From: an uncultured Trueperaceae bacterium
GTDB taxonomy: Bacteria > Deinococcota > Deinococci > Deinococcales > Trueperaceae
Direction of reading: 5' to 3'
Length of the DNA: 64,000 bases
NCBI GenBank assembly: GCA_963815215.1
Contig: CAWFFU010000011.1
Location: 96,001-160,000, forward strand
In this document: positions 1 through 64,000 of the stretch, in pieces
Layout: the number at the start of each line of letters is the position of its first letter
How positions within the stretch are numbered: the stretch's first letter is position 1
Notes under the pieces: model-generated
What the model was told of the DNA's origin: nothing
What the model saw: only the letters and a program-made list of their open reading frames with translations
The model's database searches: none
Translations under genes and position numbers: made by a program

Positions 1-1097
1 ATTGTCTCCTTGTAGAGACGTTCGGCCGCGGTGAAGTCACCAAGAAACTCGTTTATAAATGCCAAGGATCTCGCTGTCTCCGGACTACGCCGTGTGCGGT
101 GAGCTCGAGTGGCCTCGCCCAACGATCGGTCGTTGAATTCCACAGCCGCACGCAAAGCCCGAAGATCAGGCGCGTCATGAGCTTCAAGATACTTGTCGAC
201 CCTTGGGAGCATTGAGCGCCACTTGTTGACCGCTATTGCACTGTTGAACATCCAATACATGAATTCCTCTTGCCTGAACATCCAACGGGGTACTTCTGAC
301 ATATATCGCCAGAATCGCTCGAACTCACCGGCTTCAAAGTAGGCGTTTCCGGCCTCGCCAAGAACCTCGGCCAACCGGGTTTGAGCGTGGTCAAAAGCAA
401 ATTCAAATGCTTCGATCCATCGCTTGCGTGCAATCAGCACGTCGATGACTCCGTTGACTCCTTCACGAAATGCGGCCCCGAGGTAGTCGCCCAAGAGACC
501 CTGATTTGACTGCGTCCTCCGATTCAGCATGAGTGCATCTTCTATAGCGCTTAGCGCTCCGCCAGCGTCCATCACGGCCCGCTGAATATCGTGCGGGTCA
601 CGCTCCAGCTCGAATAGTTCCTGAGCTTCCGCAATCGTGATTCGGAGATCAGACCCTTCGATAGGAGAGGTGACGATTGCCTCCGCTATCGAAGGAATCA
701 CTTCGCAGGCATGCAGCACGAGTAGATTGGGAGAGCGAATCGACTCGAGAAGGCGAAGGGCCAGTTGGGGAGACTCGTCAGCGTTGACAACGGCAACAGT
801 AATCGGCTCAAGGGCTGGCAGGAAGGACTCAAACACCGCAAACGCATACTCTTCACCAACCCCAAGACCGAACAAGGAGGAGCCTAGCCCGCGGCGGAGG
901 GCTTCCGACAACGCGTTTCCAACGCTCACGGAGTCGCTGCACTCAACTTCGCGCAAATCCAAGAAGACAAGGGGCTGCTCTGGGTCACGTAGGCCAACGA
1001 ACACGCGCCGGAGCCCCCACTCGTCTCCTGCGACCACGAAGACCGGCGACGGCATCTCAAGAAGAGTGCGACGTACGCGCTCGAACCACGTATTCAT
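1..1097 (-). CDS. Putative TPR-containing (MalT/BTAD-like) regulator, N-terminal part; runs off the left edge
   Basis: Not in the ORF track because no stop falls inside the window. Manual translation from ATG 1097 (SD AAGGAGG) gives MNTWFERVRRTLLEMPSPVFVVAG...LRITIAEAQELF...EAGNAYFEAGEFERFW...FLGDFTAAERLYKE, with helical TPR-like segments. Confidence 0.65.
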   Translation of the reverse strand, partial: MNTWFERVRRTLLEMPSPVFVVAGDEWGLRRVFVGLRDPEQPLVFLDLREVECSDSVSVGNALSEALRRGLGSSLFGLGVGEEYAFAVFESFLPALEPITVAVVNADESPQLALRLLESIRSPNLLVLHACEVIPSIAEAIVTSPIEGSDLRITIAEAQELFELERDPHDIQRAVMDAGGALSAIEDALMLNRRTQSNQGLLGDYLGAAFREGVNGVIDVLIARKRWIEAFEFAFDHAQTRLAEVLGEAGNAYFEAGEFERFWRYMSEVPRWMFRQEEFMYWMFNSAIAVNKWRSMLPRVDKYLEAHDAPDLRALRAAVEFNDRSLGEATRAHRTRRSPETARSLAFINEFLGDFTAAERLYKET

Positions 1098-1230
1098 CTT
1101 GCCCTCCTTGTCAACTACTCCTCCTTGCTGTAGCCCCCGTGGGTCTGGTCTGAGTCCCCAACCCCCGTACAGCAAGCCTCAACTACTTGTTCCTGATCTT
1201 CCACCTCGGCAACCATCTATGCTCAGTTCA

Positions 1231-2418
1231 ATGCCGCTCTCCCCCCAGGCACTTAGGCGTCGCGCAAAGAAGTTCCTCGTGCGGAATCAGCTCCAGCTGT
1301 TTGTCCCCGTCCTTCCTGGACTAGAGCGCCTGACGGCCGAGCAGGCGAAGTCTATTGGCCAAGAGATCCGAATCGTGCACGGCGGCATTGAGTTTCGAGG
1401 TGACCTTGCCTCAATCTATCGGGCCAATCTCGCAGTGCGGACGGGAAACCGCGTGCTCCTCCGTCTGGGTCAGTTCCTATCACAAAGCTACCCCATGCTC
1501 TACAATCACGCACGCAGGATTGACTGGCCCGCCGTTCTAGGCAATTGCCCAGACGTCAGTATTGACGTATCGGCCCGCGAGTCTCGCCTCAATCACAAGG
1601 AAGGCATTCGTCAGGCAATTCTTGACGCAATTCGCAGTTCCATGGCGGAGCACGACGTCAACACTGTTCTCGTCGATGGCGGTCCCCTCACCGTGAAGGC
1701 GAGGCTCTACCAAGACAGGTGCACGCTAAGTCTCGACACAACAGGGGAACACCTTCACAAGCGGGGATATCGAAGTCACGCAACAACTGCGCCGATCCGC
1801 GAAACAACGGCAGCTGGCATGCTTCTCCTTGCCCAATCTAAATCGTATGACGTCATAATCGATCCATTCTGTGGGTCCGGAACATTCGCAATTGAGGCCG
1901 AGCTAATCGCTAGGAACTATCCCCCCGGGATGTCCAGACGCTTCGCAATCGAGAACAGTCCTTTGCACGCGCCCGGAATGCTTCGCCACATCGGCCGGCA
2001 GCTGCTCGCGAGTGCTAGCGACCATTCCACTCAGACTGTTCTCGGCTTCGACATCTCGCCGACTGCAATACAATCAGCCAAATACAATGCCGACAAGGCC
2101 CCCACGACAGGGGTCAAGTTCGCTGTGTGCGACGCTTTGGCACTGGACTTCAGCAGTCTCCTACCCGAAGGGACGAAAGGGTTGATCGCGGCCAACCTTC
2201 CCTATGGAGTCCGGCTTGGAACGCGCACGAAGACGCAGTCCTTGGTACGAGCCTTCTGCTCGGTCGTCGCCCGAACTGCTGTGGGATGGGACTTTCTGCT
2301 GATCATGCCAGAAGCAGACCCGGTTCGCGAACCGGGTCTGCTGGTTGAGCGTACACTTTCATTTTCCAACGGAGGCATCCCGGTAGTCGCTTCGTTGGGA
2401 CGTGTGGAGCAACGGTAA
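1231..2418 (+). CDS. THUMP-domain class I SAM-dependent RNA methyltransferase (RlmL/YpsC-like)
   Basis: Motifs SLDTTGEHLHKRGYR, APIRETTAAGML, DPFCGSGT and ANLPYG. Leaderless start: TATGCT 1218-1223, 7 nt, ATG 1231. The ORF-track extension to 637 is antisense to the upstream gene. Confidence 0.85.
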   Translation: MPLSPQALRRRAKKFLVRNQLQLFVPVLPGLERLTAEQAKSIGQEIRIVHGGIEFRGDLASIYRANLAVRTGNRVLLRLGQFLSQSYPMLYNHARRIDWPAVLGNCPDVSIDVSARESRLNHKEGIRQAILDAIRSSMAEHDVNTVLVDGGPLTVKARLYQDRCTLSLDTTGEHLHKRGYRSHATTAPIRETTAAGMLLLAQSKSYDVIIDPFCGSGTFAIEAELIARNYPPGMSRRFAIENSPLHAPGMLRHIGRQLLASASDHSTQTVLGFDISPTAIQSAKYNADKAPTTGVKFAVCDALALDFSSLLPEGTKGLIAANLPYGVRLGTRTKTQSLVRAFCSVVARTAVGWDFLLIMPEADPVREPGLLVERTLSFSNGGIPVVASLGRVEQR

Positions 2419-2456
2419 CGGTTGCGCGCAGCCCGCAGTCGCAAGTGCCCCGCATA

Positions 2457-3527
2457 TCAGATCGCGAACGGCGCGACCGACTCAGCCTTGGCCGACCCGT
2501 TGACCGAAGGGCTAGCGATCGCGGTACCATACTCGACCTGGCCTGCGTCTATCAACGATTCGAAGACAGGCACGATACTCGGATCAAACTGCGTTCCTGC
2601 ACCGTTCACAACGTACCTCAGGGCCTGTCCAACAGGCATGGGGCTTCTGTAAGGCCGCAAACTGGTCAGAGCCTCAAAGACATCCGCGATAGCGATGATG
2701 CGGGACAACTTCGGAATCTCGTCTCCTCGATATCCGAGAGGGTACCCGAGCCCGTCCCATCGCTCATGATGAGCTCGAACCACGTCAGCAATTGGTCTGA
2801 AGCCCTGAGACACGGACGCCAATAGATCTGCGCCATAACCGGGATGCCGCCGGATCTCGGCAAATTCGTCTTCCGAAAGTCGACCATTCTTCATAAGGAT
2901 GTACTCGGGCACAGCAATCTTTCCAATGTCATGGAGAAGGGCGGCCCAGTAGAGCACGTCCAAATCCTCCGCGCTCAATCCCAGGGCTAGGCCGAGAGCA
3001 ACCGCGTTCTTTGCTACGCGACGAGAATGTCCTTGGGTATGATCATCGCGGACCTCAACCGTGCGCGCAAGGCTTTCGAGAACCCTGTCTCGACCGAGAC
3101 TCGACGAACCACGGTCGATGTGCTGCATGGCCGAGGATGCTTTCGGCGCATGCCGACGTCGCAAGAGCCACGCACTCGCCCCAGCAAAGGCGACATACAG
3201 CACCGCCTGTACTACCCACGGTTCGCGTACTTGCACGAATGTCGGAATTGTCGCGTCCATCGCAGCAACCAGGCCTACCCCAAGAGCAAAGGACAGCCCC
3301 CACGAGTACGCGGCTAGCAGGATTGGAATATACAGCAACTGGAGCGCGGCCAGACGAGTCGAAGGAATCACGATGGACACGATTACCAGGACCATCAGTA
3401 GCGCTAGAACACCAATTCCCTTGGCCGGCAGGCCGTTTGAGCGCATCGCCGATCCAGAATCAAGAATCGCGCGCAGCCGCGATATGGCCTTGATTGCGCT
3501 CCTCACGTTGAAGCTCCGGATCTCCAC
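2457..3527 (-). CDS. Membrane-anchored HD-GYP c-di-GMP phosphodiesterase
   Basis: About 4 N-terminal hydrophobic helices, then HTQGHSRRV, LLHDIGK, HHERWDGLGYP and IADVFEAL. Start uncertain (3580, 3527, 3506 or 3446). Confidence 0.88.
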   Translation of the reverse strand: MEIRSFNVRSAIKAISRLRAILDSGSAMRSNGLPAKGIGVLALLMVLVIVSIVIPSTRLAALQLLYIPILLAAYSWGLSFALGVGLVAAMDATIPTFVQVREPWVVQAVLYVAFAGASAWLLRRRHAPKASSAMQHIDRGSSSLGRDRVLESLARTVEVRDDHTQGHSRRVAKNAVALGLALGLSAEDLDVLYWAALLHDIGKIAVPEYILMKNGRLSEDEFAEIRRHPGYGADLLASVSQGFRPIADVVRAHHERWDGLGYPLGYRGDEIPKLSRIIAIADVFEALTSLRPYRSPMPVGQALRYVVNGAGTQFDPSIVPVFESLIDAGQVEYGTAIASPSVNGSAKAESVAPFAI

Positions 3528-3722
3528 CCCATGATTGCCAAATGCGACAACTCAGGTTTGAGGAAGACGCGTACTCCCACGGCTGACGCCTCCTTTCGGC
3601 GTAACCGCAAAGTAGCAGGGTGACGCTTATTGTCCGTATAAACGCCACCCTACACGCACGTCTGGCAAGTTCTCAATCCGTTACGGCGTGCCTACTCCTC
3701 AAGCTGAGTCAGACTGCCAAAG

Positions 3723-3824
3723 CTACCTCTTGATCATGCTCACACCAGCCGTTGCAACGAACGGCATGGCGGCAAGGGCAGCAAACACGATTGCGGCAAA
3801 GATGCGCTTCCCAGTGTTCTTCAT
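3723..3824 (-). CDS. 33-aa secreted peptide precursor MKNTGKRIFAAIVFAALAAMPFVATA-GVSMIKR (candidate signalling propeptide)
   Basis: Below the ORF-track cutoff. ATG 3824 with GGGAGG/GGGA upstream and TAG at 3723-3725. Basic n-region, hydrophobic h-region, Pro and A-x-A site, then a 7-aa tail. Confidence 0.7.
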   Translation of the reverse strand: MKNTGKRIFAAIVFAALAAMPFVATAGVSMIKR

Positions 3825-4072
3825 ATGTGGTCCCATCCTCCCGTTTGGCCTGCGAAAGGCCACAACTACCTACACAGGTCTCCCAAAGCCTGAGTAGTCG
3901 CCTGCTGGTCTCCCAACCTCGCAGACAAATGACTGGCGGTACTCCGCCACCCTACGAACTGTTTGGAGCTTGAATTAGGAGTGAACCGAACCTCTCCTAT
4001 TAGCTCCCATCTCTTCCTGCACGGCGCCCAGAGGACCCCGAATCAAGCTGGCCTCCCAACCACCTTGATATG
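3825..4072 (-). promoter_or_regulatory. Structured ~250-nt 5' leader with repeated UGGGAG hairpin loops
   Basis: Hairpins at 4042-4069, 3965-4007, 3900-3926, 3863-3900 and 3846-3862. G-U pairs work only on the minus strand. UGGGAG at 4053-4058, 4004-4009, 3910-3915 and 3880-3885. Confidence 0.6.
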
Positions 4073-4078
4073 CGTTAC

Positions 4079-4108
4079 AAGCTACCACGTTGGGCAATGT
4101 ATCGTCAA
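4079..4108 (-). promoter_or_regulatory. Sigma70-type promoter for the peptide/HD-GYP transcript
   Basis: TTGACG (4108-4103), 18 nt, TAGCTT (4084-4079), with an extended -10 TG. Confidence 0.6.
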
Positions 4109-4317
4109 CGACGCTGGCATTCATCAGGAGCTTCGACCTAGGCGTATAATGGCGCTTCCACACGGCTTTAGTGGGATGCGCCTGTGGTCAATTGCGCGCA
4201 CCTAGAGCACCGAATACATTATCGTCGCCTAGGGTAGCCTCTCGGTTCAGTAGCAGCGGGCCTCTCACCTCAGCCCTGAGGCGCACCGCGTGGGCTAGAA
4301 AGGCCCTTGGAACAACG

Positions 4318-5982
4318 ATGAGTGAATCCGTACAGATGATGGTTACTAGGAGATTCCCCGGAATCCATCTCGAAAGTGAGGTCCAGGGTTGGGTCTTCCT
4401 CGAGGAGTTCGAGAAGGGCGTGGCAAGCTACGAAGCCACTACGACGCCCACGGCCAAAGACGATCGTTGGCTTGGTGTCTGCTACTTCCAGCTCTTCCGT
4501 GATCTTGATGCACTTGAGGCATTCTATCGAGCGATCAATCGCGGTGAAGACGCAGCTCGGGTGAACGCGGCGCATCTTCTCAAGTTTGTCGAACGATCTG
4601 AGGAAGCCAAGGAAGAACTCTCGAAGGTCGACCCCGAAACTCTCTGCACGTACGACAGGGTTCTATATCATCGGGTCCTTAGCATTCATGAAGAGAACAG
4701 CGGAAATCTTCGAGATGCCCTGAATGCTGCGGAAGAGGCGTGGCGACGTGTCCAGGGCATGCCTGAGTTCGGCCTACTTGCGCCAGCAATTCTTGTTCAA
4801 TTGGCAATCCTCCACGGGCGCATTGGAAGATCCCAGAGGGCCCTATGGTTTCTCGAACGGGGGCTGCAGTTCACAGGACCACTGGAGAATCTGAAGGTCA
4901 GATTGGGGCGGGCCGCCCTACTCATCAACCTTGGTCGATATCAGGAGGCACATGCAGAGCTAGAGTCAGTCGACCTAAGCGAGGCCCCTGCTTACCAGGT
5001 CCAGCAGCGCCTCCTTCACGGGGAACTTGATTGGGCGACTGGAAATCTGGAGCGCGCGATCCAGCAGTTCACGGCAGCATCTCAATCCGCCTTCGCACTC
5101 CAGGCCACGTACGAAGAGTTCCAGTGCCGTTTGTCGCTCGCATGCATTGTGGGAGCACGGAGGGACTTCTCCGTCGCGACGGACCATATGACCCGGGCAC
5201 AAGCACTTATTACCGACCGATCGGACCGCTTGGTCTACCGGTTCCGGGAAGTGCTCTTGCTCTATTGGATGGGCACGTATAAGCCGCAACATGCTCTTGA
5301 AGAGTTTGGGGCACTGGTGGTCGAGTTTGGTGAGATGGGCCTTCTTCAGGAACAGTGCTCCGTACACCTCCACATCGCGAACATCCTGTTTGAGATGGAG
5401 CGAGATGACTACACCCAAGAGCTTGACCGCGTGCAGGCGCTCAGCGTGTCCCTGCAGAACCAGGCTTTCCTATCGAAGGAATGGACGCTGCTCCCAAGAC
5501 TTCAGAAGGCCTCCCAGAAATCGCATGCTCGGATCGCTGGTCGAAGGAACATAGTCTTCGAAGTATTCACGCTTGGCAGCGAGAGGCTCCTTCTTGCAAA
5601 ACGGCCTGTGAACATCCCACTTCGCAGAGGCGTCGAAGTCTTGGCGTTCTTCCTGGAGAACAAGGCCGTGACCCTCAAGCAACTCCTCGCAGAGGTCTTC
5701 CCCGACGACAAGCCACGGAGCGCCAAGTCCTATTTCCATCAGTTCCGCCACCAGCTGCGTGAGAACGTCGAGGGCCTCGAGATCGAGTACGACGGTGAGT
5801 CGAAGATGTACCGGCTCAAGAGCGAGATCGACATTGTCTGGGACGTGTCGGAGCTGCGGGCAGGGCGGATCATGGGCAAGACCGGGTTGTTCCTGCCTAG
5901 CTCCGGGAACGACTGGGCGCTTGCCATCGACCGCTCTCTGGACACGTACAGGGAAGCCGCCGGAGTGCTCGAGATCGCCTGA
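4318..5982 (+). CDS. TPR-repeat protein with C-terminal OmpR/SARP-type winged helix and truncated BTAD-like tail (transcriptional regulator)
   Basis: TPR-like repeats (LGVCYFQLFRDLDALEAFYRAI, LAILHGRIGRSQRALWFLERGL, RAALLINLGRYQEAHAELE, HGELDWATGNLERAIQQFTAA). C-terminal VLAFFLENKAVTLKQLLAEVFPD...KSYFHQFRHQLR...YRL and GLFLPSSGNDWA. Start approximate. Confidence 0.8.
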   Translation: MSESVQMMVTRRFPGIHLESEVQGWVFLEEFEKGVASYEATTTPTAKDDRWLGVCYFQLFRDLDALEAFYRAINRGEDAARVNAAHLLKFVERSEEAKEELSKVDPETLCTYDRVLYHRVLSIHEENSGNLRDALNAAEEAWRRVQGMPEFGLLAPAILVQLAILHGRIGRSQRALWFLERGLQFTGPLENLKVRLGRAALLINLGRYQEAHAELESVDLSEAPAYQVQQRLLHGELDWATGNLERAIQQFTAASQSAFALQATYEEFQCRLSLACIVGARRDFSVATDHMTRAQALITDRSDRLVYRFREVLLLYWMGTYKPQHALEEFGALVVEFGEMGLLQEQCSVHLHIANILFEMERDDYTQELDRVQALSVSLQNQAFLSKEWTLLPRLQKASQKSHARIAGRRNIVFEVFTLGSERLLLAKRPVNIPLRRGVEVLAFFLENKAVTLKQLLAEVFPDDKPRSAKSYFHQFRHQLRENVEGLEIEYDGESKMYRLKSEIDIVWDVSELRAGRIMGKTGLFLPSSGNDWALAIDRSLDTYREAAGVLEIA

Positions 5983-6024
5983 TGGGCTCCGGCCCTGTCG
6001 GCAGCGCTTGTGGTAAGCTCATCA

Positions 6025-6092
6025 CAACGGAAGAGACGGTGGTAGGGAGATCCCGGAGCTGCGGTTGGGAGCCACACGCTCCGGGTTTTTCT
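6025..6092 (+). ncRNA. Candidate ~65-nt small RNA or 3' element with UUGGGAG loop and intrinsic terminator
   Basis: Extended -10 TGG-TAAGCT 6011-6019. Stem CCCGGAGC 6052-6059 / GCTCCGGG 6078-6085 with TTGGGAG at the apex, then TTTTT 6086-6090. Confidence 0.45.
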
Positions 6093-6324
6093 GTCGCGGT
6101 ACCGATGGTGATGGGGCCTCCGACCGGCTCCCCGCCTGGCCCGCCACGTGACCCGGCATTGTTCTAGGCCCCAAGTCATAGGGCCCAAGGCGTCATGGCC
6201 CCGCCATACGCGCGTTCCCAATGGTTTCCCGGGGCTGCTCCTTGGCATTCGTCTTGGACGTCATCCTGAACGTCGTTGCAGCGCAATCGTCGCGCGCAGC
6301 ACGTCGACCGTCGCGCCCGGGCTA

Positions 6325-6399
6325 CGTGCCGGCTGCTGGACGGTTGCGTGCCGGCTGCGGGACGGCTGTAAGAATCCCGTAAGACGAGCTGGCTATACT
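6325..6399 (+). promoter_or_regulatory. Promoter with direct-repeat operator upstream of the candidate sRNA
   Basis: 22-bp tandem repeat 6325-6368, GTAAGA-N5-GTAAGA (6368-6373 and 6379-6384), and -10 TATACT 6394-6399. Confidence 0.5.
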
Positions 6400-6404
6400 C
6401 GCTT

Positions 6405-6493
6405 CGTGGACCTGAGGTAACTCTCCCAGTACCTCTTCCCATCTCTTCCGAAAACCGGGCTCCGCGCCTCCCACGCGGAGTCCACCCTTTTTT
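6405..6493 (+). ncRNA. Candidate ~89-nt sRNA with C-rich (CUCCCA) hairpin loops
   Basis: -10 TATACT upstream. Hairpin GAGGTAAC-[TCTCCCA]-GTACCTC 6414-6435, linker TTCCCATCTCTTCCG, 10-bp hairpin GGGCTCCGCG-[CCTCCCA]-CGCGGAGTCC 6457-6483 (G-U pair only on +), then T6 at 6488-6493. Confidence 0.6.
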
Positions 6494-6717
6494 GGCAACC
6501 CCACGATACAGGCGATCGCCTTCGCGCGCCGTAAAATCCAACGCAGAGTAGTTGTCGGTCCCCGACGCCGTGAAAGGCGTTTGGAGGGCCGGCATGGGCT
6601 GCGCAATCACCGTCACGTCGACCGCGCTTCCGTGCCGCCTTTGCTTGCAGGAGGCACCGGAATTGTGTTAGAAAAGGTAGTTGCCAGCTTAAACGAAATG
6701 AGGAGGAAGCCCCTTTC

Positions 6718-8955
6718 ATGGACGAAAAAGCAAACCCGGCCGAGGGAAGCCCTGTCCCGGCCACCGACCAAGCCCCGGAGGAAGTCACGATCCAGGCCCC
6801 ATCCGCGGCAGCTGATCAGGGAACAGGCACCGCGATGGCGAACGAAAAGGATCTCGACCCACAGGAACGGGCTCCCCAAGAAGACGCCGCAGCGGATACG
6901 ATAGAGAGCGTCGACTCCGACGCAAACGCAGTCACCGAACCGGTGGCTGATGTGCCCGTAGCGGCGCAAGCCGACAACGCGCAAGACGACAACGCGCAAG
7001 ACGACAACTCCGAGATGACGATGGAGGACGTGCTGGCTGCCAGCGATGAGCAGCTCGCGCGCAAGCCTGTCCACCGCGGCATGATCACCAACGGACAGGT
7101 CATCATGCTCTCGCAGGACGGCATCATCGTCGATGTGGGCGCGAAGATCGAGGGCATCCTGCCCTACAACCAGCTCTTCGAGTTCGAGACGAACGCCGAA
7201 GACGCTGCGAAGTACTTCAAGCCCGGCGACGAGATCCAGGTCTACGTCGTCCGCTCGGACATCCCCAACAACACCATCGTGCTCTCCAAGAAGCGGGCTG
7301 ACCAGGAACGCGCCTGGAACCTGTTGCAGGAGATCCACGACAAGGAGAAGCCGGTCGAGGTCGAGATCATCGAGAAGGTTCGCGGCGGGCTCGTCGCCAA
7401 CCTCGGGATCCGCGCCTTCCTGCCGGCCAGCCAGGTCGATGTGCGCCGGGTCAACGACCTCGCGCCCTTCGTGGGGCTGCGCCTCAAGGTCAAGATCATC
7501 GAGCTCAACCGACGCCGCAACCGCGTCATCATCTCGCGTCGGTCGATCCTCGAAGAGGAGATCGCCGAGAAGAAGTCCGAGACGCTCCAGAAGCTCGAGC
7601 CCGGTATCAAGCTCGACGGCGAGGTCGTGGAGATCACCGACTTCGGGGTGTTCGTCAACCTCGGCGGGATCGACGGCCTGGTCCACCGCAGTGAGCTCAC
7701 GCACGGGCGCTTCAGCCACCCACGCGATGTCGTCAAGGTGGGCGAGAAGGTGCGCGTCGAAGTCCTCGACATGGACCTCGAACGCGAGCGCATCAACCTG
7801 TCCATGAAGTCGCTGCTGTCGAACCCCTGGGACAACGTCCTGGCCAACTACAGCATCGGCCAGCGGATCTCGGGCAAGGTCACCAACCTCACCCCGTTCG
7901 GTGCCTTCGTGGAGATCGAACCGGGCCTCGAAGGACTCATCCACGTCAGTGAGATGAGTTGGACCAAGCGCGTGCGTCACCCCAAGGAGATCGTGACCGA
8001 GGGCGACGAGGTCGAGGCCATGATCCTCAAGGTCGACACCAGCCAGCAGCGCATCTCGCTCGGTCTCCGTCAGACCCAGCCCGATCCCTGGAGCAGCCTG
8101 CCGGACCGCTACCCTCCCGGCACCGAGGTCACCGGCCCGATCACCGGCATCACCGACTTCGGCGTGTTCATGGAGATCGAAGAGGGCATCGAGGGCCTGG
8201 TCCACATCAGCGAGCTGAGCCACGACCACATCGAGAACATCAACGACCACTTCAAGCGTGGCGACGAGGTCACCGCGGTGATCCTCAACATCGATCCGGT
8301 CGAGCAGCGCGCCAGCCTGTCGCGTAAGCGGCTCCTCCCCTTCTCTGCCACCGACCTGGAATCCGTCGGCACCGGAGCCCCCGCCTCTCGCGGCGGCGCC
8401 CGTCGCGGCGGCCGGCGCAGTCGGCGCGGCTCGGACATCGACTACGATTACAGCTACGCTTCGTCCGATGCCAGCAACAAGGCCACCACGAAGCTCGGTG
8501 ACGTCTATGCTGACCTCTTCGCCCAGTTCGGTCTGACTGACAACAAGGGCGATCAGGATGAGGACTCCAGCGGGACCGACGAGGCAACGGCCGGCGCTGC
8601 CGAAGCGGCCGAGGCCGGTGCCGAAGCTTCCGCCGACCAGGGGATCGCAGCCGACGAGCCGCAGGCCGCCGTTGAGGCGACCGACACGCAGAGCGAGCCC
8701 GTCGCCGCCGCCCCGGAGGAAGCCGCCCCGGAGGAAGCCGAGCCGGCAGCGGTGAGCGCGCAACCTGAAGTCGCCGTCGAGGCCAAGAAGGCCGATGCCG
8801 ACGAGGTCGACCCCGAGAACGCCATCGATGCAGCCGAGGCCGCGGCCATGCTCACGGCCGCCTTCCGCGAGGGCAAGCGACCCAAGGCAGAGCAGAAGGC
8901 CGAAGCCACGGTCGAAGAGGAGAAGGCGGAGGACGCCGAAACCTCGAACGCCTGA
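6718..8955 (+). CDS. rpsA: 30S ribosomal protein S1 with long acidic N- and C-terminal extensions
   Basis: Five S1 repeats ([83 protein letters not shown]). SD GAGGAGG. Confidence 0.97.
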
Positions 8956-8971
8956 TCTCGAATCCGCACTA

Positions 8972-9010
8972 CAGAAGGGGCGTCGCTCATCGCGAGCGAC
9001 GCCCCTTCTG
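8972..9010. terminator. Bidirectional hairpin between convergent rpsA and htpX
   Basis: Perfect 17-bp inverted repeat CAGAAGGGGCGTCGCTC / GAGCGACGCCCCTTCTG. Confidence 0.8.
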
Positions 9011-9096
9011 CTTGCGGTCACGCTGACGGCGCGCTGGCTCGCCCCCCTCCCGGGAACCCCAGCGCCCCGTCCCCGGTTGGGAGGCCGCAGGAGCCC

Positions 9097-10083
9097 TTAC
9101 ATCCGCCGCAGACGGTCGATTCTCTGTTGGATCGGAGGGTGGGTGGCGAACAGATCCATGCTGTTGTGGTGCGCGAGGGGATTGACGATGAACATGTGGC
9201 GCACGCCTTCGGAGACCTCCAAGTCCTCGCCCTGGTAGCCGCCGAGCTTCTCCAGCGCGCTCGCCAGCCCCTCCGGATTGCGCGTGATGTAGGCGCCGGT
9301 GGCGTCCGCCAGGAACTCACGGCGGCGACTGACGGCCAACCTCAGGATGGTCGCCAGGATCGGCCCGAGCACGAGCAAGGCGATCAGCAGGACCACCATG
9401 ATGCCCTGACCACGGTTGTTGCCCTGGCCGGACCCGCCCCCGCTACCGCGCCGGCTTCGCGATCCACCGAACGCACCGAACTGGAACCAGCGCAGCACCA
9501 GGTCGCGCAGGATCACGATGGCGCCGACGGTCGCCGCCAGCATCGACAGGAACCGGATGTCGTAGTTGCGCACGTGCGCCATCTCGTGGGCGACCACCCC
9601 CTCCAGCTCCTGCCGGTCCATCATGTCGATGAGACCTCGGGTGACCGCGATCGAGGCGTGCTGCGGGTCGCGCCCGGTGGCGAAGGCGTTGGGGGCAGGC
9701 GAGTCGATCACGTATATGTTGGGCGTCGGAACCCCTGCCCCGAGGGCGACTGCTTCGGTGACATTGACGAGATAGCGATGCTCGTCCTTGGTGGCCTTGC
9801 GGGCGCCTGCCGCGCCCAACGCGATCTGATCGCTGAACCAGTATGCCGCCACGCTCTGCCCGGCGCCGATGAACCCCGCTACCGACACGAAGAACAGCGC
9901 CGAGCCCGGATTCGTGACTTGCGCCAGAAGGTATCCGATGGCACCCAACAGCGCCACCATGATCAATCCCAGGACCCAGGACATCCTGCGATTGGACGCC
10001 TGCCAGTCGAGGAGGTTGATGCGCCTCCCGGTGGCCCTGTCAGTGATGACGTTCGGCAGGACCCCTGCGCTGCGTGACGTCAT
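9097..10083 (-). CDS. htpX: M48 zinc metalloprotease HtpX
   Basis: PNAFATGR, VVAHEMAHVRNYD, SRRREFLADA and FATHPPI motifs. Follows lemA. Confidence 0.92.
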   Translation of the reverse strand: MTSRSAGVLPNVITDRATGRRINLLDWQASNRRMSWVLGLIMVALLGAIGYLLAQVTNPGSALFFVSVAGFIGAGQSVAAYWFSDQIALGAAGARKATKDEHRYLVNVTEAVALGAGVPTPNIYVIDSPAPNAFATGRDPQHASIAVTRGLIDMMDRQELEGVVAHEMAHVRNYDIRFLSMLAATVGAIVILRDLVLRWFQFGAFGGSRSRRGSGGGSGQGNNRGQGIMVVLLIALLVLGPILATILRLAVSRRREFLADATGAYITRNPEGLASALEKLGGYQGEDLEVSEGVRHMFIVNPLAHHNSMDLFATHPPIQQRIDRLRRM

Positions 10084-10106
10084 GATGGGTCCGTCGCCGG
10101 CTCAGC

Positions 10107-10661
10107 TCAGCCCGCGAACGACACCTTCGGCGCTTCGCGCTCGGCTTCGGGGATCTCGAGGAAGACGGCCTTCTTCTTGTTCATCGGGCCCGCCATGAAC
10201 ACGCCCGGCACCGTCTCGATGGCGTTGTTGAACTGGAGCACGGCGTCGTTGTAGAACTGCCGCGCGTAGGCGATCTTGTTCTCGACGCTGGACAGTTCCT
10301 CCTGGAGCATCTTGAAGTTCTCGTTGGCCTTGAGCTCGGGGTAGTTCTCGGCGATAGCGAACAACCGACCCAGCGCACCCGTCATCTGGTTCGCGGCCTC
10401 GGCCGACTCACCCACGTTCTTCGCGTTCATGAGGGCCTGCCGCGAGTGCGCGACCTCCTCGAACACGGCCTTCTCGTGGGCGGCGTAGCCTTTGACAGTC
10501 TCTACGAGGTTGGGGATCAGGTCGACGCGTCGCTTGAGCTGAACGTCGATCTGGCTCCACGCGTTCTCGTAGCGATTCTCCAAACTGATGATCCGGTTGT
10601 AGACCCCAACCGCCGAGATCACCAGGATGGCCAGAATGACCAACACCACGATGGTCGCCAT
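10107..10661 (-). CDS. lemA: LemA family protein
   Basis: AWSQIDVQLKRRVDLIPNLVETVKGYA and ENYPELKANENF. Confidence 0.95.
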   Translation of the reverse strand: MATIVVLVILAILVISAVGVYNRIISLENRYENAWSQIDVQLKRRVDLIPNLVETVKGYAAHEKAVFEEVAHSRQALMNAKNVGESAEAANQMTGALGRLFAIAENYPELKANENFKMLQEELSSVENKIAYARQFYNDAVLQFNNAIETVPGVFMAGPMNKKKAVFLEIPEAEREAPKVSFAG

Positions 10662-10753
10662 AAGACCTCCTGGCGTTCAGTCTACTGGACAGCGCCGATT
10701 GCACAGAGCGAAAATCTACGCCGCCCCGCTGTCACGACCTGCGGCGGACGCCG

Positions 10754-11857
10754 TCAGGACGATCGACGGCGGATCACGCCGCCGCCCAGCAGACGGTCGC
10801 CCTGGTAGAGGACGGCAGACTGACCGATCGTGACCGCGAACTGCGGTTCCTCGAAATCGAGCCGGAAGCCGTCACCCGTGGCCGTCAACATCGCCGGCAC
10901 CGGCGCCTGCCGGTAGCGGACCTGAGCGTTCACCTGCCGCGGCAGCTTCGCTTCGTCCACCAGGAAGTTGCCGCGTTCCGCCGTGAGACCCGACCAGAAG
11001 CACATCTCGCGAGGGCCTACCACGACCGTGTTGTCGGCGGGGCGGAGGTCGATGACGAAGCGCTCCAGGTGCGACTTCCACAGCCCCAACCCCTTCTTCT
11101 GGCCGATCGTGTAGAACTGCACGCCGCGGTGCTCGCCGACCACCGCGTCCCCCTGGCTTGCATCCACCACCGGGCCCGGCCGTTCCCGGCTCGCGTCCTG
11201 GAGATAACCGCGGACCGTGTCCGGCACGAAGCACAGACCCGATGAGCTCTTCTTCTCTGCCGTGAGCAGACCGCGATCGGCCGCGAGCGAACGTACGTCA
11301 CGCTTGCTCAGTTCCCCGAGCGGGAACAGCAGGTATTGCAGGATGTCGCGCGGAAGCGCCCACAGGAAGTACGTCTGGTCCTTGTCGTCGTCCCGGCCCC
11401 GGTGCAGCTCGACTCCGTCGGGCCCGTCCACCCGCCGCACGTAGTGTCCGGTGGCAAGGAAGTCGCACCCCAGGACTCGCGCCCGCTCGATGAAGGCGCC
11501 GAACTTGATGTGCCGGTTGCACCACACGCACGGGTTCGGCGTCTCCCCGGCCTCGTAGGTCGGCACGAAAGGATCGACGACGATCTCCTGGAACCGGTCG
11601 CGGAAGTCGAGCAGATAGAAGGGGATGTCCACCGCGTCGGCGACACGACGGGCGTCGTACGCGGCCGCCGGGCTGCAACAAAGGTCGAAAGCGCCGCTCG
11701 GGCCCTCGTCGGGCCAGAACCGGGCCATGGTACCGACCACCTCGAAGCCCCCCTCGCGCAACAGTGCGGTGGCCACCGACGAGTCGACGCCGCCCGACAT
11801 GGCACTCAGGACCTTCGGGGCGACAGCACGCTTCGGGATGGGATCGAACCGTTCCAC
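10754..11857 (-). CDS. mnmA: tRNA 2-thiouridylase MnmA
   Basis: AMSGGVDSSV, TPNPCVWCNRHIKF, ATGHY and KDQTYFL. Confidence 0.96.
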   Translation of the reverse strand: MERFDPIPKRAVAPKVLSAMSGGVDSSVATALLREGGFEVVGTMARFWPDEGPSGAFDLCCSPAAAYDARRVADAVDIPFYLLDFRDRFQEIVVDPFVPTYEAGETPNPCVWCNRHIKFGAFIERARVLGCDFLATGHYVRRVDGPDGVELHRGRDDDKDQTYFLWALPRDILQYLLFPLGELSKRDVRSLAADRGLLTAEKKSSSGLCFVPDTVRGYLQDASRERPGPVVDASQGDAVVGEHRGVQFYTIGQKKGLGLWKSHLERFVIDLRPADNTVVVGPREMCFWSGLTAERGNFLVDEAKLPRQVNAQVRYRQAPVPAMLTATGDGFRLDFEEPQFAVTIGQSAVLYQGDRLLGGGVIRRRSS

Positions 11858-11962
11858 GGCCCATCAGTCTAGCTGACCGGCTCGCGCATGACCCGGGATG
11901 GGCGACACCCTCTTCGGGGAGCGCGGCGCACGTGCGGTAGACTGGTCCGCACGGAGGTGGAT

Positions 11963-12331
11963 GTGAAAGGCGCTCGCATCCTGCAGCTCGTCTTGGTCAT
12001 CGTGTTGGCGCTCTATCTGGTGGCGTTCAACAACGTGAACCCGGACCCCCTGACGCTGCCGCTTCTCCCCATGCTGATCCCGATGCCGCCGGTGATCGTG
12101 GTGATCGTCGCGTTGCTGGGCGGCTGGCTGGTGGGCTGGCTCCCCACCCGGATCGCGCTGTGGCGCCGAGCTCGCGAAGTCCGTCGGCTGCGCCAGCGCT
12201 TGAACGAGCTGGAGGGTGAGCACACCGCACGGGAGACCGATGCCGGCGAGCGCGCCCCCGTCATCCCGGACCGCTTCCCCGTCATCCCGGACAGGCCCCC
12301 ACAGCGCGACGAGGGAACCGAGTCGTCGTGA
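11963..12331 (+). CDS. LapA/DUF1049-like small membrane protein
   Basis: SD GGAGG then GTG. Two TM helices around AFNNVNPDPLTL, then a coiled coil and a duplicated PVIPDR. Stop overlaps the recJ start. Confidence 0.7.
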   Translation: MKGARILQLVLVIVLALYLVAFNNVNPDPLTLPLLPMLIPMPPVIVVIVALLGGWLVGWLPTRIALWRRAREVRRLRQRLNELEGEHTARETDAGERAPVIPDRFPVIPDRPPQRDEGTESS

Positions 12332-14655
12332 GCCCGGCCGACGACGCTCGGCCGCCTTCGCCTCTCTGGTTCCTGCGTCCGCCCGCGCCCCCGCACGCCG
12401 TCCGCTCGCTGGCGCGCAGCCTCGGCGTGCCGCCGTTGCTGGCCGCCATGTTGTGGTCGCGCGGGTTACGCGACGACGCCCCAGAGCACCTCAATCCGCC
12501 CCTGGAGCTCACCCGGATCCCTCACCTGGACGCGGCCGCCGAACGGCTCGAGCGAGCCATCCGCGGCAGCCAGCGCATCCTCGTGCACGGCGACTACGAT
12601 GCCGACGGCATCAGCGGCACCGCGGTCCTGACCCTGGGCCTGCGGGAGCTGGGGGCCAGGGCCGAACCCTTCATCCCCAACCGGCTCACCGACGGCTACG
12701 GCATCCACCCCGAGCGCGTGCCCGAGCACGCGGAGCGGTGCGAGCTGTTCGTCACGGTCGACTGCGGCATCACCAACCTCGCCGAGATCCGAAGCCTCCA
12801 GGACGCCGGCGTCGAGGTCATCGTCACCGATCACCACACTCCCGGCGACGCCCGCCCCGATTGCCTGGTGGTCCACCCGGCCACCTCGCCGCTGGCCCGG
12901 GACGGCCTGCCGCAACTGACCGGGGCCGGCGTCGCGTTCCATCTGCTGTGGGCGCTGCGCCGACGTCTCGGCCTGGATCGGCCGGACGACTATGCCGACC
13001 TCGCGACCATCGGCACCATCGCCGACGTCGCTCCGCTGCTCGGCGAGAACCGTGCCCTCATCGTTCCGGGGCTGCAGCGCCTGGCCAACTCGCGCTGGGC
13101 CGGCGTACGCGCGATCGTCCGGCAATCGCACCTGCGCGGCGATATCACCGCCCGCCAGGTGGCCTTCGTGGTGGCGCCCAGGCTGAACGCCGCCGGCCGC
13201 CTGGGCGAGGCGGAACTGGGGCTGGAGCTGCTCACAACGGCCAGCGAGCGCCGCGCCAACGAGCTCGCCGCCTACCTCGACGCCCGCAACCAGGACCGGC
13301 GCCGGATCCAGGACGAGATGTTCGCCCAGGCGCTGGAGATCGTGGATCCGGACGCCCCGGCGCTGGTGGTCGAGGACGCCCGCTGGCACCCCGGCGTCAT
13401 GGGGATCGTCGCTTCCAAACTGCTCGAACGCTTCTACAAGCCCGTCTACATCATCGCCAAGGGGAAGGGCAGCGTCCGTTCCACGCCCGGCATCTCGGCG
13501 GTGAACGGGCTCCGCGCAGCCTCCGAGCACCTGCTGCGCTATGGCGGCCACGCCCAGGCCGCCGGCTTCGCCCTGGACATGGCGAAGCTCCCCGCCTTCC
13601 GTGACGCCATCCACGTCTACGCCGCGCGCTTCCCACGTCCGCAACCGCAGATCACGGCCGACGCCGTGCTCTCCGGAGGCGAGGTCGAACGCGGGCTATG
13701 GCAGGCCATCCGCACCCTCGAGCCCTTCGGAGAGGGCCACCCGGCCCCGGTCTTCGCGCTCACGGATCGCCTCGACAGCGCCCGCGCCGTCGGCCGTGAC
13801 GGTGCCACCCTGCAGCTCAGGATCGGGGGCGTCAAGGGCGTGGCCTGGCAGATGGGCACGCTGGCCGAGGCCCTGCCCCTGGGCGAGCCCGTGAACGCGG
13901 CCGTGACACTCGCGGAGAACGAGTGGCGGGAGCGGAAGACCCTGGAGTTCGTGGCGGAAGCGGTGCGCCCCGCCGAACGTCTCGGCCTCGCCCCCACGCA
14001 CGACGGTCACGGCGCCACCGACACCGCCACCCTGCGCGTGGTTCGTGGCGCGCTGCCCGGGCTCCGTCCCCTGGACCCGCCCGACCTCGGCAGCCTGCTC
14101 GAGGCCCTGAACGGCGCGTCCAACGGTGCCCCCGATGCCGCGCCCGACGTGTGGTTGCGTGGCCTTCCCGACGACGGCGCCGTGCCTGCGCTGCGCGCGC
14201 TGATGCAGCGGGCGTCACGGATCGGCCTCGACTTCGAGGAGCCGGCGCTGGCCGCCCTGCAGGCCGAGGCCTTGCGCTTCCCCACCCTCGACGAGGTACG
14301 CCGCGGGTTCGTGGCGTTGCAGCGGGGCCTCGCGCTGCCATTCGAGGAGATCAAGGCCCAACGCGTCCGGGCGGTGCTCGAGGAACTCGCCTTGCTCGAC
14401 GGGAGCGGCCACGTGCTGAGCGGCCAGAAGCGTGACCCCTACACCTCGGACACGCTGCTCGACGGTCTTCTGCGGCGCCACCTGCTGCTGCGCTTCGTCA
14501 CTGCGTTCCGCTTCCTGGACGACGCCGGCTTCGCGTACAGCGTTCACACCCTGTTCGGCTCCGACAGCGCGCCGGAGGCGACCGGCCCGGGTCGGGCCGG
14601 AGCCGGCGAGACGGCCCCAGCCGGCATCGCGGCCGACGGCGTGCCCACCTCCTGA
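12328..14655 (+). CDS. recJ: Single-stranded DNA exonuclease RecJ with C-terminal extension
   Basis: HGDYDADG, TVDCG, VTDHH, PRLNAAGRL and YGGHAQAAG. Confidence 0.96.
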   Translation: MSPADDARPPSPLWFLRPPAPPHAVRSLARSLGVPPLLAAMLWSRGLRDDAPEHLNPPLELTRIPHLDAAAERLERAIRGSQRILVHGDYDADGISGTAVLTLGLRELGARAEPFIPNRLTDGYGIHPERVPEHAERCELFVTVDCGITNLAEIRSLQDAGVEVIVTDHHTPGDARPDCLVVHPATSPLARDGLPQLTGAGVAFHLLWALRRRLGLDRPDDYADLATIGTIADVAPLLGENRALIVPGLQRLANSRWAGVRAIVRQSHLRGDITARQVAFVVAPRLNAAGRLGEAELGLELLTTASERRANELAAYLDARNQDRRRIQDEMFAQALEIVDPDAPALVVEDARWHPGVMGIVASKLLERFYKPVYIIAKGKGSVRSTPGISAVNGLRAASEHLLRYGGHAQAAGFALDMAKLPAFRDAIHVYAARFPRPQPQITADAVLSGGEVERGLWQAIRTLEPFGEGHPAPVFALTDRLDSARAVGRDGATLQLRIGGVKGVAWQMGTLAEALPLGEPVNAAVTLAENEWRERKTLEFVAEAVRPAERLGLAPTHDGHGATDTATLRVVRGALPGLRPLDPPDLGSLLEALNGASNGAPDAAPDVWLRGLPDDGAVPALRALMQRASRIGLDFEEPALAALQAEALRFPTLDEVRRGFVALQRGLALPFEEIKAQRVRAVLEELALLDGSGHVLSGQKRDPYTSDTLLDGLLRRHLLLRFVTAFRFLDDAGFAYSVHTLFGSDSAPEATGPGRAGAGETAPAGIAADGVPTS

Positions 14656-14698
14656 TCGACCGGGCAGAAGGCCGTGAGGCGCGTGCGATACTGACGGC

Positions 14699-17611
14699 AT
14701 GACCAGCCCCGCCGCGTCGCCGCTTCCCGTGGATCGTTCGACCGCCGTCACGCTGGAACGCGAGCTGAAGGCGCGCCTGCAGGGTGAGGTGCGCTTCGAC
14801 GAGACCGCGCGCACGCTCTACGCGACAGACGCCAGCCCCTACGAGATCCGTCCGATCGGCGTCGTACTGCCCCGCAACGCCGGCGACGTGCGCGCGACGG
14901 TCGAGCTCTGCACCCGCCACGGGGTGCCGCTGTTGCCGCGCGGTGGGGGCACCAGCCTGGCGGGTCAGACCGTGGGACGGGCACTCATCCTGGACGTGTC
15001 GAAGTACCTCGACAAGGTGCTCGAGGTGAACCTCGAGGAGCGCTGGGCGCGCGTCGAGCCCGGTGTCGTGCGCGACCGGCTCAACGCCTTGCTGGAGCCG
15101 CACGGTCTGCAGTTCACGCCCGACATCTCGACCACCAGCCGCGCCAACATCGGCGGGATGGTCGCCAACAACGCCGCCGGCACACGCAGCATCAAGTACG
15201 GCAAGACGGTCGACCAGGTCCAGAGCATGCGTGTGCTGCTGATGGACGGAACCGAGCTGGAGCTCGGACCCGTCGACGAGGCCGGGCTTCACGCCCGGCT
15301 GGGCCAACAGGACCGCGAGGGCGAGCTCTACCGCACCGTGCACCGGATCACCACCGAGCACGCCGACGAGATCGACGCGCGCTACCCGAAGATCATGCGG
15401 AGGGTGGGCGGCTACAACCTCGACGAGTTCGCACCGGGCCGGCCGTTCAACCTGGCCAAGCTGGTGTGCGGCAGCGAGGGTACCCTCGCCGTGATCCTGG
15501 AGGTCACGATCCGGCTCGATCCCATCCCCACCCACCGCCTGCTCGCCATGCTGCACTTCGAGACCCTTCACAAGGCACTCACCGCGGTCCAGCACGTCAA
15601 TCGCCACGGGCCTTCGGCGGTCGAGCTGATGGACCGCGACATCTTCGTGCTCGGCCGGCAGAACCGCACCCTGGCACCGCTGCTCGGCTGGCTGCAGGGT
15701 GACCCGGGCGCGGTTCTCATGGTGGAGTTCGACGGCACGTCCGAGGAGGAGATGCGGGCCGGGCTGGAGAGCCTGCAGCGGGACCCGGAGGTCGCCGGAC
15801 TCGCCTATGCCACCTACCTCGCCGACGCGGCCGAACAGCAGTCGGAGATCCTCGGGTTCCGGCGCGACGGACTCGGCATCTACTCGACGGTGAAGGGCCG
15901 CAGCAAACCGACTCCGTTCGTGGAGGACAGCTCGGTGCCGGTCGAGAACCTGCCCGCCTACATCGCCGACATCACCGAGGTCTGCCGGCGGCACGGCGTT
16001 CATGTGGTGTTCTACGCCCACGCCTCGGTGGGCGTGATCCATCTGCGACCCCATCTGGATCTGAAGACCGAGCACGGGGTCGAGACCTTCCAGGCGATCA
16101 GCCGCGAGGTGTTCGAGCTGGTGAAGAAGTACGGCGGCTCCTGGAGCGGCGAGCACGGCGACGGCCTGATCCGCTCCTACCAGAATCCCGCCATGTTCGG
16201 CCCGTTGCTCTACCAGGACTTCCGCGCCATCAAGGCCGCCTTCGACCCGGCTGGGTTGATGAACCCCGGCAAGGTGGTCGACGGCCCGCCCATGACCGAG
16301 GATCTCCGCTACGGCGCGGGATACCCCGAGGTGGACGTGCCCACTCACTTCGACTTCTCCGCCGACGGCGGCTACCTCGGCGCCATCGAGAACTGCAACG
16401 GCGTGGGCGCGTGCCGGAAGGTCGGCACCGGCACCATGTGCCCGAGCTACATGGCCACACGCGACGAGGACCACAGTACGCGCGGGCGCGCCAACGTCCT
16501 GCGCGACGCTCTCAACGGCCGCATGCCCGGCGGGCTCACCAGCCGCGAAGTCTACGACGTGCTCGACCTGTGCCTGGAGTGCAAGGCCTGCAAGGCCGAG
16601 TGCCCCAGCCAGGTCGACATGGCGACGATCAAGTACGAGTTCTTGCAGCACTACTACGACGATCACGGCACCCCGCTGGCCGTGCGTGCCGTCGGCAACG
16701 TCGCGCGCATCGCGCCGCTGGCGCAGCGCCTGGCCCCGCTCAGCAACGCCCTGTTGCCCAGCGCGCCGGTGCGCTGGGCCATGGAGAAGCTGGTGGATGT
16801 CGACCGGCGGCGGGTGATGCCGCGCTACGCCAGCGAGACGTTCCGGCACTGGTTCGAGCGTGAGCGCGCAGCGGCGCCGACCGCGGGCGTCGACCGCCGG
16901 GTGGCGCTGTTCGCCGACACCTGGACGATGTTCAACGAGACCGCGCCGGGCCGAGCGGCGGTGCACGTGCTGGAGGCGCTCGGTTACGCAGTCGAGCTGG
17001 TGCCGTACGGCTGCTGCGGTCGCCCACAACTGTCCAAGGGCCTGCTGCGCGAGGCCAAGGGGATGGCGCGGCGCAACGTGGAGCGGCTCCACCCCTACGT
17101 CGAGCGCGGCATCCCTGTGGTCGGGCTCGAGCCGTCCTGCGTCACCGCCCTCGCCGACGATTACCGGGGGTTGCTCCCAGGCGCCCGGACCGATGCCGTC
17201 GCCGACAACGTGGTGATGATCGACCAGTTCCTGGCCAAGGCCTGGACCCGGGGTGAGATCGATCCGTCCACGGCCTTCGAGAAGCGGCCGGGAGAGACGC
17301 TGCTGCACGGCCATTGCCAGCAGAAGGCCGTGTTGGGGACCGCGTCGACGCGAGCCGTGCTGGAGTGGGTATCCGAGGAGGTCCGCGAGCTCGACTCCGG
17401 CTGCTGCGGCATGGCCGGGTCGTTCGGCTACGGCCACCACGACCTGTCGATGGCCATCGGCGAGCAACGCCTCTTCCCCGCCGTGCGCGAGCACCAGGGG
17501 GGCACCGTGGCGTGTGGCTTCAGCTGCCGTGGCCAGATCGCGGACGGCACCTCCAAGCAGGCGCGGCATGTCGTCGAGGTGCTGGAGGAGGCGCTCGCCC
17601 CGCGTCGCTAG
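14699..17611 (+). CDS. FAD-binding and Fe-S oxidoreductase (GlcD/GlcF-fusion, YdiJ-like 2-hydroxyacid dehydrogenase)
   Basis: PRGGGTSLAGQ, GSEGTL, SGEHGDG, CNGVGAC...CP, CLECKACKAECP and CCG motifs. Confidence 0.9.
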   Translation: MTSPAASPLPVDRSTAVTLERELKARLQGEVRFDETARTLYATDASPYEIRPIGVVLPRNAGDVRATVELCTRHGVPLLPRGGGTSLAGQTVGRALILDVSKYLDKVLEVNLEERWARVEPGVVRDRLNALLEPHGLQFTPDISTTSRANIGGMVANNAAGTRSIKYGKTVDQVQSMRVLLMDGTELELGPVDEAGLHARLGQQDREGELYRTVHRITTEHADEIDARYPKIMRRVGGYNLDEFAPGRPFNLAKLVCGSEGTLAVILEVTIRLDPIPTHRLLAMLHFETLHKALTAVQHVNRHGPSAVELMDRDIFVLGRQNRTLAPLLGWLQGDPGAVLMVEFDGTSEEEMRAGLESLQRDPEVAGLAYATYLADAAEQQSEILGFRRDGLGIYSTVKGRSKPTPFVEDSSVPVENLPAYIADITEVCRRHGVHVVFYAHASVGVIHLRPHLDLKTEHGVETFQAISREVFELVKKYGGSWSGEHGDGLIRSYQNPAMFGPLLYQDFRAIKAAFDPAGLMNPGKVVDGPPMTEDLRYGAGYPEVDVPTHFDFSADGGYLGAIENCNGVGACRKVGTGTMCPSYMATRDEDHSTRGRANVLRDALNGRMPGGLTSREVYDVLDLCLECKACKAECPSQVDMATIKYEFLQHYYDDHGTPLAVRAVGNVARIAPLAQRLAPLSNALLPSAPVRWAMEKLVDVDRRRVMPRYASETFRHWFERERAAAPTAGVDRRVALFADTWTMFNETAPGRAAVHVLEALGYAVELVPYGCCGRPQLSKGLLREAKGMARRNVERLHPYVERGIPVVGLEPSCVTALADDYRGLLPGARTDAVADNVVMIDQFLAKAWTRGEIDPSTAFEKRPGETLLHGHCQQKAVLGTASTRAVLEWVSEEVRELDSGCCGMAGSFGYGHHDLSMAIGEQRLFPAVREHQGGTVACGFSCRGQIADGTSKQARHVVEVLEEALAPRR

Positions 17612-17830
17612 AAGGCCAGCTTCCGTCCCGAACGTAGGATCCGAACGTAGCGCCCACGTGCGCCGACCGCCCCCCAACCCCGGGCGATGGAGGCCGCGGA
17701 CGCCCGGCGGGACGCGGTGACGGCTGCCCGGCGTCCGCCAGAGATTGCGCGTACCATGCGTTAGATCGGCTTCGTGGAGCGGCCTGTCGTGCCGCGGTCA
17801 ATGCCGCGGCGTTTCCCTAGGAGGGGTCTC

Positions 17831-18811
17831 ATGATGAGACGGGCCGTGTTGTTGTGCCTTGCGCTGGCGGCCTCGGCATTGATGTTGTCGGCGTGCAGTA
17901 CCTCGAGCAGTGGCGCGGCGAAAGCCACCTTCAACGGGGTGACCGCGCTCGACCCGGTGGCCGGTTCCGCCGACTTCAGCGTCAGCGCCCTGGACAGCCA
18001 GGGCAAGGTGGTGACCACCGGGACGCTCTCGGACGTCGCCATCACGGTGACGTCGGTGGCTGACAGCGGTGGGCCGATCTCGACGTCGTACTCGGCCACC
18101 GCCACGATCTGCGGCCAGATCACCGGCAGCAGCGGCGACATCACCGGGATCCTGACGCTCGACGCCACCGGCTCGATGTCCTCGAGCGACCCCACCATGC
18201 TGCGCGCAGACGCGGCCAAGGGGTTCGTCGCCCGCATGGCCTCGACCGATCGCGCCGCCGTCGCCTCGTTCGACACGAGCGTGACGCCCACGTCCGGGTA
18301 CCTGGCCATCTACCTGCACCAACCGCTCACGTCGGACAAGACCCTACTGGACACCGCCATCGACGCGGCAACGTACAACGGTGGCACCACCAACCTGTGG
18401 GACGCCGGCGTCGACAGCGCCAACTACCTCGCCTCGGTCACCGGCAGCAACAAGATGGCCTTGCTCCTCACCGACGGCGCGGACAACGCCTCCTCGAGCA
18501 CGCCGGCGAACGTCGTCTCGGCGGCCCAGTCGGCCGGCGTGAAGGTCTACACAGTGGGTCTCGGGAGCTACGTCGACTCGCAGGATCTGATCGACATCGC
18601 CTCTCAGACCGGCGGGACCTACACCCAGGTGCAGGACGCCACCGACCTCAGCGCCCTGTTCGACAGCATCTTCAACGCCACGCAGGCCGCGGGCTGCATC
18701 CACGTGCAGTTCAGCCCCGTTCCTGCGTCCGGCCACATCATCACGGGCCGGTTGACCTTCAAGCTCGACGGCCAGCTGCTGACCGCCGACTACGTCGTGT
18801 ACTTCCCGTAA
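17831..18811 (+). CDS. VWA-domain lipoprotein
   Basis: Lipobox LSAC, MIDAS-like LDATGSM and LLTDG, VYTVGLG, IASQTGG. Confidence 0.85.
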   Translation: MMRRAVLLCLALAASALMLSACSTSSSGAAKATFNGVTALDPVAGSADFSVSALDSQGKVVTTGTLSDVAITVTSVADSGGPISTSYSATATICGQITGSSGDITGILTLDATGSMSSSDPTMLRADAAKGFVARMASTDRAAVASFDTSVTPTSGYLAIYLHQPLTSDKTLLDTAIDAATYNGGTTNLWDAGVDSANYLASVTGSNKMALLLTDGADNASSSTPANVVSAAQSAGVKVYTVGLGSYVDSQDLIDIASQTGGTYTQVQDATDLSALFDSIFNATQAAGCIHVQFSPVPASGHIITGRLTFKLDGQLLTADYVVYFP

Positions 18812-18823
18812 CCCCTGTCTTCG

Positions 18824-18854
18824 GGTGGGCCGTGGCCTCGCGCCATGGCCCACC
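18824..18854. terminator. Hairpin between the convergent VWA gene and argS
   Basis: GGTGGGCCGTGGC / GCCATGGCCCACC. Confidence 0.6.
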
Positions 18855-18856
18855 GG

Positions 18857-20694
18857 TCACATCTCCTCCGGAGCCTCGATCCCCAGCAGCCCCAGCGCCT
18901 CGACGAGCGTCGACCGCACCCTGTCGACGAGCGCCAGGCGCGCTTCGCGCAGGCCCGCCCCGGCCTTGAGCACCTGCGTGTCCGGGCGCCCGTCGGCGCC
19001 CTTGTGGTTGTAGTAGGCGTTCCACGCCGTTGCCAGCTCGAGCGCGTACTGCGCCAGCAAGTGGGGCGCCAGGTCGCGCGCGGCTGCCTCCACGACCGTC
19101 CGGAAGCGGAGCATCACCCGGGCGAGCCGCACCTCCAGACCGCCTAGCGCCGCGAAATCGGCGCCGTCGCGGGCAACGCCCTCGGCCCCGGCCGCACGGA
19201 GGATGCTGCACGCGCGGGCGTGGGCGTACTGCACGTAGGGGGCGCTGTCCCCTTGCAAGGAGAGCGCCTGCTCCCAGCGGAAGTCGATGACCTTGCGGGC
19301 CTCGCTCTTGAGCATCCCGAAGCGCAACGCACCTACCCCGACCTGGCGCGCCACCGTGTCGATGCTCGGCAGCTCCGGGTTCTTCTCCTCCACAACGGCC
19401 CGGGCACGACGCACGGCCTCGGTCAGCACGTCGTCGATCGAGAGCGTCACACCCTTGCGGCCGCTCATCGGCTGCCCCTCCAACGTGACGACCTCGTAGG
19501 CCAGGTGGTGGGAGTTGCGGTACGCCCGCTGCCCCTCTTCGGTGTTCGACAGGGCCAGCGCAGCCCGGACCAGAGTCTGTGGGTGACTCTGGCGAACGTC
19601 GATGACGTTGATGATCTCCTGCCCATGGGCGAAGGCACGGCCCTCGGGGTGCGTCTCGCCCTCCGGCGAACTGGTGTAGAGCACCTTGCCCGAGGGCTGG
19701 CGCTCGAAGCTCCGGAACCGCAGACCCTCGAAGATCCCCGCCTTCCAGAACTGATAGCCGATGTCCTTGGCGACGTACATGGCGTTGCCGTCGCTGCGTA
19801 CCAGCACCACGTGGGTCTCCTCGAGGCCGGGGAGGAACTCCGACACGTCCATCACGAGCGCGCCGGCGAACTTGCCCTCGCTGGGCCGGGAGACGTAGGG
19901 ACTGGCCTCCAGCACGTCGAGCCCGCGGCGCAGGAAGCCCTCGTGCACCACGTCGGACTCCCACACCAGCAGGTCGTACTCGACGCCCAGGGCGTGGAAC
20001 GTCTCCAGTTGCGCCGCCACCACCCGCTCGACCTCCGCCCGCAGCTCGCCGCGCTCGAGCCGCTGCATCACCGCCGAGACGCCGCTGTCGACGCCCTCGC
20101 CGTCGCCCTCTTTCGCCTCGCCCAGGCGGACGTAGAGCTCGCCCAGCCAGTGGTCGTATTTGCGCGCGCCGTCGTAGGGCTCGCCGAAGTACTCTGCCGC
20201 GAACAGGCTCTCGGCCGCCTGCCGTCCGGTGTCGTCGATGTAGTTCTGCACCTCGACATCGTTCCCGGCGGCCCGCAGGATGCGGGCGCAGGCGTCTCCC
20301 AGCACGATGTTGCGCAGGTGGCCGACGTGCGCCTCCTTGTTGGGGTTCACCGAGGTGTGCTCCACCACCACCTTGAGGCCTGCCCCCGCCGCCGGCGGGG
20401 GCGCCTGCACCACCTGGGCGACGAAGGTGCCGGGATCGAGGTGGAAGTTGATGTAGGGGCCGACGGCGTCGGCGCGCTCGACCCCGGGGGAAGCTCGAGA
20501 GCATCGATCAGGTCCTGAGCGATCGCTGCCGGGTTCCGGCGCAGGGCGCGCGCGAGCGTGAAGGCGACGGCGGTACCGTAGTCGCCGGGCTTGTCGGCGG
20601 GCACCTCCTGGATGGAGACCTCGCCGGCTTCCGCCCCGAGGCGCGCAAGGGCGGCCAGGACGGCCTCTCGTAGGGCGTGGGTGACGTCGGCCAT
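18857..20694 (-). CDS. argS: Arginine--tRNA ligase, split by a 1-nt frameshift near 20482-20485
   Basis: N-terminal frame MADVTHAL...GDYGTAVAFTLA...LELPPG continues as VERADAVGPYINF...EHTSVNPNKEAHVGHLRN...MSGRKG...YVQYAHAR if one G is added to a G4 run. Confidence 0.93.
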
Positions 20695-20888
20695 GGCGCG
20701 CTCACGCTACCACAGGGCCCTGTCGGCGCTTCCCCGCCGGATGGCGCCCTCGGTCGGGAGTGCCTGGGCGGCGCCGGGACGGGCGGCATATACTGTTGGG
20801 ACTGGCGCGACGCCCCTGCCTCGAGGGCGCCGCCGGGAGCGCGAGGTGGCATGCGGCGGCCAGCCGGAGATGGTAAGCCACCTTCCAG

Positions 20889-20932
20889 CTGAGTCAGTGA
20901 ACTGCAGTAAACTTGATAAGTGTTGACTCAGG
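20889..20932 (+). promoter_or_regulatory. HAIR-like (HspR) operator upstream of lon
   Basis: CTTGATA-N7-ACTCAGG 20912-20932 versus consensus CTTGAGT-N7-ACTCAAG, plus an outer inverted repeat CTGAGTCA/TGACTCAG. Confidence 0.65.
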
Positions 20933-21029
20933 TTTCACCGCTCCTTCCGTGCGCGGACCGCACGTCCGCACACCGCCACGTTGACCCTCGTTCCCAGCGC
21001 CCCGCGCCCCGCGCGGTCTAGGAGAGCCC

Positions 21030-23501
<2,472 letters not shown>

Positions 23502-23527
23502 GCCCACCGCATCCCCATGTCCTGAAC

Positions 23528-23557
23528 GAGGGGTCGGGCCGCGCGGCCCGGCCCCTT
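23528..23557 (+). terminator. Hairpin after lon
   Basis: GAGGGGTCGGGCC / GGCCCGGCCCCTT. Confidence 0.55.
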
Positions 23558-23611
23558 CACGTGGGCTCTGCCGAGTGCCGGGGACGCCCCTCGGCTGCGG
23601 TATCCTGGCGC

Positions 23612-24388
23612 ATGGCATCGTCGCAACATCGCATCCGACCCCTCATCGCCGGCAACTGGAAGATGCACAAACTGCCCAGCGAGGCCACCGCCTGGCTGCG
23701 CGCATTCCTCGAGGATCTGGCAGCCAGCGAGCACGGCCACTGCGACATACTCCTCAACGTGCCTTCGACGCACCTCGCGCCGATGGCGGCACTGGCCCGC
23801 GGCACCGAGGTCATGCTCGGCGCCCAGGATGTCAGCGCCCACCAGCAGGGCGCCTACACTGGCGAGGTCTCGGCTGCGATGCTCCGTGACGCCGGGGCGC
23901 GCTACGTCGTCGTGGGTCACTCCGAGCGACGCGCCTATCACGCCGAGGACGACGCCCTCGTCAACGCCAAGCTGGTGCGTTCGCTCGAGGCCGCGCTGGT
24001 GCCCATCCTCTGTGTCGGCGAGCGCGAGGACGAGCGCGTCGCGGGTCGGGCCCGTGAGGTCGTCCTGCGACAGCTCGAAGGCGGCCTTCAGGGCATCGAA
24101 TTGGCGGGCCCGGAGGCCCTTGTCATCGCCTACGAACCCGTCTGGGCGATCGGCACCGGCCGCACCGCCACGGCCGACGACGCCCAGGAGATGGGCGCCG
24201 CCATCCGCGCTGCGGTCGTCGAGCGCTTCGGCGACGCCGGACGCGCCTTGCGCTTGCTCTACGGCGGCAGCATGAAACCCGACAACGCGGCCGAGCTGCT
24301 CGAACGCGACGACGTGAACGGCGGCCTCATCGGCGGCGCCAGCCTCGACGCCGACCAGCTCATGTCGATCGTGGAGGCCGCACGATGA
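23612..24388 (+). CDS. tpiA: Triosephosphate isomerase
   Basis: IAGNWKM, GHSERR, AYEPVWAIGTG, LYGGS and LIGGASL. Leaderless: TATCCT, 5 nt, ATG. Confidence 0.97.
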   Translation: MASSQHRIRPLIAGNWKMHKLPSEATAWLRAFLEDLAASEHGHCDILLNVPSTHLAPMAALARGTEVMLGAQDVSAHQQGAYTGEVSAAMLRDAGARYVVVGHSERRAYHAEDDALVNAKLVRSLEAALVPILCVGEREDERVAGRAREVVLRQLEGGLQGIELAGPEALVIAYEPVWAIGTGRTATADDAQEMGAAIRAAVVERFGDAGRALRLLYGGSMKPDNAAELLERDDVNGGLIGGASLDADQLMSIVEAAR

Positions 24389-25434
24389 ACCTGCTCCAAG
24401 ACGTACGGAACAAGCTGGCCGGCGTCAGTGCCGAGGCGTTGCTGGTCACGGCGCCGGCGAACGTGCGGTACCTCTCCGGCTTCACCAGCCCCGAGGACGG
24501 CGCCGTCGTCGTCACCGACGAGCGAGCGGTCCTGCTCACCGACGGTCGCTACACCGCCCAGGCGGGCGAGGAGTCGCGCCTGGACGTCGTCATCACCCCG
24601 AACTGGGAGGAGCACCTGCCCGAGGTGGTCGGGGCACGGCGCCTGGCCGTCGAGAGCGAGCATCTCAGCCTGCAACGCTTCAGGCGCATCGCCGAGCGGC
24701 TCGGGGGCGAGCCCATGGCGACCGAGGCGTTCCTGGCATCGTTCCGGCTCGTCAAGAGCGACGACGAGATCGCCAGACTGCGGGAAGCTGCACGCATCAC
24801 CGACGCGGCGTTCGACGAGATCGTTCCGATGTTGCGACCGGGCGTGCGCGAGATCGAGGTCGCCCTCGAGCTGGAGCGCCATATGCACCTGGCAGGCTCG
24901 GGCGGCTCGGGCTTCCACATCATCGTGGCCAGCGGGATTCGTAGCGCCATGCCCCACGGCGTGGCCTCTGACAAGGTGATCGAGTCCGGCGACCTCGTCA
25001 CCATCGACTTCGGTGCGGTGTACCAGGGTTACCACGCCGACATGACGCGGGCGGTGGCGGTCGGGGAGATCGCGCCCGAGCTCCGGCGCCTGTTCGACGC
25101 CGTCCTCGAGGCTCAGCAGGCGGCTCTCGCGGCGGTCGCTCCGGGCCGCACGGGCCGGGAGCTCGATGCGATCGCACGCGACCTGCTGGCCGGGCACGAC
25201 CTCGCCGAAGCCTTCTCGCATTCGCTGGGGCACGGCACGGGGCTCGAGATCCATGAGGGCCCACGTCTCTCCACCCGCTCCGACGACGTGCTGGCTCCCG
25301 GCATGTCGGTGACCATCGAACCCGGAGTCTATCTGCCCGGCTTCGGCGGGGTCCGCATCGAGGATCTCGCCATCGTCACGGAGGACGGGCACGAGGTGCT
25401 GTCGAACAGCCCCAAGACGTTCCGGCAGCTCTGA
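24385..25434 (+). CDS. M24 Xaa-Pro aminopeptidase/dipeptidase
   Basis: TIDFGA..GYHADMTR, HSLGHGTGLEIHEGP, TIEPGVY and GVRIED. Confidence 0.93.
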   Translation: MNLLQDVRNKLAGVSAEALLVTAPANVRYLSGFTSPEDGAVVVTDERAVLLTDGRYTAQAGEESRLDVVITPNWEEHLPEVVGARRLAVESEHLSLQRFRRIAERLGGEPMATEAFLASFRLVKSDDEIARLREAARITDAAFDEIVPMLRPGVREIEVALELERHMHLAGSGGSGFHIIVASGIRSAMPHGVASDKVIESGDLVTIDFGAVYQGYHADMTRAVAVGEIAPELRRLFDAVLEAQQAALAAVAPGRTGRELDAIARDLLAGHDLAEAFSHSLGHGTGLEIHEGPRLSTRSDDVLAPGMSVTIEPGVYLPGFGGVRIEDLAIVTEDGHEVLSNSPKTFRQL

Positions 25435-25496
25435 CCGTGCAGCGAGGTTGAGGTCAGGGTCGTGAAGCAGGGGTCGCCCGGAAGGTGTGCAAGAGC

Positions 25497-26906
25497 TCAG
25501 CCGAGCGTGCCGATCCACGCGCGGGCGGCCCCCAGCAGGGCTGTGACGTCGGCGGCGGTGGGCGCCTCGCAGTACACGCGGAGTACCGGCTCGGTGCCGC
25601 TGGGCCGGTAGAGCAGCCAGGCGTCCTCGTCCAGGTTGAGCTTGACTCCGTCGAGACGCTCCACCGAGCGGACCTCACGCGTGCCCACCCGTTGCGGCGG
25701 GTCGCGCAGCTCGGTCATGACCCGCTCCTTGAGGGCGTTGCCGGAAAGGTGGAGGTCGAGTCGATCGTAGGCGTGGCGCCAGCCGGTCTCGCGCTCGATG
25801 GCCGCGAAGCGCTCCGCCAGGGGCTGTGCGCTACGCACCACGCTCTGAACCAGCAGCAGCGCGTTGACGATGCCGTCGCGCTCGGGCAGATGCCCCGCCA
25901 CGCCGATGCCGCCGGACTCCTCCCCACCGATCAACACGTCGCCGGCCAGCATGGCGTCGACGATGTACTTGAAGCCGATCGGGGTCTCGACTACGGTACG
26001 GCCGCGACTGCGCGCCAGACGCTCGACGACGCGGGACACGCTGAAGGTCTTCACCACCGAGCCGGCGCGCCCGCCGAGGGCGAGCTCGTCGAGCAGCACC
26101 GCGAAGATCTGGTGCGCGTCGAAGAACGTGCCGCCGGGGAGCACGACGCCGAGCCGGTCGCCGTCGCCGTCGGTGGCGACGGCGAACAGCGCATCCGAGT
26201 GCCGCATGCGCTCGCGGGTCTCGGCCAGATTGACCGGGATCGGCTCGGGATTGACGCCGTAGAACAACGGATGCGGCTCGCCGCGCACCGGCCGCACCTC
26301 GAGCTCCAAGCCGCGCGAGGACGCGAAGCCCGTCAGCCAGCCGCAGGCCGCCCCGCCCATGGCGTCGTGGACCACGCTGCCCCGCGCCCGAGCCAGCACG
26401 TTCATGTCCAGCACGCCCTCGAGCGCCCGGTAGTACGCCTCGCGCACGTCGAATCGCTCGATCCGCGCGTCCCCCGCCCGGCCGGCGAGCGCAGCGGTCG
26501 TGACGCGCTGCGCCACGTCACGGTAGATGTCATCGGTGGCGGTGCCGCCGTAGGGTCCCTTGAGCTTGAAGCCGTGGTAGTGCGGCGGATTGTGCGACGC
26601 CGTCAACATCACGCCGCCGTCGGCTCCGAAGTGCGCCACGGCGTACGACAGCGCCGGCGTCGGTAGGTAGGTCTCGGAGAGCAACACCCGCAGCCCGTGA
26701 CCCGCCAGCTCACGCGCCGCCGCGGTCGCGAACAACTCGCCCCCGAAACGCGTGTCGTGTCCGACCACCACGAGGTTGGCATCCCGCACGAGGAGGTGCT
26801 CGGCGTAGGCTGCCGCGGCGCGGCGCACGTTGGCGACAGTGAAGCGGTCGGCGATGACGTCCCGCCAGCCATCGGTCCCGAAGACCAGCGATGTGGAAGG
26901 GTCCAC
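25497..26906 (-). CDS. Phosphoglucomutase/phosphomannomutase
   Basis: FGTDGWR, TASHNP, DGDGDR, GEESGG and RPSGTEP. GTG start after a GAGGAG SD. Confidence 0.93.
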   Translation of the reverse strand: MDPSTSLVFGTDGWRDVIADRFTVANVRRAAAAYAEHLLVRDANLVVVGHDTRFGGELFATAAARELAGHGLRVLLSETYLPTPALSYAVAHFGADGGVMLTASHNPPHYHGFKLKGPYGGTATDDIYRDVAQRVTTAALAGRAGDARIERFDVREAYYRALEGVLDMNVLARARGSVVHDAMGGAACGWLTGFASSRGLELEVRPVRGEPHPLFYGVNPEPIPVNLAETRERMRHSDALFAVATDGDGDRLGVVLPGGTFFDAHQIFAVLLDELALGGRAGSVVKTFSVSRVVERLARSRGRTVVETPIGFKYIVDAMLAGDVLIGGEESGGIGVAGHLPERDGIVNALLLVQSVVRSAQPLAERFAAIERETGWRHAYDRLDLHLSGNALKERVMTELRDPPQRVGTREVRSVERLDGVKLNLDEDAWLLYRPSGTEPVLRVYCEAPTAADVTALLGAARAWIGTLG

Positions 26907-27018
26907 CTCGTCTCCTCTCCCCCTCGAGCAGCGTTCGGCGCCGCGGCGGGGCGCGCCCGAATCTACCACGCACCCCGTGCGGCACGCTGGAACCGCGCGC
27001 GTCGGGCTAGACTGGCGC

Positions 27019-27789
27019 ATGCCCGTGGTCGTCAAGTACGGCGGTAACGCCATGACCGATGACGCCACCCGCTTGGCGGTGGCTTCGGAGATCCGCGCCC
27101 TGTTCGAGGCCGGCGAGGACCCGGTCGTCGTGCACGGCGGCGGCCCTTTCATCAACGACGCGCTCGAGGAGGCCGGCATCGCCCACCACTTCGTGCGCGG
27201 CCTGCGCGTCACCTCGCCCGAGGGCCTGGCCGTCGTGGAGCAGGTGCTCACGCTGCTCGGGAAACGGCTCGCGCAGGACATCGGCCCCGCCCTGGGCCTG
27301 AGCGGACGCGACCACACGCTGCTGAGCGCCGAGCTGCGCGACCCGGCCCTGGGTCGCGTCGGTCGCGTCACGGGCGTGAACCGCGGGGCGCTCCGGGCGC
27401 TGCTCGCGGCACACGTCGTACCGGTGCTGGCCTGTCTCGCGCTCGACCCCGACGGGGGGCTCCTCAACGTCAACGCCGACGACGTCGCCGGTGCAGTGGC
27501 GGGCACGCTGGCCGCAGGGTGCGTCTTCCTGACCAACGTGCCCGGCGTGCTGGACGACCCCTCGCGGACCGAAAGCCTGCTGACCACGCTCACGAGCCAG
27601 GGCGCCCGACAGCGGATCGACGACGGACGCATCGACGGCGGCATGATCCCGAAGGTCGAGGCCGCCCTGCACGCGGTCGAGCTCGGCGCCCCGTTCGCCG
27701 TCATCGGCGACGGCCGCAGCGCCGAGGGCGCGCGTCTGGCCCTGCGGGGCTCGGGCGGCACCCGAGTGCTGGCCCACGACGACGGTTGA
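27019..27789 (+). CDS. argB: Acetylglutamate kinase
   Basis: VVKYGGNAM, VVHGGGP, GLRVT, NVNAD and GGMIPKV. Leaderless: TAGACT, 5 nt, ATG. Confidence 0.92.
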   Translation: MPVVVKYGGNAMTDDATRLAVASEIRALFEAGEDPVVVHGGGPFINDALEEAGIAHHFVRGLRVTSPEGLAVVEQVLTLLGKRLAQDIGPALGLSGRDHTLLSAELRDPALGRVGRVTGVNRGALRALLAAHVVPVLACLALDPDGGLLNVNADDVAGAVAGTLAAGCVFLTNVPGVLDDPSRTESLLTTLTSQGARQRIDDGRIDGGMIPKVEAALHAVELGAPFAVIGDGRSAEGARLALRGSGGTRVLAHDDG

Positions 27790-27842
27790 GAATGCCGTAA
27801 GCGGGCTGTTGCTAGACTCCGCTCGATCCGAGAGGAGCCGGC

Positions 27843-28043
27843 ATGTTCGAACGTCTCTCCCAGCTTCCGACTCATGCACTCGCCGACGAGGCGCGCAGGC
27901 TCGAGCAAGGACTCATCGCGGGCGTCGCAGACGCCGCCGACATCGATGCCTTCGTCGCGTTCGCGAGCGAGCTGGGCCGGCGCCAGCTACTGGCGTGCGA
28001 GCTTTCCGACGCGCTGGACGCGCTTCTCGACCCTCGGGACTGA
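27843..28043 (+). CDS. Small helical hypothetical protein (66 aa)
   Basis: SD GAGGAG, upstream TAGACT, and host-like codon use. Confidence 0.55.
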   Translation: MFERLSQLPTHALADEARRLEQGLIAGVADAADIDAFVAFASELGRRQLLACELSDALDALLDPRD

Positions 28044-28143
28044 CCGGACCCAGCCCGCGCACGCCGGTCGGCGGACCCCTTCGCCCTGTCGCACATGAAT
28101 TCTTTCCACTTCAGGAGCCGCAGCTTCTGGTAATCTGGCGGCG

Positions 28144-29307
28144 ATGCTTCGTCGCCGACCGTTCTTCGCCCTTGCCTCGCTGCTCATCCTCGTGAACTTC
28201 ACGGCCGCCTGGGCCCAGAACGCCACCATCACCGTGCATCCCGGTGACACTCTGTGGGGTCTGGCGCAACGCTACAGCACGACAGTCGACGCCCTGCGCC
28301 AAGCCAACAGCCTGGTGGGCAGCGCGCTGCAACCGGGCGCGACCCTGAAACTCCCACAGAACGGCAATGCCACCCCCGACGCCTACGTCGTCCAGCCGGG
28401 CGATACCCTCTACGACATCGCGCTGGCGTTCCACCTCAGCGTCGACGACCTCATCGCCTACAACGACCTCAGCGGCTCCACCATCAAGCCGGGTCAAACG
28501 CTCAAGCTGCAACCGAGCACGCCGGCTCCGGCGCCGCTCGTCATCACGGTGCAGCCCGGCGACACGCTGTGGAACCTCGCGCAGAGTTACCAGGTCACGG
28601 TCCCGGCCCTGGCGAGCGCCAACAAGCTGGGCTCCGCGGACGTCATCCACCCCGGCGACAGCCTCACCGTCCCGGGACGTTACGCCGGTCCCAGCACCGA
28701 TACCGGCGGTCCCGTGCCGCCGACGGTGACGGTCAACAAGGGCGACAGTCTATGGTCGATCGCGCACCATTACAGCACCACTGTGGCGGCGCTGATGAGC
28801 GCCAACGATCTCCCGTCCACCGACCTCTTCGCCGGGCAGACGCTGCGCATCGTGCCCGCCGGCGAACTGGGAGCCGCGCGCACCAGCTACGCCGCTCCGA
28901 CGCCCGTGCCCGCCACGGGCATGATGTGGCCCATCCACGGTCCCATCACCTCGCACTTCGGCTACCGCCAACTTCGCGTCGACGGCTCGAACTTCCATAC
29001 CGGCCTCGACATCGCCGGCAACACCGGCGAGCCCATCCACGCCGCGGTGAGTGGAACCGTGGTGCTGGCGGGCTGGAACGGCGGGTACGGACTGTGCGTC
29101 ATCATCAAGAACGGCAACACGGCGTACTACTACGGCCACGCTTCCGCTCTGCTCGTGCAACAGGGACAGCAGATCCAGGAGGGCCAGGTGATCGCACGGG
29201 TCGGTACCACCGGTCACTCGACCGGCCCCCACCTGCACTTCGAGATCCGCGTCGACAACGAGCCGGTAGACCCGCTCCCGCTCCTCCAAACGCAAGCCAG
29301 TCGCTGA
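28144..29307 (+). CDS. Secreted 4x LysM plus M23 peptidase
   Basis: Signal peptide, four V..GDTL/GDSL LysM repeats, HTGLDI and STGPHLHFE. Confidence 0.95.
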   Translation: MLRRRPFFALASLLILVNFTAAWAQNATITVHPGDTLWGLAQRYSTTVDALRQANSLVGSALQPGATLKLPQNGNATPDAYVVQPGDTLYDIALAFHLSVDDLIAYNDLSGSTIKPGQTLKLQPSTPAPAPLVITVQPGDTLWNLAQSYQVTVPALASANKLGSADVIHPGDSLTVPGRYAGPSTDTGGPVPPTVTVNKGDSLWSIAHHYSTTVAALMSANDLPSTDLFAGQTLRIVPAGELGAARTSYAAPTPVPATGMMWPIHGPITSHFGYRQLRVDGSNFHTGLDIAGNTGEPIHAAVSGTVVLAGWNGGYGLCVIIKNGNTAYYYGHASALLVQQGQQIQEGQVIARVGTTGHSTGPHLHFEIRVDNEPVDPLPLLQTQASR

Positions 29308-29404
29308 GCCCACCCCCGCCGATGGGCGCCGTTCCTCCGACCGAACCCTCGCGCAGTGACCTCCGTCCGGCGACAACATCCGGGTGGACGTTCCGAGGTG
29401 GGCC

Positions 29405-30190
29405 GTGCACCTGATCGTCATCGGAGACATCCACATGCAGGCCGGCAAGCTGTGGCGGATCCTGCAGGAGGCCGAGCTCGCCGACGAAGGGCACCGGCCC
29501 ACCACCGCGTTCGTGCAGGGGGACACGCGCCTGGTGCTGCTGGGCGACCTGGTGCACGCCAAGAGCCGCGAGCGCTACGCCGAGCTCATCAACGTGCGCC
29601 GCTACGACGAGTACAACCCGCGTCACCTGGAGCGTGCGGAGAAGGCGCAGACGACCTTCCTGCGCGAGGTCAAGGGCTTCCAGGACCGCTTGCCCCCGGA
29701 CAAGATGGTGATCCTCATGGGCAACCACGACTTCAACGCCGTCCACCCTGAACAGGGTCCGCTACGCACCGACGACGTCTCGCACCTGGAGTGGAAAGTC
29801 GGTTACGGCGGCGAGATGGACCCGGAGATCCGCCAGTGGATCCTCGCCTGGCCCTCTGAGGTCGTCGTCGACGAGTTGCACCTGGCGCACGTCGGTCCGC
29901 TCACCGAGCACAACACCTACGACAACGGCTTCTACCTGGACAACCGGCGCCGCTGGATCTACGAGGAGCGCGACTTCCTGGAAGGCACCCCCTACCGACT
30001 CGGCGTCTACGGTCACACGCCGGTGCGCGGCGGCGTCAACATCGCTTCCCAGGGGCGGGCCATCCTGCTCGACACCAACGGCTACCAGGACGAGTACAGC
30101 TTCCTCGACATCGACATCGCCGAGCAGCGTTACCGCCTCCGCATGCGCGGGCTGTTCTTCGACGAGACCGTGGCGCGCGCCGACGGCTGA
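29405..30190 (+). CDS. Calcineurin-like metallophosphoesterase
   Basis: IGDIH, LGDLVH, MGNHD, GHTP and LDT motifs. Confidence 0.88.
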   Translation: MHLIVIGDIHMQAGKLWRILQEAELADEGHRPTTAFVQGDTRLVLLGDLVHAKSRERYAELINVRRYDEYNPRHLERAEKAQTTFLREVKGFQDRLPPDKMVILMGNHDFNAVHPEQGPLRTDDVSHLEWKVGYGGEMDPEIRQWILAWPSEVVVDELHLAHVGPLTEHNTYDNGFYLDNRRRWIYEERDFLEGTPYRLGVYGHTPVRGGVNIASQGRAILLDTNGYQDEYSFLDIDIAEQRYRLRMRGLFFDETVARADG

Positions 30191-30245
30191 GCTCGACGGG
30201 GTCCTGCTCGACAGGGTCCCGCTCGACCGGCTACTGCTCGACCCG
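30191..30245. repeat. 15-bp period tandem repeat (GCTCGAC core, four copies)
   Basis: Copies start at 30191, 30206, 30221 and 30236. Confidence 0.7.
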
Positions 30246-32258
30246 CGAGTCGTAGGTCGGGGTCATCACGAACCACGTGCGGAACGGCGCCAGGTCGACC
30301 GGCTGCCCGTCGGCCGTGACGAATCGCAGGCCGTTCGCCAGGTCCCAGTGGCCGCGGACGGCGCGCCCGTGCAGGTAGAGCGTGGCCGGGCCCCCCTGCA
30401 ACGGTATGTAGAGCCTGCCCTCTGGATCGTCGGGTAGCGGCCGCGCGCTGATCTTCGCCATCACCACCGCCTCCACCAGAACGTTCTCGCCAGACGCATC
30501 ATTGGCCCCGACGCCGTTGCGGATCCACCGGTAGCGGTCGAGCGTCGGGAAGTACCGGAAGCCCGTCTTGTAGTTGGCGCCGATGCGGTCCGTGACGGCG
30601 GTGACGGTGGGAGCGTCGCTGGGCGGGCGGAACAGCGTGCCGCTCAGCACGCGGGTGCGTTGCGGCATCAGCCGGTTCACCGCGCGCCGGAGGGCATCAC
30701 CCTGGCTGTAGAGGTTGTAGGGCGCCTTCCGCTGGCCGGCTCGTTCGAACAGGTCGTTACGATGGAGAGCGTCGAGCGTTGGCAAGGCGCCGTGAGCGAT
30801 CGCGATCATCGCGCCTGGTGAGCCGCCATCATGCACCAGCACGGCGTTCATGGACTCGGTGATCTTGACGAAGTAGTCCCGCGCGCTGCGGATGGGGCCG
30901 ACCTGACCGGGATCGGTGCTGTCGTAGACGAGCATGAGCCGCGTCAGGCCGCCCTCGACGGGCATCTCCACGATGCTCGAGGCCTGCTTCAAGCCTGTCT
31001 GCGGGTAGCCGTGGACGTTGTCGACCAGCACCGCCAGTGGACGCTCGAGCTGTTGCCGGTAGGGCGCCGGAGCCGTCACGGGCGAACCCGTGCCGTTGGC
31101 GGTGCCGTCCGGGGACGCGGCGCTGCCGCGACCGGCGGCGTTGGCCTGGGTCGTTCCGCCGACCTGCCCCGCCGACGGGGCGTTCCCGCCCGGGGTGCGG
31201 TTACCGGCACGGCTGGTGGCGACGTCGGTATTCCCGGGGGGCGCGCCGCTGCTGCCGGGCGCGCCCGCAGCAGGCGTCGGCGCGCGCACCTCGGCCCGCA
31301 CCGTCGGGACGGGCACCTGGAGAGCGGCACTGACGGAGACCTGCGGGGTCACCTGCACGTTGCGAGCGGTGCCGGCCGAGGCACTCGCTCGAGGCGCCTG
31401 CAGAGCACGGGCGGCGGCCACGGAAGCCGACGCCTGCGGAGCGCTCAGCGTTCGCGGCGCCGCCACCTGGGCCGACGCCTGCGGCGCCTGGAGCGGCTGT
31501 GCCGCCGCCACGCGGGCTTGTGCCTGTGGCGCGCTGAGGCTCTGCGCAACACTCGCCGACGCCTGCGGTCGGGGAACCGTCTGAGCGGCGCTCACCTGGG
31601 CCTGCACCTGCGGCGTGGGCAGCTTCTGGGCCTGCGCCACGCTGGACTGCGGCGTGATGGCCAGGGTGGTCGCCTGCGGTACGTCGGCCTGCGCCTGCGG
31701 CCGGGGGATGGTGAACGCCGGCGGCGTCTGTTGGGGCGGGAGCTGCACCGGGTTGATGGCGGGAAGGGTGGCCGCGGTGATGTCCCCTGACGGCTGCGCC
31801 GTCGCCGGCGTGGCGGGTGCCGCCGCGCTCGGCGGGGTCAGGCTGGGAGCCGGCGCTTCGGCCGTGCGCGCGGGGGGGGCCTGCGGCTGTTCGGCCGGTT
31901 TCTGCGCCTGCGGCTGCGGCTGCACCGGTGTCGCCGGCTGCGCCGTGGCCGGCTGGGGCTCGGGCGCCTGCGGCTGCGGCTGCGGCGCGCTTCGCGCCTG
32001 CGGCTCGCCGATCGTGCCGGAGGCGACCTGCGGTTGCGACGCCTGCGGAGCGGGTGCTTCGGCCGTCGACGCCTGGGTCGTGGCGTTGGACTGCTGCGGC
32101 GAGCCGAGGGTGATGACCAGGTAGCTATCGAGTTTGCGCGGCTTGGGAGCACTGAGGAACACCGCCAACAGCAGCAGTGCCACCAGGTGGACGGTGACCG
32201 ACAGCAGAAGGGCGCGCCGCCTGTCCGGATCGCGCCACGCTTCGGCGAGGCGGGTCAC
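30231..32258 (-). CDS. TonB/TolA-like membrane-anchored Pro/Ala/Gln-rich protein with C-terminal DUF3048-like domain
   Basis: TM helix with S-x3-H (LLSVTVHLVALLLL) and a long repetitive linker. C-terminal RPLAVLVDN..YPQTGL..A..VEMPVEGGLTRL..GPIRSARDY..HDGGS..KAPYNLY. Confidence 0.8.
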   Translation of the reverse strand: MTRLAEAWRDPDRRRALLLSVTVHLVALLLLAVFLSAPKPRKLDSYLVITLGSPQQSNATTQASTAEAPAPQASQPQVASGTIGEPQARSAPQPQPQAPEPQPATAQPATPVQPQPQAQKPAEQPQAPPARTAEAPAPSLTPPSAAAPATPATAQPSGDITAATLPAINPVQLPPQQTPPAFTIPRPQAQADVPQATTLAITPQSSVAQAQKLPTPQVQAQVSAAQTVPRPQASASVAQSLSAPQAQARVAAAQPLQAPQASAQVAAPRTLSAPQASASVAAARALQAPRASASAGTARNVQVTPQVSVSAALQVPVPTVRAEVRAPTPAAGAPGSSGAPPGNTDVATSRAGNRTPGGNAPSAGQVGGTTQANAAGRGSAASPDGTANGTGSPVTAPAPYRQQLERPLAVLVDNVHGYPQTGLKQASSIVEMPVEGGLTRLMLVYDSTDPGQVGPIRSARDYFVKITESMNAVLVHDGGSPGAMIAIAHGALPTLDALHRNDLFERAGQRKAPYNLYSQGDALRRAVNRLMPQRTRVLSGTLFRPPSDAPTVTAVTDRIGANYKTGFRYFPTLDRYRWIRNGVGANDASGENVLVEAVVMAKISARPLPDDPEGRLYIPLQGGPATLYLHGRAVRGHWDLANGLRFVTADGQPVDLAPFRTWFVMTPTYDSRVEQ

Positions 32259-32266
32259 GCCCGTGA

Positions 32267-32674
32267 TCAGCCCCCTGTCGCGATGGCGAGGCGCTTCGCG
32301 CCGGCCTGCTTGATCAGGTCCATGACGCGCACGACGAGGCCGTGGGGCACGGTGGCGTCGGCGCGGAGCACGACGGTGGTGTAGCCGGTGGCCGCCATGC
32401 GGGCGCGCACCACGTCGACCAGCTGCGCCTGCGAGACGTGGTTTCCGCCTACGTAGATCTGTTCGTCCTTGGTGATGGTGACGGCGGGTAGGGTCGACGG
32501 CTCGCTGACCGCCGTCTGCGCCGACGGAAGGTCGACGGGCAGGCCCGACTCCATGGTGATGAAGGTGGTGGAGACCATGAAGAAGATCACCAGCAAGAAG
32601 ACCACGTCGACCATGGGGGTGAGGTCGAGGGTGGGCGAGGCTCTGAGTCGGCTGCGACCGCGTTGATCACGCAT
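32267..32674 (-). CDS. exbD: Biopolymer transporter ExbD/TolR
   Basis: LTPMVDVVFLLVIFFMV, VDLPSA and LRADATVPHG.VVRVMD. Confidence 0.93.
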   Translation of the reverse strand: MRDQRGRSRLRASPTLDLTPMVDVVFLLVIFFMVSTTFITMESGLPVDLPSAQTAVSEPSTLPAVTITKDEQIYVGGNHVSQAQLVDVVRARMAATGYTTVVLRADATVPHGLVVRVMDLIKQAGAKRLAIATGG

Positions 32675-32683
32675 GGTGCTTCC

Positions 32684-33376
32684 CTAGACCTGCGAGGAGG
32701 CCGCCCGCGGCGGGCCGGAGGGTTCCCGCACGGTCCCCTGTGGCTCAGCCCGGGCCGTCTCCTCCTTGCGGGCGGCGACGGCCTGCACAACGTTCCCCAT
32801 CAGCTCCTCGCGGCGCCGGTCGATCTCCATCAAGATGGTGTCGACTCGGCTCGCCAGGTAGTTCTGACCGATGACGGTGGGGATGGCGACGATCAGGCCG
32901 GCCGCGGTGGTGACCAGCGCCTGCCCGATGCCGTCGGCCAGCACCGACGGGTTGCCGGTGCCCTGGTTGGCGATCTCCGAGAAGGCGAGGATCATGCCGG
33001 TGACGGTTCCGAGCAGCCCGAGCATGGGCGCGATCTGGGCGATGGCCGCCAGCGGCCGCAGACCCCGGGTCAGGTTCTGCTCCTCCTGCAGGGAGGCTTC
33101 CTGGAACGCAGCCTCGACGGCCGCGCGGCCGTACGGCAGCCGCAACAGCGCCGCTCGCAACACTCTGGCCACTGGGCCGCCGTGCTGCTCGCAGGCGGCC
33201 AGCGCCAGCTCGAGGTCGCGCTCGCGCACCGCAGCGTTGACGCGCCCCATCAGGACGTCGCTGTCGAGGCGCTCCTTGGAGAGCTTGAAGAACCGTTCGA
33301 AGAACAGGTAGACGGCGTACAGCGAGACGAGCAGGATCGCGACCAGAACGGGGCCGCCACTCATCAGAAGACTCAT
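32684..33376 (-). CDS. exbB: MotA/TolQ/ExbB proton channel
   Basis: APMLGLLGTVTGMI and GIGQALVTTAAGLIVAIP. Confidence 0.92.
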   Translation of the reverse strand: MSLLMSGGPVLVAILLVSLYAVYLFFERFFKLSKERLDSDVLMGRVNAAVRERDLELALAACEQHGGPVARVLRAALLRLPYGRAAVEAAFQEASLQEEQNLTRGLRPLAAIAQIAPMLGLLGTVTGMILAFSEIANQGTGNPSVLADGIGQALVTTAAGLIVAIPTVIGQNYLASRVDTILMEIDRRREELMGNVVQAVAARKEETARAEPQGTVREPSGPPRAASSQV

Positions 33377-33492
33377 GCTCGACTCCTCATCGTAGGACCG
33401 TCAGCATAGGTGGCAGCGCCATGAACGCCATGAGATGGTTATACCAGAGGCTTCACGCGACTTCATCAACCCTGACGCTGCCGATGGGGCCC

Positions 33493-36240
33493 TCAACCGG
33501 TGTTGCGCATCCCTGCCGCTACGCCGAGCAGCGACACCAGCACAGCGTACTCCAACCCCTCCCGGTCCGGGCTCTCGTCGGGCAAGGCCCTCAGGCGACC
33601 CAGCAACTCGACCTGCAGGAAGCTGATGGGATCGACGTAGGGGTTGCGGAGCTCGATGGAGCGCGCCAGCGTGGGGTCGTGCTCGAGCAGCCCGTGGCCG
33701 GTGGCGCGCTCGACCTGCTCCACGGTCCGCGCGTGTTCCTCGTGGATGACGGTGCGGAAGCGCTGCCGCAACCTCTCGGGAACCAGCTCCAGGTAGCGCT
33801 CGAAGATGTCGAGATCGGCCTTGGCCAGGCTCATCTGGGCGAAGTCGACGAGGGTCCGGAAGAACGGCCAGCGGCGCACCATCTCCGCGGTGAGCTCCGG
33901 CGACAACACGGCCAACCCGGAGCCGAGCCCGAACCAACCCGGCAGGTTCGCCCGACACTGGGTCCAGGAGAACACCCAGGGGATGGCGCGGAGGTTGTCG
34001 AGTGAACGGTCGCCGGCCCGTCGCGCCGGACGCGAGCCGATGTCGAGGCGGCTGATCTCCTCGATCGGCGTGACGGTGTGGAAGAACTCGAGGAAGCCCT
34101 CGCTCTCGAGCAAGGCGCGGTACCGTTCCCGCGCCGCGCGCGAGGCGCGCTCCATCGCCTCGCGGTAGCGCTCCGGCAGCTCCGGGAGCGTTCCAGCGTC
34201 GCGGGCCGAGGACAGGATGAAGGCGTACGCGACCTGCTCCAGATGGCGGTGGGCGAGGTCGGGGTCGGCATAGCGCGCCGCCAGCGCCTCACCTTGCTCG
34301 GTGATGCGCATGCGGCCCCCAAGGCTCCCGGGCGGTTGCGCCAGGATGGCCTGGCCGGCGGGCCCGCCGCCGCGCCCGATGCTGGTGCCGCGGCCGTGGA
34401 AGATCCGCAGCGGCACGCCCGCCTCGCGACACACCGTCGCCACGCCGTCCTGTGCCTGGTAGAGCGCCCAGTTGGCCGCCAGGAAGCCGGCGTCCTTGTT
34501 CGAGTCGGAGTAGCCGATCATCACCTCCTGCACGCCCCGTTGCTCCACGTGACGGCGGTAGGCGGGGACCGCGAACAGGCGCCGGATGACGTCGGGCGCC
34601 GCCCGCAGGTCGGCCTCGGTCTCGAACAGCGGGGTGGCGTCGATGGCCGGGACGCCCGCCTGCTTGGCCAGGACCAGCGCTTCCAGGATGTCGGACACGC
34701 CCTCGGTCATGCTCACGACGTAGCTTCCGGTGGCCTGCTCGCCGAAACGCGCCTGCGTCCGCCGCACCTCCTCGAGGAAGGCCAGTGCGCGCTCGGCCTC
34801 CTCACCCAGCGCCGCGCCCGCCGGCGCCAGCGGCCGCGGCGAGGCCAGCTCCCGCTCGAGCAGCCCGACCCGTTCCCCCTCATCGAGAGCCGCGTAGTCG
34901 TCGGCGACGCCGGCGTAGCGCAGTAGCTGCGCGACCGCCCGCTCGTGAACCCGCGAGTGCTCGCGCAAGTCGAGCGGCGCCAGGTGGAAGCGGAAGGCGC
35001 TGGCGCGGTGCAGCGCGGGACGCACGAACGCCCGCGCGGCGCGGGCGCCCTGACTGGCCTCGAGCGTGCCTTCCACCAGCGCCAGATCGTCCACCAGAGC
35101 CTGTGCGCCGCCCGGGTAGCCGGAGACGTCGGCGCGACCGGGCCCGCCCTGGCGGCGCAGCGCCGCGCGCTCCCGTTCGAGGAACCGGTGCACGTATGCC
35201 AGCTTCTGCCGGTAAGGCTCCTCCGGGAAGCGGTCGGGCGGACCCTCCGTTCGCGCCAGGCCCGCCAGATCGTCGCGGAAGGGCTTGGTGAGCGTCACCC
35301 GCCGCTCCCACAACGACAATCGCTGCACCAGCGCGTCGACGTCGGCGAGGTACGCGTCGAGGGCGACCTCCGCCTGCAGCGTGACCGCCTCGCGGGTGAT
35401 GTCGGGCGTGACGTAGGGGTTGCCGTCGCGGTCGCCACCGATCCAGGAGCGGAAGCCCAATACCGTCGGCAGCGGCGGGTTGTCCGCCGGGCCGAAGACG
35501 GCATCGAGCGCGTCCTCCATGTCCCGCATCAGACGCGGGATGGCGTCGAGCAACGAGCGCCGGAAGTAGTACAGCGCGCTCTTGACCTCGTCGAGCACGG
35601 TCGGCTTGGCGGCGAAGAGCTCACGCGTCTGCCACAGCGTGGCGATCTCGGCGAAGACCTCGTCCTTCAACCGCAGGGCCTCCTGCGGTGACAGCTCGTG
35701 CTCGCCGGTTCGCCGCAGCGCGGCCGCGATGCGCTCCAGCTTGAGCCGAACGGTGTAGCGCTTGACCTCCGTCGGGTGCGCAGTCAGGGTGAGCCCGACA
35801 TCGAGCCTCTCCATGAACGCCCGCACCTGTGCGCGCGTCCAGCCCTGCTCGCGAAGGCTCGTCACTGCCGCCGCCACCGACTCGGACCGCGGCGACTCCG
35901 GCGTGGCCCGCGCCTCCCGCAGGCGGTTCACCCGCACCCGGTGGATCTCCTCGGCCAGGTTGATGAGTTGGAAGTAGACCGTGAAGGCCCGCAACAGGCG
36001 TTCGGCCGACGCCAGGTCGAGCGCGGCGATGCGCTCCTTCAGCGCGTCCGCGGCGCCCGTCTCGCCCGCGCGCCGCTGCTTGGTGCCGGCGCGCACCGTC
36101 TCCACCAGATCGAAGAGCCGCTCGCCTTCGAGCTCACGTAACACCGTTCCGAGGGCACTCCCCAGGAAACCAACGTCCGCCCTGAGCTGTTCGAAGGCGT
36201 CCTGCTGGCTCTCGCGGTCGTTGTCGCCGGCACTGTCCAC
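33493..36240 (-). CDS. ppc: Phosphoenolpyruvate carboxylase
   Basis: LTAHPTE, WIGGDRDGNP, QEVMIGYSDSNKDAG, FHGRGTSIGRGGGP and LRAIPWVFSW. Leaderless: TAGAAT, 7 nt, GTG. Confidence 0.97.
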   Translation of the reverse strand: MDSAGDNDRESQQDAFEQLRADVGFLGSALGTVLRELEGERLFDLVETVRAGTKQRRAGETGAADALKERIAALDLASAERLLRAFTVYFQLINLAEEIHRVRVNRLREARATPESPRSESVAAAVTSLREQGWTRAQVRAFMERLDVGLTLTAHPTEVKRYTVRLKLERIAAALRRTGEHELSPQEALRLKDEVFAEIATLWQTRELFAAKPTVLDEVKSALYYFRRSLLDAIPRLMRDMEDALDAVFGPADNPPLPTVLGFRSWIGGDRDGNPYVTPDITREAVTLQAEVALDAYLADVDALVQRLSLWERRVTLTKPFRDDLAGLARTEGPPDRFPEEPYRQKLAYVHRFLERERAALRRQGGPGRADVSGYPGGAQALVDDLALVEGTLEASQGARAARAFVRPALHRASAFRFHLAPLDLREHSRVHERAVAQLLRYAGVADDYAALDEGERVGLLERELASPRPLAPAGAALGEEAERALAFLEEVRRTQARFGEQATGSYVVSMTEGVSDILEALVLAKQAGVPAIDATPLFETEADLRAAPDVIRRLFAVPAYRRHVEQRGVQEVMIGYSDSNKDAGFLAANWALYQAQDGVATVCREAGVPLRIFHGRGTSIGRGGGPAGQAILAQPPGSLGGRMRITEQGEALAARYADPDLAHRHLEQVAYAFILSSARDAGTLPELPERYREAMERASRAARERYRALLESEGFLEFFHTVTPIEEISRLDIGSRPARRAGDRSLDNLRAIPWVFSWTQCRANLPGWFGLGSGLAVLSPELTAEMVRRWPFFRTLVDFAQMSLAKADLDIFERYLELVPERLRQRFRTVIHEEHARTVEQVERATGHGLLEHDPTLARSIELRNPYVDPISFLQVELLGRLRALPDESPDREGLEYAVLVSLLGVAAGMRNTG

Positions 36241-36332
36241 GCGGCCGATTCTATCGCGGCGCGGCGCGCAGTCCGGATCGCGGGCCCGTCGCGGCGCCGG
36301 CCGAGCCGTGGCCCGCGGCGCCCTGCGCGCCG

Positions 36333-37115
36333 CTAATCGTCTCGATCCGCGTGCGGCGCCGCCCACTGCAGGCGCCGGATCGAGCGCGCGCGCGGGCCGT
36401 CCAACTCCAGCACCACACCCGACAGGGTGCCGCGCCCCTGGGCGGGCCGGTAGCGCCGCGGCAACTTGTGCACGAAGCGGTCGTGCACCTCCTCGAAACC
36501 CATACCGATCGACGACGCCTGGACGCCGCTCATCCCCGCGTCGGTGATGTAGGCGGTGCCGCGCACGACGGTCTCGTCGGCGGTCTGCACGTGCGTGTGG
36601 GTGCCGATGACGGCGCTGGCGCGGCCCGCCAGGTGATAGAGCATGACCTTCTTCTCGCTGGTGGCCTCGGCGTGAAAGTCGACGACCAGCGCCTGCCCCT
36701 CCGGCAGTTCCTCCACCACCGCGTCGACGGCGCGGAATGGATCGTCCAGGGCGTCCATGAACACCCGGCCCATGGCCTGCGCCACGGTGATGCGCTCGCC
36801 GCCCCGCGCCTCGAAGGTGGCTGCGCCCACCCCGGGCGTCCCGGGAGGATAGTTGGCGGCCCGCACCAGCCGCGGCGTCTCCTCCGCCAGCTCGACGGTT
36901 TCCGCCTGGTCCCAGCCGTGATTGCCGAGCGTGACGACATCGACGCCGGCCTCCCGGAGCTGCTGGAAATGCCGGCGCGTGAGGCCGAAGCCGCCGGCGG
37001 CGTTCTCCCCGTTGGCGATGATGAAGTCGTACTCGTGGCGCGCCTGCTCCAGGTAGGCCTGCACCACCTTCATGCCGGGCGTGCTGAAGATGTCGCCGAT
37101 GAACAGGACGCGCAC
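36333..37115 (-). CDS. YmdB/TIGR00282-family metallophosphoesterase
   Basis: FIGDI, NGENAAGG, TLGNH, DFHAEATSEK and GTHTHVQTAD. Confidence 0.93.
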   Translation of the reverse strand: MRVLFIGDIFSTPGMKVVQAYLEQARHEYDFIIANGENAAGGFGLTRRHFQQLREAGVDVVTLGNHGWDQAETVELAEETPRLVRAANYPPGTPGVGAATFEARGGERITVAQAMGRVFMDALDDPFRAVDAVVEELPEGQALVVDFHAEATSEKKVMLYHLAGRASAVIGTHTHVQTADETVVRGTAYITDAGMSGVQASSIGMGFEEVHDRFVHKLPRRYRPAQGRGTLSGVVLELDGPRARSIRRLQWAAPHADRDD

Positions 37116-37194
37116 AGCGCATGCTACCAGGGGCGCGCCGGGCGCCGCTCACCGCCGGACTGCGGCGGCGGTCGTGCTACGCTTTCGATGCATC

Positions 37195-37656
37195 ATGGAC
37201 TTCGACCCCGTCGACCGGAGGATCCTGCACATCTTGCGCGAGGACGGGCGCGCCTCGCACGCCAGCATCGCCAAAGTGGTGGGCCTGTCCGCGCCCGCGA
37301 TCGGCGAGCGCATCCGCAAGCTCGAACAGGCCGGCGTGATCCGCGGCTACCGCGCGGTCCTCGACCCGCACGGGACGGGTCTTCCGATCTGCGCCTTCGT
37401 GGCCATCGCTCCGCAGCCGCGCAAGCCGGCGCAGGGTCTCGTCGAGCGCCTGCTCACCCTGCCCGAGATCGAAGAGCTCCACGCCGTCGCCGGCACCTAC
37501 TCGTACGTCGCCAAGGTGCGCGTCCCCTCGACGCAGGCGCTCGACGGCTTCCTGGACCGGCTGTTCATGCTCGAGGGTGTCGAACGCACCGAGACCACCA
37601 TGGTGTTGCGCACCAGCGCCGAGCGCCCCATGTACCTGCCGTTCGAGGCCTCTTGA
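37195..37656 (+). CDS. Lrp/AsnC family transcriptional regulator
   Basis: DPVDRRILHILREDGRAS..IAKVVGLS...ERIRKLEQAGVIRGY. Confidence 0.93.
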   Translation: MDFDPVDRRILHILREDGRASHASIAKVVGLSAPAIGERIRKLEQAGVIRGYRAVLDPHGTGLPICAFVAIAPQPRKPAQGLVERLLTLPEIEELHAVAGTYSYVAKVRVPSTQALDGFLDRLFMLEGVERTETTMVLRTSAERPMYLPFEAS

Positions 37657-38828
37657 GCCGCGGGCACATCGACCGCGACATCCGCCCGGTGTCCGAACCG
37701 CACCTGGAGGAGTTGTTCCATAACGGCACGGTGGCGTTCGGTCCGGTGCCGGTGGGCACCGAGCCGAGGTTCCGGGAGCACCTGCGAAGGGCGCTGCCCC
37801 ACACGCTGGGCAGCTTCCAGGACGGGCGCCTGGCGAGCGCCGCCACCATGTTCCCCTTCGAGGCCTGGATCGGCGGGGTGCGGCAGCCGCTGGGCGGGCT
37901 CGCCTCGGTCGCCAGCGCCCCCTGGGCGCGCAGGGGTGGCCATGTCGCCGCGCTTCTCGTACGCTGGCTCGAACGCCTGCACGACGGCGGCGTCGCCTGG
38001 TGCGCCGAGCAGCCCTTCGACCCCCGCTTCTATGCGCGCTTCGGCTTCCAGTCGGTGCCGAACGGTCAGGCGGTCGAGATCGCGCCCGAGCTCTTCGGCG
38101 CGGACCGGCCGCCCGACGCCCAGAACGTCACCGACGGCGAGCTATCGGCCGTGAAGACCCTCCACGCAGCCTTCGCACGCCGTTACGGCTTCGCCCTCAC
38201 TCGCGACGACGACGCCCGCGACGCCTGGGGGCGGCTGCTGCGACCCTGGGCGGGTGCACCTCGGCACGTCTACCTGCTGCAGGACGCCTACCTCGTCTTC
38301 CACCTCGGCGACGACGGCGGCAGGCTCCACGTCACCGACTTCGCCTACACGACGCCAGAGGCTCGAGCGCGGGTGTGGTCGCTGGTCGGCGCCTTCCGGG
38401 GGCAGGCCCGGCAGGTGCGCATCCACCTCCCCCCCGGCGAACCGCTGCTCGTAGACACGCAGGCCCGTCACGCGGTGCGCTCGCCCCTGATCCAGGTTCG
38501 CCTGGTCGATCTCGCCGCCGCGCTGGCGCCGCTGCGCGCCCCGCGCGAGAGCCGCTGGGACATCGAGCTGCGCGACGAGGTCTGTCCCTGGAACGACGGC
38601 ACCTTCGAGCTGACCCTGTCCCAGGCCGGTTGCTCGGCCACGCCCAGCCGCGCGCCTGCCGGCACCCGGCTCGACGTGCGCGCGCTGGCGGCGCTGCTCG
38701 GCCAGGCGGCAACACCGGAGGCGCTGCTCGCCACCGGGCAGGCGGGTGGAGACCCCGAGCCGCTGCGCGCCCTGGCTGAGCTGACGCGCGGACAGCCGAC
38801 ATTCCTGGCCGAGGCCGACGGCTTCTAG
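37653..38828 (+). CDS. Eis-like GNAT acetyltransferase with SCP2-like C-terminus
   Basis: GGLASVASAPWARRGGHVAALL, FYARFGF and LRDEVCPWNDG. TTG start overlaps the Lrp stop. Confidence 0.85.
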   Translation: MSRGHIDRDIRPVSEPHLEELFHNGTVAFGPVPVGTEPRFREHLRRALPHTLGSFQDGRLASAATMFPFEAWIGGVRQPLGGLASVASAPWARRGGHVAALLVRWLERLHDGGVAWCAEQPFDPRFYARFGFQSVPNGQAVEIAPELFGADRPPDAQNVTDGELSAVKTLHAAFARRYGFALTRDDDARDAWGRLLRPWAGAPRHVYLLQDAYLVFHLGDDGGRLHVTDFAYTTPEARARVWSLVGAFRGQARQVRIHLPPGEPLLVDTQARHAVRSPLIQVRLVDLAAALAPLRAPRESRWDIELRDEVCPWNDGTFELTLSQAGCSATPSRAPAGTRLDVRALAALLGQAATPEALLATGQAGGDPEPLRALAELTRGQPTFLAEADGF

Positions 38829-38867
38829 CGCGGTCTCCGCTCCGCCACGACCGTGGCGGAGCTGTCC

Positions 38868-40418
38868 TCACTCCTGCTGGAAGGCCTCGAGGAACCACTG
38901 CGGCAGGCGCTCTCGCTGCCGCCGCAGGTAGCTCGGGAAGTCGGCGTCGAGCAGGTAGGTGACCGCGAAATCGTCCTCGCTGCGCACCGAGCGGCCGTAC
39001 GCCTGCACCACGCTGAGGCAGGTGCGCCAGTCGTACCAGCCGGGATCGAGCTCCATGCGGCGCGCCACCTGCGGGTCGCCCAGGTACGGGTAGGGGATCT
39101 TGCACAACACCTGCCAGCGCGCCAGATCCTCGGCCAGATCGATCCCCTCGGTCATGCTGGGCGACAGCAGGATAGTGGGCTCGTCGGACTCGAGGTGGGC
39201 GTTGAGGGCGGCGTCCCGCTCGCTGCTGTCGTGGTGGGTGACCAGGCGCCAGGCGTGCTCGCGGGGCAGACCGCGCTCGATGGCCTGAGCGATGCGGTAC
39301 GAGTGCGCGTGGATGACGCCCTTCTCGTCGGCGTGCCGCTCGCACAGCTCGGCGATGGCCTGCACCAGCTTGGGGAGACCGGAGGCGAGGTGGTGGCGGG
39401 TGAGGCGGGTGGTGGGGAGCAGGACCAGCGGCCGGTTCTCCGGCGGGAAGCTCGAGGGCGTGCGGATGACTGCGGCCTCGTCGGGCTCGATGCCGAGCCC
39501 GCGCAGGAAGGTCACCGGATCCAGCACCGTCGCCGACAGCATGAGCACGCGCTCATGCCGGTGGAACAGCAGCGGCTCAGCGAAGGGCGCCACTTCGACG
39601 GGCTTGAACACCAGCGCCTCGCCGGCCTGCGAACGCCGGCGCTCCACCACCCACTCCACGCCGTCCTCGTCGCGGCTGTCGACCAGGAGCTCGAGCCGCG
39701 CGAGCTGCCCGTCGAGCCACTGCTTGGCCTGCAGCCGCGACAGGGCCGCACTCTCGGGCAGATCCTCGGTGCGTAGCTCGAGGTCGAGCTCACGCCCGCG
39801 CTCCAGCAGCTCTGGAACCAACTCCTCGGCGAAATCGAAGTAGGCATCGGTCCCCAGCGGCGGCGGCAGGCGCCGCTCGATCCCCGCCCGCGCCAGCCAG
39901 CCCTCCCCCAGGGTGACCTGCACGAACCCCATCAGGGCGCCCTCGGCGTTGTGCGCCTCGTCAAGGATCAGCAGCTCACGCTGCCGGAAGCCGCCGGCGT
40001 AGTTGAGCTCGGCCAGGTAGTAGGCATAGTTCAGGGTGGCCGAGGACGCAGCCATGGCGATGTCCTTGGCCGTGAAGTAGGGGCAGCCGTCGCAGGCGGG
40101 GAAGCGGCGGCCGGCGATGCACGGCGCGGCCGCGGCGTGGGTGGGCGCCACCAGGCAGGGGTAGTTGCTGCGCCCCTTCATCAGCGCCAGCTCGGGGAAG
40201 TCGCGAGTGTACTGCTCCTGCAGCACCTTCTGCGCGGTGAGGACGTAACTCGAGCCGGCCTCACGGGCCAGCGCCACCGCGATGGCGGACTTGCCGGACC
40301 CGGTGGGGGCCTCGATGATGACGAAGCGCTTGCCCTCGGCGAAGGCGTCGCGCGCCGCGTCGAGCGCTTCGCGCTGGCCGTTGCGGTAGCTGGAGAAGGG
40401 GAAACTGCCCGAAGGCAC
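38868..40418 (-). CDS. DinG/XPD-family ATP-dependent helicase (compact)
   Basis: EAPTGSGKS, KGRSNYPC with a 4-Cys cluster, DEAH, LSAT, EGID and QAYGRSVRSEDD. Confidence 0.9.
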   Translation of the reverse strand: MPSGSFPFSSYRNGQREALDAARDAFAEGKRFVIIEAPTGSGKSAIAVALAREAGSSYVLTAQKVLQEQYTRDFPELALMKGRSNYPCLVAPTHAAAAPCIAGRRFPACDGCPYFTAKDIAMAASSATLNYAYYLAELNYAGGFRQRELLILDEAHNAEGALMGFVQVTLGEGWLARAGIERRLPPPLGTDAYFDFAEELVPELLERGRELDLELRTEDLPESAALSRLQAKQWLDGQLARLELLVDSRDEDGVEWVVERRRSQAGEALVFKPVEVAPFAEPLLFHRHERVLMLSATVLDPVTFLRGLGIEPDEAAVIRTPSSFPPENRPLVLLPTTRLTRHHLASGLPKLVQAIAELCERHADEKGVIHAHSYRIAQAIERGLPREHAWRLVTHHDSSERDAALNAHLESDEPTILLSPSMTEGIDLAEDLARWQVLCKIPYPYLGDPQVARRMELDPGWYDWRTCLSVVQAYGRSVRSEDDFAVTYLLDADFPSYLRRQRERLPQWFLEAFQQE

Positions 40419-40543
40419 GGCTCAGGCTATCACGGCTCCGGCGGCGGGCCGGGCGTGGCCTCGGCAACGGTCCGATGGCATCGACGCTCCATCGACGCCA
40501 CGACGACGCGGCAGAGCCCGGCGTCGCGACCCCGGGCCTCCCC

Positions 40544-41710
40544 TCACGCCGGCGCGTCCCCGACCCCGCCGGACGCCGCCGACTCGAGCTCGCAGCGATT
40601 GCGTCCCAGCACCTTGGCTCGGTACATGGCATCGTCGGCACGGCGGACCAGTCGCTCCAGATCATCGCCCCGCCGGTAGACGGTCACCCCGAAGCTGGCC
40701 GTGACCGACCCCGCCTGCCAGCGATGCGCCTCGAGCCGCGCGCGGAGTCGCTCCGCCAGGCGCAACGCCTCGTCGGGGCCGGTGTTCGGCGCAACCAACA
40801 CGAACTCCTCCCCGCCCCACCGGCCCAACTCGTCCTCACCGCGGAGCGTCTCGCGTACCACGCGCGCCAGCTCGCTGAGAACAGCGTCCCCGATCCTATG
40901 CCCGTACGCGTCGTTGAGTTCCTTGAAGTGATCGATGTCGAGCAGGATCAGCCCGAAGGTCTCCCCCGTCCGTCGCGCCCGCGCCAGCTCCCGCCGGACG
41001 GCGAGCTCGGTGCCGCGCCGGTTCGCCTGGGCGGTGAGCAGGTCCGTGAGCGAGTCCTGCTCGGCCTCCTGAACCCGGACCTGGGCCTCGCCCAGAGCCG
41101 TGCGCCACACGGCCAGCGCCGACGCCACGATGATGGCCACCAGCCCGCCTCCCTGGAACTGGACGAAGGCGGCAAGGTCCGCAGCGGTGGTCGACGGCGA
41201 CAGGGCCGCGGGCAGGCCCGCCAGCCAGGCCAGCACCCAGGTGGCGCCGGTGAACCAGCGCGCGCCCCGAGCCGACAGCACGTAGAAGGCGTAGACGTAG
41301 ACCAGATAGAGCCACAGGCCGGCGGACAGGAGGGTGGAGGCGCTCAGCCCCTGCATCGTGATGGAGAGGAACGCGTGCGCCAGGAAGGCCGCCGTGAGCA
41401 CCACGAAGCCGGTCCGCTCCCAGGCGGGCGCGACGGCGCGCCGCACCAGCAACCGCACGATGAGCACCGCCCCGATCACGATGAACAGCACCCGCTCCGG
41501 CGCGTCGCCGCCGTAGCCCCATACCCCGTTCCAGCTCACGATCACGTCGGCCACGTACACAGCCCAGCCCACCAGCAGGACCTGCAGGTGGCTGCGCCGA
41601 TGGAGGCTCTCGATGCTCGCGCGGGCGTCGCCGCCCAGGTGCGTCCGTTCCACGGCTCCAGCGTGCGCCTGCGCCGGTAACGGAACGCTTACGGCGGCGC
41701 CGTGGGACAC
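40544..41710 (-). CDS. Membrane diguanylate cyclase (GGDEF)
   Basis: About 5-6 TM helices, DIDHFK.LND.YGH, RxxD I-site (RGED) and GGEEF. Start uncertain and may be ~41653. Confidence 0.9.
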   Translation of the reverse strand: MSHGAAVSVPLPAQAHAGAVERTHLGGDARASIESLHRRSHLQVLLVGWAVYVADVIVSWNGVWGYGGDAPERVLFIVIGAVLIVRLLVRRAVAPAWERTGFVVLTAAFLAHAFLSITMQGLSASTLLSAGLWLYLVYVYAFYVLSARGARWFTGATWVLAWLAGLPAALSPSTTAADLAAFVQFQGGGLVAIIVASALAVWRTALGEAQVRVQEAEQDSLTDLLTAQANRRGTELAVRRELARARRTGETFGLILLDIDHFKELNDAYGHRIGDAVLSELARVVRETLRGEDELGRWGGEEFVLVAPNTGPDEALRLAERLRARLEAHRWQAGSVTASFGVTVYRRGDDLERLVRRADDAMYRAKVLGRNRCELESAASGGVGDAPA

Positions 41711-41726
41711 ACCACGAGCACGAGGA

Positions 41727-41751
41727 ACGGGCCGGCGAGATGCCGGCCCGT
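41727..41751 (-). terminator. Hairpin downstream of tRNA-Leu
   Basis: ACGGGCCGGC / GCCGGCCCGT. Confidence 0.55.
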
Positions 41752-41756
41752 ACGCG

Positions 41757-41844
41757 TGGTGCCGAGGAGGGGACTTGAACCCCTACGACCTATGCGGTCA
41801 CTAGCCCCTCAAGCTAGCGCGTCTACCAATTCCGCCACCTCGGC
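41757..41844 (-). tRNA. tRNA-Leu (anticodon GAG)
   Basis: GCCGAGG acceptor stem, D-loop GGAATTGGTAGAC, anticodon arm CTAGC-TTGAGGG-GCTAG, long variable arm, GGTTCAAGTCC and encoded CCA. Confidence 0.97.
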
Positions 41845-41879
41845 GAGCCCGCGGAGCAGCCGTGCAGCGCGCAAACTAG

Positions 41880-41909
41880 ATGTTACGTCGGACGCCGGGA
41901 AGGTGTCAA
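41880..41909 (-). promoter_or_regulatory. Promoter of tRNA-Leu
   Basis: TTGACA, 18 nt, TAACAT. Confidence 0.7.
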
Positions 41910-41983
41910 GGACAGCCACTCCTGGACGGCGTGCGCCGCGATCGCGCAAGCCCCGCAACACCTCCCGCGGGTATCCTCGAAGC

Positions 41984-42673
41984 ATGACCGAACGCCGCTA
42001 TCGCCGCATCCAGGAGGTCCTGGACCGGCGCCAACCGGACCTGACGATCCTGGCCGAGGACGTGTACAAACCGCACAACCTGTCGGCCATGCTGCGCTCC
42101 AGTGACGCCGTTGGCATCGGCACCGTCCACGCCGTACGGCCCACCGGCGGTGTGCCCACCTACAACGCCACCAGCGGCTCGGCCGAGAAGTGGGTTGACC
42201 TCCTGGTCCACGACACGCTGGAAGCCGCGCTGGCCCACCTGCGCGCGCAGGGCATGCAGCTGCTGGCGGCGCACTTCTCCGACCGAGCGGTGCTCTACGA
42301 CGCTGTCGACTACACACGGCCCACCTGCGTTGTGTTCGGCAACGAGAAGCAGGGAGTGACCCCGGACTGCGCCGCCGCCGTCGACGGGCACGTGCTGATC
42401 CCCATGCTCGGCATGGTGAGCTCGCTCAACGTCTCGGTCGCGACCGCCGTCATCCTCTTCGAAGCGCAACGCCAGCGCCGCCGGGCCGGGCTCTACGACG
42501 GGAACCGGCTCGGCGAGGCCGAGCGCAACGCGCTGGCACTGCGCTGGCTCCACCCGCGACAGGCCCGCTGGTTGGAGGCGCGCGGGCTGCCGTTCCCTCG
42601 GCTCCTCCCCGATGGGTCGCTGCCGGCCGACACGGTGGCAACGCTCGCTGACGCGGAACGGGAGAGCGGCTAG
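41984..42673 (+). CDS. trmH: tRNA (guanosine(18)-2'-O)-methyltransferase
   Basis: MTERRYRRIQEVLDRRQPDLT, KPHNLSA.LRS.DAVG, FGNEKQG and SLNVSVA. Confidence 0.95.
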   Translation: MTERRYRRIQEVLDRRQPDLTILAEDVYKPHNLSAMLRSSDAVGIGTVHAVRPTGGVPTYNATSGSAEKWVDLLVHDTLEAALAHLRAQGMQLLAAHFSDRAVLYDAVDYTRPTCVVFGNEKQGVTPDCAAAVDGHVLIPMLGMVSSLNVSVATAVILFEAQRQRRRAGLYDGNRLGEAERNALALRWLHPRQARWLEARGLPFPRLLPDGSLPADTVATLADAERESG

Positions 42674-42682
42674 GCTGGGGCC

Positions 42683-43816
42683 ATGCCAACCCGTGCCGCG
42701 CGACGTTCCGCTATCGCCCGCGCCCTGCTCGTGATCGGCCTGCTCGGCGCAGGGAGCGGATTCGGGCAGAGGCTCGAGCCCGCGGCCCGCGGCCTGTCGC
42801 AACCGCTCGCCGTGGCGACGGCCGGGGACGGCCGCCTCTACGTCGTCGAGCAGGCGGGAACCGTGCGCGTGGTGGAGAACGGCGCCCTCGCCGAAGCTCC
42901 CTTCCTCGACCTGCGCGACCGAGTCCGAAGCGGCGGAGAGCGCGGCCTGCTGGGTCTGGCGTTCCCTCCCGATTACGCCGCCAGCGGGCGCTTCTACGTC
43001 GACTACACCGACGGCAACGGCAACAGCGTGCTGGCGCGCTTCGCGAGGGTGGACGGCGCAGTCCGCGGCGATCCGGCGTCCGGCCGGACGCTGCTGGAGG
43101 TACGCCAGCCGTACGCCAACCACAACGGCGGCAACCTGGTCTTCGGCCCCGACGGCTTCCTCTACTGGGGCCTCGGCGACGGAGGCTCCGGCGGCGACCC
43201 GCAAGGCAACGGACAGGACCCTGCCACACCGCTCGGCACCATACTGCGCCTCGACGTCTCGGGCGACGGCGCCGTGGCCGCCGCCGGCAACCCCTTCCTC
43301 GACCGCGCGGATGCGCGTCCGGAGGTGTGGCTGTACGGCCTGCGCAATCCCTGGCGCTTCAGCTTCGACCGGTCGACGGGCGACCTCTACATCGGTGACG
43401 TGGGCCAGAACGCCATCGAGGAGATCGATTTCCTGCCGGCCGGCGCGCAGGGCGGACAGAACTTCGGCTGGAACGTGATGGAGGGGGATCATTGCTACCG
43501 ACCGGCGCGGGGTTGCGATCCCTCCGGCAAGACGCCGCCGATCGTGACCTACCCGCACGACGCTTCCTGGGGCAACTCCGTGACCGGCGGCTACGTCTAC
43601 CGCGGCGCCGCCATACCCTCCCTGCAGGGCGCCTACCTGTTCGCCGATTTCGGCAGCGGCCGGGTATGGACCGCGCGCCGCGACGCCTCCGGCGCCTGGC
43701 AGGTCGCGAAGCTCCTCGACACCGGTCTCGCCATCTCCAGCTTCGGCCAGGACGACCGCGGCGAGCTGCTGCTGGTCGACTACGGCGGCGGAGTCCTCTA
43801 CCGGCTGGTGCCATGA
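42683..43816 (+). CDS. PQQ-dependent sugar dehydrogenase (GSDH/aldose dehydrogenase family), secreted
   Basis: ERGLLGLAF, NHNGG.L.FGPDG.LY..LGDGG, YGLRNPWRFSFD and DVGQ. Confidence 0.9.
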   Translation: MPTRAARRSAIARALLVIGLLGAGSGFGQRLEPAARGLSQPLAVATAGDGRLYVVEQAGTVRVVENGALAEAPFLDLRDRVRSGGERGLLGLAFPPDYAASGRFYVDYTDGNGNSVLARFARVDGAVRGDPASGRTLLEVRQPYANHNGGNLVFGPDGFLYWGLGDGGSGGDPQGNGQDPATPLGTILRLDVSGDGAVAAAGNPFLDRADARPEVWLYGLRNPWRFSFDRSTGDLYIGDVGQNAIEEIDFLPAGAQGGQNFGWNVMEGDHCYRPARGCDPSGKTPPIVTYPHDASWGNSVTGGYVYRGAAIPSLQGAYLFADFGSGRVWTARRDASGAWQVAKLLDTGLAISSFGQDDRGELLLVDYGGGVLYRLVP

Positions 43817-45537
<1,721 letters not shown>

Positions 45538-45567
45538 GCGAGCCGGCGCCGGCGTTCCCAGCGACCG

Positions 45568-46122
45568 TTAGCCGTCCGTCGCCGCGGCCATCTCGGTTTC
45601 CTTCTGTCGCTGGTAGGCCTCGATGGTCGATCCGATGAGCGCGTGGGTCTCGTCCATGCCGTGCCACTGGTCGACGTGCGTGTGCTTGCCCTCGAGTTCC
45701 TTGTAGATGGTGAAGAAGTGCTCGATCTCGCGCAGCCGGTGGCGCGAGATGGTGTCGAGATGGCGATTGCTGTCGTAGCGGGGGTCGTCCACCGGTACCG
45801 CGAGCAGCTTCTGATCGCGCCCCTTCTCGTCGCTCATCTCCAAGTACCCCAGCGGCCGCGCCCGCAGCACCGCGCCCGGGAAGGTGGCGCGGGTGATCAG
45901 CACCAGGATGTCGACGGGGTCGCCGTCGTCGGCCAGGGTGCCGGGAACGAAGCCGTAATCGCCCGGGTAGTGCATGGGGCTGTACAGGACGCGGTCGAGC
46001 CGGAAGATCCCCAGCTCCGGGTCGTACTCGTACTTGTTGCTGCTGCCGGACGGCACCTCGATGACGGCGTTGACGACGTCCGGTGCGTTCTCGCCGGGGC
46101 TCATGTCCTTGAGGTTGGTCAC
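45568..46122 (-). CDS. ppa: Inorganic pyrophosphatase
   Basis: KYEYD, LDRVL, YPGDYG, DDGDPVD and EIEHFF..YKELEGK. GTG start overlaps the pdxT stop. Confidence 0.96.
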   Translation of the reverse strand: MTNLKDMSPGENAPDVVNAVIEVPSGSSNKYEYDPELGIFRLDRVLYSPMHYPGDYGFVPGTLADDGDPVDILVLITRATFPGAVLRARPLGYLEMSDEKGRDQKLLAVPVDDPRYDSNRHLDTISRHRLREIEHFFTIYKELEGKHTHVDQWHGMDETHALIGSTIEAYQRQKETEMAAATDG

Positions 46123-46757
46123 GTGGGTTCTCCTGTCTCGAGAGCGGGCTCCGCCCGCACGCCGCACACGGTCTCCAGGAACAGCGCGTGCACGCGGTCG
46201 TCGCCGAGGAGCTCGGGGTGGAACACGGTGGCCATGAGACGCCCTTCGAGGGCCGCCACGACGTCATCGTCGTAGCGAGCCAGCACCCGGACCCCTTCCC
46301 CCACCCGGGTGATGCGCGGCGCCCGGATGAAGAGGGCGTGGAAGCGCTCGTCGAGCCCCTGGATGTGCAGGTCGGCCTCGAACGACGCCACCTGGCGGCC
46401 GTAGTCGTTGCGGGCTACCGAGATGTCCATGACGCCGAGGCGGGGTTGATGCGGGAAGCCCACGATGTCGACCGCCAGCTCGATGGCGCCGGCGCACGTC
46501 CCCCACAGCGCCCCGCCCTCGCGGTGGAAACGCTCCAGTGCAACGTCCAACCCGTAGTCGCGCATCAGCTTCGCCATGGTCGTCGACTCCCCGCCGGGGA
46601 TCACCACTCCCTGCAGGCCGTCCAGATGCCGCGGCAAGCGCACCTCGACCACTGTCGCGCCGAGGCGCTCGAACGCCTGTCGGTGCTCGCGGAAGGCCCC
46701 CTGGAGGGCCAGCACACCGATGCGTCGGGAGGAGGCGGCGTCGTCCACGGCAGTCAT
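46119..46757 (-). CDS. pdxT: PLP synthase glutaminase subunit
   Basis: GVLALQGAFREH, PGGESTT, GTCAG, FIRAP and FHPEL. Confidence 0.96.
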   Translation of the reverse strand: MTAVDDAASSRRIGVLALQGAFREHRQAFERLGATVVEVRLPRHLDGLQGVVIPGGESTTMAKLMRDYGLDVALERFHREGGALWGTCAGAIELAVDIVGFPHQPRLGVMDISVARNDYGRQVASFEADLHIQGLDERFHALFIRAPRITRVGEGVRVLARYDDDVVAALEGRLMATVFHPELLGDDRVHALFLETVCGVRAEPALETGEPT

Positions 46758-46858
46758 TGTGTCACGGCAACGACCACCGCCGGCCCGGCCCAGGCGACGC
46801 TCCGGCCTCCCCGGGCCCGGTGGGAGCGGGGGCAGGCACGGGAGCGCGGCTCAGGCGC

Positions 46859-47764
46859 TCAGCGCGACGCCGCCTCCACTCCCCGCACCAGCGCGCGCGC
46901 GACGACCTCCTGCACGGCGATGGAGAGCCCCACCAGGGGAACGCGAGCCCCGCGACCGGTGGAAAGCACGAAGGTGCTGTCACCGTCGTGAAGCGTGTGC
47001 GAGGGGCGGGTGACACGCGCGATGCCCATGTGCGCGCTCTGCGCCAGGGCGCGCGCCTCGGCCTTCGCCAGGGGTGCGTCGGTGGCGACTACGACCAGCG
47101 TGGTGTTGCTCCCGAAGGGGTCGATGGCGAGCGCGGCGGCGGCCGGCGTCAGCGCCTCGGCGGGACCGGCCACCAGCATCCCGGTCTCCGGGTGCACCAG
47201 GCTGCCGACGGCGTTGCTCACGCCCAGCGCCGCTACGGTGGCCCCCTCGAGACGCAGCATGGCGCTTCCCACGCCGCTTCGCACCATCCCCTCGATCCCG
47301 GTCAGCTTGCCGACGGTGGCGCCGGTGCCGGCGCCCACAGCGCCCTCGGGCACCGGCTGCGGGCCCGCCGCCGCCGCCGCCGCGAAGCCGGCCGCCGCGT
47401 CCGGGCGGATCCCAGCGTCCCCCACCGCCAGGTCGAACAGGGCGGCGGCCGGCACGATCGGTACGCGGGCGAACGGGGTCTCGAAGCCGCGACCGTGCGC
47501 CTCTAGCCAGCGCATCACGCCGTCGGCCGCTGCCAGGCCGAAGGCGCTGCCGCCTGTCAGGAGCACCGCGTCGACCCGGTCCACACTCTTCTCCGGCGCC
47601 AGCAGCGCCGTCTCACGCGAACCGGGGGCGGGCCCGAGCACCAGTCCGGACGCCACGCAGCCGCCCTCCGGTGCGAGCACCACGGTGCACCCGGTGCGCG
47701 CTTCGGCGTGGGTCCAGTGTCCGACGTGGACCCCTTCGACGGCTGTCAGACTGGTGTTCAGCAT
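46859..47764 (-). CDS. P1/S58 (DmpA-like) peptidase
   Basis: VGH...TGCTV, LLTGGSAFGLAAADG, GAVGAGTG, NTTLVVVATD and HT..DGD. Confidence 0.9.
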   Translation of the reverse strand: MLNTSLTAVEGVHVGHWTHAEARTGCTVVLAPEGGCVASGLVLGPAPGSRETALLAPEKSVDRVDAVLLTGGSAFGLAAADGVMRWLEAHGRGFETPFARVPIVPAAALFDLAVGDAGIRPDAAAGFAAAAAAGPQPVPEGAVGAGTGATVGKLTGIEGMVRSGVGSAMLRLEGATVAALGVSNAVGSLVHPETGMLVAGPAEALTPAAAALAIDPFGSNTTLVVVATDAPLAKAEARALAQSAHMGIARVTRPSHTLHDGDSTFVLSTGRGARVPLVGLSIAVQEVVARALVRGVEAASR

Positions 47765-47848
47765 GGTCGCCTCGCGGGCTGCGCGGCCGCTCGTCCGGCG
47801 AGCGGAAGCGGACCGGACGACGGCTCCCGCCGCTCGATCGTGCCGTCG

Positions 47849-50131
47849 CTAGGGTCGGGCCGGGTTGGTGGAGGTGGAGGCGCCGCCCGCCGACGGGACC
47901 GCGCCCGGCGGAGCAGCGGAACCGACCTGCGCCCCGGCCGGAAGGTACTGGTCGACATCCTTGGGATCCACCTCGATCATCTTGATCTGGTCGGGGGGCG
48001 TGTCGATGGTGGCCCGCTTCCCGGTGCGCTTGTCGATGGGAAGCTGCAGCTTGACCGTGGATAGGAAGCCCTGGCTGCTCAGGTCGGTGGTCGACTTGAA
48101 CGCCGCCTTGGTACCGGTCGGATCGAGCGCGCCGGTCTTCAGGTCGATGTTGTGGAACACGATGCCGTCCGGCACCGGGAAGCCGGTGGGGTCGGCGGAG
48201 TGCCCGCGCAACGCGCCCTGGGCGAACGTGTTGAACGCGAAGATCGGTTGCTGCGAGCTGGTCACCAGGTGACGGGTGCCGTCAGTGTCGGTCATGTACT
48301 TGGGCATGGGCTTGTTGTCGTCGTTGCCGATCCACACCGCTCCCACCAGCCCGGGCGTGAGGCCCACGAACCAGATGTCGCGCTCCGAGTCGGTGGTGCC
48401 GGTCTTGCCGGCCAGCCAGTGACCGGGTACGTTGGCACGCCACGACAGCGCCCAGTACGGCTTCCGGTCGACGATGTTGCCATGCATCATGTCCAGCATG
48501 ACGTAGGCGGTCTGCGGGCTCCACACCCGCGCACGACGCGGATGGGCCTCGTACAGCACGTTGCCCTGGGAGTCCTCGACCTTGTTGACGAAGTAGGGCA
48601 CGGTGTACACGCCGCCGTTGGCGAAGGCCGCGATGGCCGCGGCATGCTGTAGCGGGGTCACCTCGAAGCTGCCGAGCGCCATGCCGAGGTAGGGCTTCAC
48701 GCTGTAGCCCAGCTCCCGAGCCTTCTCCGCCACGGCCTCCGGCGTGGCGGCCTCCAGCGCCTTGACGGCGGGGATGTTACGACTCCGGTCGAGGTTCTCG
48801 CGCGCCGTCTGGAAGCCGTCGTAGGCGTTGTCCCACTCCTTGGGCTGGTAGTCGGGCTGGCCCTTGACCTTGAAGATGGTCTTGTCGTCGACCAGGATGC
48901 TCGCCTGGTTCAATGCCCCCTGCTCGACGCCGGTGGCGTAGACGATGGGCTTGAACGACGAGCCGGGCTGACGGTAGGCCTGGATGGCGCGGTTGAACTC
49001 CTGCGGGGGCTGGCCGGGGCCGAGCTTCTGCCCGACCATCGCCAGCACGCCGCCCGTTCGCGGGTCGATGCCCACGATCGCCATCTGGGCGCCCGGCGGG
49101 ACCTGCGTGGAACGGCTCGCCTCGTTCGCCGCCTTCTGCGCCTGCACGTCGATGGTGGTGTACACCTTGAGGCCGCCGCGGCCGAACACCATGGTCTCGC
49201 CGTAACGCTGCGTCAGCCAGTTGCGGACCGCCAGCACCACACCGCGCGACAGGTCGGAGCTGATGCTCGCCTGCAACACGACGTTCTCACCGGTGCGGGT
49301 GGCCTTGACCACGTCGCCCTTGTCGTCGTAGGTGACCTTCCAGCCGCGCGGCTCGAGCTTGAAGTCCCACGCCCGCTGGGCGGTCTCCTTGGAGATGGTG
49401 CCGCGCCGCACCATCTTGTCCAGCACGTCCCTCATCCCCTGCCGGGCGCCGAGGAAGTCCTCGTGCATGGCGTTGGGCGCCGGGATGAGCCGTGCCAGGT
49501 AGAGACCCTCGGCCAGGTTCAGCTCGATCGGGTCCTTGCCGAAGTAGGCCTGCGAGGCGGCGCGGATTCCGTACACGTTGCCACCCCAGAACACCACGTT
49601 GATATAGCGCTGCAAGATCTCCGGCTTGGTCAGGCGCCGCTCCAGCTCGATGGCCAGCATGATCTCCTTGGCCTTGCGCTCGAGCGAGCGCTCGCTGGCG
49701 ATGTTCTGCAACACCGTGTTCTTGATGACCTGGGTGGTGATGGTGGAGCCCCCGCGGTTGGAGTGTGCGAAGAACTCCTGGTAGGTCGCCTTGGCGAGCC
49801 CGGGCAGGTCGAAACCGTAGTGCCGGAAGAACTGGTCGTCCTCCGACGCCACGATGGCCTCCAGCGCCGCCGGGGACACCTGGCTCAGCGTCACCGGGAT
49901 CCGGTTGGTCGGCTCCTTGTCCTTCCCGACGGCGGGGACGATCGTCCCGATGCGCGTTCCGTCCTGCGCGTACACCTCCGTGTTGGAGGTGTACTCGAGC
50001 GCGTCGACCTGGTCGAGCGAAGGAAGATCCTGCGCCCAGTGAAGGAACGACGAGCCCAGGAGGGCCACGAGCGACAGGATCGCCGTGAGGGCGAACAGGT
50101 AGAGCCCCTGGACGACTTTCACGAGGTTCAT
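47849..50131 (-). CDS. Class A penicillin-binding protein (PBP1A family)
   Basis: SEDDQFFRHYG, GGSTITTQ, RKAKE, QPGSSFKP (SxxK), SRN and KTGT. Confidence 0.94.
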   Translation of the reverse strand: MNLVKVVQGLYLFALTAILSLVALLGSSFLHWAQDLPSLDQVDALEYTSNTEVYAQDGTRIGTIVPAVGKDKEPTNRIPVTLSQVSPAALEAIVASEDDQFFRHYGFDLPGLAKATYQEFFAHSNRGGSTITTQVIKNTVLQNIASERSLERKAKEIMLAIELERRLTKPEILQRYINVVFWGGNVYGIRAASQAYFGKDPIELNLAEGLYLARLIPAPNAMHEDFLGARQGMRDVLDKMVRRGTISKETAQRAWDFKLEPRGWKVTYDDKGDVVKATRTGENVVLQASISSDLSRGVVLAVRNWLTQRYGETMVFGRGGLKVYTTIDVQAQKAANEASRSTQVPPGAQMAIVGIDPRTGGVLAMVGQKLGPGQPPQEFNRAIQAYRQPGSSFKPIVYATGVEQGALNQASILVDDKTIFKVKGQPDYQPKEWDNAYDGFQTARENLDRSRNIPAVKALEAATPEAVAEKARELGYSVKPYLGMALGSFEVTPLQHAAAIAAFANGGVYTVPYFVNKVEDSQGNVLYEAHPRRARVWSPQTAYVMLDMMHGNIVDRKPYWALSWRANVPGHWLAGKTGTTDSERDIWFVGLTPGLVGAVWIGNDDNKPMPKYMTDTDGTRHLVTSSQQPIFAFNTFAQGALRGHSADPTGFPVPDGIVFHNIDLKTGALDPTGTKAAFKSTTDLSSQGFLSTVKLQLPIDKRTGKRATIDTPPDQIKMIEVDPKDVDQYLPAGAQVGSAAPPGAVPSAGGASTSTNPARP

Positions 50132-50248
50132 GCTACCAGGGCGGCCGATGAGCCGGAGGTAAGGAGCCGCGCACGGGGCCTCATGCTCGTGCCCCGGTCC
50201 CGCCCCCGACGGGCCGGCGGCCACTCGGCCGCCGACGGCGCCCCACGC

Positions 50249-51178
50249 TCACCAGCCGCGCGTGGCGAGCAGCTCCTCCTCTTTGAGGGTGTCGAGGTTG
50301 ATGCCGACCATGGCCTCGCCGAGGTTGCGCGACACCTGCGCCAGGATCTCGGGATCCTCGAAGTGCGTCACGGCCTTGACGATCGCCTCGGCCCGTCGCA
50401 GCCAGGCCTCGTGGCGCTTGCCTTCGTCCTGCTCGCTCATCGCGGACTTGAAGATACCCGAGCCCACGAACACGCCGTCGAGGCCGAGTTGCATCATCAT
50501 GGCGGCGTCCGCCGGCGTGGCCACGCCTCCGGCCGCGAAGTTCACGACCGGCAGCTTGCCCGTTTCGTGCACCGTGCGCACCAGGTCGACGGGCGCACCG
50601 TGGTCCTTGGCGTAGGCCATGAGCTGCTCGGGACGCAGCGCCTGGATGGCGCGGATCTCCCCCATCACGGCGCGTGCGTGGCGCACCGCCTCGACCACGT
50701 TGCCGGTCCCGGCCTCGCCCTTGGTACGGATCATCGCCGCACCCTCACCGATGCGCCGCAGCGCTTCGCCGATGGTGGTCGCACCGCACACGAACGGCAC
50801 CGTGAAGGAGAACTTGTCGATGTGGTAGGCCTCGTCCGCCGGCGTGAGGACCTCCGACTCATCGACGAAGTCCACGCCCAGCGCCTGTAGGATCTGCGCC
50901 TCGACGAAGTGCCCGATCCGCACCTTCGCCATCACCGGGATGGAGACGGCGTCGATGATCTGCTCTATCAGCCCGGGATCGCTCATGCGGGCTACCCCGC
51001 CTTGAGCCCGGATATCGGCAGGCACGCGTTCCAACGCCATGACCGCGGTCGCGCCGGCGTCCTCCGCGATCCGCGCCTGATCCGCCGTGACGACGTCCAT
51101 GATGACGCCGCCCTTGAACATCTCGGCGAAGCCCGTCTTCACCTTGGTGCTGCCCACCGTCTTCTCTGCCATGGCCAC
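50249..51178 (-). CDS. pdxS: PLP synthase lyase subunit
   Basis: [29 protein letters not shown] and [13 protein letters not shown]. Confidence 0.97.
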
Positions 51179-51379
51179 TCCTTCTCGCCTTCGCCCCGGC
51201 CCTCGCGCCGGCAGCTCCGCACGCCGCCACGGGCGTCGACCCGGGGCGCGCGCTCGCCTTCGTCCAACCCCATTGTGCCGCAGCCCCGCCGCGACCGCAT
51301 GGAGTATACGCGACGCCGCCCGGCGTCGCAGCCCCGCGCGGCGCCGGGTTCGGCCGGCGCGAGCCGGGCCCGGCCGGGC

Positions 51380-52423
51380 TCAGGATCGCGTGAAGGCGAT
51401 GTAGTCGTCGAGCTTTCGCAGCGCTGAGCCTTCGGCGATGAGATCGAGCGCGTGGGCCACGCCTCCGCGCAGGTCGTCCGCCACGCCGGCCAGGTAGAGC
51501 GCAGCGCCGCTGTTGAACGCCACCACATCGCGCTTGGCGCCCTCGATGCTGCCGTCGAGCACGCCGCGAAGGGCGGCGGCGTTGGCTTCGGCGTCGCCGC
51601 CGGCGATCTCCTCCAGCCGGGCGCGTTCCAGCCCGACCTCCTCGGGCGTCACCACGTAGGTCCGGCGCTCGCCGCCGGGCATCAGCTCGGTCACCTTCGT
51701 CGGCCCGCTCACCGTGAAGTCGTCGATACGGTCGCCGTGCACCACCAGGGCGCGCTCCACCCCGAGTCCCGCCAGCACCTCCGCCAGCCGTTCCGTCAGC
51801 TCGGCGTCGTAGACGCCCATGAGCTGCCGGTCCGCCGACGCCGGATTGGTGAGCGGGCCGAGGTTGTTGAAGATGGTACGCGCCTTCAGGTCGGCACGGA
51901 TCGGCGCCACGAACTTCATGGCGGGGTGGTGATTGCGGGCGAACATGAAGGCCAGGCCGAGGCGGTCGATCGCCTCGGCGAGGCGCTCGGGGCTCTGGTC
52001 GAGATCGGCGCCCAGCGCCGCCAGCACGTCGGCGGAGCCCGACCTGCGGGTGATCCCGATGTTGCCGTGCTTGGCGATACGGACGCCCCCCGCAGCGATG
52101 ACGAACATGGCGCTGGTGCTGATGTTGATGGTCTCGATGCCGGTGCCGCCCGTGCCGCAGGTGTCGAGCAGGGGACCATCGGGACGCACCGGCACGTGAA
52201 TCGCGCGTTCGCGCATGGCCTCGGCGAAGCCGACGATCTCCTCCACGGTCTCGCCGCGCGTGCGCAGCGCCGCCAGCAACGCTGCGGCCTGCATCTGCGA
52301 GAGCTGGCCGTCCATCAGCCGGCCCATGACGTCCCGTGCGGTGTCGCGGCTGAGCGTCTCGCCGTCGAAGACGGCACCCAGGATCGCCGCGATATCGGAT
52401 TTCGGGTTCGGCTGCTCGCTCAT
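51380..52423 (-). CDS. trpD: Anthranilate phosphoribosyltransferase
   Basis: DTCGTGG, NIST, KHGN, SGSAD and RTIFNNLGPLTNP. Confidence 0.97.
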   Translation of the reverse strand: MSEQPNPKSDIAAILGAVFDGETLSRDTARDVMGRLMDGQLSQMQAAALLAALRTRGETVEEIVGFAEAMRERAIHVPVRPDGPLLDTCGTGGTGIETINISTSAMFVIAAGGVRIAKHGNIGITRRSGSADVLAALGADLDQSPERLAEAIDRLGLAFMFARNHHPAMKFVAPIRADLKARTIFNNLGPLTNPASADRQLMGVYDAELTERLAEVLAGLGVERALVVHGDRIDDFTVSGPTKVTELMPGGERRTYVVTPEEVGLERARLEEIAGGDAEANAAALRGVLDGSIEGAKRDVVAFNSGAALYLAGVADDLRGGVAHALDLIAEGSALRKLDDYIAFTRS

Positions 52424-53268
52424 GCGGACTCCTCCACGGTACTCCTCTCACGCTCGCATGCGCCATCCAGGTAGGCGCGCTCGTAGGCGACGCTGCCGCC
52501 GCCGAGCCGTTGGAACCAGCCGCCCAGACCGACGCCGAAGAGCAGCCGTTTCGCGGCCACCTGCAGCGGGTGGAGGCCGAGTCGCCAACGCAACGGCGGG
52601 TGACGCTCGACCACGCGCGCGGCGTTGGCGCCGGCGGCACGCGCCTTCGTAGGGTCGCCGCCCTCCCGCGGGTCGGGGCCCAGGTGCACGACGGAGGCCC
52701 CGGGCAACGCGCGGAACGGCACCCCCGCCTGCGCGAGGCGGTACCCCAGCTCCAGGTCCTCGCCGCCGTAGCCGGGGAGCGCCTCGTCGAAACCTCCGAC
52801 CTGCCGGAACGCCACCGCCGGCACGCTGCTGTTGGCCCCGTTCAGGTTCCAGAACCCCACCCGGCCGGGCCTCCACCAGCGCCGCTCGCCGCCCGCTTCG
52901 AACGCCACACTGCCGATGGCGGCGCACAACCCGCTCTCCTGCTCGGCCACGTGCCGGGCCAGAGCCTCGGGCGCGGGCAGGCAGTCGTCGTCCGAGAACA
53001 GCAGGATGCTGCCGCAGGTGCGCTGGGCGCACGCGTTGCGGGCGACGCCGGCGGGCAGCCGTTCGGGCGTCTCGAACAGCTTGAGCGAGAACGGAAGGTG
53101 GAGGGCCTCGAGGGTAGCGATGCTGCCATCGTCCCCCCCGTTCAGGCACACCACCCACTCGAAGCGCTCGGGCTCGAGCGTCTGCGCCGCCAACGCCTCG
53201 GCCTGGCGTCGCAGCTCTCGCGGCCGCCCTCCGGCGACGGTCAGCACGCTGATGTACGGGCAGGGCAC
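52420..53268 (-). CDS. Family 2 glycosyltransferase
   Basis: ARNACA, LLFSDDDCLP and GGFDEALPGYGGEDLELGYRL. Stop overlaps the trpD start. Confidence 0.88.
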   Translation of the reverse strand: MPCPYISVLTVAGGRPRELRRQAEALAAQTLEPERFEWVVCLNGGDDGSIATLEALHLPFSLKLFETPERLPAGVARNACAQRTCGSILLFSDDDCLPAPEALARHVAEQESGLCAAIGSVAFEAGGERRWWRPGRVGFWNLNGANSSVPAVAFRQVGGFDEALPGYGGEDLELGYRLAQAGVPFRALPGASVVHLGPDPREGGDPTKARAAGANAARVVERHPPLRWRLGLHPLQVAAKRLLFGVGLGGWFQRLGGGSVAYERAYLDGACERERSTVEESA

Positions 53269-53279
53269 GGCGCGACCGC

Positions 53280-53855
<576 letters not shown>

Positions 53856-53860
53856 CGCCG

Positions 53861-55297
53861 TCAACCGAGCCCTTCGGTGGCCATCTCGACGGCGCGGCGC
53901 AGCGCCGCCAGCTTGTTGAGCGACTCCTGCCACTCGGCCGCCGGATCGCTGTCGGCGACCACGCCGCAGCCGGCCTGAAGGTGGAGACGGCCGCCGGTCG
54001 CGACCACGGTGCGCAGCGTCAGCGCCATGTCCATGGCGCCGGACACGCTCAGGTATCCGAAGGCGCCGGCGTAGGGGCCGCGCCGGGTCGGCTCGAGCTC
54101 GTCGATGATCTCCATGGCACGGATCTTGGGGGCGCCCGACGCCGTCCCCATGGGAAGGGTCGACGATAGCGCATCCAGCGGCGTGCGCCCCGGCGCCAGC
54201 ACCCCCTCGACTCGCGACACCAGGTGCATCACATGGCTGTAGCGCTCCACGCGCATCAGGTCGGAAACATGGACGCTCCCGAAGCGGCACACGCGACCCA
54301 GGTCGTTGCGACCCAGATCCACCAGCATCACGTGCTCGGCGCGCTCCTTGTCGTCGGCGAGCAGTTCCGCGGCCAGCGCCGCGTCCTCGCCAACATCTGC
54401 GCCACGAGGACGGGTGCCGGCGATGGGGCGCGTCTCGACCTGCACGCCGTCGCTCCGGACCAGGCTCTCGGGGCTGCTCGATACCAGCGTGACCGGGCCA
54501 AGATCGAGATAGCCGAGGTAGGGGCTGGGGTTGATCGATCGCAGCGCTCGGTAGATGGCGAACGGGTGGACGCCCAGCTCCGCGCTCAGCCGCTGGCTCG
54601 GCACCACCTGGAAGACATCGCCGGCGCGGATGTACTCCACCGAGCGATCCACGGCAGCCATGAAGCCCTCACGCGTGAAGTTGCTGGTGAAGTCGCTCAG
54701 GCGGCCGGCGCGATCGCCGGGGACCCCGGGCAGCGGGCCCCGTAGCCGCTGGTAGGTGGCGTCCACGAGCGCCTGCGCGCGCGCCTCGTCGCCCGGATCG
54801 CCGTCGACGGCCGGCGCGACCACGTACAGGCGCCGCAACAGGTGGTCGAAGATGACCAGCACCTCGGGCTCGAGGAACAGCAGATCGGGAACGTTCAGCT
54901 CGTCGGGGTTGGCGTCCGGCAACTGCTCGTAGAGTCGGATGAGATCGTAGCTGGCGTAGCCGACCGCACCGGCCCAGAACGGCGGCAGCTCCGGCGGCGC
55001 CGCCGCCGGGCGCACCGTCATGTCCCACAGCGCACGCAGCGGGTCGTGCGTGATGAAGCTGTCGGTCCCGCCAGGGCCGGTGAGGGTCACCTGCTCGCCC
55101 CGCACCTCGATGCGGCGCCGTTGACCGGAGCCGATGAACGAGTAGCGCGCCACGTGCTCGCCCTGCTCGACGCTCTCCAGGAGGAACGACGGGTGGCCGG
55201 CGACCTTCAGGTACGCCGTGAGCGGGGTCTCGAGGTCGGCCAGCAACTCCCGGTACACCGGGTGCACTCGGCCTAGGACACGAGCTGGGTCAGACAC
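53861..55297 (-). CDS. trpE: Anthranilate synthase component I
   Basis: LLES, NPSPY, SSSPE, RPIAGTRPRG, EHVMLVDLGRND and SGAPKIRAMEII. Confidence 0.95.
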   Translation of the reverse strand: MSDPARVLGRVHPVYRELLADLETPLTAYLKVAGHPSFLLESVEQGEHVARYSFIGSGQRRRIEVRGEQVTLTGPGGTDSFITHDPLRALWDMTVRPAAAPPELPPFWAGAVGYASYDLIRLYEQLPDANPDELNVPDLLFLEPEVLVIFDHLLRRLYVVAPAVDGDPGDEARAQALVDATYQRLRGPLPGVPGDRAGRLSDFTSNFTREGFMAAVDRSVEYIRAGDVFQVVPSQRLSAELGVHPFAIYRALRSINPSPYLGYLDLGPVTLVSSSPESLVRSDGVQVETRPIAGTRPRGADVGEDAALAAELLADDKERAEHVMLVDLGRNDLGRVCRFGSVHVSDLMRVERYSHVMHLVSRVEGVLAPGRTPLDALSSTLPMGTASGAPKIRAMEIIDELEPTRRGPYAGAFGYLSVSGAMDMALTLRTVVATGGRLHLQAGCGVVADSDPAAEWQESLNKLAALRRAVEMATEGLG

Positions 55298-55359
55298 AGG
55301 GGGGTTCTCCGATTCCGAACGGGGGGCGGACCGCTGCCGGGCGGCCGATCATGCGGACC

Positions 55360-55419
55360 TCAGGCGAGGCTGTGGCGCCATCGCCCGAGGGTCCCGGTCC
55401 AGGAATGGAGCACGGACAT
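55360..55419 (-). CDS. trpL: trp operon leader peptide MSVLHSWTGTLGRWRHSLA
   Basis: TATACT, 6 nt, ATG (leaderless). Two Trp codons in 19 aa, directly upstream of trpE. Confidence 0.7.
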   Translation of the reverse strand: MSVLHSWTGTLGRWRHSLA

Positions 55420-55486
55420 GGCGAGAGTATACCGAGTCCGACCTACGCGGCGGGCGCGATCCGCGGGCACCCCGAGCGCCGGCCGC

Positions 55487-56287
55487 TCAGCCTCGGTGGG
55501 TCTCGGGCAGGAACATCCCGATGGCCTGGTAGCCGGCGTCGACGTAGACGACCTCTCCGGTGACGCCGCTGCCCAACTCGTCGCACAGCAGTGCCAGCCC
55601 CATGCCGCCGACCTCCCGGCTCTCGATGTTGCGTCCGAGCATGCTGTGCGCGCCCCCCTCGGAGTACAGATCGCCGAAGCCGCGGATGGACCGGGCGGCC
55701 ACCGTTCGCACCGGACCGGCGGAGATGGCGTTCACTCGTATACCTTGCGGCCCCAAGTCGTAAGCGAGGTAGCGCATGCTGGACTCGAGCGCGGCCTTGG
55801 CAACGCCCATGACGTTGTAGTGGGGCACCACGCGCTCGGCCGCCAGGTAGCTCAGCGTCACGATGCTGCCGCCGCCCTCCATCAGCCGCGCCGCCCGCTC
55901 CGCCACCGCTACCAGGGAGTAGGCGGAGACGTCCATCGCGATGCGCCAGTCCGCGCGCGCGGTCTTGACGAACGGTTGCTCGAAGGTGGCCGGCGGCGCG
56001 AAAGCGAGGGCGTGCACCACGTAATCGAGGTGGCCCATCTCGGACGCGAGCGTGTCGAAGAGCGCATCGAGCTGCGCGTCGCTCGTGACGTCGCACTCCG
56101 TCAACACGGTTCCCTCGCGCCCTTCGGTGAGCTTCTCGAGGGTCGGCCGCAGTCGATCCCCCTGGTAACTGAAGGCGAGGCGGGCACCGGCCTTGGCCAG
56201 CGGCTCCGCGATGGCCCAGGCCAGCGAACGCTGGTTGGTGACCCCCATGACCAAGCCGTTCTTCCCGGTCAGATCGATGCCGAACAT
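55487..56287 (-). CDS. fabI: Enoyl-ACP reductase
   Basis: GVTNQRSLAWAIA, YNVMGVAKAALE and NAISAGPVRT. Confidence 0.96.
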   Translation of the reverse strand: MFGIDLTGKNGLVMGVTNQRSLAWAIAEPLAKAGARLAFSYQGDRLRPTLEKLTEGREGTVLTECDVTSDAQLDALFDTLASEMGHLDYVVHALAFAPPATFEQPFVKTARADWRIAMDVSAYSLVAVAERAARLMEGGGSIVTLSYLAAERVVPHYNVMGVAKAALESSMRYLAYDLGPQGIRVNAISAGPVRTVAARSIRGFGDLYSEGGAHSMLGRNIESREVGGMGLALLCDELGSGVTGEVVYVDAGYQAIGMFLPETHRG

Positions 56288-56401
56288 GGATATCCCTCCC
56301 GATCGCCCGGCGCGGCGCACACCACGCGGTGGACGTTCGCTCGCAAGCCGGACGCCAGTCTACCTTCCGTGACTATGGGTCCGTGCCTGCCGCCGCCTGG
56401 C

Positions 56402-57451
56402 TCAGCCCTCGGCCATGAGGCGCTCGAAGCGTTCGCGCGCGTCGCTGGCCTTGCCGCGCTCGCCGCGCTTCTCCCACACCGACGCCAGCCCTTCCCAGGC
56501 GCTCTCGCTGAAGGGCTCGTGCTCGGTCATCTTCTGAAAGAGCATCGTCGCCTGCTTGAGGTCATCCTGCTCTTCGGCGCGCTCGGCGGCCGCCTGCAAC
56601 AGCGTGAGATGCTCGGCCTGCAGGTTCAGCCGGATGGCCTCGATCCAACCCGAGTCGAAGCCGATGAGGAAATGCCCGCTGTAGACCTGCATGGCCTCCA
56701 GGTAATCGCGCAGGTCACCGGACTCACGCGCCTGCTGGCCGAGGCTGCGGTACCGGTCGAGGTCGTACTCGATGTTGAACTTGCTGTGCAGGTAGTAGCG
56801 GCGATTCGCCGACTCCACCAGCTCGCCGCCCATCACCTTGCGCAGCCGGTAGAGGGTGGTGTGGAAGCTGCTGGAGGCCTTCGACTCACTCTTGCCCGGC
56901 CACAACGCTTCGGCCACCTCGAACGTCGTGACGCCGGAACGGTGCTCGAGCAGGTAGAACAGCAGCTCGAGGGCCTTGAGCGAGTCCCAATCGAGCCTCT
57001 CCCCGTCTCGGTTGATGACTGGATGACCGAACCCCTTGGCGGTGACGATGCCCTCGAGCGGCTGCCTCAGTTCCGCGATGCGCTTGAGGCGGACCTCGAC
57101 CGCCTCCAGCAGCTCGACCTTGTTGAAGGGCTTGGTGAGGTAGTCATCGGCGCCGAGAGCCATACCCTTGCGCATCGAGCCACGGTCCTCCAGGGCTGTG
57201 AGGAAGAGGAACGGCACCGCGCGCAATTCTTGGATGGAGCGCGCCTGACGGTAGAACTCGAAGCCGTCCATGTCGGGCATGGAGATGTCCGACACGATGA
57301 CGTCGGGCCTCAGCCCCTCGTTCAACTCGCCGAGGGCCTCGAGCGGATTGTCGAAGGTCAACACGGCGTACCCGGCACCGACAAGGCTCAACTCCGTGAC
57401 CTTGAGGATTCCGGGTTCGTCGTCCACGACCATCACCAGCGTCGCCGACAT
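56402..57451 (-). CDS. Response regulator with REC, winged helix and BTAD (SARP-type) output
   Basis: VVDDE, SDISMP and DYLTKPF, then LELLFYLL...EALWPG...FHTTLYRLRK, YSGHFL..FDSGW and EPFSESAW. Confidence 0.9.
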   Translation of the reverse strand: MSATLVMVVDDEPGILKVTELSLVGAGYAVLTFDNPLEALGELNEGLRPDVIVSDISMPDMDGFEFYRQARSIQELRAVPFLFLTALEDRGSMRKGMALGADDYLTKPFNKVELLEAVEVRLKRIAELRQPLEGIVTAKGFGHPVINRDGERLDWDSLKALELLFYLLEHRSGVTTFEVAEALWPGKSESKASSSFHTTLYRLRKVMGGELVESANRRYYLHSKFNIEYDLDRYRSLGQQARESGDLRDYLEAMQVYSGHFLIGFDSGWIEAIRLNLQAEHLTLLQAAAERAEEQDDLKQATMLFQKMTEHEPFSESAWEGLASVWEKRGERGKASDARERFERLMAEG

Positions 57452-57514
57452 CAACCGAGTCTACTCTGCGCCTTCGTCGACGGCGTATGAAGGAATCGAC
57501 CAGCCGCGCCGGGC

Positions 57515-57706
57515 TCAGCCATCCCAGCCCTCGGTCTCCTGGTAGTGGACCAGCGCGGAGAACTCGACCGTGGTGTCCAGCGCCGCCGATGAGAACTTCA
57601 CGTCGACGATCAACGAGTCCCGGTCGAGAGAGGCGATGAAGTCGTTCAGGCGCGTCTCGAAGAGCTCGAAATTGTTGGAGCTGATCAGCTTGAACTTGGG
57701 TTCCAT
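57515..57706 (-). CDS. Small hypothetical protein (63 aa, MEPKFKLISSNNFELFETRLNDF...)
   Basis: SD-like GGAGGG/GGGA upstream, host-like codon use and globular composition. Confidence 0.7.
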   Translation of the reverse strand: MEPKFKLISSNNFELFETRLNDFIASLDRDSLIVDVKFSSAALDTTVEFSALVHYQETEGWDG

Positions 57707-58524
57707 GGTCCCTGCCCTCCTGCGCTCGAGCGTCGGAGCTCGCTCGGATCGTCGCCCATGATGGCGTCCACGCCCAGGGCGTGCAAGGCGCGCACGGCCT
57801 CCGGGTCGTTGACCGTCCACACGTTGACCGCCAGCCCGCGGGCATGCGCCGTACGCACGTAGCGCTCGTCCACCAGCGGGTAGCGCGGGTGGAGGGCGTC
57901 GACGTGCAACCAGCCCGGCCGCGGGCGCCCCCCCGGGAGCTTCACCGTGGTCTCGTCGTAAAGCAGCGCCACACGCAACCCCGGCGCCAGCAGCCGGACG
58001 CGCGCCAACGACAGCGGGTTGAAGCTCGACACCAGCACCCGGTCGGCAAGACCGGAGAGCTTCACGGCGCGGATCACGGCGCGCTCGAGCCCGTGCGTGC
58101 GCCAGCCGCGGGCCTTGATCTCGAGGTTGAGCAACCGTCCCGGATAGCGTCGCGCCAGCCAGAAGAGCTCCTCGAGGGTCGCCAGCTCGGGCAGTCGTTC
58201 GCGAAGCTGCCCGTAGCTCTGCCCAGCCACCGGCCGGCCCCCCACCTCATCGTCGTGGGTGACCACCAGCTCACCGTCGAGGCTCCGCTGAACGTCGAAC
58301 TCGACGCCGTCCAGACCCTCATCGAACGCCCGCGTGAAGGCGGCCAGGGTGTTCTCCGGCTCGACCCCGCGCGTGCCGCGGTGCCCCACCAGCAAGGTGC
58401 GACCGGCGCGCACGCCCGGCACGGCTCGCCCCCGCCAGCTCACGCGCCACAACGCGAGCACGAGCACGAGCAACGCGACGTACATCAGCACGTCCGGCAC
58501 GGAAGCGAAAGGACCCGGGAACAT
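57685..58524 (-). CDS. Glycerophosphodiester phosphodiesterase with N-terminal TM helix
   Basis: VGHRG...PENTLAAF, EFDVQRSLDG..VVTHD, NLEIK, SSFN and WTVND. Leaderless TATACT. Confidence 0.92.
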   Translation of the reverse strand: MFPGPFASVPDVLMYVALLVLVLALWRVSWRGRAVPGVRAGRTLLVGHRGTRGVEPENTLAAFTRAFDEGLDGVEFDVQRSLDGELVVTHDDEVGGRPVAGQSYGQLRERLPELATLEELFWLARRYPGRLLNLEIKARGWRTHGLERAVIRAVKLSGLADRVLVSSFNPLSLARVRLLAPGLRVALLYDETTVKLPGGRPRPGWLHVDALHPRYPLVDERYVRTAHARGLAVNVWTVNDPEAVRALHALGVDAIMGDDPSELRRSSAGGQGPWNPSSS

Positions 58525-58629
58525 CGCCGGAGTATATCCTCTCAGGGTCGGCGCCATCTCCGGCGCACCGGCAGGAACGTGCGCAGGGACGGCTTCGACA
58601 GGATGCGGCCTCTGGTAGCATGGGACGTC

Positions 58630-59469
58630 GTGGACATCCCCGAGGCCCGCAAGCCCCGCCCTCGTCGCGAGTGGATCATGGTCGTGGTCCAGCCGCTCGC
58701 GAGCCGCTGCGTGACGTGGGCGGCACGGCGACGCATCGATCCGAGGACGGTGGTGGCGGCGCACGCCCTGCTGGGCCTGGCAGCGGCCGGGTTGCTCACG
58801 CGGCACGCGGGCGCAGCCCTGGTGGCGGCCGCCGTGCTGCTGCAGCTCAAGACCCTGCTCGACAACGTCGACGGAGGCCTGGCGCGGGTGACCGGCCGCG
58901 TCACCGAGGCCGGCCGCTACCTCGACACCGGCGCCGACCTGATCGTCAACATCGCGCTGTTCGCGGCCTTGACTCGGCACGGGCCCGCCGTGCCGGCCTG
59001 GCTCGCCCTGGTGTTGGTGACGCTGGTGCTGTCGCTCGACTTCAACCTCGAGGGACGCTACCGGGAGCTCAGGGGCGATCCCGGCGCGCCGGCCGCACCG
59101 CTGCCGCCGGGGGCCCCTGCCTGGATCCTGGGCCTCCTCAAGGGGCTGTACCGGGTCCTGTTCGAGCCCCAGGACCGTTGGTTGCGGAGCCTCGATCGGA
59201 CGCTGTTCGAGCGCGCCTCGGGGCGCCCTGAAGCGGACGCCCCCGCCGCTCTGCGGAGGACGTGGAACGATCTGTTCTCCACGGCCAGCGTCGTCAACCT
59301 CGGCCTCAGCAGCCAGCTGGCGCTGCTCGGCCTGCTGTGCCTGCTCGGTCGCCCCTATCTGTACGTGGTGGCCGTCTACCTCCAGCTCGTGTACGTACTG
59401 GCGGTCCAGGCCGTGCGGGTGGCCCGCCTGCGACGGGCTGTGCGGCAAGGTCGCGGGAGCGCCGCATGA
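58630..59469 (+). CDS. CDP-alcohol phosphatidyltransferase family protein
   Basis: LDNVDGGLARVTGRVTEAGRYLDTGAD (D-x2-DG-x2-AR...G-x3-D-x3-D). Start approximate. Confidence 0.88.
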   Translation: MDIPEARKPRPRREWIMVVVQPLASRCVTWAARRRIDPRTVVAAHALLGLAAAGLLTRHAGAALVAAAVLLQLKTLLDNVDGGLARVTGRVTEAGRYLDTGADLIVNIALFAALTRHGPAVPAWLALVLVTLVLSLDFNLEGRYRELRGDPGAPAAPLPPGAPAWILGLLKGLYRVLFEPQDRWLRSLDRTLFERASGRPEADAPAALRRTWNDLFSTASVVNLGLSSQLALLGLLCLLGRPYLYVVAVYLQLVYVLAVQAVRVARLRRAVRQGRGSAA

Positions 59470-59918
59470 CGGGCGAGCCCGGCACTCGCCGCCCGCTCGC
59501 CACGGTGGGCGCACTCGTCGTCGGCCCGACCGGCCGCGTGCTGCTGGTCCGCACCCACAAGTGGCGCGAGCGCTGGGGCGTGCCGGGCGGCAAGATCGAG
59601 TACGGCGAGACCATGGCGGCGGCCGTGCGCCGCGAGGTGCGCGAGGAGACCGGCCTGGAGCTGGTCGACATCCATTGGGCGCCGGTGCAGGAGGCGGTCG
59701 AGAGCCCGGAGTTCCACCGATCGGCCCACTTCCTGCTGCTGAACTTCGTGGCCAGGAGCGACTCCGAGCAGGTGCGTCTCAACGACGAGGCGCAGACGTT
59801 CGCGTGGGTGGACCCGAAGGAGGCCCTGGAGATGGATCTCAACCGACCCACCGTGGTCCTGGTGCGACACTTCCTGGAGCGCGGCTTCGGCACGCCGCCG
59901 CTGGAGCGCCGTGCCTGA
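59466..59918 (+). CDS. NUDIX hydrolase
   Basis: Nudix box GGKIEYGETMAAAVRREVREETGL and LNDEA. Confidence 0.92.
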   Translation: MTGEPGTRRPLATVGALVVGPTGRVLLVRTHKWRERWGVPGGKIEYGETMAAAVRREVREETGLELVDIHWAPVQEAVESPEFHRSAHFLLLNFVARSDSEQVRLNDEAQTFAWVDPKEALEMDLNRPTVVLVRHFLERGFGTPPLERRA

Positions 59919-60642
59919 GAGTCCGGACCGTCGCCCCGCCGCCCTGGTCACGGGATCGGCCCGAGGCATCGGCCGGGCGCTGGCGCTGGCGCTCGCCGAG
60001 GACGGCTATGACGTCGCCGTCCACTACCGGACCCGTGCCGGCGAGGCGCAGCGGGTGGCCGAGGAGGCGCGTGCGCGTGGCGCGCGTGCGGTCGTGCTGC
60101 GGGGCGACGTCACGGTGGAGGCGGAGGCGCGCGCCCTGATCGAGGATGCCCGCGGCGCCCTGGGCGGCCTCGACGTGCTCGTGAACAACGTCGGCAACTA
60201 CCACTTCGGACCCCTGGACGAACTCGACGCACAGCACTGGCACGCCATGTTCGACAGCAACCTCCACGCCACCTTCTACACCTGTCAGACGGCGGTGCCG
60301 ATCATGCGCGCGCAGGGCGGCGGCCGCATCGTGAACATCGGCTACGCCGGCGCCGAGCTGCTCAAGGCGCGGCCGTCCATCGCCGCCTACGCGGCGGCCA
60401 AGACCGCCGTCATCCTGTACAGCAAGGCGCTCGCCCGGAGCGAGGCGGGCCACGGGATCACCGTCAACGTGGTGAGCCCCGGCGTGATGGAGAACAGCGT
60501 CACCCAACCCACCGGTGAGATCCCGATGGGCCGCGTCGGCAGACTGACCGAGGTGGCGGCGGCAGTGCGCTACCTGCTCTCGCCCGACGCCGCCTATGTG
60601 ACCGGGACCACCCTCGAGGTCGCGGGCGGCTGGAATCTGTAG
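59911..60642 (+). CDS. SDR oxidoreductase, probably pteridine/dihydrofolate reductase-like (TmpR-type)
   Basis: TGSARGIG, VHYR, VNNVG and YAAAK. Coupled to the NUDIX gene. Confidence 0.75.
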   Translation: MPESPDRRPAALVTGSARGIGRALALALAEDGYDVAVHYRTRAGEAQRVAEEARARGARAVVLRGDVTVEAEARALIEDARGALGGLDVLVNNVGNYHFGPLDELDAQHWHAMFDSNLHATFYTCQTAVPIMRAQGGGRIVNIGYAGAELLKARPSIAAYAAAKTAVILYSKALARSEAGHGITVNVVSPGVMENSVTQPTGEIPMGRVGRLTEVAAAVRYLLSPDAAYVTGTTLEVAGGWNL

Positions 60643-60649
60643 AGGACCG

Positions 60650-61252
60650 CTAGAGGTCTCCGTCTTCGAACTTCAGGCCGCCCCGGCCGCGGGTGATGTC
60701 GAACACGCCCCCCGCCTGCTTCAGGTTGACCGTCACGAAGTCGTGGTGCTGCAAGATCTCGAACGACTCCAGCGGCACGTCCCGGCGCGGCAACAACACG
60801 CGCGCGCCGTAGAGGTCCTGGAACGGACGATCGGTGAACACCGTGTGGAGGTAGTCCGACACCCGCTGATCGGGCATCAGGTACAGCTGCCCGGTCACCA
60901 CGTAGCTGGCGTACATGATGTACACCAGTCGGGCCTCGCGCCGCACGTGCTCGGAGACCTCCTCGGCGCGCCCACCCACCACCCACAGGATGTGCTCCTT
61001 GGGGACGGCCGCGAAGTCGGTCTCGTACTGCAACGCCTCGTTCTCCGGTGGATGCCGGAAGCCTGCGTCGTACACCATGCAGTGGGTGACCGGCAGGTAC
61101 GGACGGTCGGTGAGGTTCAGCACGCGCGCAGTGCTCACGAGCTCGGGCAGGTGCAACAGTCCGTAGAGGCGGAACTCGTTGGTGTACACCCGCCCCTCGG
61201 TGGGCGTGACGCGCCGATTGTTGCCGACCATGCAGGACTCTACCACCTTCAT
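60650..61252 (-). CDS. Hypothetical protein with two tandem copies of a small beta-rich domain (DUF6812-like)
   Basis: Repeat 1 VYTNEFRLYGLLHL...DRPYLPV...DFAAVPK and repeat 2 IMYASYVVTGQLYL...DRPFQDL...DFVTVNL. Start uncertain. Confidence 0.65.
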   Translation of the reverse strand: MKVVESCMVGNNRRVTPTEGRVYTNEFRLYGLLHLPELVSTARVLNLTDRPYLPVTHCMVYDAGFRHPPENEALQYETDFAAVPKEHILWVVGGRAEEVSEHVRREARLVYIMYASYVVTGQLYLMPDQRVSDYLHTVFTDRPFQDLYGARVLLPRRDVPLESFEILQHHDFVTVNLKQAGGVFDITRGRGGLKFEDGDL

Positions 61253-61324
61253 CTCACGCTTCCCGGCGGCCTTCCCGAACGCCTCAGACCGCCCAGACGC
61301 GCCTGCTGCCGCTATGCTGACGTC

Positions 61325-63971
61325 ATGGCCCGCGACGACCCGCGCCACCGGGGACCGCGCAGCCGGAGTGCCGAGCAGGGCATGCTGTTCGAGGGGCCGG
61401 ACGCGGCTTCACCCGACGATCCCGGCGCGGCGGGGACCGGCTCCGCCCGGTCTGCCCCCGTCGGCGCGCACCAGGACGCAGCGGCACGCGGCCGCGTAGT
61501 GGTCGTCGACGGGCACGGCATCGCCTACCGCAGCTACTTCGGCGTTCGCGATCTGTCCACCTCGCGCGGACAACCCACCAACGCCGTCTACGGCTTCGTG
61601 CGCACGCTGCTCGGCCTGCTCGGCGACGACGACGCCATCGTGGTGGTCGCCTTCGACGCGCCGGCGCCCACCTTCCGCCATGAACGCTTCGAGGGCTACA
61701 AGGCCGGCCGCGCGCCGGCGCCCGAGGACCTACCCTCGCAACTCGCGGTGATCAAGCGTCTGCTCGACCTGATGGGCGTCCCGCGCCGAGAGATCCCGGG
61801 GCTCGAAGCCGACGACCTGATCGGTACCATCGCCCTGCGCTGCGCCGCGCTCGGCTACCGGGTCGAGGTGGTCACCAGCGATCGCGACGCCCTACAGCTC
61901 GTCGGCGAACGGGTGTGGGTACACCCTCCCGAGCGCCGCGACGTCATCGGTCCGGACGAGGTCGAGGCCCGCTACGGCGTGCGCCCCGACCAATGGGTCG
62001 ATTACCGAGCGCTCACCGGGGACAGTAGCGACAACCTGCCGGGCGTGCGCGGGATCGGCCCAGTGGCGGCCCGCACGCTGCTGCAGCGCTACGGCTCGCT
62101 CGACCGTATGCTGGCCGATCTCGACGCCGTCGAGCCCGGCTCGGCGGCCCGCAAGATCGCCGCGGCCCGCGAGGCGCTGGCGCTGTCGCGCGAGCTCTCC
62201 CGCATCCGCACCGACGTCGACATGGCGGTGGAGCCCGAGGACGTGGAGGCGGCGCGCGCCGGACAACGCGGCGCTCGCCGAGGCGTTACGGGAGCTCGAG
62301 TTCGGCTCGGTGCTCCACGAGCTGGGACTGGCACAACGGTCCGAGTTTCGCCCCGTGGCCTGGCGGGAGCTGGCGCCGGAAGGTGCTATCGGCTTCGTGC
62401 TGGACGGCGAGCGCGCCACCACCGCCGAGATCGCCGAGCTGGCGCTCGCCCGCTCCGGCAGGGTCGCGCGAGCCGGCGGCGAAGCCGATCGCAACGCCGT
62501 GCTTGGGCGGTCGTCCCCGTTGGACGCCTGCGACGCCAAGGCCCTGACCGTGGCGGCGCGACGGCACGGGTTCGACGCAAGGGCCGGCGACGATCCCCTG
62601 CTCATGGCCTATCTCCTGGACCCGAGCGGGGCCTCGGCCGAGCGGCTCGCCCGCCGTCACGGCGCAGGCGAGTGGGGGTCCGACGCCGGGAGTCGCGCGG
62701 CCGCGACGGCGGAGCTGCTGCGGATCCTCGGCCCGCGCCTGGGGGGCGCCCAGCGGTCGATCTACGAAGAGGTGGAACGCCCGCTCCAGACGGTCCTGGC
62801 GGACATGGAGCTGGCCGGAGTGCGCCTGGACGTCGACCAGCTGCGGCGGCAATCCGAGGTGTTGACCCAACGCATCGAACGCATCGAGGAACGCGTGCGG
62901 ACGCTGGCCGGTGAAGCGGACTTCAACGTCCACTCCCGCGACCGGGTCGCCTGGCTCCTGTACGAGAAGCTGGGCCTGCGCGCGGGCCGTCGCACGGCCA
63001 CCGGCAAGCGCAGCACCGCGCTGTCGGCGTTGGAGCCGCTGCGGGGCGAGCACGAGGCCGTCGACCTGATCCTCGAGCACCGTGAGCTCAGCAAGCTCAA
63101 GGGCACCTATCTCGATCCCCTACCAGAGCTGGTCGACCCGGCGACCGGGCGACTCCACACCACCTTCAACCAGGCCGTGGTGGCGACCGGAAGGTTGTCC
63201 TCGGCCCATCCCAACCTGCAGAACATCCCGGTCCGCACGGAGCTCGGGCGCCAGATCCGGCGCGCCTTCATCGCCGCCGAGGGCGCGCGGATGGTGGTCG
63301 CCGACTACAGCCAGATCGAGCTGCGGGTGCTGGCGCACATCGCCGACGAGCCCACCCTCATCGAGGCGTTCCGCCACGGCGAGGACGTGCACCGCAGGAC
63401 GGCGTCGGAGGTGTACGACGTCGCCGCACAGGACGTCACCGACGAGATGCGCCGGCGCGCCAAGGTGGTGAACTTCGGCATCCTCTACGGCATGGGACCG
63501 CGCCGTCTCAGCGCCGATCTGGACATCAGCCCGCAGGAGGCCGAGCGCACCATCGCGACCTACTTCGAGCGCTACCCGCGCGTGCGCGCCTACATCGACG
63601 ACACCCTCGCGTTCTGCCGCGAGCACGGCTACGTCACCACGCTGCTGGGTCGGCGCCGTCACATCCCGGACATCCACAGCCCCAACCGCAGCGCCCGCGA
63701 GTACGCCGAGCGCACGGCCTACAACATGCCCATCCAGGGGACCGCCGCAGACATCATGAAGCTGGCCATGTTGAAGCTCGCGCCGGAGCTGCGTGCACTG
63801 GGTGGCCGCCTGCTGCTCCAGGTTCACGACGAGGTGGTCGCTGAGGTGCCGGCCGCCGCCGCGGAGCGTGCCGCGGTCGCCGTGCGCGAGGCGATGGCGG
63901 GCGCCTACGCCCTGAGGGTGCCGCTCGTGGCCGAGGTCGGCTCGGGCTCCAACTGGCTGGAGGCGAGATAG
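61325..63971 (+). CDS. polA: DNA polymerase I, split by a 1-nt frameshift near 62234-62240
   Basis: 5'-3' exonuclease (VDGHGIAYRSY, EADD, LTGDSSDNLPGV) in one frame. Polymerase (TGRLSS..PNLQNIP, DYSQIELR, AKVVNFGILYG, QVHDE) in the next frame. Leaderless TATGCT. Confidence 0.95.
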
Positions 63972-63984
63972 GCACAGGCCGGGC

Positions 63985-64000
63985 TAGAATGGCCCTCATG
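63985..64000 (+). promoter_or_regulatory. -10 box and start codon of the next leaderless gene at the window edge
   Basis: TAGAAT, 7 nt, ATG at 63998. Confidence 0.5.

Follow-up and report, generated by a model that had tools for sequence, protein, structure and literature searches.

A 33-codon gene divergent from a TPR/winged-helix regulator in the Trueperaceae: a possible peptide-signalling cassette with a loosely coupled C-rich RNA

In the window, i.e. the whole 64,000-nucleotide stretch of an uncultured Trueperaceae genome analysed here, conservation centres on a 33-codon gene lying divergent from the gene of a regulator that combines TPR repeats with a C-terminal winged helix. A link between a small ORF and such a regulator had been proposed in a sequence-only reading of the same DNA, and the two are indeed a conserved pair: by coordinate comparison they are on the same contig, divergent and 320-520 nt apart in 41 of the 43 genomes that carry the small gene. 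We suggest that the conserved unit may be a peptide-signal/receptor cassette of the RRNPP kind made of different parts, to which a small RNA and its sponge-like partner are loosely coupled, and we put the probability of this reading at somewhat under one half (about 0.45). The wider proposal that all the listed parts form one switch is something we would only infer. The locus has the look of Bacillus-style peptide signalling in the Trueperaceae, in a phylum with no known earlier description of such signalling; the sequence-only reading had placed the DNA in a Deinococcota lineage, which was right. Our survey covered 128 Trueperaceae genomes (36 genera) and 138 genomes from other families of the phylum, and the locus itself was compared at 21 related loci with upstream DNA.

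Table 1. Coordinates of the features in the window and the basis of each assignment
Feature	Position	Strand	Basis
TPR1, N-terminal 366 aa of an 825-aa TPR protein	3..1100	-	leaves the window; full gene L081:4623-7100, minus strand
RlmL/THUMP-type RNA methyltransferase	~1240-2418	+	Pfam UPF0020 3.5e-34, RlmL_1st 2.6e-15, THUMP 1.3e-5
Membrane HD-GYP phosphodiesterase-type protein	2457..3527	-	Pfam HD_5 6.4e-39, HD 3e-22
Small ORF	3723-3863	-	open reading frame; conserved form 33 codons, 3723-3824
Putative pre-peptide gene, signal-peptide-like, 33 codons	3723..3824	-	33-codon ATG frame in 20/21 related loci
Divergent spacer, 493 nt, with conserved blocks	3825..4317	.	alignment of 14 spacers
SD region of the small gene	within 3825..4317		conserved block in spacer alignment
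Three G-rich GGTTGGGAG-type boxes	~3879-3890, 3907-3918, 4050-4061	-	spacer alignment, motif count
13-14-nt stretch complementary to the B linker	4005-4017	-	exact 13-mer, helix lengths
Extended -10-like TGnTAnnCT	~4080-4088	-	spacer block
TATAAT box	~4144-4149	+	spacer block
Regulator, 554 aa, cytoplasmic: N-terminal TPR superhelix (~1-400), C-terminal OmpR/PhoB-type winged helix (~410-515)	4318..5982	+	Pfam, AlphaFold2
Element A: extended -10-like box (6009-6019) and G-rich RNA of ~68 nt (~6025-6092)	6009..6092	+	conservation, consensus fold
Element B: promoter and C-rich sRNA of ~90 nt (RNA ~6405-6495)	6368..6496	+	folding, model R1, conservation
Exact GTAAGA-N5-GTAAGA direct repeat of B	6368-6384	+	sequence
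-10 box TATACT of B	6394-6399	+	sequence
Intrinsic terminator of B	6457-6493	+	sequence/fold
rpsA (ribosomal protein S1), long acidic N- and C-terminal extensions	6718..8955	+	Pfam S1 3.6e-76, 5 stretches

The small ORF was matched by tblastn at all 21 loci, and the length of the ATG frame is fixed (33 codons in 20 out of 20 recovered frames). Residues 1-9 of the product are invariant in all 21 sequences while the codons differ synonymously (all four for Gly and four for Arg are in use), which shows that the gene is translated, i.e. under selection at the protein level. The pattern of these first nine codons occurs once each in 43 of the 128 family genomes, and reversed-pattern controls gave no occurrence. 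The product has a basic N-terminus, a hydrophobic core of about 21 residues, a Pro near position -6, small residues at -3 and -1 and a 7-residue tail; the Pro and the small residues were read from the alignment in all 21 sequences, as was the length of the core. With the cleavage site placed by reading the sequence, we infer a signal peptide followed by a 7-residue tail, so that the gene probably gives rise to an exported peptide. The tail, which would be extracytoplasmic, is the most variable part of the product; a variable 3-residue stretch comes before a conserved C-terminal SQR. In genus g4 a 5-6-residue unit is present twice in the precursor (as GLEHR in one species, as GAERR in the other), i.e. 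the species difference is present in both copies, as in a concerted change. Diverged receptors are paired with diverged small ORFs of like build in 5 of the 8 loci inspected, and a signal-like mini-ORF lies divergent from a distant receptor homologue of another family in 2 of the 6 loci inspected.

The regulator is present in 62 of the 128 family genomes at E<=1e-20. Its AlphaFold2 model (pLDDT 88.7) was compared with known structures by VIA-align, and the top match of the TPR domain is RapF-PhrF (Z 29.8, rmsd 3.7, 333 residues aligned), followed by a phage Rap with its pheromone (Z 29.3), MalT domain III (28.5) and NprR (27.8). The list is led by Rap, NprR and AimR receptors with bound peptide, which agrees with the RRNPP-like receptor suggested earlier. 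Nevertheless, MalT domain III and the APC subunits (Z ~27, close behind Rap) score nearly as high as Rap, so that the fold match alone cannot single out peptide receptors. The model of the C-terminal domain (pLDDT 58) gave as best Foldseek matches the DNA-binding domains of SaeR, PhoP, PhoB, AdeR and AfsR (E 0.02-0.07, TM <=0.65), and EmbR is also among the matches. In terms of sequence, phmmer and hmmsearch against the PDB detected no relation to RRNPP proteins below E 0.05, a Pfam search found neither an RRNPP family nor a BTAD domain, and the nearest named protein-atlas clusters are BTAD/SARP-type regulators of Deinococcota, Actinomycetota and Chloroflexota. A complex prediction scored 0.57, as opposed to 0.12 for the best of 3 controls. 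Of 157 solved complexes, 116 reach the mark applied to this score, as do 2 of 215 mismatched pairs; scores up to 0.60 comprise only 18 of the 157 solved complexes and both passing mismatches. The runs share at least 53% of contacts with a partner pLDDT of at least 35 and give no interface, and we regard the prediction as weak support for a peptide and its receptor.

The locus has much in common with the RRNPP/RRNPPA pairs of Bacillota (Rap-Phr, NprR-NprX, PlcR-PapR, AimR-AimP), where a cytoplasmic TPR-superhelix receptor is likewise encoded beside a small gene whose product, a pro-peptide, bears a signal peptide. There the signal consists of the C-terminal 5-10 residues of the pro-peptide, here it would be the 7-residue tail; the structures closest to the TPR domain point the same way, and the repeated units of genus g4 recall the "pseudorepeated propeptides" described for RRNPPA (PMC9765709). 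On the other hand, the present genes belong to Deinococcota, whereas the portion of that paper available to us describes RRNPPA genes only in genera of Firmicutes (PMC9765709). Where the known receptors bind DNA through an XRE-type HTH at the N-terminus, ours has an OmpR/PhoB-type winged helix at the C-terminus. No homology was detected at the sequence level, the two genes diverge from a spacer ~450 nt long, and the putative receptor is known here from sequence and predicted structure. A different resemblance is found to the SARP/BTAD regulators with TPR repeats (AfsR, EmbR class), which also join an OmpR-type winged helix to TPR-like helical repeats and include the two proteins seen among the Foldseek matches. 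The order of the domains is however reversed in our regulator, with the TPR repeats first and the winged helix last, and the BTAD domain of that class was not found in it by Pfam. We know of no paired mini-gene for SARPs.

The sRNA-like element with complementary CUCCCA loops under a direct-repeat promoter, which the sequence-only reading had picked out, is a conserved feature in its own right (element B). Its model, R1, detects it in 92 of the 128 family genomes (27 of 36 genera), and it was not found among the 138 genomes from other families. Two hairpins of the predicted RNA have loops of the CUCCCA type; a pyrimidine-rich linker is present as well, and the RNA ends in an intrinsic terminator. 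The fold has a z-score of -4.0 (0 of 200 shuffles equally stable), 97% of the cells are paired, and 8 pairs have changed on both sides, which none of 500 shuffles matched. Rfam contained no match to A or to B (at E<=1 for the latter). The genomes carry 1-5 B or B-like copies, including a second one in the window genome (C3:870856-870931) with a similar promoter, tandem copies in G020 and G100, and copies away from rpsA. In 23 of the 62 regulator-bearing genomes B is no more than 1 kb downstream of the regulator, and genera g1, g6, g7, g10, g11, g12, g16, g25, g26, g34 and g38 have B or an A-like element immediately after the regulator gene. In 31 of the 92 B-bearing genomes it adjoins rpsA, its commonest downstream neighbour, on the same strand and 220-1000 nt upstream (within ~1.1 kb of the rpsA match); this neighbourhood is sometimes far from the regulator (G012) or occurs without a detectable one (G041), and genera g35 and g32 have the regulator beside rpsA but B elsewhere. 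Overall, rpsA accompanies B no less often than the regulator does, and of the synteny expected earlier (regulator, divergent small ORF and sRNA next to rpsA) the gene pair held up well and the position of B only in part. The promoter of B is specific neither to the locus nor to the regulator, as it belongs to a genome-wide class also seen ahead of the genes for a prepilin and a PilT-type ATPase and of a receiver-domain-like ORF (identified by eye). Nearly every family genome is enriched in the GTAAGA motif, and this extends to genera that lack the regulator: genus g28 has 45-51 sites vs 6 control sites and the regulator in 0 of 3 genomes, and in g15 B keeps the motif where the regulator is absent.

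A candidate partner for this C-rich RNA adjoins it. Element A has a single-stranded 5' part, a terminator-like hairpin and then a U run, and is 85-94% identical in relatives while its flanks diverge; model R2 finds it in 12 of the 128 genomes, directly upstream of B in 9 and directly downstream of the regulator in 3. The computed A-B duplex is strong (z -4.1 to -5.2, 0 of 300 shuffles as good, 5 out of 5 genomes). The spacer, 321-498 nt long in relatives, is a second G-rich region on its minus strand, with 4 genome-wide occurrences of GGTTGGGAGRCC (3.3 Mb), of which 2 fall inside the spacer (reversed control 1); either strand of these G-rich/C-rich blocks may be the functional one. The several UGGG(A/G)-loop leaders claimed earlier are only partly borne out: GGTTGGGAG-type boxes, as candidate loops, are present in the spacer and in element A. 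In the window and in L047 the B linker can form a contiguous 14-pair helix with the pre-peptide leader; in L072, where a lineage-specific change occurred on the B side and on the leader side, it can do so with the SD region. Predicted pairing of B with the SD region stands out only modestly from shuffles (z -1.3 to -2.5), 13-mers complementary to non-terminator B number 4 genome-wide vs ~4 expected by our own estimate, which is about chance, and the B-leader energy averages -38.6 kcal/mol for cognate vs -36.4 for non-cognate pairs, with the cognate B ranking 1-4 of 8. Model R1 also weakly matches the plus strand of the spacer in two relatives, L050 and L057; since that strand resembles B, the similarity may reflect paralogy and not pairing.

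If these parts work as we propose, the 33-codon product would be a Sec-type pre-peptide from which a signal peptidase frees the 7-residue C-terminal peptide outside the cell. The peptide might be taken up again by a neighbouring Opp/Dpp-type ABC transporter; genes for SBP_bac_5 and two permeases adjoin the cassette in 6 of the 21 loci, in two groups. The Rap/NprR-like TPR superhelix of the regulator would bind it in the cytoplasm, and the winged helix of this divergently encoded protein would then alter transcription, with its own divergent spacer and element A as candidate targets. A and B, directly downstream in about one third of the regulator-bearing genomes, would be two independent small-RNA genes. 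B would act as an anti-Shine-Dalgarno-like sRNA, its single-stranded linker and its loops pairing with G-rich ribosome-binding regions. The pre-peptide mRNA may be among the targets, through its leader and SD, and signal production would then be under feedback; A, through its free 5' part, is a candidate decoy or sponge for B. Because its promoter class is common to type IV pilus genes, B presumably also answers to another regulator.

The same observations can be read in other ways. It is conceivable that no integrated circuit exists, the pre-peptide/regulator pair being independent and A and B belonging to a family-wide C-rich sRNA system within a GTAAGA regulon (pili, lifestyle), whose siting at rpsA is linked to translation, e.g. 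as an anti-SD mimic or as pyrimidine-rich RNA that binds S1. The multiple copies of B, the genes that share its promoter class, the enrichment of the motif where the regulator is missing, the siting at rpsA and the genera where regulator and B have parted all fit such a view; we still hold it to be unlikely, as 11 genera have B or an A-like element immediately behind the regulator gene, the pre-peptide leader shares the G-rich boxes of A together with the match to the B linker, and B and leader both changed in L072. That B is instead a cis-acting leader or attenuator of rpsA seems very improbable to us: the constant strand and order in the 31 genomes would suit it, and the linker may resemble S1-binding RNA, but the terminator is strong with covarying stem pairs, a separately conserved block with a promoter-like box (read by eye) lies just before the rpsA start, and B also occurs in tandem and away from rpsA.

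The small gene, too, allows another interpretation, namely a single-pass membrane protein that the TPR domain holds by its cytoplasmic N-terminus and that tethers or modulates the regulator at the membrane, the sRNAs being unrelated neighbours. Nine invariant N-terminal residues across receptors that are only 52-73% identical exceed what a signal peptide needs, the length is constant, the hydrophobic stretch could cross a membrane, TPR domains commonly bind short terminal peptides, small-protein modulators and anti-activators act likewise, and the complex prediction is a weak pass that lacks an interface. We nevertheless find this interpretation quite doubtful in view of the C-region, which has the textbook signal-peptidase layout in 21 out of 21 sequences, the longer g4 tail, whose two concerted short units suit a released peptide and not an anchor, and the variability concentrated in the extracytoplasmic tail.

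As to the RNA part of the proposed cassette, C-rich-loop sRNAs that mask G-rich ribosome-binding sites are known as RsaE/RoxS in Bacillota, 6C in Actinomycetota and CcsR ("cuckoo") in Alphaproteobacteria, and RoxS has a sponge, RosA. Element B resembles them in being short and terminator-ended, with C-rich motifs in hairpin loops and linker and sometimes several copies per genome, and A recalls RosA as a G-rich RNA complementary to the C-rich motifs. B has no Rfam match and differs from them in sequence, promoter class and phylum: among the genomes searched it was found only in Trueperaceae, and the targets named above are candidates drawn from its sequence.

The remaining neighbours are less constant. 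The HD-GYP protein, with a partial NCBIfam match to a c-di-GMP phosphodiesterase family and with a GYP motif and a hydrophobic N-terminus read by eye in the translation, had been taken as a c-di-GMP output of the circuit. Its gene is present in 5 of the 21 related loci and that of the methyltransferase in 4, close relatives only in both cases, so that a c-di-GMP output falls outside the conserved unit and the two genes are bystanders, i.e. local insertions. The methyltransferase gene was missing from the earlier list of parts. Two TPR-type regulators had been counted as well, which holds for the one described above; TPR1 has, by Pfam, TPR repeats alone (TPR_12/TPR_2/TPR_19, at residues 342-600 only) and a C-terminal BTAD match below the cut-off (E 0.014, 16.1 bits vs 22.1), so that the label of regulator is not established for it. 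TPR1 adjoins the cassette in 13 of the 21 loci by tblastn.

The 33-codon pre-peptide gene (the small gene; ATG frame at 3723-3824) was recovered in 20 of the 21 related loci that have upstream DNA, and none was obtained from L054 by the procedure used. A small ORF as such was found in all 21 of these loci when the window proteins were compared by tblastn with the 26 loci containing a relative of the 554-aa regulator. According to their record titles, the related loci belong to Trueperaceae, Deinococcaceae or Deinococci MAGs, which agrees with the Deinococcota lineage named in the sequence-only reading. Residues 1-9 of the product (MKNTGKRIF) are invariant and their codons vary synonymously, which argues that the small gene is translated and under selection at the protein level. 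This segment is followed by about 13 hydrophobic residues, usually a proline, small residues at -3/-1 and a 7-residue tail that has a variable middle and mostly ends in SQR. We read the product as a predicted Sec signal peptide joined to a short peptide that would be released.

Positions of the features discussed (window coordinates, unless a contig of the same genome, C, or a related locus, L, is named)
Feature	Position	Strand	Basis or remark
Opp/Dpp-type transporter and LuxR/GerE gene	L081:1-4471 = C11:90001-94471		just upstream of window
TPR1, 825-aa TPR protein (N-terminal part)	3-1100	-	extends past window start; ORF listing, Pfam, NCBIfam
RlmL/THUMP methyltransferase	~1240-2418		ORF listing, Pfam, NCBIfam
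Membrane HD-GYP protein	2457-3527	-	HD_5 (PF13487), E 6.4e-39
Small ORF	3723-3863	-	ORF listing
554-aa TPR protein (regulator)	4318-5982	+	ORF listing, Pfam, NCBIfam
G-rich element A (conserved block)	6009-6092		85-94% identity in relatives
GTAAGA-repeat site 5' of B	6368-6384
C-rich element B	6405-6495		predicted fold
rpsA	6718-8955		ORF listing, Pfam, NCBIfam
Second, weaker C-rich sRNA-like element	C3:870856-870931	-	B model (R1), 39 bits
Other GTAAGA-repeat sites	C3:356037-356064, C3:480887-480903, C3:613973-613989, C10:123865-123881, C10:266094-266110, others
43-residue signal-peptide-bearing precursors of genus g4, tandem units	~560 nt upstream of regulator gene	divergent	L098 (G012), L104 (G058)

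The association of the small gene with the regulator gene extends through the family. A degenerate nine-codon pattern gave exactly one match in each of 43 of the 128 family genomes (reversed-pattern control, 0), and comparison of coordinates shows that in 41 of the 43 the match and the regulator gene share a contig and are divergent. The exceptions are G077, where the two genes lie on different contigs, and G128, where a regulator match is absent. In five of the eight loci inspected, a more diverged regulator is accompanied by a mini-ORF that has diverged too but keeps the same build. In genus g4 the precursors are 43 residues long and carry a 5-6-residue unit twice; one species has GLEHR, the other GAERR, and this difference is shared by both copies. 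Homologues of the regulator are also found in three other Deinococcales families (E 1e-20 to 1e-75), and the distant homologue in genus g22, which belongs to another family of this order, has a divergent signal-like mini-ORF in two of the six distant loci inspected. In these two loci (L088 and L090; regulator homologue E about 1e-72) the mini-ORF has 34-36 residues, a different conserved N-terminus and a tail ending in GAGTF. With a simple and crude filter that may miss some, no divergent mini-ORF was picked up next to the receptor genes of G085, G114 and G054 or at four of the six distant homologues.

The AlphaFold2 model of the regulator (20-row alignment, pLDDT 88.7) has a TPR superhelix at the N-terminus; after it come a beta-sheet, three helices and a wing, with the winged helix at residues ~410-515 of 554. 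The best structural match of the model by VIA-align is RapF-PhrF (Z 29.8, rmsd 3.7, 333 aligned), and other peptide receptors are also among the matches (the Rap of phage Phi3T with its pheromone, Z 29.3; RapJ-PhrC, 28.7; NprR, 27.8; AimR, ~23). MalT domain III (Z 28.5) and APC subunits (~27) follow RapF-PhrF closely; peptide receptors head the ranking, yet they are not set apart from MalT and APC. When the C-terminal domain was submitted alone, the best Foldseek matches were the DNA-binding domains of SaeR, PhoP, PhoB, AdeR and AfsR (TM up to 0.65, rmsd ~3, E 0.02-0.07, with a low-confidence query model of pLDDT 58). Sequence comparisons were less informative: phmmer returned no PDB sequence at E<=1, a profile search of the PDB gave just generic TPR matches (E>=0.059), and Pfam assigned generic TPR models and NNH6 only. 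When the regulator and the full 33-residue precursor were modelled as a complex, the score was 0.57 vs 0.12 for the best control, with contact agreement of at least 53% and partner pLDDT of at least 35 in the runs. Of 157 solved complexes, 116 reached the mark, as did 2 of 215 mismatched pairs; at scores of 0.60 or below, it was reached by just 18 of the 157 and by both of these mismatches. The result is a weak pass and gives no interface.

The cassette formed by the two genes can be compared with the RRNPP(A) systems, in which TPR receptors respond to small peptides. It shares with them a TPR-type superhelical domain, predicted to bind peptides, and an adjoining small gene under coding selection for a pro-peptide whose export is predicted. 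Unlike the RRNPP(A) receptors, in which an N-terminal XRE-type HTH or a three-helix effector precedes the TPRs, the regulator has a C-terminal DNA-binding domain of the OmpR/PhoB type, and phmmer, profile search and Pfam revealed no sequence homology to Rap, NprR, PlcR, PrgX, Rgg or AimR. An OmpR/PhoB-type winged helix, as suggested here by Foldseek with the model of pLDDT 58, is also found in SARP regulators; in these the wHTH is N-terminal and is followed by a BTAD domain, whereas in the regulator it is C-terminal and Pfam found no BTAD domain, even though regulators with a BTAD domain make up the named atlas clusters closest to it. On the evidence of sequences and structural models, the conserved pre-peptide and TPR/winged-helix pair is well supported; it would work like an RRNPP system, and it departs from such systems in domain order and in sequence homology. 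In the excerpted text of one source (PMC9765709), peptide signalling by way of cytoplasmic TPR receptors is described just in Firmicutes and their mobile elements. Our literature searches found nothing relevant on RRNPP systems in deinococci, on peptide receptors in Deinococcus or Truepera, or on C-rich small RNAs of Deinococcus.

The 733-nt gap between the regulator gene and rpsA harbours the two RNA-like elements. Element B is predicted to fold into two hairpins with CUCCCA-type loops, a pyrimidine-rich linker and a terminator whose 10-pair stem leads into a U run (z-score -4.0; equally stable shuffles 0/200). A perfect GTAAGA-N5-GTAAGA repeat and a TATACT box stand upstream of it. In a BLASTN comparison of the whole gap with 40 relatives, the B block alone is conserved (75-91% identity) and its flanks diverge. 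The covariance model of B (R1) matches 92 of the 128 family genomes, a tally that includes the unpublished genome G118, and 27 of 36 genera; there were no matches in 138 genomes of three other sampled families of the phylum, compared with 8 of 12 Trueperaceae in the same sample. Among 39 matches, 97% of the cells pair and eight pairs are changed on both sides (reached by 0 of 500 shuffles), in an alignment that was fitted to the R1 model and hence favours structure. Some genomes have 2-5 copies of B, in tandem in G020 and G100. The weaker element on C3, which has a GTAAGA-type promoter, shows three C-rich loops and ends in a terminator; counterparts are present in most genomes of the same genus.

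Element A has an extended -10-like box; in the consensus fold its G-rich 5' part is single-stranded, and a hairpin leads into a stretch of Us. Its covariance model (R2) matches 12 of the 128 genomes; nine of these matches lie immediately upstream of B, and the other three immediately follow the regulator gene, B being located elsewhere. Scans of window 1-9000 with R1 and R2, filters off, gave no further significant copies. An Rfam cmscan of window 1-12000 (E<=1) recovered no known RNA family, with RsaE, 6C and CcsR among those covered, only a chance-level PhotoRC-I inside rpsA.

The 5' part of A is complementary to the linker and loop of B, and the A-B duplex (z -4.1 to -5.2; shuffles as good 0/300) was recovered in five of the five genomes tested. 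Similar complementarity is seen in the spacer (321-498 nt) that separates the small gene from the regulator gene and contains conserved A-like G-rich boxes: the sequence GGTTGGGAGRCC occurs four times in the genome, twice inside the spacer, a spacer stretch of 13-14 nt is complementary to the B linker, and the conserved SD region of the small gene is predicted to pair with the same linker. A and B are, as a second finding, two new and mutually complementary candidate small-RNA families adjoining the pair. In a duplex scan of the genome with B (5595 seeded windows), GC- and G-rich tracts outrank the pre-peptide leader (rank 55), the SD region (rank 121) and A (rank 292); raw duplex energy does not single out any of the three in this GC-rich genome. 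The genome-wide count of 13-mers complementary to B is near the chance rate, and cognate B-leader pairs are only slightly better than non-cognate ones, which is a weak trend. Moreover, the spacer read on its plus strand is similar to B, and paralogy could therefore account for the resemblance. The top non-self match of the scan is a ~250-nt, almost pure G/A tract with GGGAGG-type runs near a contig end (C14 ~80960-81200, minus strand).

The repeats in front of B belong to a wider class of promoters, with 2-4 GTAAGA direct repeats at 11-bp spacing and, by eye, a TAnnnT-like box 9-15 nt after most sites. The genome has 13 such sites at <=1 mismatch vs 3 for the control. Among the genes 3' of such sites are one of prepilin type, one for a PilT/T2SSE ATPase, a further prepilin-like ORF and, by eye, a receiver-domain-like ORF, and the two C-rich sRNAs also stand downstream of them. 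Almost every Trueperaceae genome shows enrichment of the motif, also in genera that have no regulator, and this rules out the regulator as the sole explanation of the repeats at the B promoter. Our guess is that the binder of the repeats is an OmpR/PhoB-type regulator. A GTAAGA-type promoter is also seen at C10:279779 onward (plus strand), where a leader very rich in C and U separates it from a 786-codon ORF.

In the sequence-only reading, the secreted peptide, the TPR regulators, the small RNAs with complementary loops and a c-di-GMP output formed one switch. Much of what was noticed is real, namely the conserved small gene/regulator pair and the complementary A and B, but the HD-GYP gene, whose product has a GYP motif in its translation (by eye) and is a predicted phosphodiesterase, is present at just 5 of the 21 related loci by tblastn (the methyltransferase gene at 4). 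A single integrated circuit with c-di-GMP output is not supported as stated: this distribution speaks against it, and so do the B promoter class and the B-rpsA adjacency, both of which occur without the regulator. B neighbours rpsA in 31 of the 92 genomes with B, among them G012, where the regulator is far away, and G041, where it was not found. For a link speak the complementarities in the spacer and the position of B in 23 of the 62 genomes with a regulator, where it follows the regulator gene at a distance of no more than 1 kb; in three more genomes the distance is up to 2.2 kb.

A bolder reading, to which we assign a probability of about one in four, is that the cassette represents an undescribed pheromone-receptor family in which a Rap/NprR-like TPR domain is joined to a C-terminal OmpR/SARP-type winged helix, each receptor having its own Sec-exported mini-precursor, in Trueperaceae and, via distant homologues, in other Deinococcales. 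In many lineages it would be wired to a dedicated sRNA/sponge pair, B and A. Through this pair, translation of the pheromone would come under feedback, and the sensing of cell density would be tied to ribosomal protein S1 and to the GTAAGA regulon with its type IV pili. If true, quorum sensing of the RRNPP style would exist outside Bacillota, with RNA as an additional layer. A conserved receptor/pro-peptide pair with another DNA-binding module in Deinococcota would suggest that this kind of signalling is more ancient or arose repeatedly. The cassette also offers short synthetic peptides as candidate ligands in a poorly studied, stress-resistant phylum. A and B would be two uncatalogued RNA families and possibly a natural sRNA and decoy pair beside rpsA, and the GTAAGA-repeat class points to a candidate regulon that includes pilus genes.

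The neighbouring genes show a few recurrent features. TPR1 has no significant similarity to the regulator by BLASTP; beside it, upstream of the window, are a 185-aa LuxR/GerE-type regulator and an Opp/Dpp-type ABC transporter (SBP_bac_5, two permeases). Such a transporter recurs beside the cassette at 6 of 21 loci, in two groups, and a LuxR-type gene recurs in 9 loci, within ~500 nt of the small gene in L051, L062 and L068; other genera are represented in both cases. On the other side of the cassette, the rpsA product (745 aa) has five S1 domains flanked by long, acidic, low-complexity N- and C-terminal extensions.

Follow-up and report, generated by a model that had tools for sequence, protein, structure and literature searches.

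We interpret, with moderate confidence, a divergent gene pair of a Trueperaceae MAG (Deinococcota) as an RRNPP-like peptide-receptor signalling cassette, which carries a different DNA-binding module and is not a member of the RRNPP family. The pair lies in a 64,000-nucleotide stretch of DNA (the window) and consists of a propeptide gene on the reverse strand (3723..3824, 33 codons plus stop) and a divergent receptor-regulator gene on the forward strand (4318..5982, 554 aa). The MAG is 97% complete and encodes a homologue of Omp85, which in our control set occurred only in diderm genomes, and this supports the diderm host assumed in the preliminary description of this DNA.

The product of the propeptide gene, MKNTGKRIFAAIVFAALAAMPFVATAGVSMIKR (33 aa), shows the layout of a Sec-type signal peptide over codons 1-26 (3747..3824, reverse strand), with a basic n-region (K2, K6 and R7), a hydrophobic core (residues 9-20) that is followed by Pro21 and by a small residue at each of positions 24 and 26. 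Cleavage is predicted after Ala26, and would release the tail GVSMIKR (codons 27-33, 3726..3746, reverse strand). The signal-peptide call is based on this residue pattern and on its conservation in Trueperaceae, where the gene is present in 48 loci with 38 distinct DNA versions. Since 37 of these 38 versions encode exactly 33 aa, the ORF is not the truncated start of a longer secreted protein. Residues M1 to F9, A26 and R33 are invariant in all 37 distinct 33-aa versions, G27 is found in 35, S31 in 33, Q32 in 31 and Pro21 in 29 of them, while position 24 is occupied by V, A or G. The original view of the ORF as mostly a signal peptide with a seven-residue tail is thus borne out by both the pattern and its conservation. 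The third codon positions of the invariant residues vary freely (entropy up to 1.9 bits), and because the residues stay fixed despite this freedom, we conclude that the small ORF is a real gene under purifying selection at the protein level. The most variable positions of the gene are 28-30 in the tail (2.5-2.8 bits). In most relatives the predicted heptapeptide has the form G-x-x-x-S-Q-R, with GVSMIKR as the version in the window. The predicted mature parts in Trueperaceae are 5-7 aa long, with a hypervariable core between fixed ends. An S26 signal peptidase is encoded in the genome. A 33-aa precursor is at the short end of the range for Sec export, and a plain signal peptide would not usually keep a cytosolic stretch such as MKNTGKRIF invariant.

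The chance that the ORF is a random open frame and no gene is negligible. It is short and unannotated, and a homologous mini-ORF is missing from the gene table of one named Deinococcus plasmid, a table that is incomplete by its own description. This reading is refuted by the codon-position signature of purifying selection, together with the position, length and strand of the ORF, which are kept in 40 of 42 orthologous Trueperaceae loci. The two other loci are without a signal-peptide ORF, one having a 12-aa ORF that lacks a signal peptide and the other a 19-aa hydrophobic ORF. The invariance of the first nine residues (37/37, despite synonymous variation) goes beyond the needs of an n-region, and would also fit an uncleaved 33-aa mini-protein, signal-anchored in the inner membrane, whose cytosolic MKNTGKRIF tethers or inhibits the TPR regulator. 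We regard this as improbable, since selection acts as well on the signal peptidase I site (A26, the small residue at 24, Pro21) and on the tail ends (G27, S31, Q32 and R33). Furthermore, in other subfamilies the n-region of the precursors is ordinary and variable, and their tails resemble those of processed propeptides in being long, Gly-rich or tandemly repeated.

The divergent partner of the propeptide gene starts at ATG 4318, and not at GTG 4171, according to alignments of orthologues. Residues ~1-405 (4318..5532, forward strand) are modelled by AF2 as a TPR superhelix of ~20 helices (pLDDT 90.8), and residues ~412-554 (5551..5979, forward strand) as a SARP-type winged helix followed by the first BTAD helices (pLDDT 92.6 for the C-terminal model). 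Pfam gave weak TPR matches and NNH6 at residues 439-496, with no Trans_reg_C, no HTH family at the N-terminus and no P-loop or NB-ARC family; in Pfam and NCBIfam together the receptor matched generic TPR families only, and no RRNPP-specific family. When the modelled TPR domain was compared with solved folds, the best match was domain III of MalT (1hz4, Z 28.3, rmsd 3.5 over 332 of 366 residues), followed by NprR-NprX (Z 26.1), the Rap protein of phage phi105 with its peptide (Z 25.2) and AimR (Z 22.1); RapJ-CSF had the best target TM-score, 0.73. Because unrelated eukaryotic TPR proteins reach similar values (an APC subunit with Z 24.9, APPBP2 with Z 24.6), the likeness to RRNPP receptors, as judged from these models, is at the level of fold only. 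A profile search against PDB sequences placed NprR (8e-5) among generic TPR matches, which went down to 2.5e-17. The C-terminal domain matched AfsR (Z 11.8, rmsd 2.8 over 138 residues) and EmbR (Z 11.3), with the next match at 8.2, and Foldseek agreed. The partner is therefore, as first described, a TPR protein with a C-terminal OmpR/SARP-like winged helix, a description that holds through the AF2 models, the AfsR/EmbR and NprR/Rap/AimR matches and Foldseek. No signal peptide or membrane segment was noted when the receptor sequence was inspected by eye, and since the protein also ends in a DNA-binding domain it should be cytoplasmic.

The pair shares with the RRNPP(A) systems (Rap-Phr, NprR-NprX, PlcR-PapR, Rgg-SHP and AimR-AimP) a cytoplasmic receptor with a TPR superhelix that adjoins a small gene for an exported propeptide (export being predicted here), and the structures that match the receptor best include NprR, Rap and AimR (Z 22-26). 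Further likenesses are a short C-terminal peptide as the proposed functional part, private pairs among paralogues and, in some cases, multi-copy precursors, which for RRNPPA systems are described in parts of PMC9765709 and PMC11343458. In contrast, the receptor has neither an N-terminal HTH nor the effector bundle of Rap, and its DNA-binding domain is a SARP-type winged helix at the C-terminus. The two genes diverge instead of pointing the same way, and the host belongs to Deinococcota and has an outer membrane. Independent assembly of the peptide-receptor system is plausible, given that the DNA-binding domain has another fold and is placed at the other terminus of the protein; the TPR sensor could nonetheless share an ancestor with RRNPP or MalT-type sensors.

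The likeness to SARPs (AfsR, EmbR and the DnrI/ActII-ORF4 type) concerns the C-terminal 140 residues of the receptor, which superpose on the winged helix and the first BTAD helices. Long-subfamily relatives have a Pfam BTAD match (P0143, 27.7 bits), and several relatives have 11-nt direct repeats by a -10 box. Large SARPs such as AfsR begin with the SARP module, which is followed by an NTPase and then by the TPR region. In the protein described here the module is C-terminal (residues ~412-554) and preceded by the sensor, whereas in SARPs it is N-terminal; in addition, the Trueperaceae BTAD is a stub that ends after about two helices, and a full BTAD match is found only in the long-subfamily relatives. 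Domain III of MalT and the STAND-type TPR (SUPR) sensors provide the best structural match of the sensor domain, and some homologues have weak TPR_MalT Pfam matches. The receptor differs from them in that it lacks the NTPase (NOD) domain and the LuxR-type HTH, beginning directly with the repeat region, and in its proposed ligand, which is a peptide encoded next door and not a sugar. The REC-SARP response regulators of Deinococcus (COG3947, for example Deide_19260, treated in part of PMC3564903) come from the same phylum and also combine an N-terminal signal-receiving domain with a C-terminal SARP module, but the receptor has a 400-residue TPR superhelix in place of the receiver, and an adjacent propeptide gene. 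Look-alike clusters with BTAD and TPR from Pseudomonadota, Actinomycetota and Chloroflexota appear in the ESM Atlas, and are to be taken as leads only.

The pairing recurs across Deinococcota. A divergent mini-ORF with a signal peptide lies within 600 nt in 56 of 63 distinct receptor loci, against 0.044 expected per locus, a background calculated from 25 ORFs of this kind in 169,756 nt of flanking sequence. In a fresh set that was examined prospectively, 30 of 40 loci had a divergent mini-ORF vs 4 of 40 with one on the same strand, which served as control. Among the loci that the filter missed, three showed candidates when viewed by eye (L022, L077 and D. gobiensis), and the pairing amounts in total to about 100 loci across the phylum. 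Up to four matches occur in one genome, and some pairs are carried on plasmids of named Deinococcus isolates; pairs of the long subfamily are present in D. taeanensis TS293, D. gobiensis I-0 and D. ficus, among others. Within a genome, every paralogous receptor is paired with a peptide class of its own, and peptide classes shift along with the receptor clades. Some precursors carry units repeated in tandem that co-vary, with AGLEHR present twice in one genome, SGAERR twice in another, AASSGTFPP three times and SGATAFGGG twice. The expected association of homologous TPR genes with an adjacent signal-peptide ORF is thus well founded, but the co-variation of its tail does not stand out: in a partial Mantel test, the correlation with TPR divergence was 0.37 for the tail and 0.45 for the core of the signal peptide. 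We therefore do not use this test as an argument for co-evolution beyond co-inheritance, since the tail was no stronger than the core.

The same result is compatible with another interpretation, in which the peptide is the output and not the ligand: the TPR-SARP protein would sense some other cue, as MalT senses maltotriose, and activate a gene for a secreted peptide. This peptide could then act on a membrane sensor or on other cells, or be a small peptide with antimicrobial or surface activity. A target gene would be expected to adjoin its regulator and to be co-inherited with it just as much, nothing in the divergence test sets the tail apart, and MalT domain III, a sugar binder, is the single best structural match. 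We nevertheless consider this interpretation rather unlikely, as a private peptide class for each receptor paralogue, changing with the receptor clades, fits a cognate pair better. The very short mature parts in Trueperaceae, with their hypervariable core between fixed ends, also argue against it, and no genes for modification, immunity or export were noted next to the locus in the window.

For the favoured reading, a peptide ligand with its cognate receptor, we infer export, cleavage, re-import, receptor binding, regulatory outcome and density dependence by analogy. The 33-aa precursor would be made from its own promoter via a structured leader, exported by the Sec system and cut after Ala26 by signal peptidase I, and the resulting heptapeptide would cross the outer membrane and accumulate outside the cell. 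It would then be taken up again by one of the many oligopeptide ABC importers and bind inside the TPR superhelix of the cytoplasmic receptor. Binding would alter how the SARP-type winged helix engages the divergent intergenic DNA, and would thereby control transcription both of the two genes and of nearby ones, the gene for an HD-GYP c-di-GMP phosphodiesterase among them. The capacity for import is present, with 24 genes for family-5 solute-binding proteins in the genome. A specific link to nearby Opp-like genes was discarded: an orthologous binding-protein gene is found 5-24 kb away in 4 of 5 genomes, which is not significant given 13-37 such genes per genome. Co-folding of the TPR domain (residues 1-410) with the whole 33-aa precursor gave scores of 0.50, 0.02 and 0.02, which speak neither for binding nor against it.

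The combination of a TPR receptor with an adjacent secreted propeptide is treated as a distinguishing trait of Bacillota and of their mobile elements in parts of PMC10075063, PMC9765709 and PMC12700828, and the string 'Deinococc' is absent from the main text of these three papers. Our literature search, which covered sources outside subscription journals, turned up no description of a peptide system of the RRNPP-like or TPR-SARP kind from Deinococcota. We see the balance as even on the broader proposal that the phylum contains unannotated peptide pheromones throughout, each with its own cytoplasmic TPR-SARP receptor, and that these amount to RRNPP-type quorum sensing across an outer membrane, which either arose convergently or goes back to an ancestral sensor held in common with RRNPPA and MalT-type proteins. 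If true, the same circuit logic would be found in a second phylum, one whose cells have an outer membrane, and would be combined there with another DNA-binding module, which bears on how easily such circuits evolve and on the passage of short peptides across two membranes in both directions. The RRNPPA tree could also be rooted on a remote structural relative, a need named as open in a passage of PMC12700828; if the sensor ancestor is shared with RRNPPA and MalT-type proteins, the family would be the outgroup that RRNPPA phylogenies lack. Finally, there would be dozens of orthogonal peptide-receptor pairs, and those on plasmids of named Deinococcus isolates would be directly testable.

The upstream region of the propeptide gene is also conserved. 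A Shine-Dalgarno sequence, GGGAGGA (3836..3842, reverse strand), lies 11 nt before the ATG and is conserved as cGGgAGGATGGGA in an alignment of 28 loci. It belongs to a long 5' leader of ~245 nt (3825..4072, reverse strand, with a predicted start point), which contains hairpins with loops reading UUGGGAG at 4059..4053, 3918..3907 and 3891..3876. RNAalifold predicted 30 pairs from 14 leaders, 17 of them with compensatory changes, and an Rfam scan of positions 1..12000 of the window (E up to 1) gave no match at the locus. CsrA was considered as a reader of the UUGGGAG loops and rejected, as CsrA (PF02599) was not found in the 97% complete genome. Contigs of relatives from one metatranscriptome run, mostly ~90% or more alike, cover 3546..3687 and 3710..4050; they are at most a weak hint that the propeptide gene and its leader are transcribed, as strand, ends and level cannot be read from them and DNA can occur in RNA libraries, and the gap in their coverage at 4078..4500 carries no information.

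Ahead of the structured leader, ~250 nt upstream of the propeptide ATG, a promoter-like element (4079..4108, reverse strand) is formed by TTGACG (4108..4103), an 18-nt spacer ending in TG, and TAGCTT (4084..4079). The pattern TTGACn-17/18-TAnnCT is conserved in the 28-locus alignment, where the window reads TGG-TAGCTT (4087..4079). A strict form of the pattern was found in 27 of 38 distinct loci, at 168-307 nt upstream of the ATG except in L016, a doubtful case in which it occurs only at 30 and 71 nt. A generic sigma-70 scan of 3400..4400 returned no promoter-like sites, and so did not report the conserved TTGACG-18-TAGCTT element either. The near-consensus promoter originally assigned to the propeptide gene is therefore retained as a conserved element in the alignment, but it stands well away from the ATG instead of adjoining it, and the generic scan does not recover it.

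Two copies of a conserved box of 23-24 nt flank the propeptide gene. Copy 1 (4143..4166, reverse strand) is of the GCGTCnnGGnCGnCnnnTATACG type and reads CGTATAAT on the forward strand, a sequence that could serve as the -10 of the receptor gene or as an operator. Copy 2 (3635..3657, reverse strand) is located in the interval that separates the propeptide stop from the HD-GYP gene, where it forms part of a hairpin whose arms covary. When the genome was scanned with a matrix of the 23-nt box, these two copies were the best matches (27.8 and 22.0 bits), although the matrix was partly built from them. A regulon beyond the locus was not adopted on this basis, as the next matches in the genome (20.2 and 18.8 bits) are unconvincing. 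Winged helices of the OmpR/PhoB/SARP type recognise sites of the 11-nt direct-repeat kind, which for SARPs are located in or close to the -35 region. Three to five direct repeats with 11-nt spacing abut a -10 box in the divergent intergenic region of five long-subfamily loci (L023, L024, L080, L093 and L094), and no such repeats or operator were recognised in the window itself. Over 61 loci the 11-nt periodicity was only slightly in excess (mean of 15.7 at lag 11 vs 14.1 in controls), and is not a general signal; chains of three or more exact 5-mers were found in 2 of 40 loci vs 0 of 40 distal controls.

Downstream of the propeptide gene, on the same strand, is a gene for an HD-GYP-type c-di-GMP phosphodiesterase with N-terminal membrane segments (2457..3527, reverse strand, Pfam HD_5 6.4e-39), which is a possible regulated neighbour. 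This arrangement, with a conserved hairpin and a second short ORF in between, raises the idea that the small ORF is a regulatory leader of the HD-GYP gene, a secretion-monitoring or attenuating uORF whose peptide has no function of its own. It is a very improbable one, because the tail is selected at the amino-acid level and because the downstream gene varies among orthologous loci (HD-GYP in many but not all, elsewhere a TPR850-like gene or a GerE gene on the opposite strand), while the link between mini-ORF and receptor persists regardless. The second short ORF (3503..3577, reverse strand, 25 codons) follows a conserved GAAAGGAGGCGT-N5-GTG and overlaps the start of the HD-GYP gene. Eight orthologous loci were examined for it, and in all seven that match the pattern the initiation region is conserved, while the encoded peptide of 20-26 codons is not.

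The propeptide ORF (3723..3824, minus strand) follows a Shine-Dalgarno sequence, GGGAGGA, located 11 nt 5' of its ATG, and its product is MKNTGKRIFAAIVFAALAAMPFVATAGVSMIKR. The n-region is basic, the hydrophobic core spans 12 residues, Pro21 comes next, and positions 24 and 26 hold small residues ahead of a 7-residue tail. By this residue pattern, the N-terminal part reads as a predicted Sec signal peptide. The preliminary description of a signal-peptide mini-ORF with the tail GVSMIKR, divergent from a TPR gene, was confirmed, and in none of the relatives fetched is the ORF the truncated start of a longer protein, the outcome named there as contrary evidence. We fetched 48 loci with the small ORF, comprising 38 distinct DNA versions, 37 of which encode exactly 33 aa. 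Among these 37, M1-F9, A26 and R33 are invariant and G27 is present in 35, while the third-codon-position entropy is 1.83 bits for G5, 1.90 for A26, 1.80 for G27 and 1.50 for R33. Residues that are fixed while their third codon positions vary freely indicate that selection acts on the propeptide protein. Substitutions in the hydrophobic core stay hydrophobic. Both ends of the tail are fixed (G27, and S31 in 33/37, Q32 in 31/37 and R33), and the three positions between them are the most variable of the gene (2.5-2.8 bits); the S-Q consensus is absent from the window's own tail and from that of its closest relative, GVSMHSR.

A membrane tether is a less likely alternative, with the invariant N-terminus of the propeptide, MKNTGKRIF, in its favor. 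Within the reach of sequence analysis, predicted structures and genome comparison, the peptide-receptor interpretation proposed initially has good support; the peptide would be exported, cleaved, re-imported and bound by the receptor in a density-dependent manner. Two orthologous Trueperaceae loci encode a 43-aa precursor in which a hexapeptide is present twice; its two copies have changed in step, reading AGLEHR in the first genome and SGAERR in the second. This concerted change points to a functional product that would be a short unit ending in Arg. Other tandem precursors contain AASSGTFPP three times, SGATAFGGG twice or DPGGGTGGGT twice. The 33-aa gene is replaced in two further Trueperaceae orthologues by mini-ORFs of another kind: one of 12 aa, MIEHRWLGVEPR, without a signal peptide and with the usual leader motifs 5' of it (locus L066, about 1900..1940), and a hydrophobic one of 19 aa that has a lipobox-like VLGC and is accompanied by a consensus promoter and a terminator (locus L046, 2197..2286).

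The receptor (4318..5982, plus strand, 554 aa) is divergent from the propeptide ORF at a distance of 494 nt, and its start was placed at the ATG where orthologue alignments begin, rather than at an upstream GTG. Pfam gave weak TPR repeats and NNH6 at residues 439-496 and nothing else, and NCBIfam has no family covering the protein. In the AF2 model, which has high confidence (pLDDT 90.8), residues 1-405 form some 20 helices arranged as a TPR superhelix. In a structural search of this domain, all against representatives, the best match was MalT domain III (Z 28.3, rmsd 3.5 over 332 residues), which is the closest shape to the sensor, but the receptor lacks the NTPase. Among the RRNPP peptide-receptor systems of Bacillota, Z scores were 26.1 for NprR with NprX, 25.2 for the phage phi105 Rap with peptide and 22.7 for RapI, with lower values for AimR (22.1) and PlcR (14.1); in Foldseek, RapJ with CSF had the highest target TM-score (0.73). 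Unrelated eukaryotic TPR proteins score close to the RRNPP receptors (Z 24.9 and 24.6), so the resemblance is one of fold and does not prove common descent.

When the last 150 residues were modelled on their own (pLDDT 92.6), they matched AfsR (Z 11.8 over 138 residues) and EmbR (Z 11.3), clearly ahead of the next best at 8.2. Foldseek upheld this result and listed OmpR/PhoB-family domains after these two, in agreement with the earlier assignment of a C-terminal, OmpR/SARP-like DNA-binding domain. Relatives of about 640 aa have a full BTAD domain, whereas the Trueperaceae form ends after the first BTAD helices.

A profile built from 22 receptors retrieved 239 clusters at E <= 1e-30 among 1.84 billion representatives, and at 1e-20 it has hits in 149 of the 301 genomes sampled from the phylum (52/102, 82/112, 0/14, 5/62 and 9/10 in the coded families f1 to f5, respectively). 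Existing annotation calls the receptors hypothetical, TPR-repeat or BTAD proteins. We searched for mini-ORFs with a fixed filter (ATG start, 20-70 aa, basic n-region, early hydrophobic 10-mer), applied to the 63 distinct receptor loci for which 650 nt or more of DNA lay upstream. An opposite-strand signal-peptide-like mini-ORF lies within 600 nt in 56 of these 63, against a background of 25 in 169,756 nt of flanks (0.044 expected per locus); the filter passes over real candidates (loci L022 and L077, and a plasmid locus of D. gobiensis with a less hydrophobic precursor of 44 aa), and related loci are not independent, yet the peptides form many unrelated classes. The mini-ORF is divergent in 40 of 42 Trueperaceae orthologues, and in a fresh set of 40 previously unexamined loci from the genomes sampled across the phylum it was found in 30, compared with 4 in the same-strand control of the same stretch. 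The expectation that homologous TPR genes adjoin a small signal-peptide ORF is thus borne out, and propeptide-receptor pairing is a property of the receptor family. Tail classes include those ending in R or K(P), those ending in P-P-x-x-C-S-x-C, short tails ending in I-G-G, and Gly-rich spacers C-terminal to an A-D-P junction; several receptor paralogues within one genome each have their own peptide class. A divergence test did not separate co-evolution of peptide and receptor from their co-inheritance. The profile search also returned a 750-aa metagenomic protein (P0261) with an N-terminal Ser/Thr kinase domain fused to the receptor-family TPR sensor (profile positions 2-396).

The near-consensus promoter attributed to the propeptide gene was not found at the locus by a generic promoter scan, but an alignment of 28 loci revealed that a TTGACn-17/18-TAnnCT element, in which TG often precedes the -10, is conserved far upstream of the ATG. 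The strict pattern is present in 27 of 38 distinct loci, 168-307 nt 5' of the ATG except in locus L016, where the sole matches, at 30 and 71 nt, are doubtful. At such a distance, the propeptide transcript would begin with a leader some 245 nt long (3825..4072, minus strand), with four to five predicted hairpins, UUGGGAG loops and covarying stems. RNAalifold predicted 30 pairs from 14 leaders, 17 with compensatory changes, and Rfam has no family for the leader. CsrA was ruled out as a reader of the loops, since the genome lacks it. In one metatranscriptome library, contigs of relatives, for the most part about 90% identical or more, span the ORF and reach into the leader as far as 4050, a weak hint that the propeptide locus is transcribed.

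Two kinds of candidate DNA sites are leads. Within the window's subfamily, the propeptide gene has a copy of a conserved 23-nt box of the GCGTCnnGGnCGnCnnnTATACG type on either side: upstream of its promoter (4143..4166, minus strand; CGTATAAT on the receptor strand), and between the propeptide and HD-GYP genes (3635..3657, minus strand), in a hairpin with covarying arms. Between the divergent genes of some loci of the long subfamily, the relatives of about 640 aa, 3-5 direct repeats with exact 11-nt spacing run into a -10 box (L093, L094, L023, L024 and L080), for example CGTATTGGG four times or nCTGAnAAGnn five times. PhoB and SARP sites are laid out in this way; across 61 loci, a general test of 11-nt spacing gave a slight excess only.

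On the evidence available, the cassette would resemble an RRNPP system in its working, yet is not a member, because the N-terminal HTH that defines RRNPP is absent from the receptor, no RRNPP family was matched and the host belongs to another phylum. SARPs share the DNA-binding module but carry it at the opposite end of the protein, and the REC-SARP response regulators of Deinococcus have the same domain order as the receptor (PMC3564903). In searches of the literature outside subscription journals, we found no description of such a propeptide-receptor pair in Deinococcota. The gene table of a D. taeanensis plasmid record, incomplete by its own description, lists no CDS at the propeptide ORF. 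The cassette would be a known type of system in a new form and in an unexpected phylum, directly testable in cultured Deinococcus strains.

The genome (3.32 Mb, 97% complete, 70% G+C) encodes an S26 signal peptidase and an Omp85 homologue, whose family occurs only in diderms among the control genomes, which makes the description of the host as diderm reasonable. The cassette lies with its neighbours, an 850-aa TPR protein, a THUMP/RlmL-like methyltransferase and the HD-GYP gene (2457..3527, minus strand), in about 7.5 kb at 55-60% G+C (window 1..6000; contig coordinates C11:94.6-102 kb). The orthologous loci of relatives show the same G+C dip, and rpsA follows the receptor in most Trueperaceae loci, so the cassette looks like an old chromosomal resident rather than a recent import. 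The 850-aa protein (3..1175, minus strand, continuing to C11:94623) has TPR matches and no others; in many of the orthologous loci, genes of its relatives, instead of HD-GYP, lie 3' of the propeptide gene, and its gene adjoins that of a 185-aa GerE/LuxR-type regulator (11914..12468 of L075, a stretch of the same genome). An upstream ORF of 20-26 codons (3503..3577, minus strand; SD-N5-GTG) overlaps the HD-GYP start, and its initiation region, but not its peptide sequence, is kept in the 7/7 pattern-matching loci (8 examined). Immediately left of the low-G+C island is a peptide-handling cluster (L075 4488..11698; C11:86.5-93.7 kb) with an M3 oligoendopeptidase, an SDR and an M20 peptidase, along with two Opp/Dpp-type permeases and a family-5 binding protein. 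Because the genome has 24 such transporters, the adjacency of the cluster to the cassette is not significant. Ribosomal protein S1 (6718..8955, plus strand; 745 aa) is extended at each end by a long acidic, Ala/Glu-rich stretch.

Follow-up and report, generated by a model that had tools for sequence, protein, structure and literature searches.

A previously unnoticed candidate sRNA gene at positions 6402 to 6493 of the window (the whole 64,000-nt stretch of DNA analyzed, from an uncultured Trueperaceae bacterium) is the main new result of this analysis. The gene lies 2.4 kb from a 33-codon peptide gene and 3' of the divergent gene for a TPR/SARP-like regulator, and its three CUCCCA-type motifs match the UGGGAG leader of the peptide gene, so the two RNAs probably pair, controlling the peptide. 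The reading that we favor, with moderate confidence, is that the leader would serve as a multivalent pairing target, or as a sponge, for this CUCCCA-loop sRNA. The UGGGAG-loop leader and the CUCCCA-loop sRNA are two RNA families without an Rfam 15 match, and with a conserved peptide of 33 residues and the SARP-like TPR regulator they make up a module confined to the Trueperaceae (Table 1).

Table 1. Features of the peptide, regulator, and sRNA locus, in window positions
Feature	Position	Strand	Basis
Terminator-like hairpin, AGGGUGGCG..CGUCACCCU, conserved inner UUAUACGG..AUAAG	3617-3651	minus	sequence
33-codon ORF, MKNTGKRIFAAIVFAALAAMPFVATAGVSMIKR	3723-3824	minus	ORF translation, conservation
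Structured 5' leader, ~245 nt, seven hairpins	3825-4072	minus	predicted fold, relatives' alignments
RBS region, GGGAGGAUGGGA; GAUGGGA (3837-3831) complementary to sRNA UCCCAUC	3831-3842	minus	sequence
Hairpin H7, directly 5' of RBS, sequence variable	3846-3862	minus	fold
Hairpin H6, UGGGAG 3885-3880, weak/ambiguous in source genome	3870-3897	minus	fold
Hairpin H5, UGGGAG loop 3915-3910	3898-3928	minus	fold, covariation
Hairpin H4, UGGCGG-AGUA-CCGCCA, sequence variable among relatives	3934-3949	minus	fold
Long hairpin P3, site-3 UGGGAGCU paired with AGCUCCA (3970-3964)	3963-4009	minus	fold
Site 3, GGAAGAGAUGGGAG (UGGGAG 4009-4004), resembles RBS	4004-4017	minus	sequence, alignment
Hairpin H2, degenerate CUGGGCG in place of UGGGAG	4022-4040	minus	fold, alignment
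Hairpin H1, 5' end, UGGGAG loop 4058-4053	4042-4069	minus	fold, covariation
Peptide promoter, -35 TTGACG (4108-4103), 18-nt spacer, -10 TAGCTT (4084-4079)	4079-4108	minus	sequence
Divergent regulator, 554 aa, TPR superhelix (1-407), then C-terminal SARP/OmpR-type winged helix	4318-5982	plus	predicted structure, profiles
Regulator-gene terminator hairpin, loop UUGGGAG (6065-6071), then U5 run	6053-6090	plus	
sRNA promoter, direct repeats TGTAAGA (6367-6373) and CGTAAGA (6378-6384), -10 TATACT (6394-6399)	6367-6399	plus	
Candidate sRNA, ~90 nt	6402-6493	plus	conserved block, covariance model, structure
sRNA hairpin 1, CUCCCA 6423-6428	6414-6435	plus	
sRNA linker, UUCCCAUCUCUUCCGAA	6436-6452	plus	
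sRNA terminator hairpin, loop CCUCCCA (CUCCCA 6468-6473)	6457-6483	plus	
sRNA U6 run after terminator hairpin	6488-6493	plus	

Sequence analysis marks the 33-codon gene's leader as an RNA element specific to one strand, a row of hairpins displaying UGGGAG in 6- to 7-nt loops, with two linear copies of the motif context in site 3 (GGAAGAG-N-UGGGAG) and in the RBS (GGA(A/G)GGAUGGGA). The four UGGGAG copies that the first-pass annotation had noted were all present on the minus strand, as were the sequence it gave for the fourth copy's surroundings (site 3) and a motif-like RBS region ending 6 nt before the ATG at 3824, where UGGGA stands between the Shine-Dalgarno sequence and the AUG. As far as motif counts indicate, the array is strictly strand-specific and limited to the transcribed stretch: 36 related leaders (7,793 nt) contained 123 copies of TGGGAG and none of CTCCCA, and the flanks of the same loci contained two of each upstream (10,800 nt) and three of each downstream (10,623 nt). 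No enrichment was seen within the window for TGGGAG (33 observed versus 37.8 expected) or TTGGGAGRCC (8 versus 8.3). A genome-wide count of UGGGAG-loop hairpins, proposed earlier as a check, found them no commoner than hairpins of permuted hexamers; at least 5 flanking pairs surrounded 12 of 1417 sites, and 15.1% of UGGGAG copies lay in hairpins of -8 kcal/mol or better, versus 12.8 to 14.6% for five control hexamers. A UGGGAG-hairpin regulon was rejected, as no genome-wide set was seen. The leader was the sole place in the 3.3-Mb genome with at least four one-strand copies per 300 nt, and the four clusters of three copies all lay inside long open frames. An exact copy of GGTTGGGAGACC at contig C11:1230 was set aside; it occupies the 10-nt loop of a terminator-like hairpin that follows an unrelated gene. 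Two tRNA likenesses, UUGGGAG as the complement of the tRNA-Gly(CCC) anticodon loop UUCCCAA and the 7-nt loops as counterparts of the CUGGGGG loop of tRNA-Pro(GGG), were dropped after no supporting architecture was seen; by estimate, roughly 1 hexamer in 20 gives such a fit by chance.

The folding energy of the leader was -99.8 kcal/mol on the minus strand (z, -2.93; equaled by 0 of 200 shuffles) and -79.6 on the plus strand (z, -4.13), and a wider slice, 4110-3800, gave a z of only -1.47. The loops were predicted to be exposed. Of three UGGGAG loops proposed earlier, those of H1 and H5 were recovered in the minimum-energy fold of 4072-3822, with GGGA in the loop and a U-G pair drawn between the U and the G on either side; that of H6 was less sure in the source genome, where either part of the motif is paired or a 10-nt loop contains it. 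The copy at 4009-4004 pairs with AGCUCC (3970-3965) and is therefore predicted to be in a stem, not exposed. This pairing is part of P3, in which most pairs are invariant and covariation is weak. No other unstructured-looking part of the leader is as well conserved as site 3 itself. The 3' arm of P3 was also considered as an anti-RBS switch and rejected, the best partner of the RBS being a different element in different leaders.

Covariation across homologues, suggested in the first-pass annotation as a further check, was found as compensatory changes in the stems of H1, H5, H6, and H1b, the last being a second UGGGAG hexaloop hairpin present in 18 relatives, 23 to 35 nt after H1. For H1 (36 sequences), 70% of cells were paired, with the inner 4 pairs kept in 32 to 35 of 35, and 0 of 500 shuffles reached the score. 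H1b was 97.6% paired with compensatory changes in 7 of 7 pairs, and H5 (25 sequences) was 69.6% paired with double changes in 10 of 10 pairs (0 of 500 shuffles). In relatives, H6 has a 7-nt loop, N-UGGGAG, and its 13 sequences were 65% paired, a score that 0 of 500 shuffles reached. The description of the stems as different and the loops as conserved held for the outer stems but not for the inner stem, GGU...(A/G)CC, which the hairpins share. On a by-eye reading, GGAUGGGA was retained in most of 37 leaders. Conservation and covariation together support the multivalent landing pad that had been proposed.

The same data bear on the suggestion that TGGGAG is a DNA operator for the neighboring winged-helix regulator, which is hardly credible. 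The motif is repeated directly, on a single strand, and the C-terminal domain of the regulator resembles SARP/OmpR DNA-binding domains, but the motifs lie 3' of the start site at irregular spacings (23 to 26, 30, 49, and 94 nt) and are nearly missing from the upstream flanks, as counted above. Their flanks covary so as to keep pairing, and the U-G pairs among them, which would be mismatches in DNA, argue together with the compensatory changes for RNA. A much better operator candidate is provided by the 11-bp-spaced GTAAGA repeats at the sRNA promoter.

It is very unlikely that the leader acts in cis only, whether as a riboswitch-like sensor or compact tertiary fold whose U-G-closed GGGA tetraloops, of the GNRA type, dock into helices, or as a 5' hairpin that stabilizes the mRNA. 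H1 is indeed the 5'-most element of the transcript, and the energy model closes U1-G6 to leave a GGGA tetraloop. Against this, no loop had a different GNRA sequence, neither a conserved receptor nor a conserved junction came to light, genera differ in having anywhere from 2 to 5 hairpins, as a fixed fold would not, and site 3 and the RBS are linear copies of the UGGGAG motif. The only Rfam 15 match of the leader, flg-Rhizobiales (RF01736; 15.1 bits versus a gathering score of 55; E = 4), has a consensus with two hairpins capped by U-GGGA-G, the loop seen here; it is found upstream of other genes, in Rhizobiales. It is listed in PMC2864571, as a table row in the main text.

The leader transcript looks, from its sequence, like a self-contained promoter-leader-ORF-terminator unit. 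In 32 of 36 related leaders, 16 to 25 nt separate the end of a TTGACn-17/18-TAnnnT layout from the first UGGGAG, which places the start near ~4072 and not close to 3824, the position that would have left the hairpins outside the RNA; a generic promoter scan called no promoter at this position. Short metatranscriptome contigs of relatives, three in number and from libraries that may contain DNA, span the ORF and the leader up to ~4053, and the three metatranscriptome runs covered only small shares of the stretch, with relatives' contigs only. The 33-residue peptide has a basic N terminus, a single hydrophobic helix, and a C-terminal tail whose 6 to 8 residues vary, and the third positions of its ORF vary synonymously. 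Of 128 family genomes, 48 carried its gene, as did none of 160 genomes from the phylum's other families. NCBIfam and Pfam searches with the peptide gave no match, and in the Atlas it was present letter for letter, with no usable look-alike.

The first-pass annotation had proposed a complementary sRNA, and the block at 6402 to 6493 supplies a concrete candidate, with two CUCCCA loops and a linker that can form 14 pairs with site 3. The conserved block sits in the gap between the regulator gene and rpsA, where 14 copies were aligned, and from its sequence it is a candidate trans-acting sRNA with its own promoter, an intrinsic terminator, a conserved structure, and a conserved single-stranded seed. 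The source-genome copy scored 103.9 bits against its own covariance model, which matched 93 of 128 family genomes (a count that takes in the unpublished genome G118); the sRNA is nearly confined to the family, with matches in 9 of 12 family genomes versus 3 weak matches in 138 genomes of other families. Over 29 distinct sequences the structure was 98.7% paired, against 38 to 57% in slid-partner controls, and the terminator carried 6 compensatory pairs. The stem of hairpin 1 is invariant and is thus without covariation support, and RNAalifold prefers there a pairing of GAGG with the CUCC of the CUCCCA motif itself. The CUCCCA and UCCCAU motifs were invariant among the aligned copies. No Rfam 15 family reached its gathering score for the sRNA, and none did so across positions 1 to 20000 of the window. 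Tandem CUCCCA-loop hairpins were also sought in a crude scan (at least 5 pairs per stem, loop extended by up to 2 nt on each side), which returned only one pair, inside a coding region, and missed the sRNA gene.

The sRNA, if made, would be transcribed from a promoter in which two repeats with an 11-bp period stand in place of the -35 box, 9 nt from the -10 box. A strict pattern, with exactly 9 nt between the repeats and the -10 box, matched 22 of 28 copies, and the other 6 read AGTAAGA..TGTAAG by eye. According to PMC10972967, a classical SARP site consists of heptamer repeats in 11-bp units that generally overlap the -35 box. The layout TGTAAGA-N4-(T/C)GTAAGA 9 nt before the -10 box, combined with a SARP-type domain in the adjacent regulator, thus matches that of a candidate SARP-regulated promoter, and the 11-bp-spaced heptamers suggest that the SARP-like regulator may activate the sRNA promoter by binding to them. 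The sequence [AT]TATACG 5' of the peptide promoter was rejected as an operator; in all likelihood it is the divergent regulator promoter's -10 box.

The regulator gene adjoined the peptide gene in 29 of 31 loci. The model of its C-terminal domain was closest to the SARP DNA-binding domains of AfsR and EmbR, a weak likeness (E, 6e-3; query-normalized TM, 0.65), and in Pfam only NNH6 reached threshold, in 15 of 18 members. The TPR part was closest in TM-score to the Rap-Phr complex 4gyo_A (target-normalized TM, 0.74), and a modeled complex of the TPR domain with the peptide had a median score of 0.02, which counts neither way. The terminator block of the regulator gene was 85 to 90% identical in four relatives of the genus.

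The sRNA and the peptide leader are linked by co-occurrence and by complementarity. The sRNA was present in 46 of 48 peptide-bearing and in 47 of 80 peptide-less genomes, as well as in 54 of 55 regulator-bearing genomes, and in 19 genomes it lay within 1.7 to 4.2 kb of the peptide gene on the same contig. The linker segment UUCCCAUCUCUUCC can form 14 contiguous pairs with site 3 of the leader, GGAAGAGAUGGGAG (13 Watson-Crick and one G-U), and 7 pairs with the ribosome-binding site. Among 22 cognate pairs, the longest complementary run had a median of 13 nt and a maximum of 20 nt, lying at site 3 or the RBS in most pairs and at the RBS in 8. Relative to shuffled sRNAs, duplex energies had z values that averaged -3.2 and were below -2 in 17 of 20 cases. 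A lineage-specific additional G in site 3 (GAGG-N-UGGGAG) has a counterpart in the linker, an additional C (AUCCUC), and 20 of the 22 sRNAs have three xCCCA motifs, their leaders having 2 to 5 UGGGAG copies. The mean run of the shuffles was ~10 nt with G-U allowed, a G-rich leader and a C/U-rich sRNA pairing long by chance, and only 8 of the 22 cognate pairs beat all but at most 2 of 200 shuffles. In some close relatives, G002 and G004 among them, two mismatches fall in the center of site 3 and no run exceeds 9 nt.

If the two RNAs pair, the CUCCCA loops of the two sRNA hairpins could make loop-loop "kissing" contacts with the UGGGAG loops, and the single-stranded linker, UCCCAUC(C)UCUUCC, could pair with site 3 and the RBS, to which it is complementary. 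Several such contacts combined would give strong, specific binding of sRNA to leader. Initiation of peptide translation would be blocked by pairing at GAUGGGA, which separates the Shine-Dalgarno sequence from the AUG; in the reverse direction, the many sites of an abundant leader could soak up the sRNA. With the SARP-like regulator switching the sRNA on, regulator, sRNA, and peptide mRNA would form a three-part circuit.

The ribosome itself might be the partner, the loops being Shine-Dalgarno-like decoys or standby sites for the 30S subunit that raise or buffer translation of the short ORF with no dedicated partner, but we consider this distinctly unlikely. The 3' end of 16S rRNA, GGAUCACCUCCUUUCU, has a CCUCCU with which GGGAG(G) can pair, GGGAGG forming 6 pairs (one of them G-U), and the true RBS has the motif too. 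Against this, anti-Shine-Dalgarno pairing needs neither the strict U at position 1 nor the whole hexamer, an A follows some half of the H1 loops and makes the match weaker, and other Shine-Dalgarno variants, such as GGAGG and AGGAG, are unused in the loops.

A protein that reads the UGGGAG loops, by the logic of CsrA at pgaA and hcnA or by that of ANTAR proteins, and represses translation through the RBS copy, is an unlikely alternative to pairing with the sRNA, for all that an identical hexaloop stands on stems of arbitrary sequence and GGA-containing motifs occur at the RBS. CsrA/RsmA leaders and sponges (pgaA, hcnA; CsrB, RsmZ) have GGA-containing sites with the consensus A(N)GGA. Leaders of this class resemble the present one in being ~240 nt long, with 4 to 6 GGA-containing sites, several in loops and one at the RBS. 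Here the loops contain GGA within UGGGAG and GGAUGGGA lies at the RBS, with flanks that differ from the A(N)GGA consensus. The first-pass annotation had offered a CsrA-like protein as one possible partner; none of 128 family genomes had a PF02599 match, the source genome (97% complete; 0 of 1) having been searched too, with the control positive in Escherichia coli, Bacillus subtilis, and Thermotoga maritima, and with no CsrA gene in the 128 genomes the CsrA reading fails. FlbT and Hfq were absent from the source genome as well. A global regulator would, moreover, predict a genome-wide set of hairpins, of which none was seen, and a matching RNA partner is encoded nearby.

ANTAR proteins read hexaloops with G at position 4, as stated in PMC8934654, and the leader resembles the ANTAR dual-hexaloop sites of EutV, AmiR, and NasR in its tandem hairpins with 6-nt loops, which lie 23 to 35 nt apart in the 18 relatives with H1b and 30 nt apart in the source genome (H5 and H6). 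According to the same paper, ANTAR loops have A at position 1 and G at position 4. In all aligned leader loops G4 is present but position 1 is U, and the second hairpin has no overlapping terminator. The dual-hexaloop motif also occurs in a sponge RNA, EutX. The ANTAR profile PF03861 matched 0 of 1 source genome and 0 of 81 phylum genomes but also 0 of 14 known control genomes. No Hfq gene was found in the source genome, which is no bar to action by the favored sRNA, although its chaperone cannot be named.

The sRNA's best Rfam match was ar14 (RF02344), at 17.2 bits versus a gathering score of 58.8 (E, 0.33), and it is therefore not a member of that family. It resembles the Cuckoo/CcsR/ar14 RNAs of Alphaproteobacteria in having hairpin loops with a C-rich anti-Shine-Dalgarno motif, and in that those RNAs, too, are often present in several copies per genome beside a small ORF. 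CcsR RNAs have two hairpin loops, each with CCUCCUCCC, according to a section of PMC8034643. In contrast, the loops here are CUCCCA or CCUCCCA, not CCUCCUCCC, the host belongs to the Deinococcota, the gene lies behind a TPR/SARP-like regulator and not a DUF1127 gene, and the presumed target is an array of complementary G-rich loops.

Three further systems combine comparable parts. Staphylococcus RNAIII, like other dual-function RNAs, joins a small hydrophobic peptide and repeated pairing loops in one transcript at a cell-signaling locus, but the C-rich loops of RNAIII itself attack G-rich ribosome-binding sites, whereas here the peptide mRNA has the G-rich loops and a separate sRNA has the C-rich ones. 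RRNPP systems (Rap/Phr, Rgg/SHP, and PrgX/PrgQ) likewise place a TPR receptor-like protein beside a small exported-looking peptide gene; they differ in having an N-terminal XRE-type HTH instead of a C-terminal winged helix of the SARP/OmpR type, which is found here in the Deinococcota. The size and hydrophobicity of the peptide, and an sRNA complementary to the leader, would fit a possible type I toxin-antitoxin pair. Here a regulator gene always stands between the sRNA and peptide genes, the latter being single-copy.

A wider scheme, which we hold only tentatively and rather doubt, is a previously undescribed three-part signaling circuit in which the TPR/SARP-like protein would sense the peptide and drive the sRNA from the heptamer repeats, the sRNA would clamp several motifs onto the UGGGAG array, and the mRNA, as a sponge, would set the free level of a family of sRNAs that has other targets throughout the genome. 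To our knowledge, post-transcriptional control in the Deinococcota is little known, and we know of no peptide signaling in that phylum. The peptide-regulator pair raises the question of peptide signaling outside the Firmicutes. A matched multiloop RNA pair would show specific multivalent RNA-RNA recognition without CsrA (in the family genomes) or Hfq (in the source genome), and an mRNA that may be both target and sponge offers a directly testable example. If the wider scheme is true, the G-rich hexaloop array would be the first mRNA-borne "mirror image" of C-rich-loop sRNAs (cuckoo, RsaE, and RNAIII). Literature searches found nothing relevant on UGGGAG hairpin loops, nothing on small RNAs in Trueperaceae, and nothing relevant, by title or start of abstract, on Deinococcus peptide quorum sensing with tetratricopeptide proteins.

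The sRNA is present in 2 to 5 copies in some genomes, and this, with its presence in the 47 peptide-less genomes, indicates that the peptide leader is not its only purpose. Apart from the sRNA gene itself, no other exact site for the 17-nt full complement of the linker was found in the genome. Another predicted target of the sRNA is the gene start region GGGAAGGGAUGGGAAGA-AUG in contig G000:C12 (~3933, minus strand).

The UGGGAG array in the leader of the 33-codon peptide gene is probably a multivalent pairing platform for the C-rich sRNA encoded in the same module, the best-supported model on sequence comparison. All motif positions reported in the first-pass annotation were confirmed (four UGGGAG copies, site 3, and the ribosome-binding region). 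By simple counts the array was not above chance: 33 copies of the hexamer (TGGGAG/UGGGAG) were found in the window versus 37.8 expected, and UGGGAG-loop hairpins, for which that annotation had proposed a genome-wide count, were not enriched in the genome. By clustering and comparison it was above chance. The peptide leader was the sole cluster of at least four copies within 300 nt in the 3.3-Mb genome, and every three-copy cluster lay inside long open frames. The peptide was present in 48 of the 128 genomes of the Trueperaceae, the family of this organism. A sample of the Deinococcota had it in 17 of its 40 Trueperaceae members and in none of its 160 genomes from other families. Among 37 distinct peptide loci, 36 had upstream sequence; these leaders (7,793 nt) contained 123 UGGGAG copies versus no CUCCCA, and the flanks (about 10.7 kb each) contained 2 of each on one side and 3 of each on the other. 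At least three consecutive flanking pairs were found at 78 of the 123 copies. Set beside this distribution, a role for TGGGAG as a DNA operator is highly improbable.

Features of the peptide leader and the candidate sRNA gene
Feature	Position	Strand	Basis
UGGGAG copies	4058-4053, 4009-4004, 3915-3910, 3885-3880	minus	sequence
Site 3, GGAAGAGAUGGGAG	4017-4004	minus	sequence
Ribosome-binding region, GGGAGGAUGGGA	3842-3831	minus	sequence
Peptide ORF, 33 codons, 3' of a long untranslated stretch	3824-3723	minus	sequence
Hairpin H1, UGGGAG caps stem	4069-4042	minus	predicted fold
Hairpin H5, UGGGAG caps stem	3928-3898	minus	predicted fold
Hairpin H6, ambiguous in this genome	3897-3870	minus	predicted fold
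Peptide promoter	-35 at 4108-4103, -10 at 4084-4079	minus	sequence and relatives' layout
Candidate sRNA gene	6402-6493	plus	conserved block in regulator-rpsA gap
sRNA hairpin 1, GAGGUA/UACCUC stem, CUCCCA in loop	6423-6428 (CUCCCA)	plus	
sRNA linker, UUCCCAUCUCUUCCGAA	6436-6452	plus	
sRNA terminator hairpin, 7-nt loop CCUCCCA, then six U	6468-6473 (CUCCCA)	plus	

The predicted fold of 4072-3822 contained seven hairpins on the minus strand, which folded better than the plus strand by 20 kcal/mol (-99.8 versus -79.6). UGGGAG had been placed in three loops; the fold agreed for H1 and H5 and was equivocal for H6, and the copy at 4009-4004 is not exposed, because it is predicted to form part of the stem of a long hairpin together with AGCUCC (3970-3965). 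The stems had been said to differ in sequence; only the outer ones did, and an inner GGU...(A/G)CC was common to the hairpins. When hairpin classes were set by position rather than by pairing, 70% of cells were paired in H1 (36 sequences), with the four inner pairs formed in 32-35 of 35 and a covariation score reached by 0 of 500 shuffles; H5 (25 sequences) was 69.6% paired, with double changes in 10 of 10 pairs, and H6 (13 sequences) was 65% paired, in a 7-nt loop register. H1b, a second hairpin in 18 relatives that is absent from this genome, was 97.6% paired, with 7 of 7 pairs compensatory, versus 25-45% for slid-partner controls. The UGGGAG loop was constant while the closing pairs varied (U-A, U-G, C-G, G-C, and A-U). 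Motif conservation and leader covariation thus favor the landing-pad reading, in which pairing with a partner is putative. A purely cis-acting fold is a distinctly improbable alternative.

A TTGACn-17/18-TAnnnT promoter, ending 16-25 nt 5' of the first loop, was found in 32 of 36 leaders. The boxes in this genome would set the start near 4072, with H1 at the extreme 5' end, in line with the long leader proposed previously rather than a start close to 3824. Most loci, read by eye, had GC-rich hairpins 3' of the peptide stop codon, many with U runs. In the hairpin at 3617-3651 (minus), the inner palindrome CG(U/C)UUAU(A/G)CGG..AUAAGCG was kept across several genera, a conservation that exceeds the needs of a plain terminator. 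Three short metatranscriptome contigs of relatives (339, 290, and 152 nt) spanned the ORF; two crossed the leader as far as about 4053, and two ended 9-15 nt past the stop codon. This evidence is weak, given that DNA may be present in such libraries. As judged from third-codon variation, the ORF shows protein-level selection. The commonest 7-mer 5' of the promoter (22 of 36 loci) was [AT]TATACG (4141-4150, minus), at a distance to the first UGGGAG fixed per locus group (-86 to -90 or about -153 to -156); on the opposite strand (CGTATAAT or CGTATATT) it is probably the regulator's -10 box.

A gap of 735 nt separates the divergent regulator gene (ending at 5982) from rpsA (starting at 6718); in it lay a block conserved across genera, the candidate sRNA gene. 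A covariance model built from 14 aligned copies detected it in 93 of the 128 family genomes (a count that includes the unpublished genome G118), often in 2-5 copies, and gave only three weak matches in 138 genomes outside the family. Its structure was 98.7% paired in 29 distinct sequences, with compensatory changes in six terminator pairs; the stem of hairpin 1 was invariant, so that no covariation signal was possible there. No Rfam family matched it; ar14 came nearest, at 17.2 bits (gathering score, 58.8), along with FsrA at 14 bits. The ar14 "cuckoo" sRNAs have C-rich loops (PMC8034643). The promoter, without a -35 box, carried TGTAAGA-N4-(T/C)GTAAGA exactly 9 nt 5' of the -10 (22 of 28 copies by strict pattern, near-variants in the other 6). 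By its pattern this is the classical SARP repeat layout, given in PMC10972967 as heptamer repeats in 11-bp units, generally overlapping the -35. A divergent second copy lay outside the window (G000:C3:870860-870939, minus; 35.9 bits); its loops, CUCCCCCA and CCCCCCA, are C-rich, and its promoter is of the GTAAGA type. In addition, several genomes of one genus (loci L097, L101, L059, and L066) had tandem copies about 190-210 nt apart, each with its own repeat-bearing promoter.

The sRNA was present in 46 of the 48 peptide-bearing genomes versus 47 of the 80 others, and because it also occurs without the peptide, it must have further roles. In 19 genomes both genes were on one contig, the sRNA being on the far side of the regulator at a distance of 1.7-4.2 kb from the peptide gene. 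Each of the two CUCCCA loops is fully complementary to the leader UGGGAG loops, UCCCAUC is complementary to GAUGGGA between the Shine-Dalgarno sequence and AUG, and the linker could form 14 contiguous pairs with site 3 in this genome (13 Watson-Crick and one G-U). Over 22 cognate pairs the longest complementary run measured 13 nt at the median and 20 nt at most, chance runs averaging about 10 nt with G-U pairs allowed. In 8 pairs this run fell at the ribosome-binding site, no more than 30 nt from the start codon; in the other 14 it was farther 5', for the most part at site 3. Duplex energies against shuffled sRNAs gave a mean z of -3.2 (17 of 20 below -2). Only 8 of the 22 pairs were individually clear, and site 3 of two close relatives had central mismatches to the linker. 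The complementary sRNA proposed earlier as partner thus has a candidate gene, backed by complementarity, co-occurrence, and synteny, with which the leader would pair. Pairing at the ribosome-binding site would repress translation of the peptide, and the leader might also act as a sponge. Alternatively, the loops might be 30S standby sites, which is quite unlikely.

Outside the window, a gene start at about 3933 (minus) of contig C12, UUGGGAAGGGAUGGGAAGA-AUG followed by the hydrophobic N terminus MASRQGLLALLITLPVVA, differed from the full complement of the linker at 2 positions and is a possible additional sRNA target. The regulator terminator hairpin (6053-6090, plus), in a block 85-90% identical in four relatives, had UUGGGAG in its loop and, just upstream, GGAAGAGAC..GGGAG resembling site 3; for these reasons the 3' end of the regulator mRNA may also be a target.

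A CsrA-like protein, the other partner proposed, was rejected, since PF02599 was absent from all 128 family genomes in a search with a working control. Hfq and FlbT were not found in this genome, and a search for ANTAR proteins, run without a positive control, gave no match; the hexaloops that ANTAR proteins read in pairs begin with A and have G as their fourth base (PMC8934654), whereas the leader loop starts with U. The constant loop would suit some other loop-binding RNA-binding protein, which is unlikely. This rival, like the other three, is less well supported than the sRNA-platform model.

The regulator (554 residues) is predicted to be a TPR superhelix with a winged helix C-terminal to it. 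By TM-score, the modeled TPR part was closest to a Rap-Phr complex. For the C-terminal domain the best matches, weak ones, were the DNA-binding domains of the SARP proteins AfsR and EmbR, with OmpR/PhoB-family domains next; only NNH6 reached the Pfam threshold. The regulator and peptide genes were adjacent in 29 of 31 loci, and the C-terminal domain of the regulator occurred in 55 of the 128 family genomes, 54 of which also had the sRNA. We infer that it binds the GTAAGA repeats of the sRNA promoter.

Among 31 loci (L049-L079), the genes 3' of the peptide gene included a second large TPR protein gene (about 830 aa; 17 loci), a LuxR-type (GerE) regulator gene (5 loci), and the HD-GYP gene found here (3527-2457; only 10 loci). 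A short ORF (3503-3582, minus) with a GTG start at 3582 and a strong AAAGGAGG site overlapped the annotated HD-GYP GTG start, and an extra UGGGAG lay in this region (3579-3574, minus). The ribosomal protein S1 gene (6718-8955, plus), a conserved neighbor of the module in 10 loci, encodes a 745-aa protein extended at both the N and the C terminus by long acidic stretches. Outside the window, a tract of about 400 nt (G000:C14:80850-81300) consists almost entirely of G interspersed with A and is probably an assembly or sequencing artifact.
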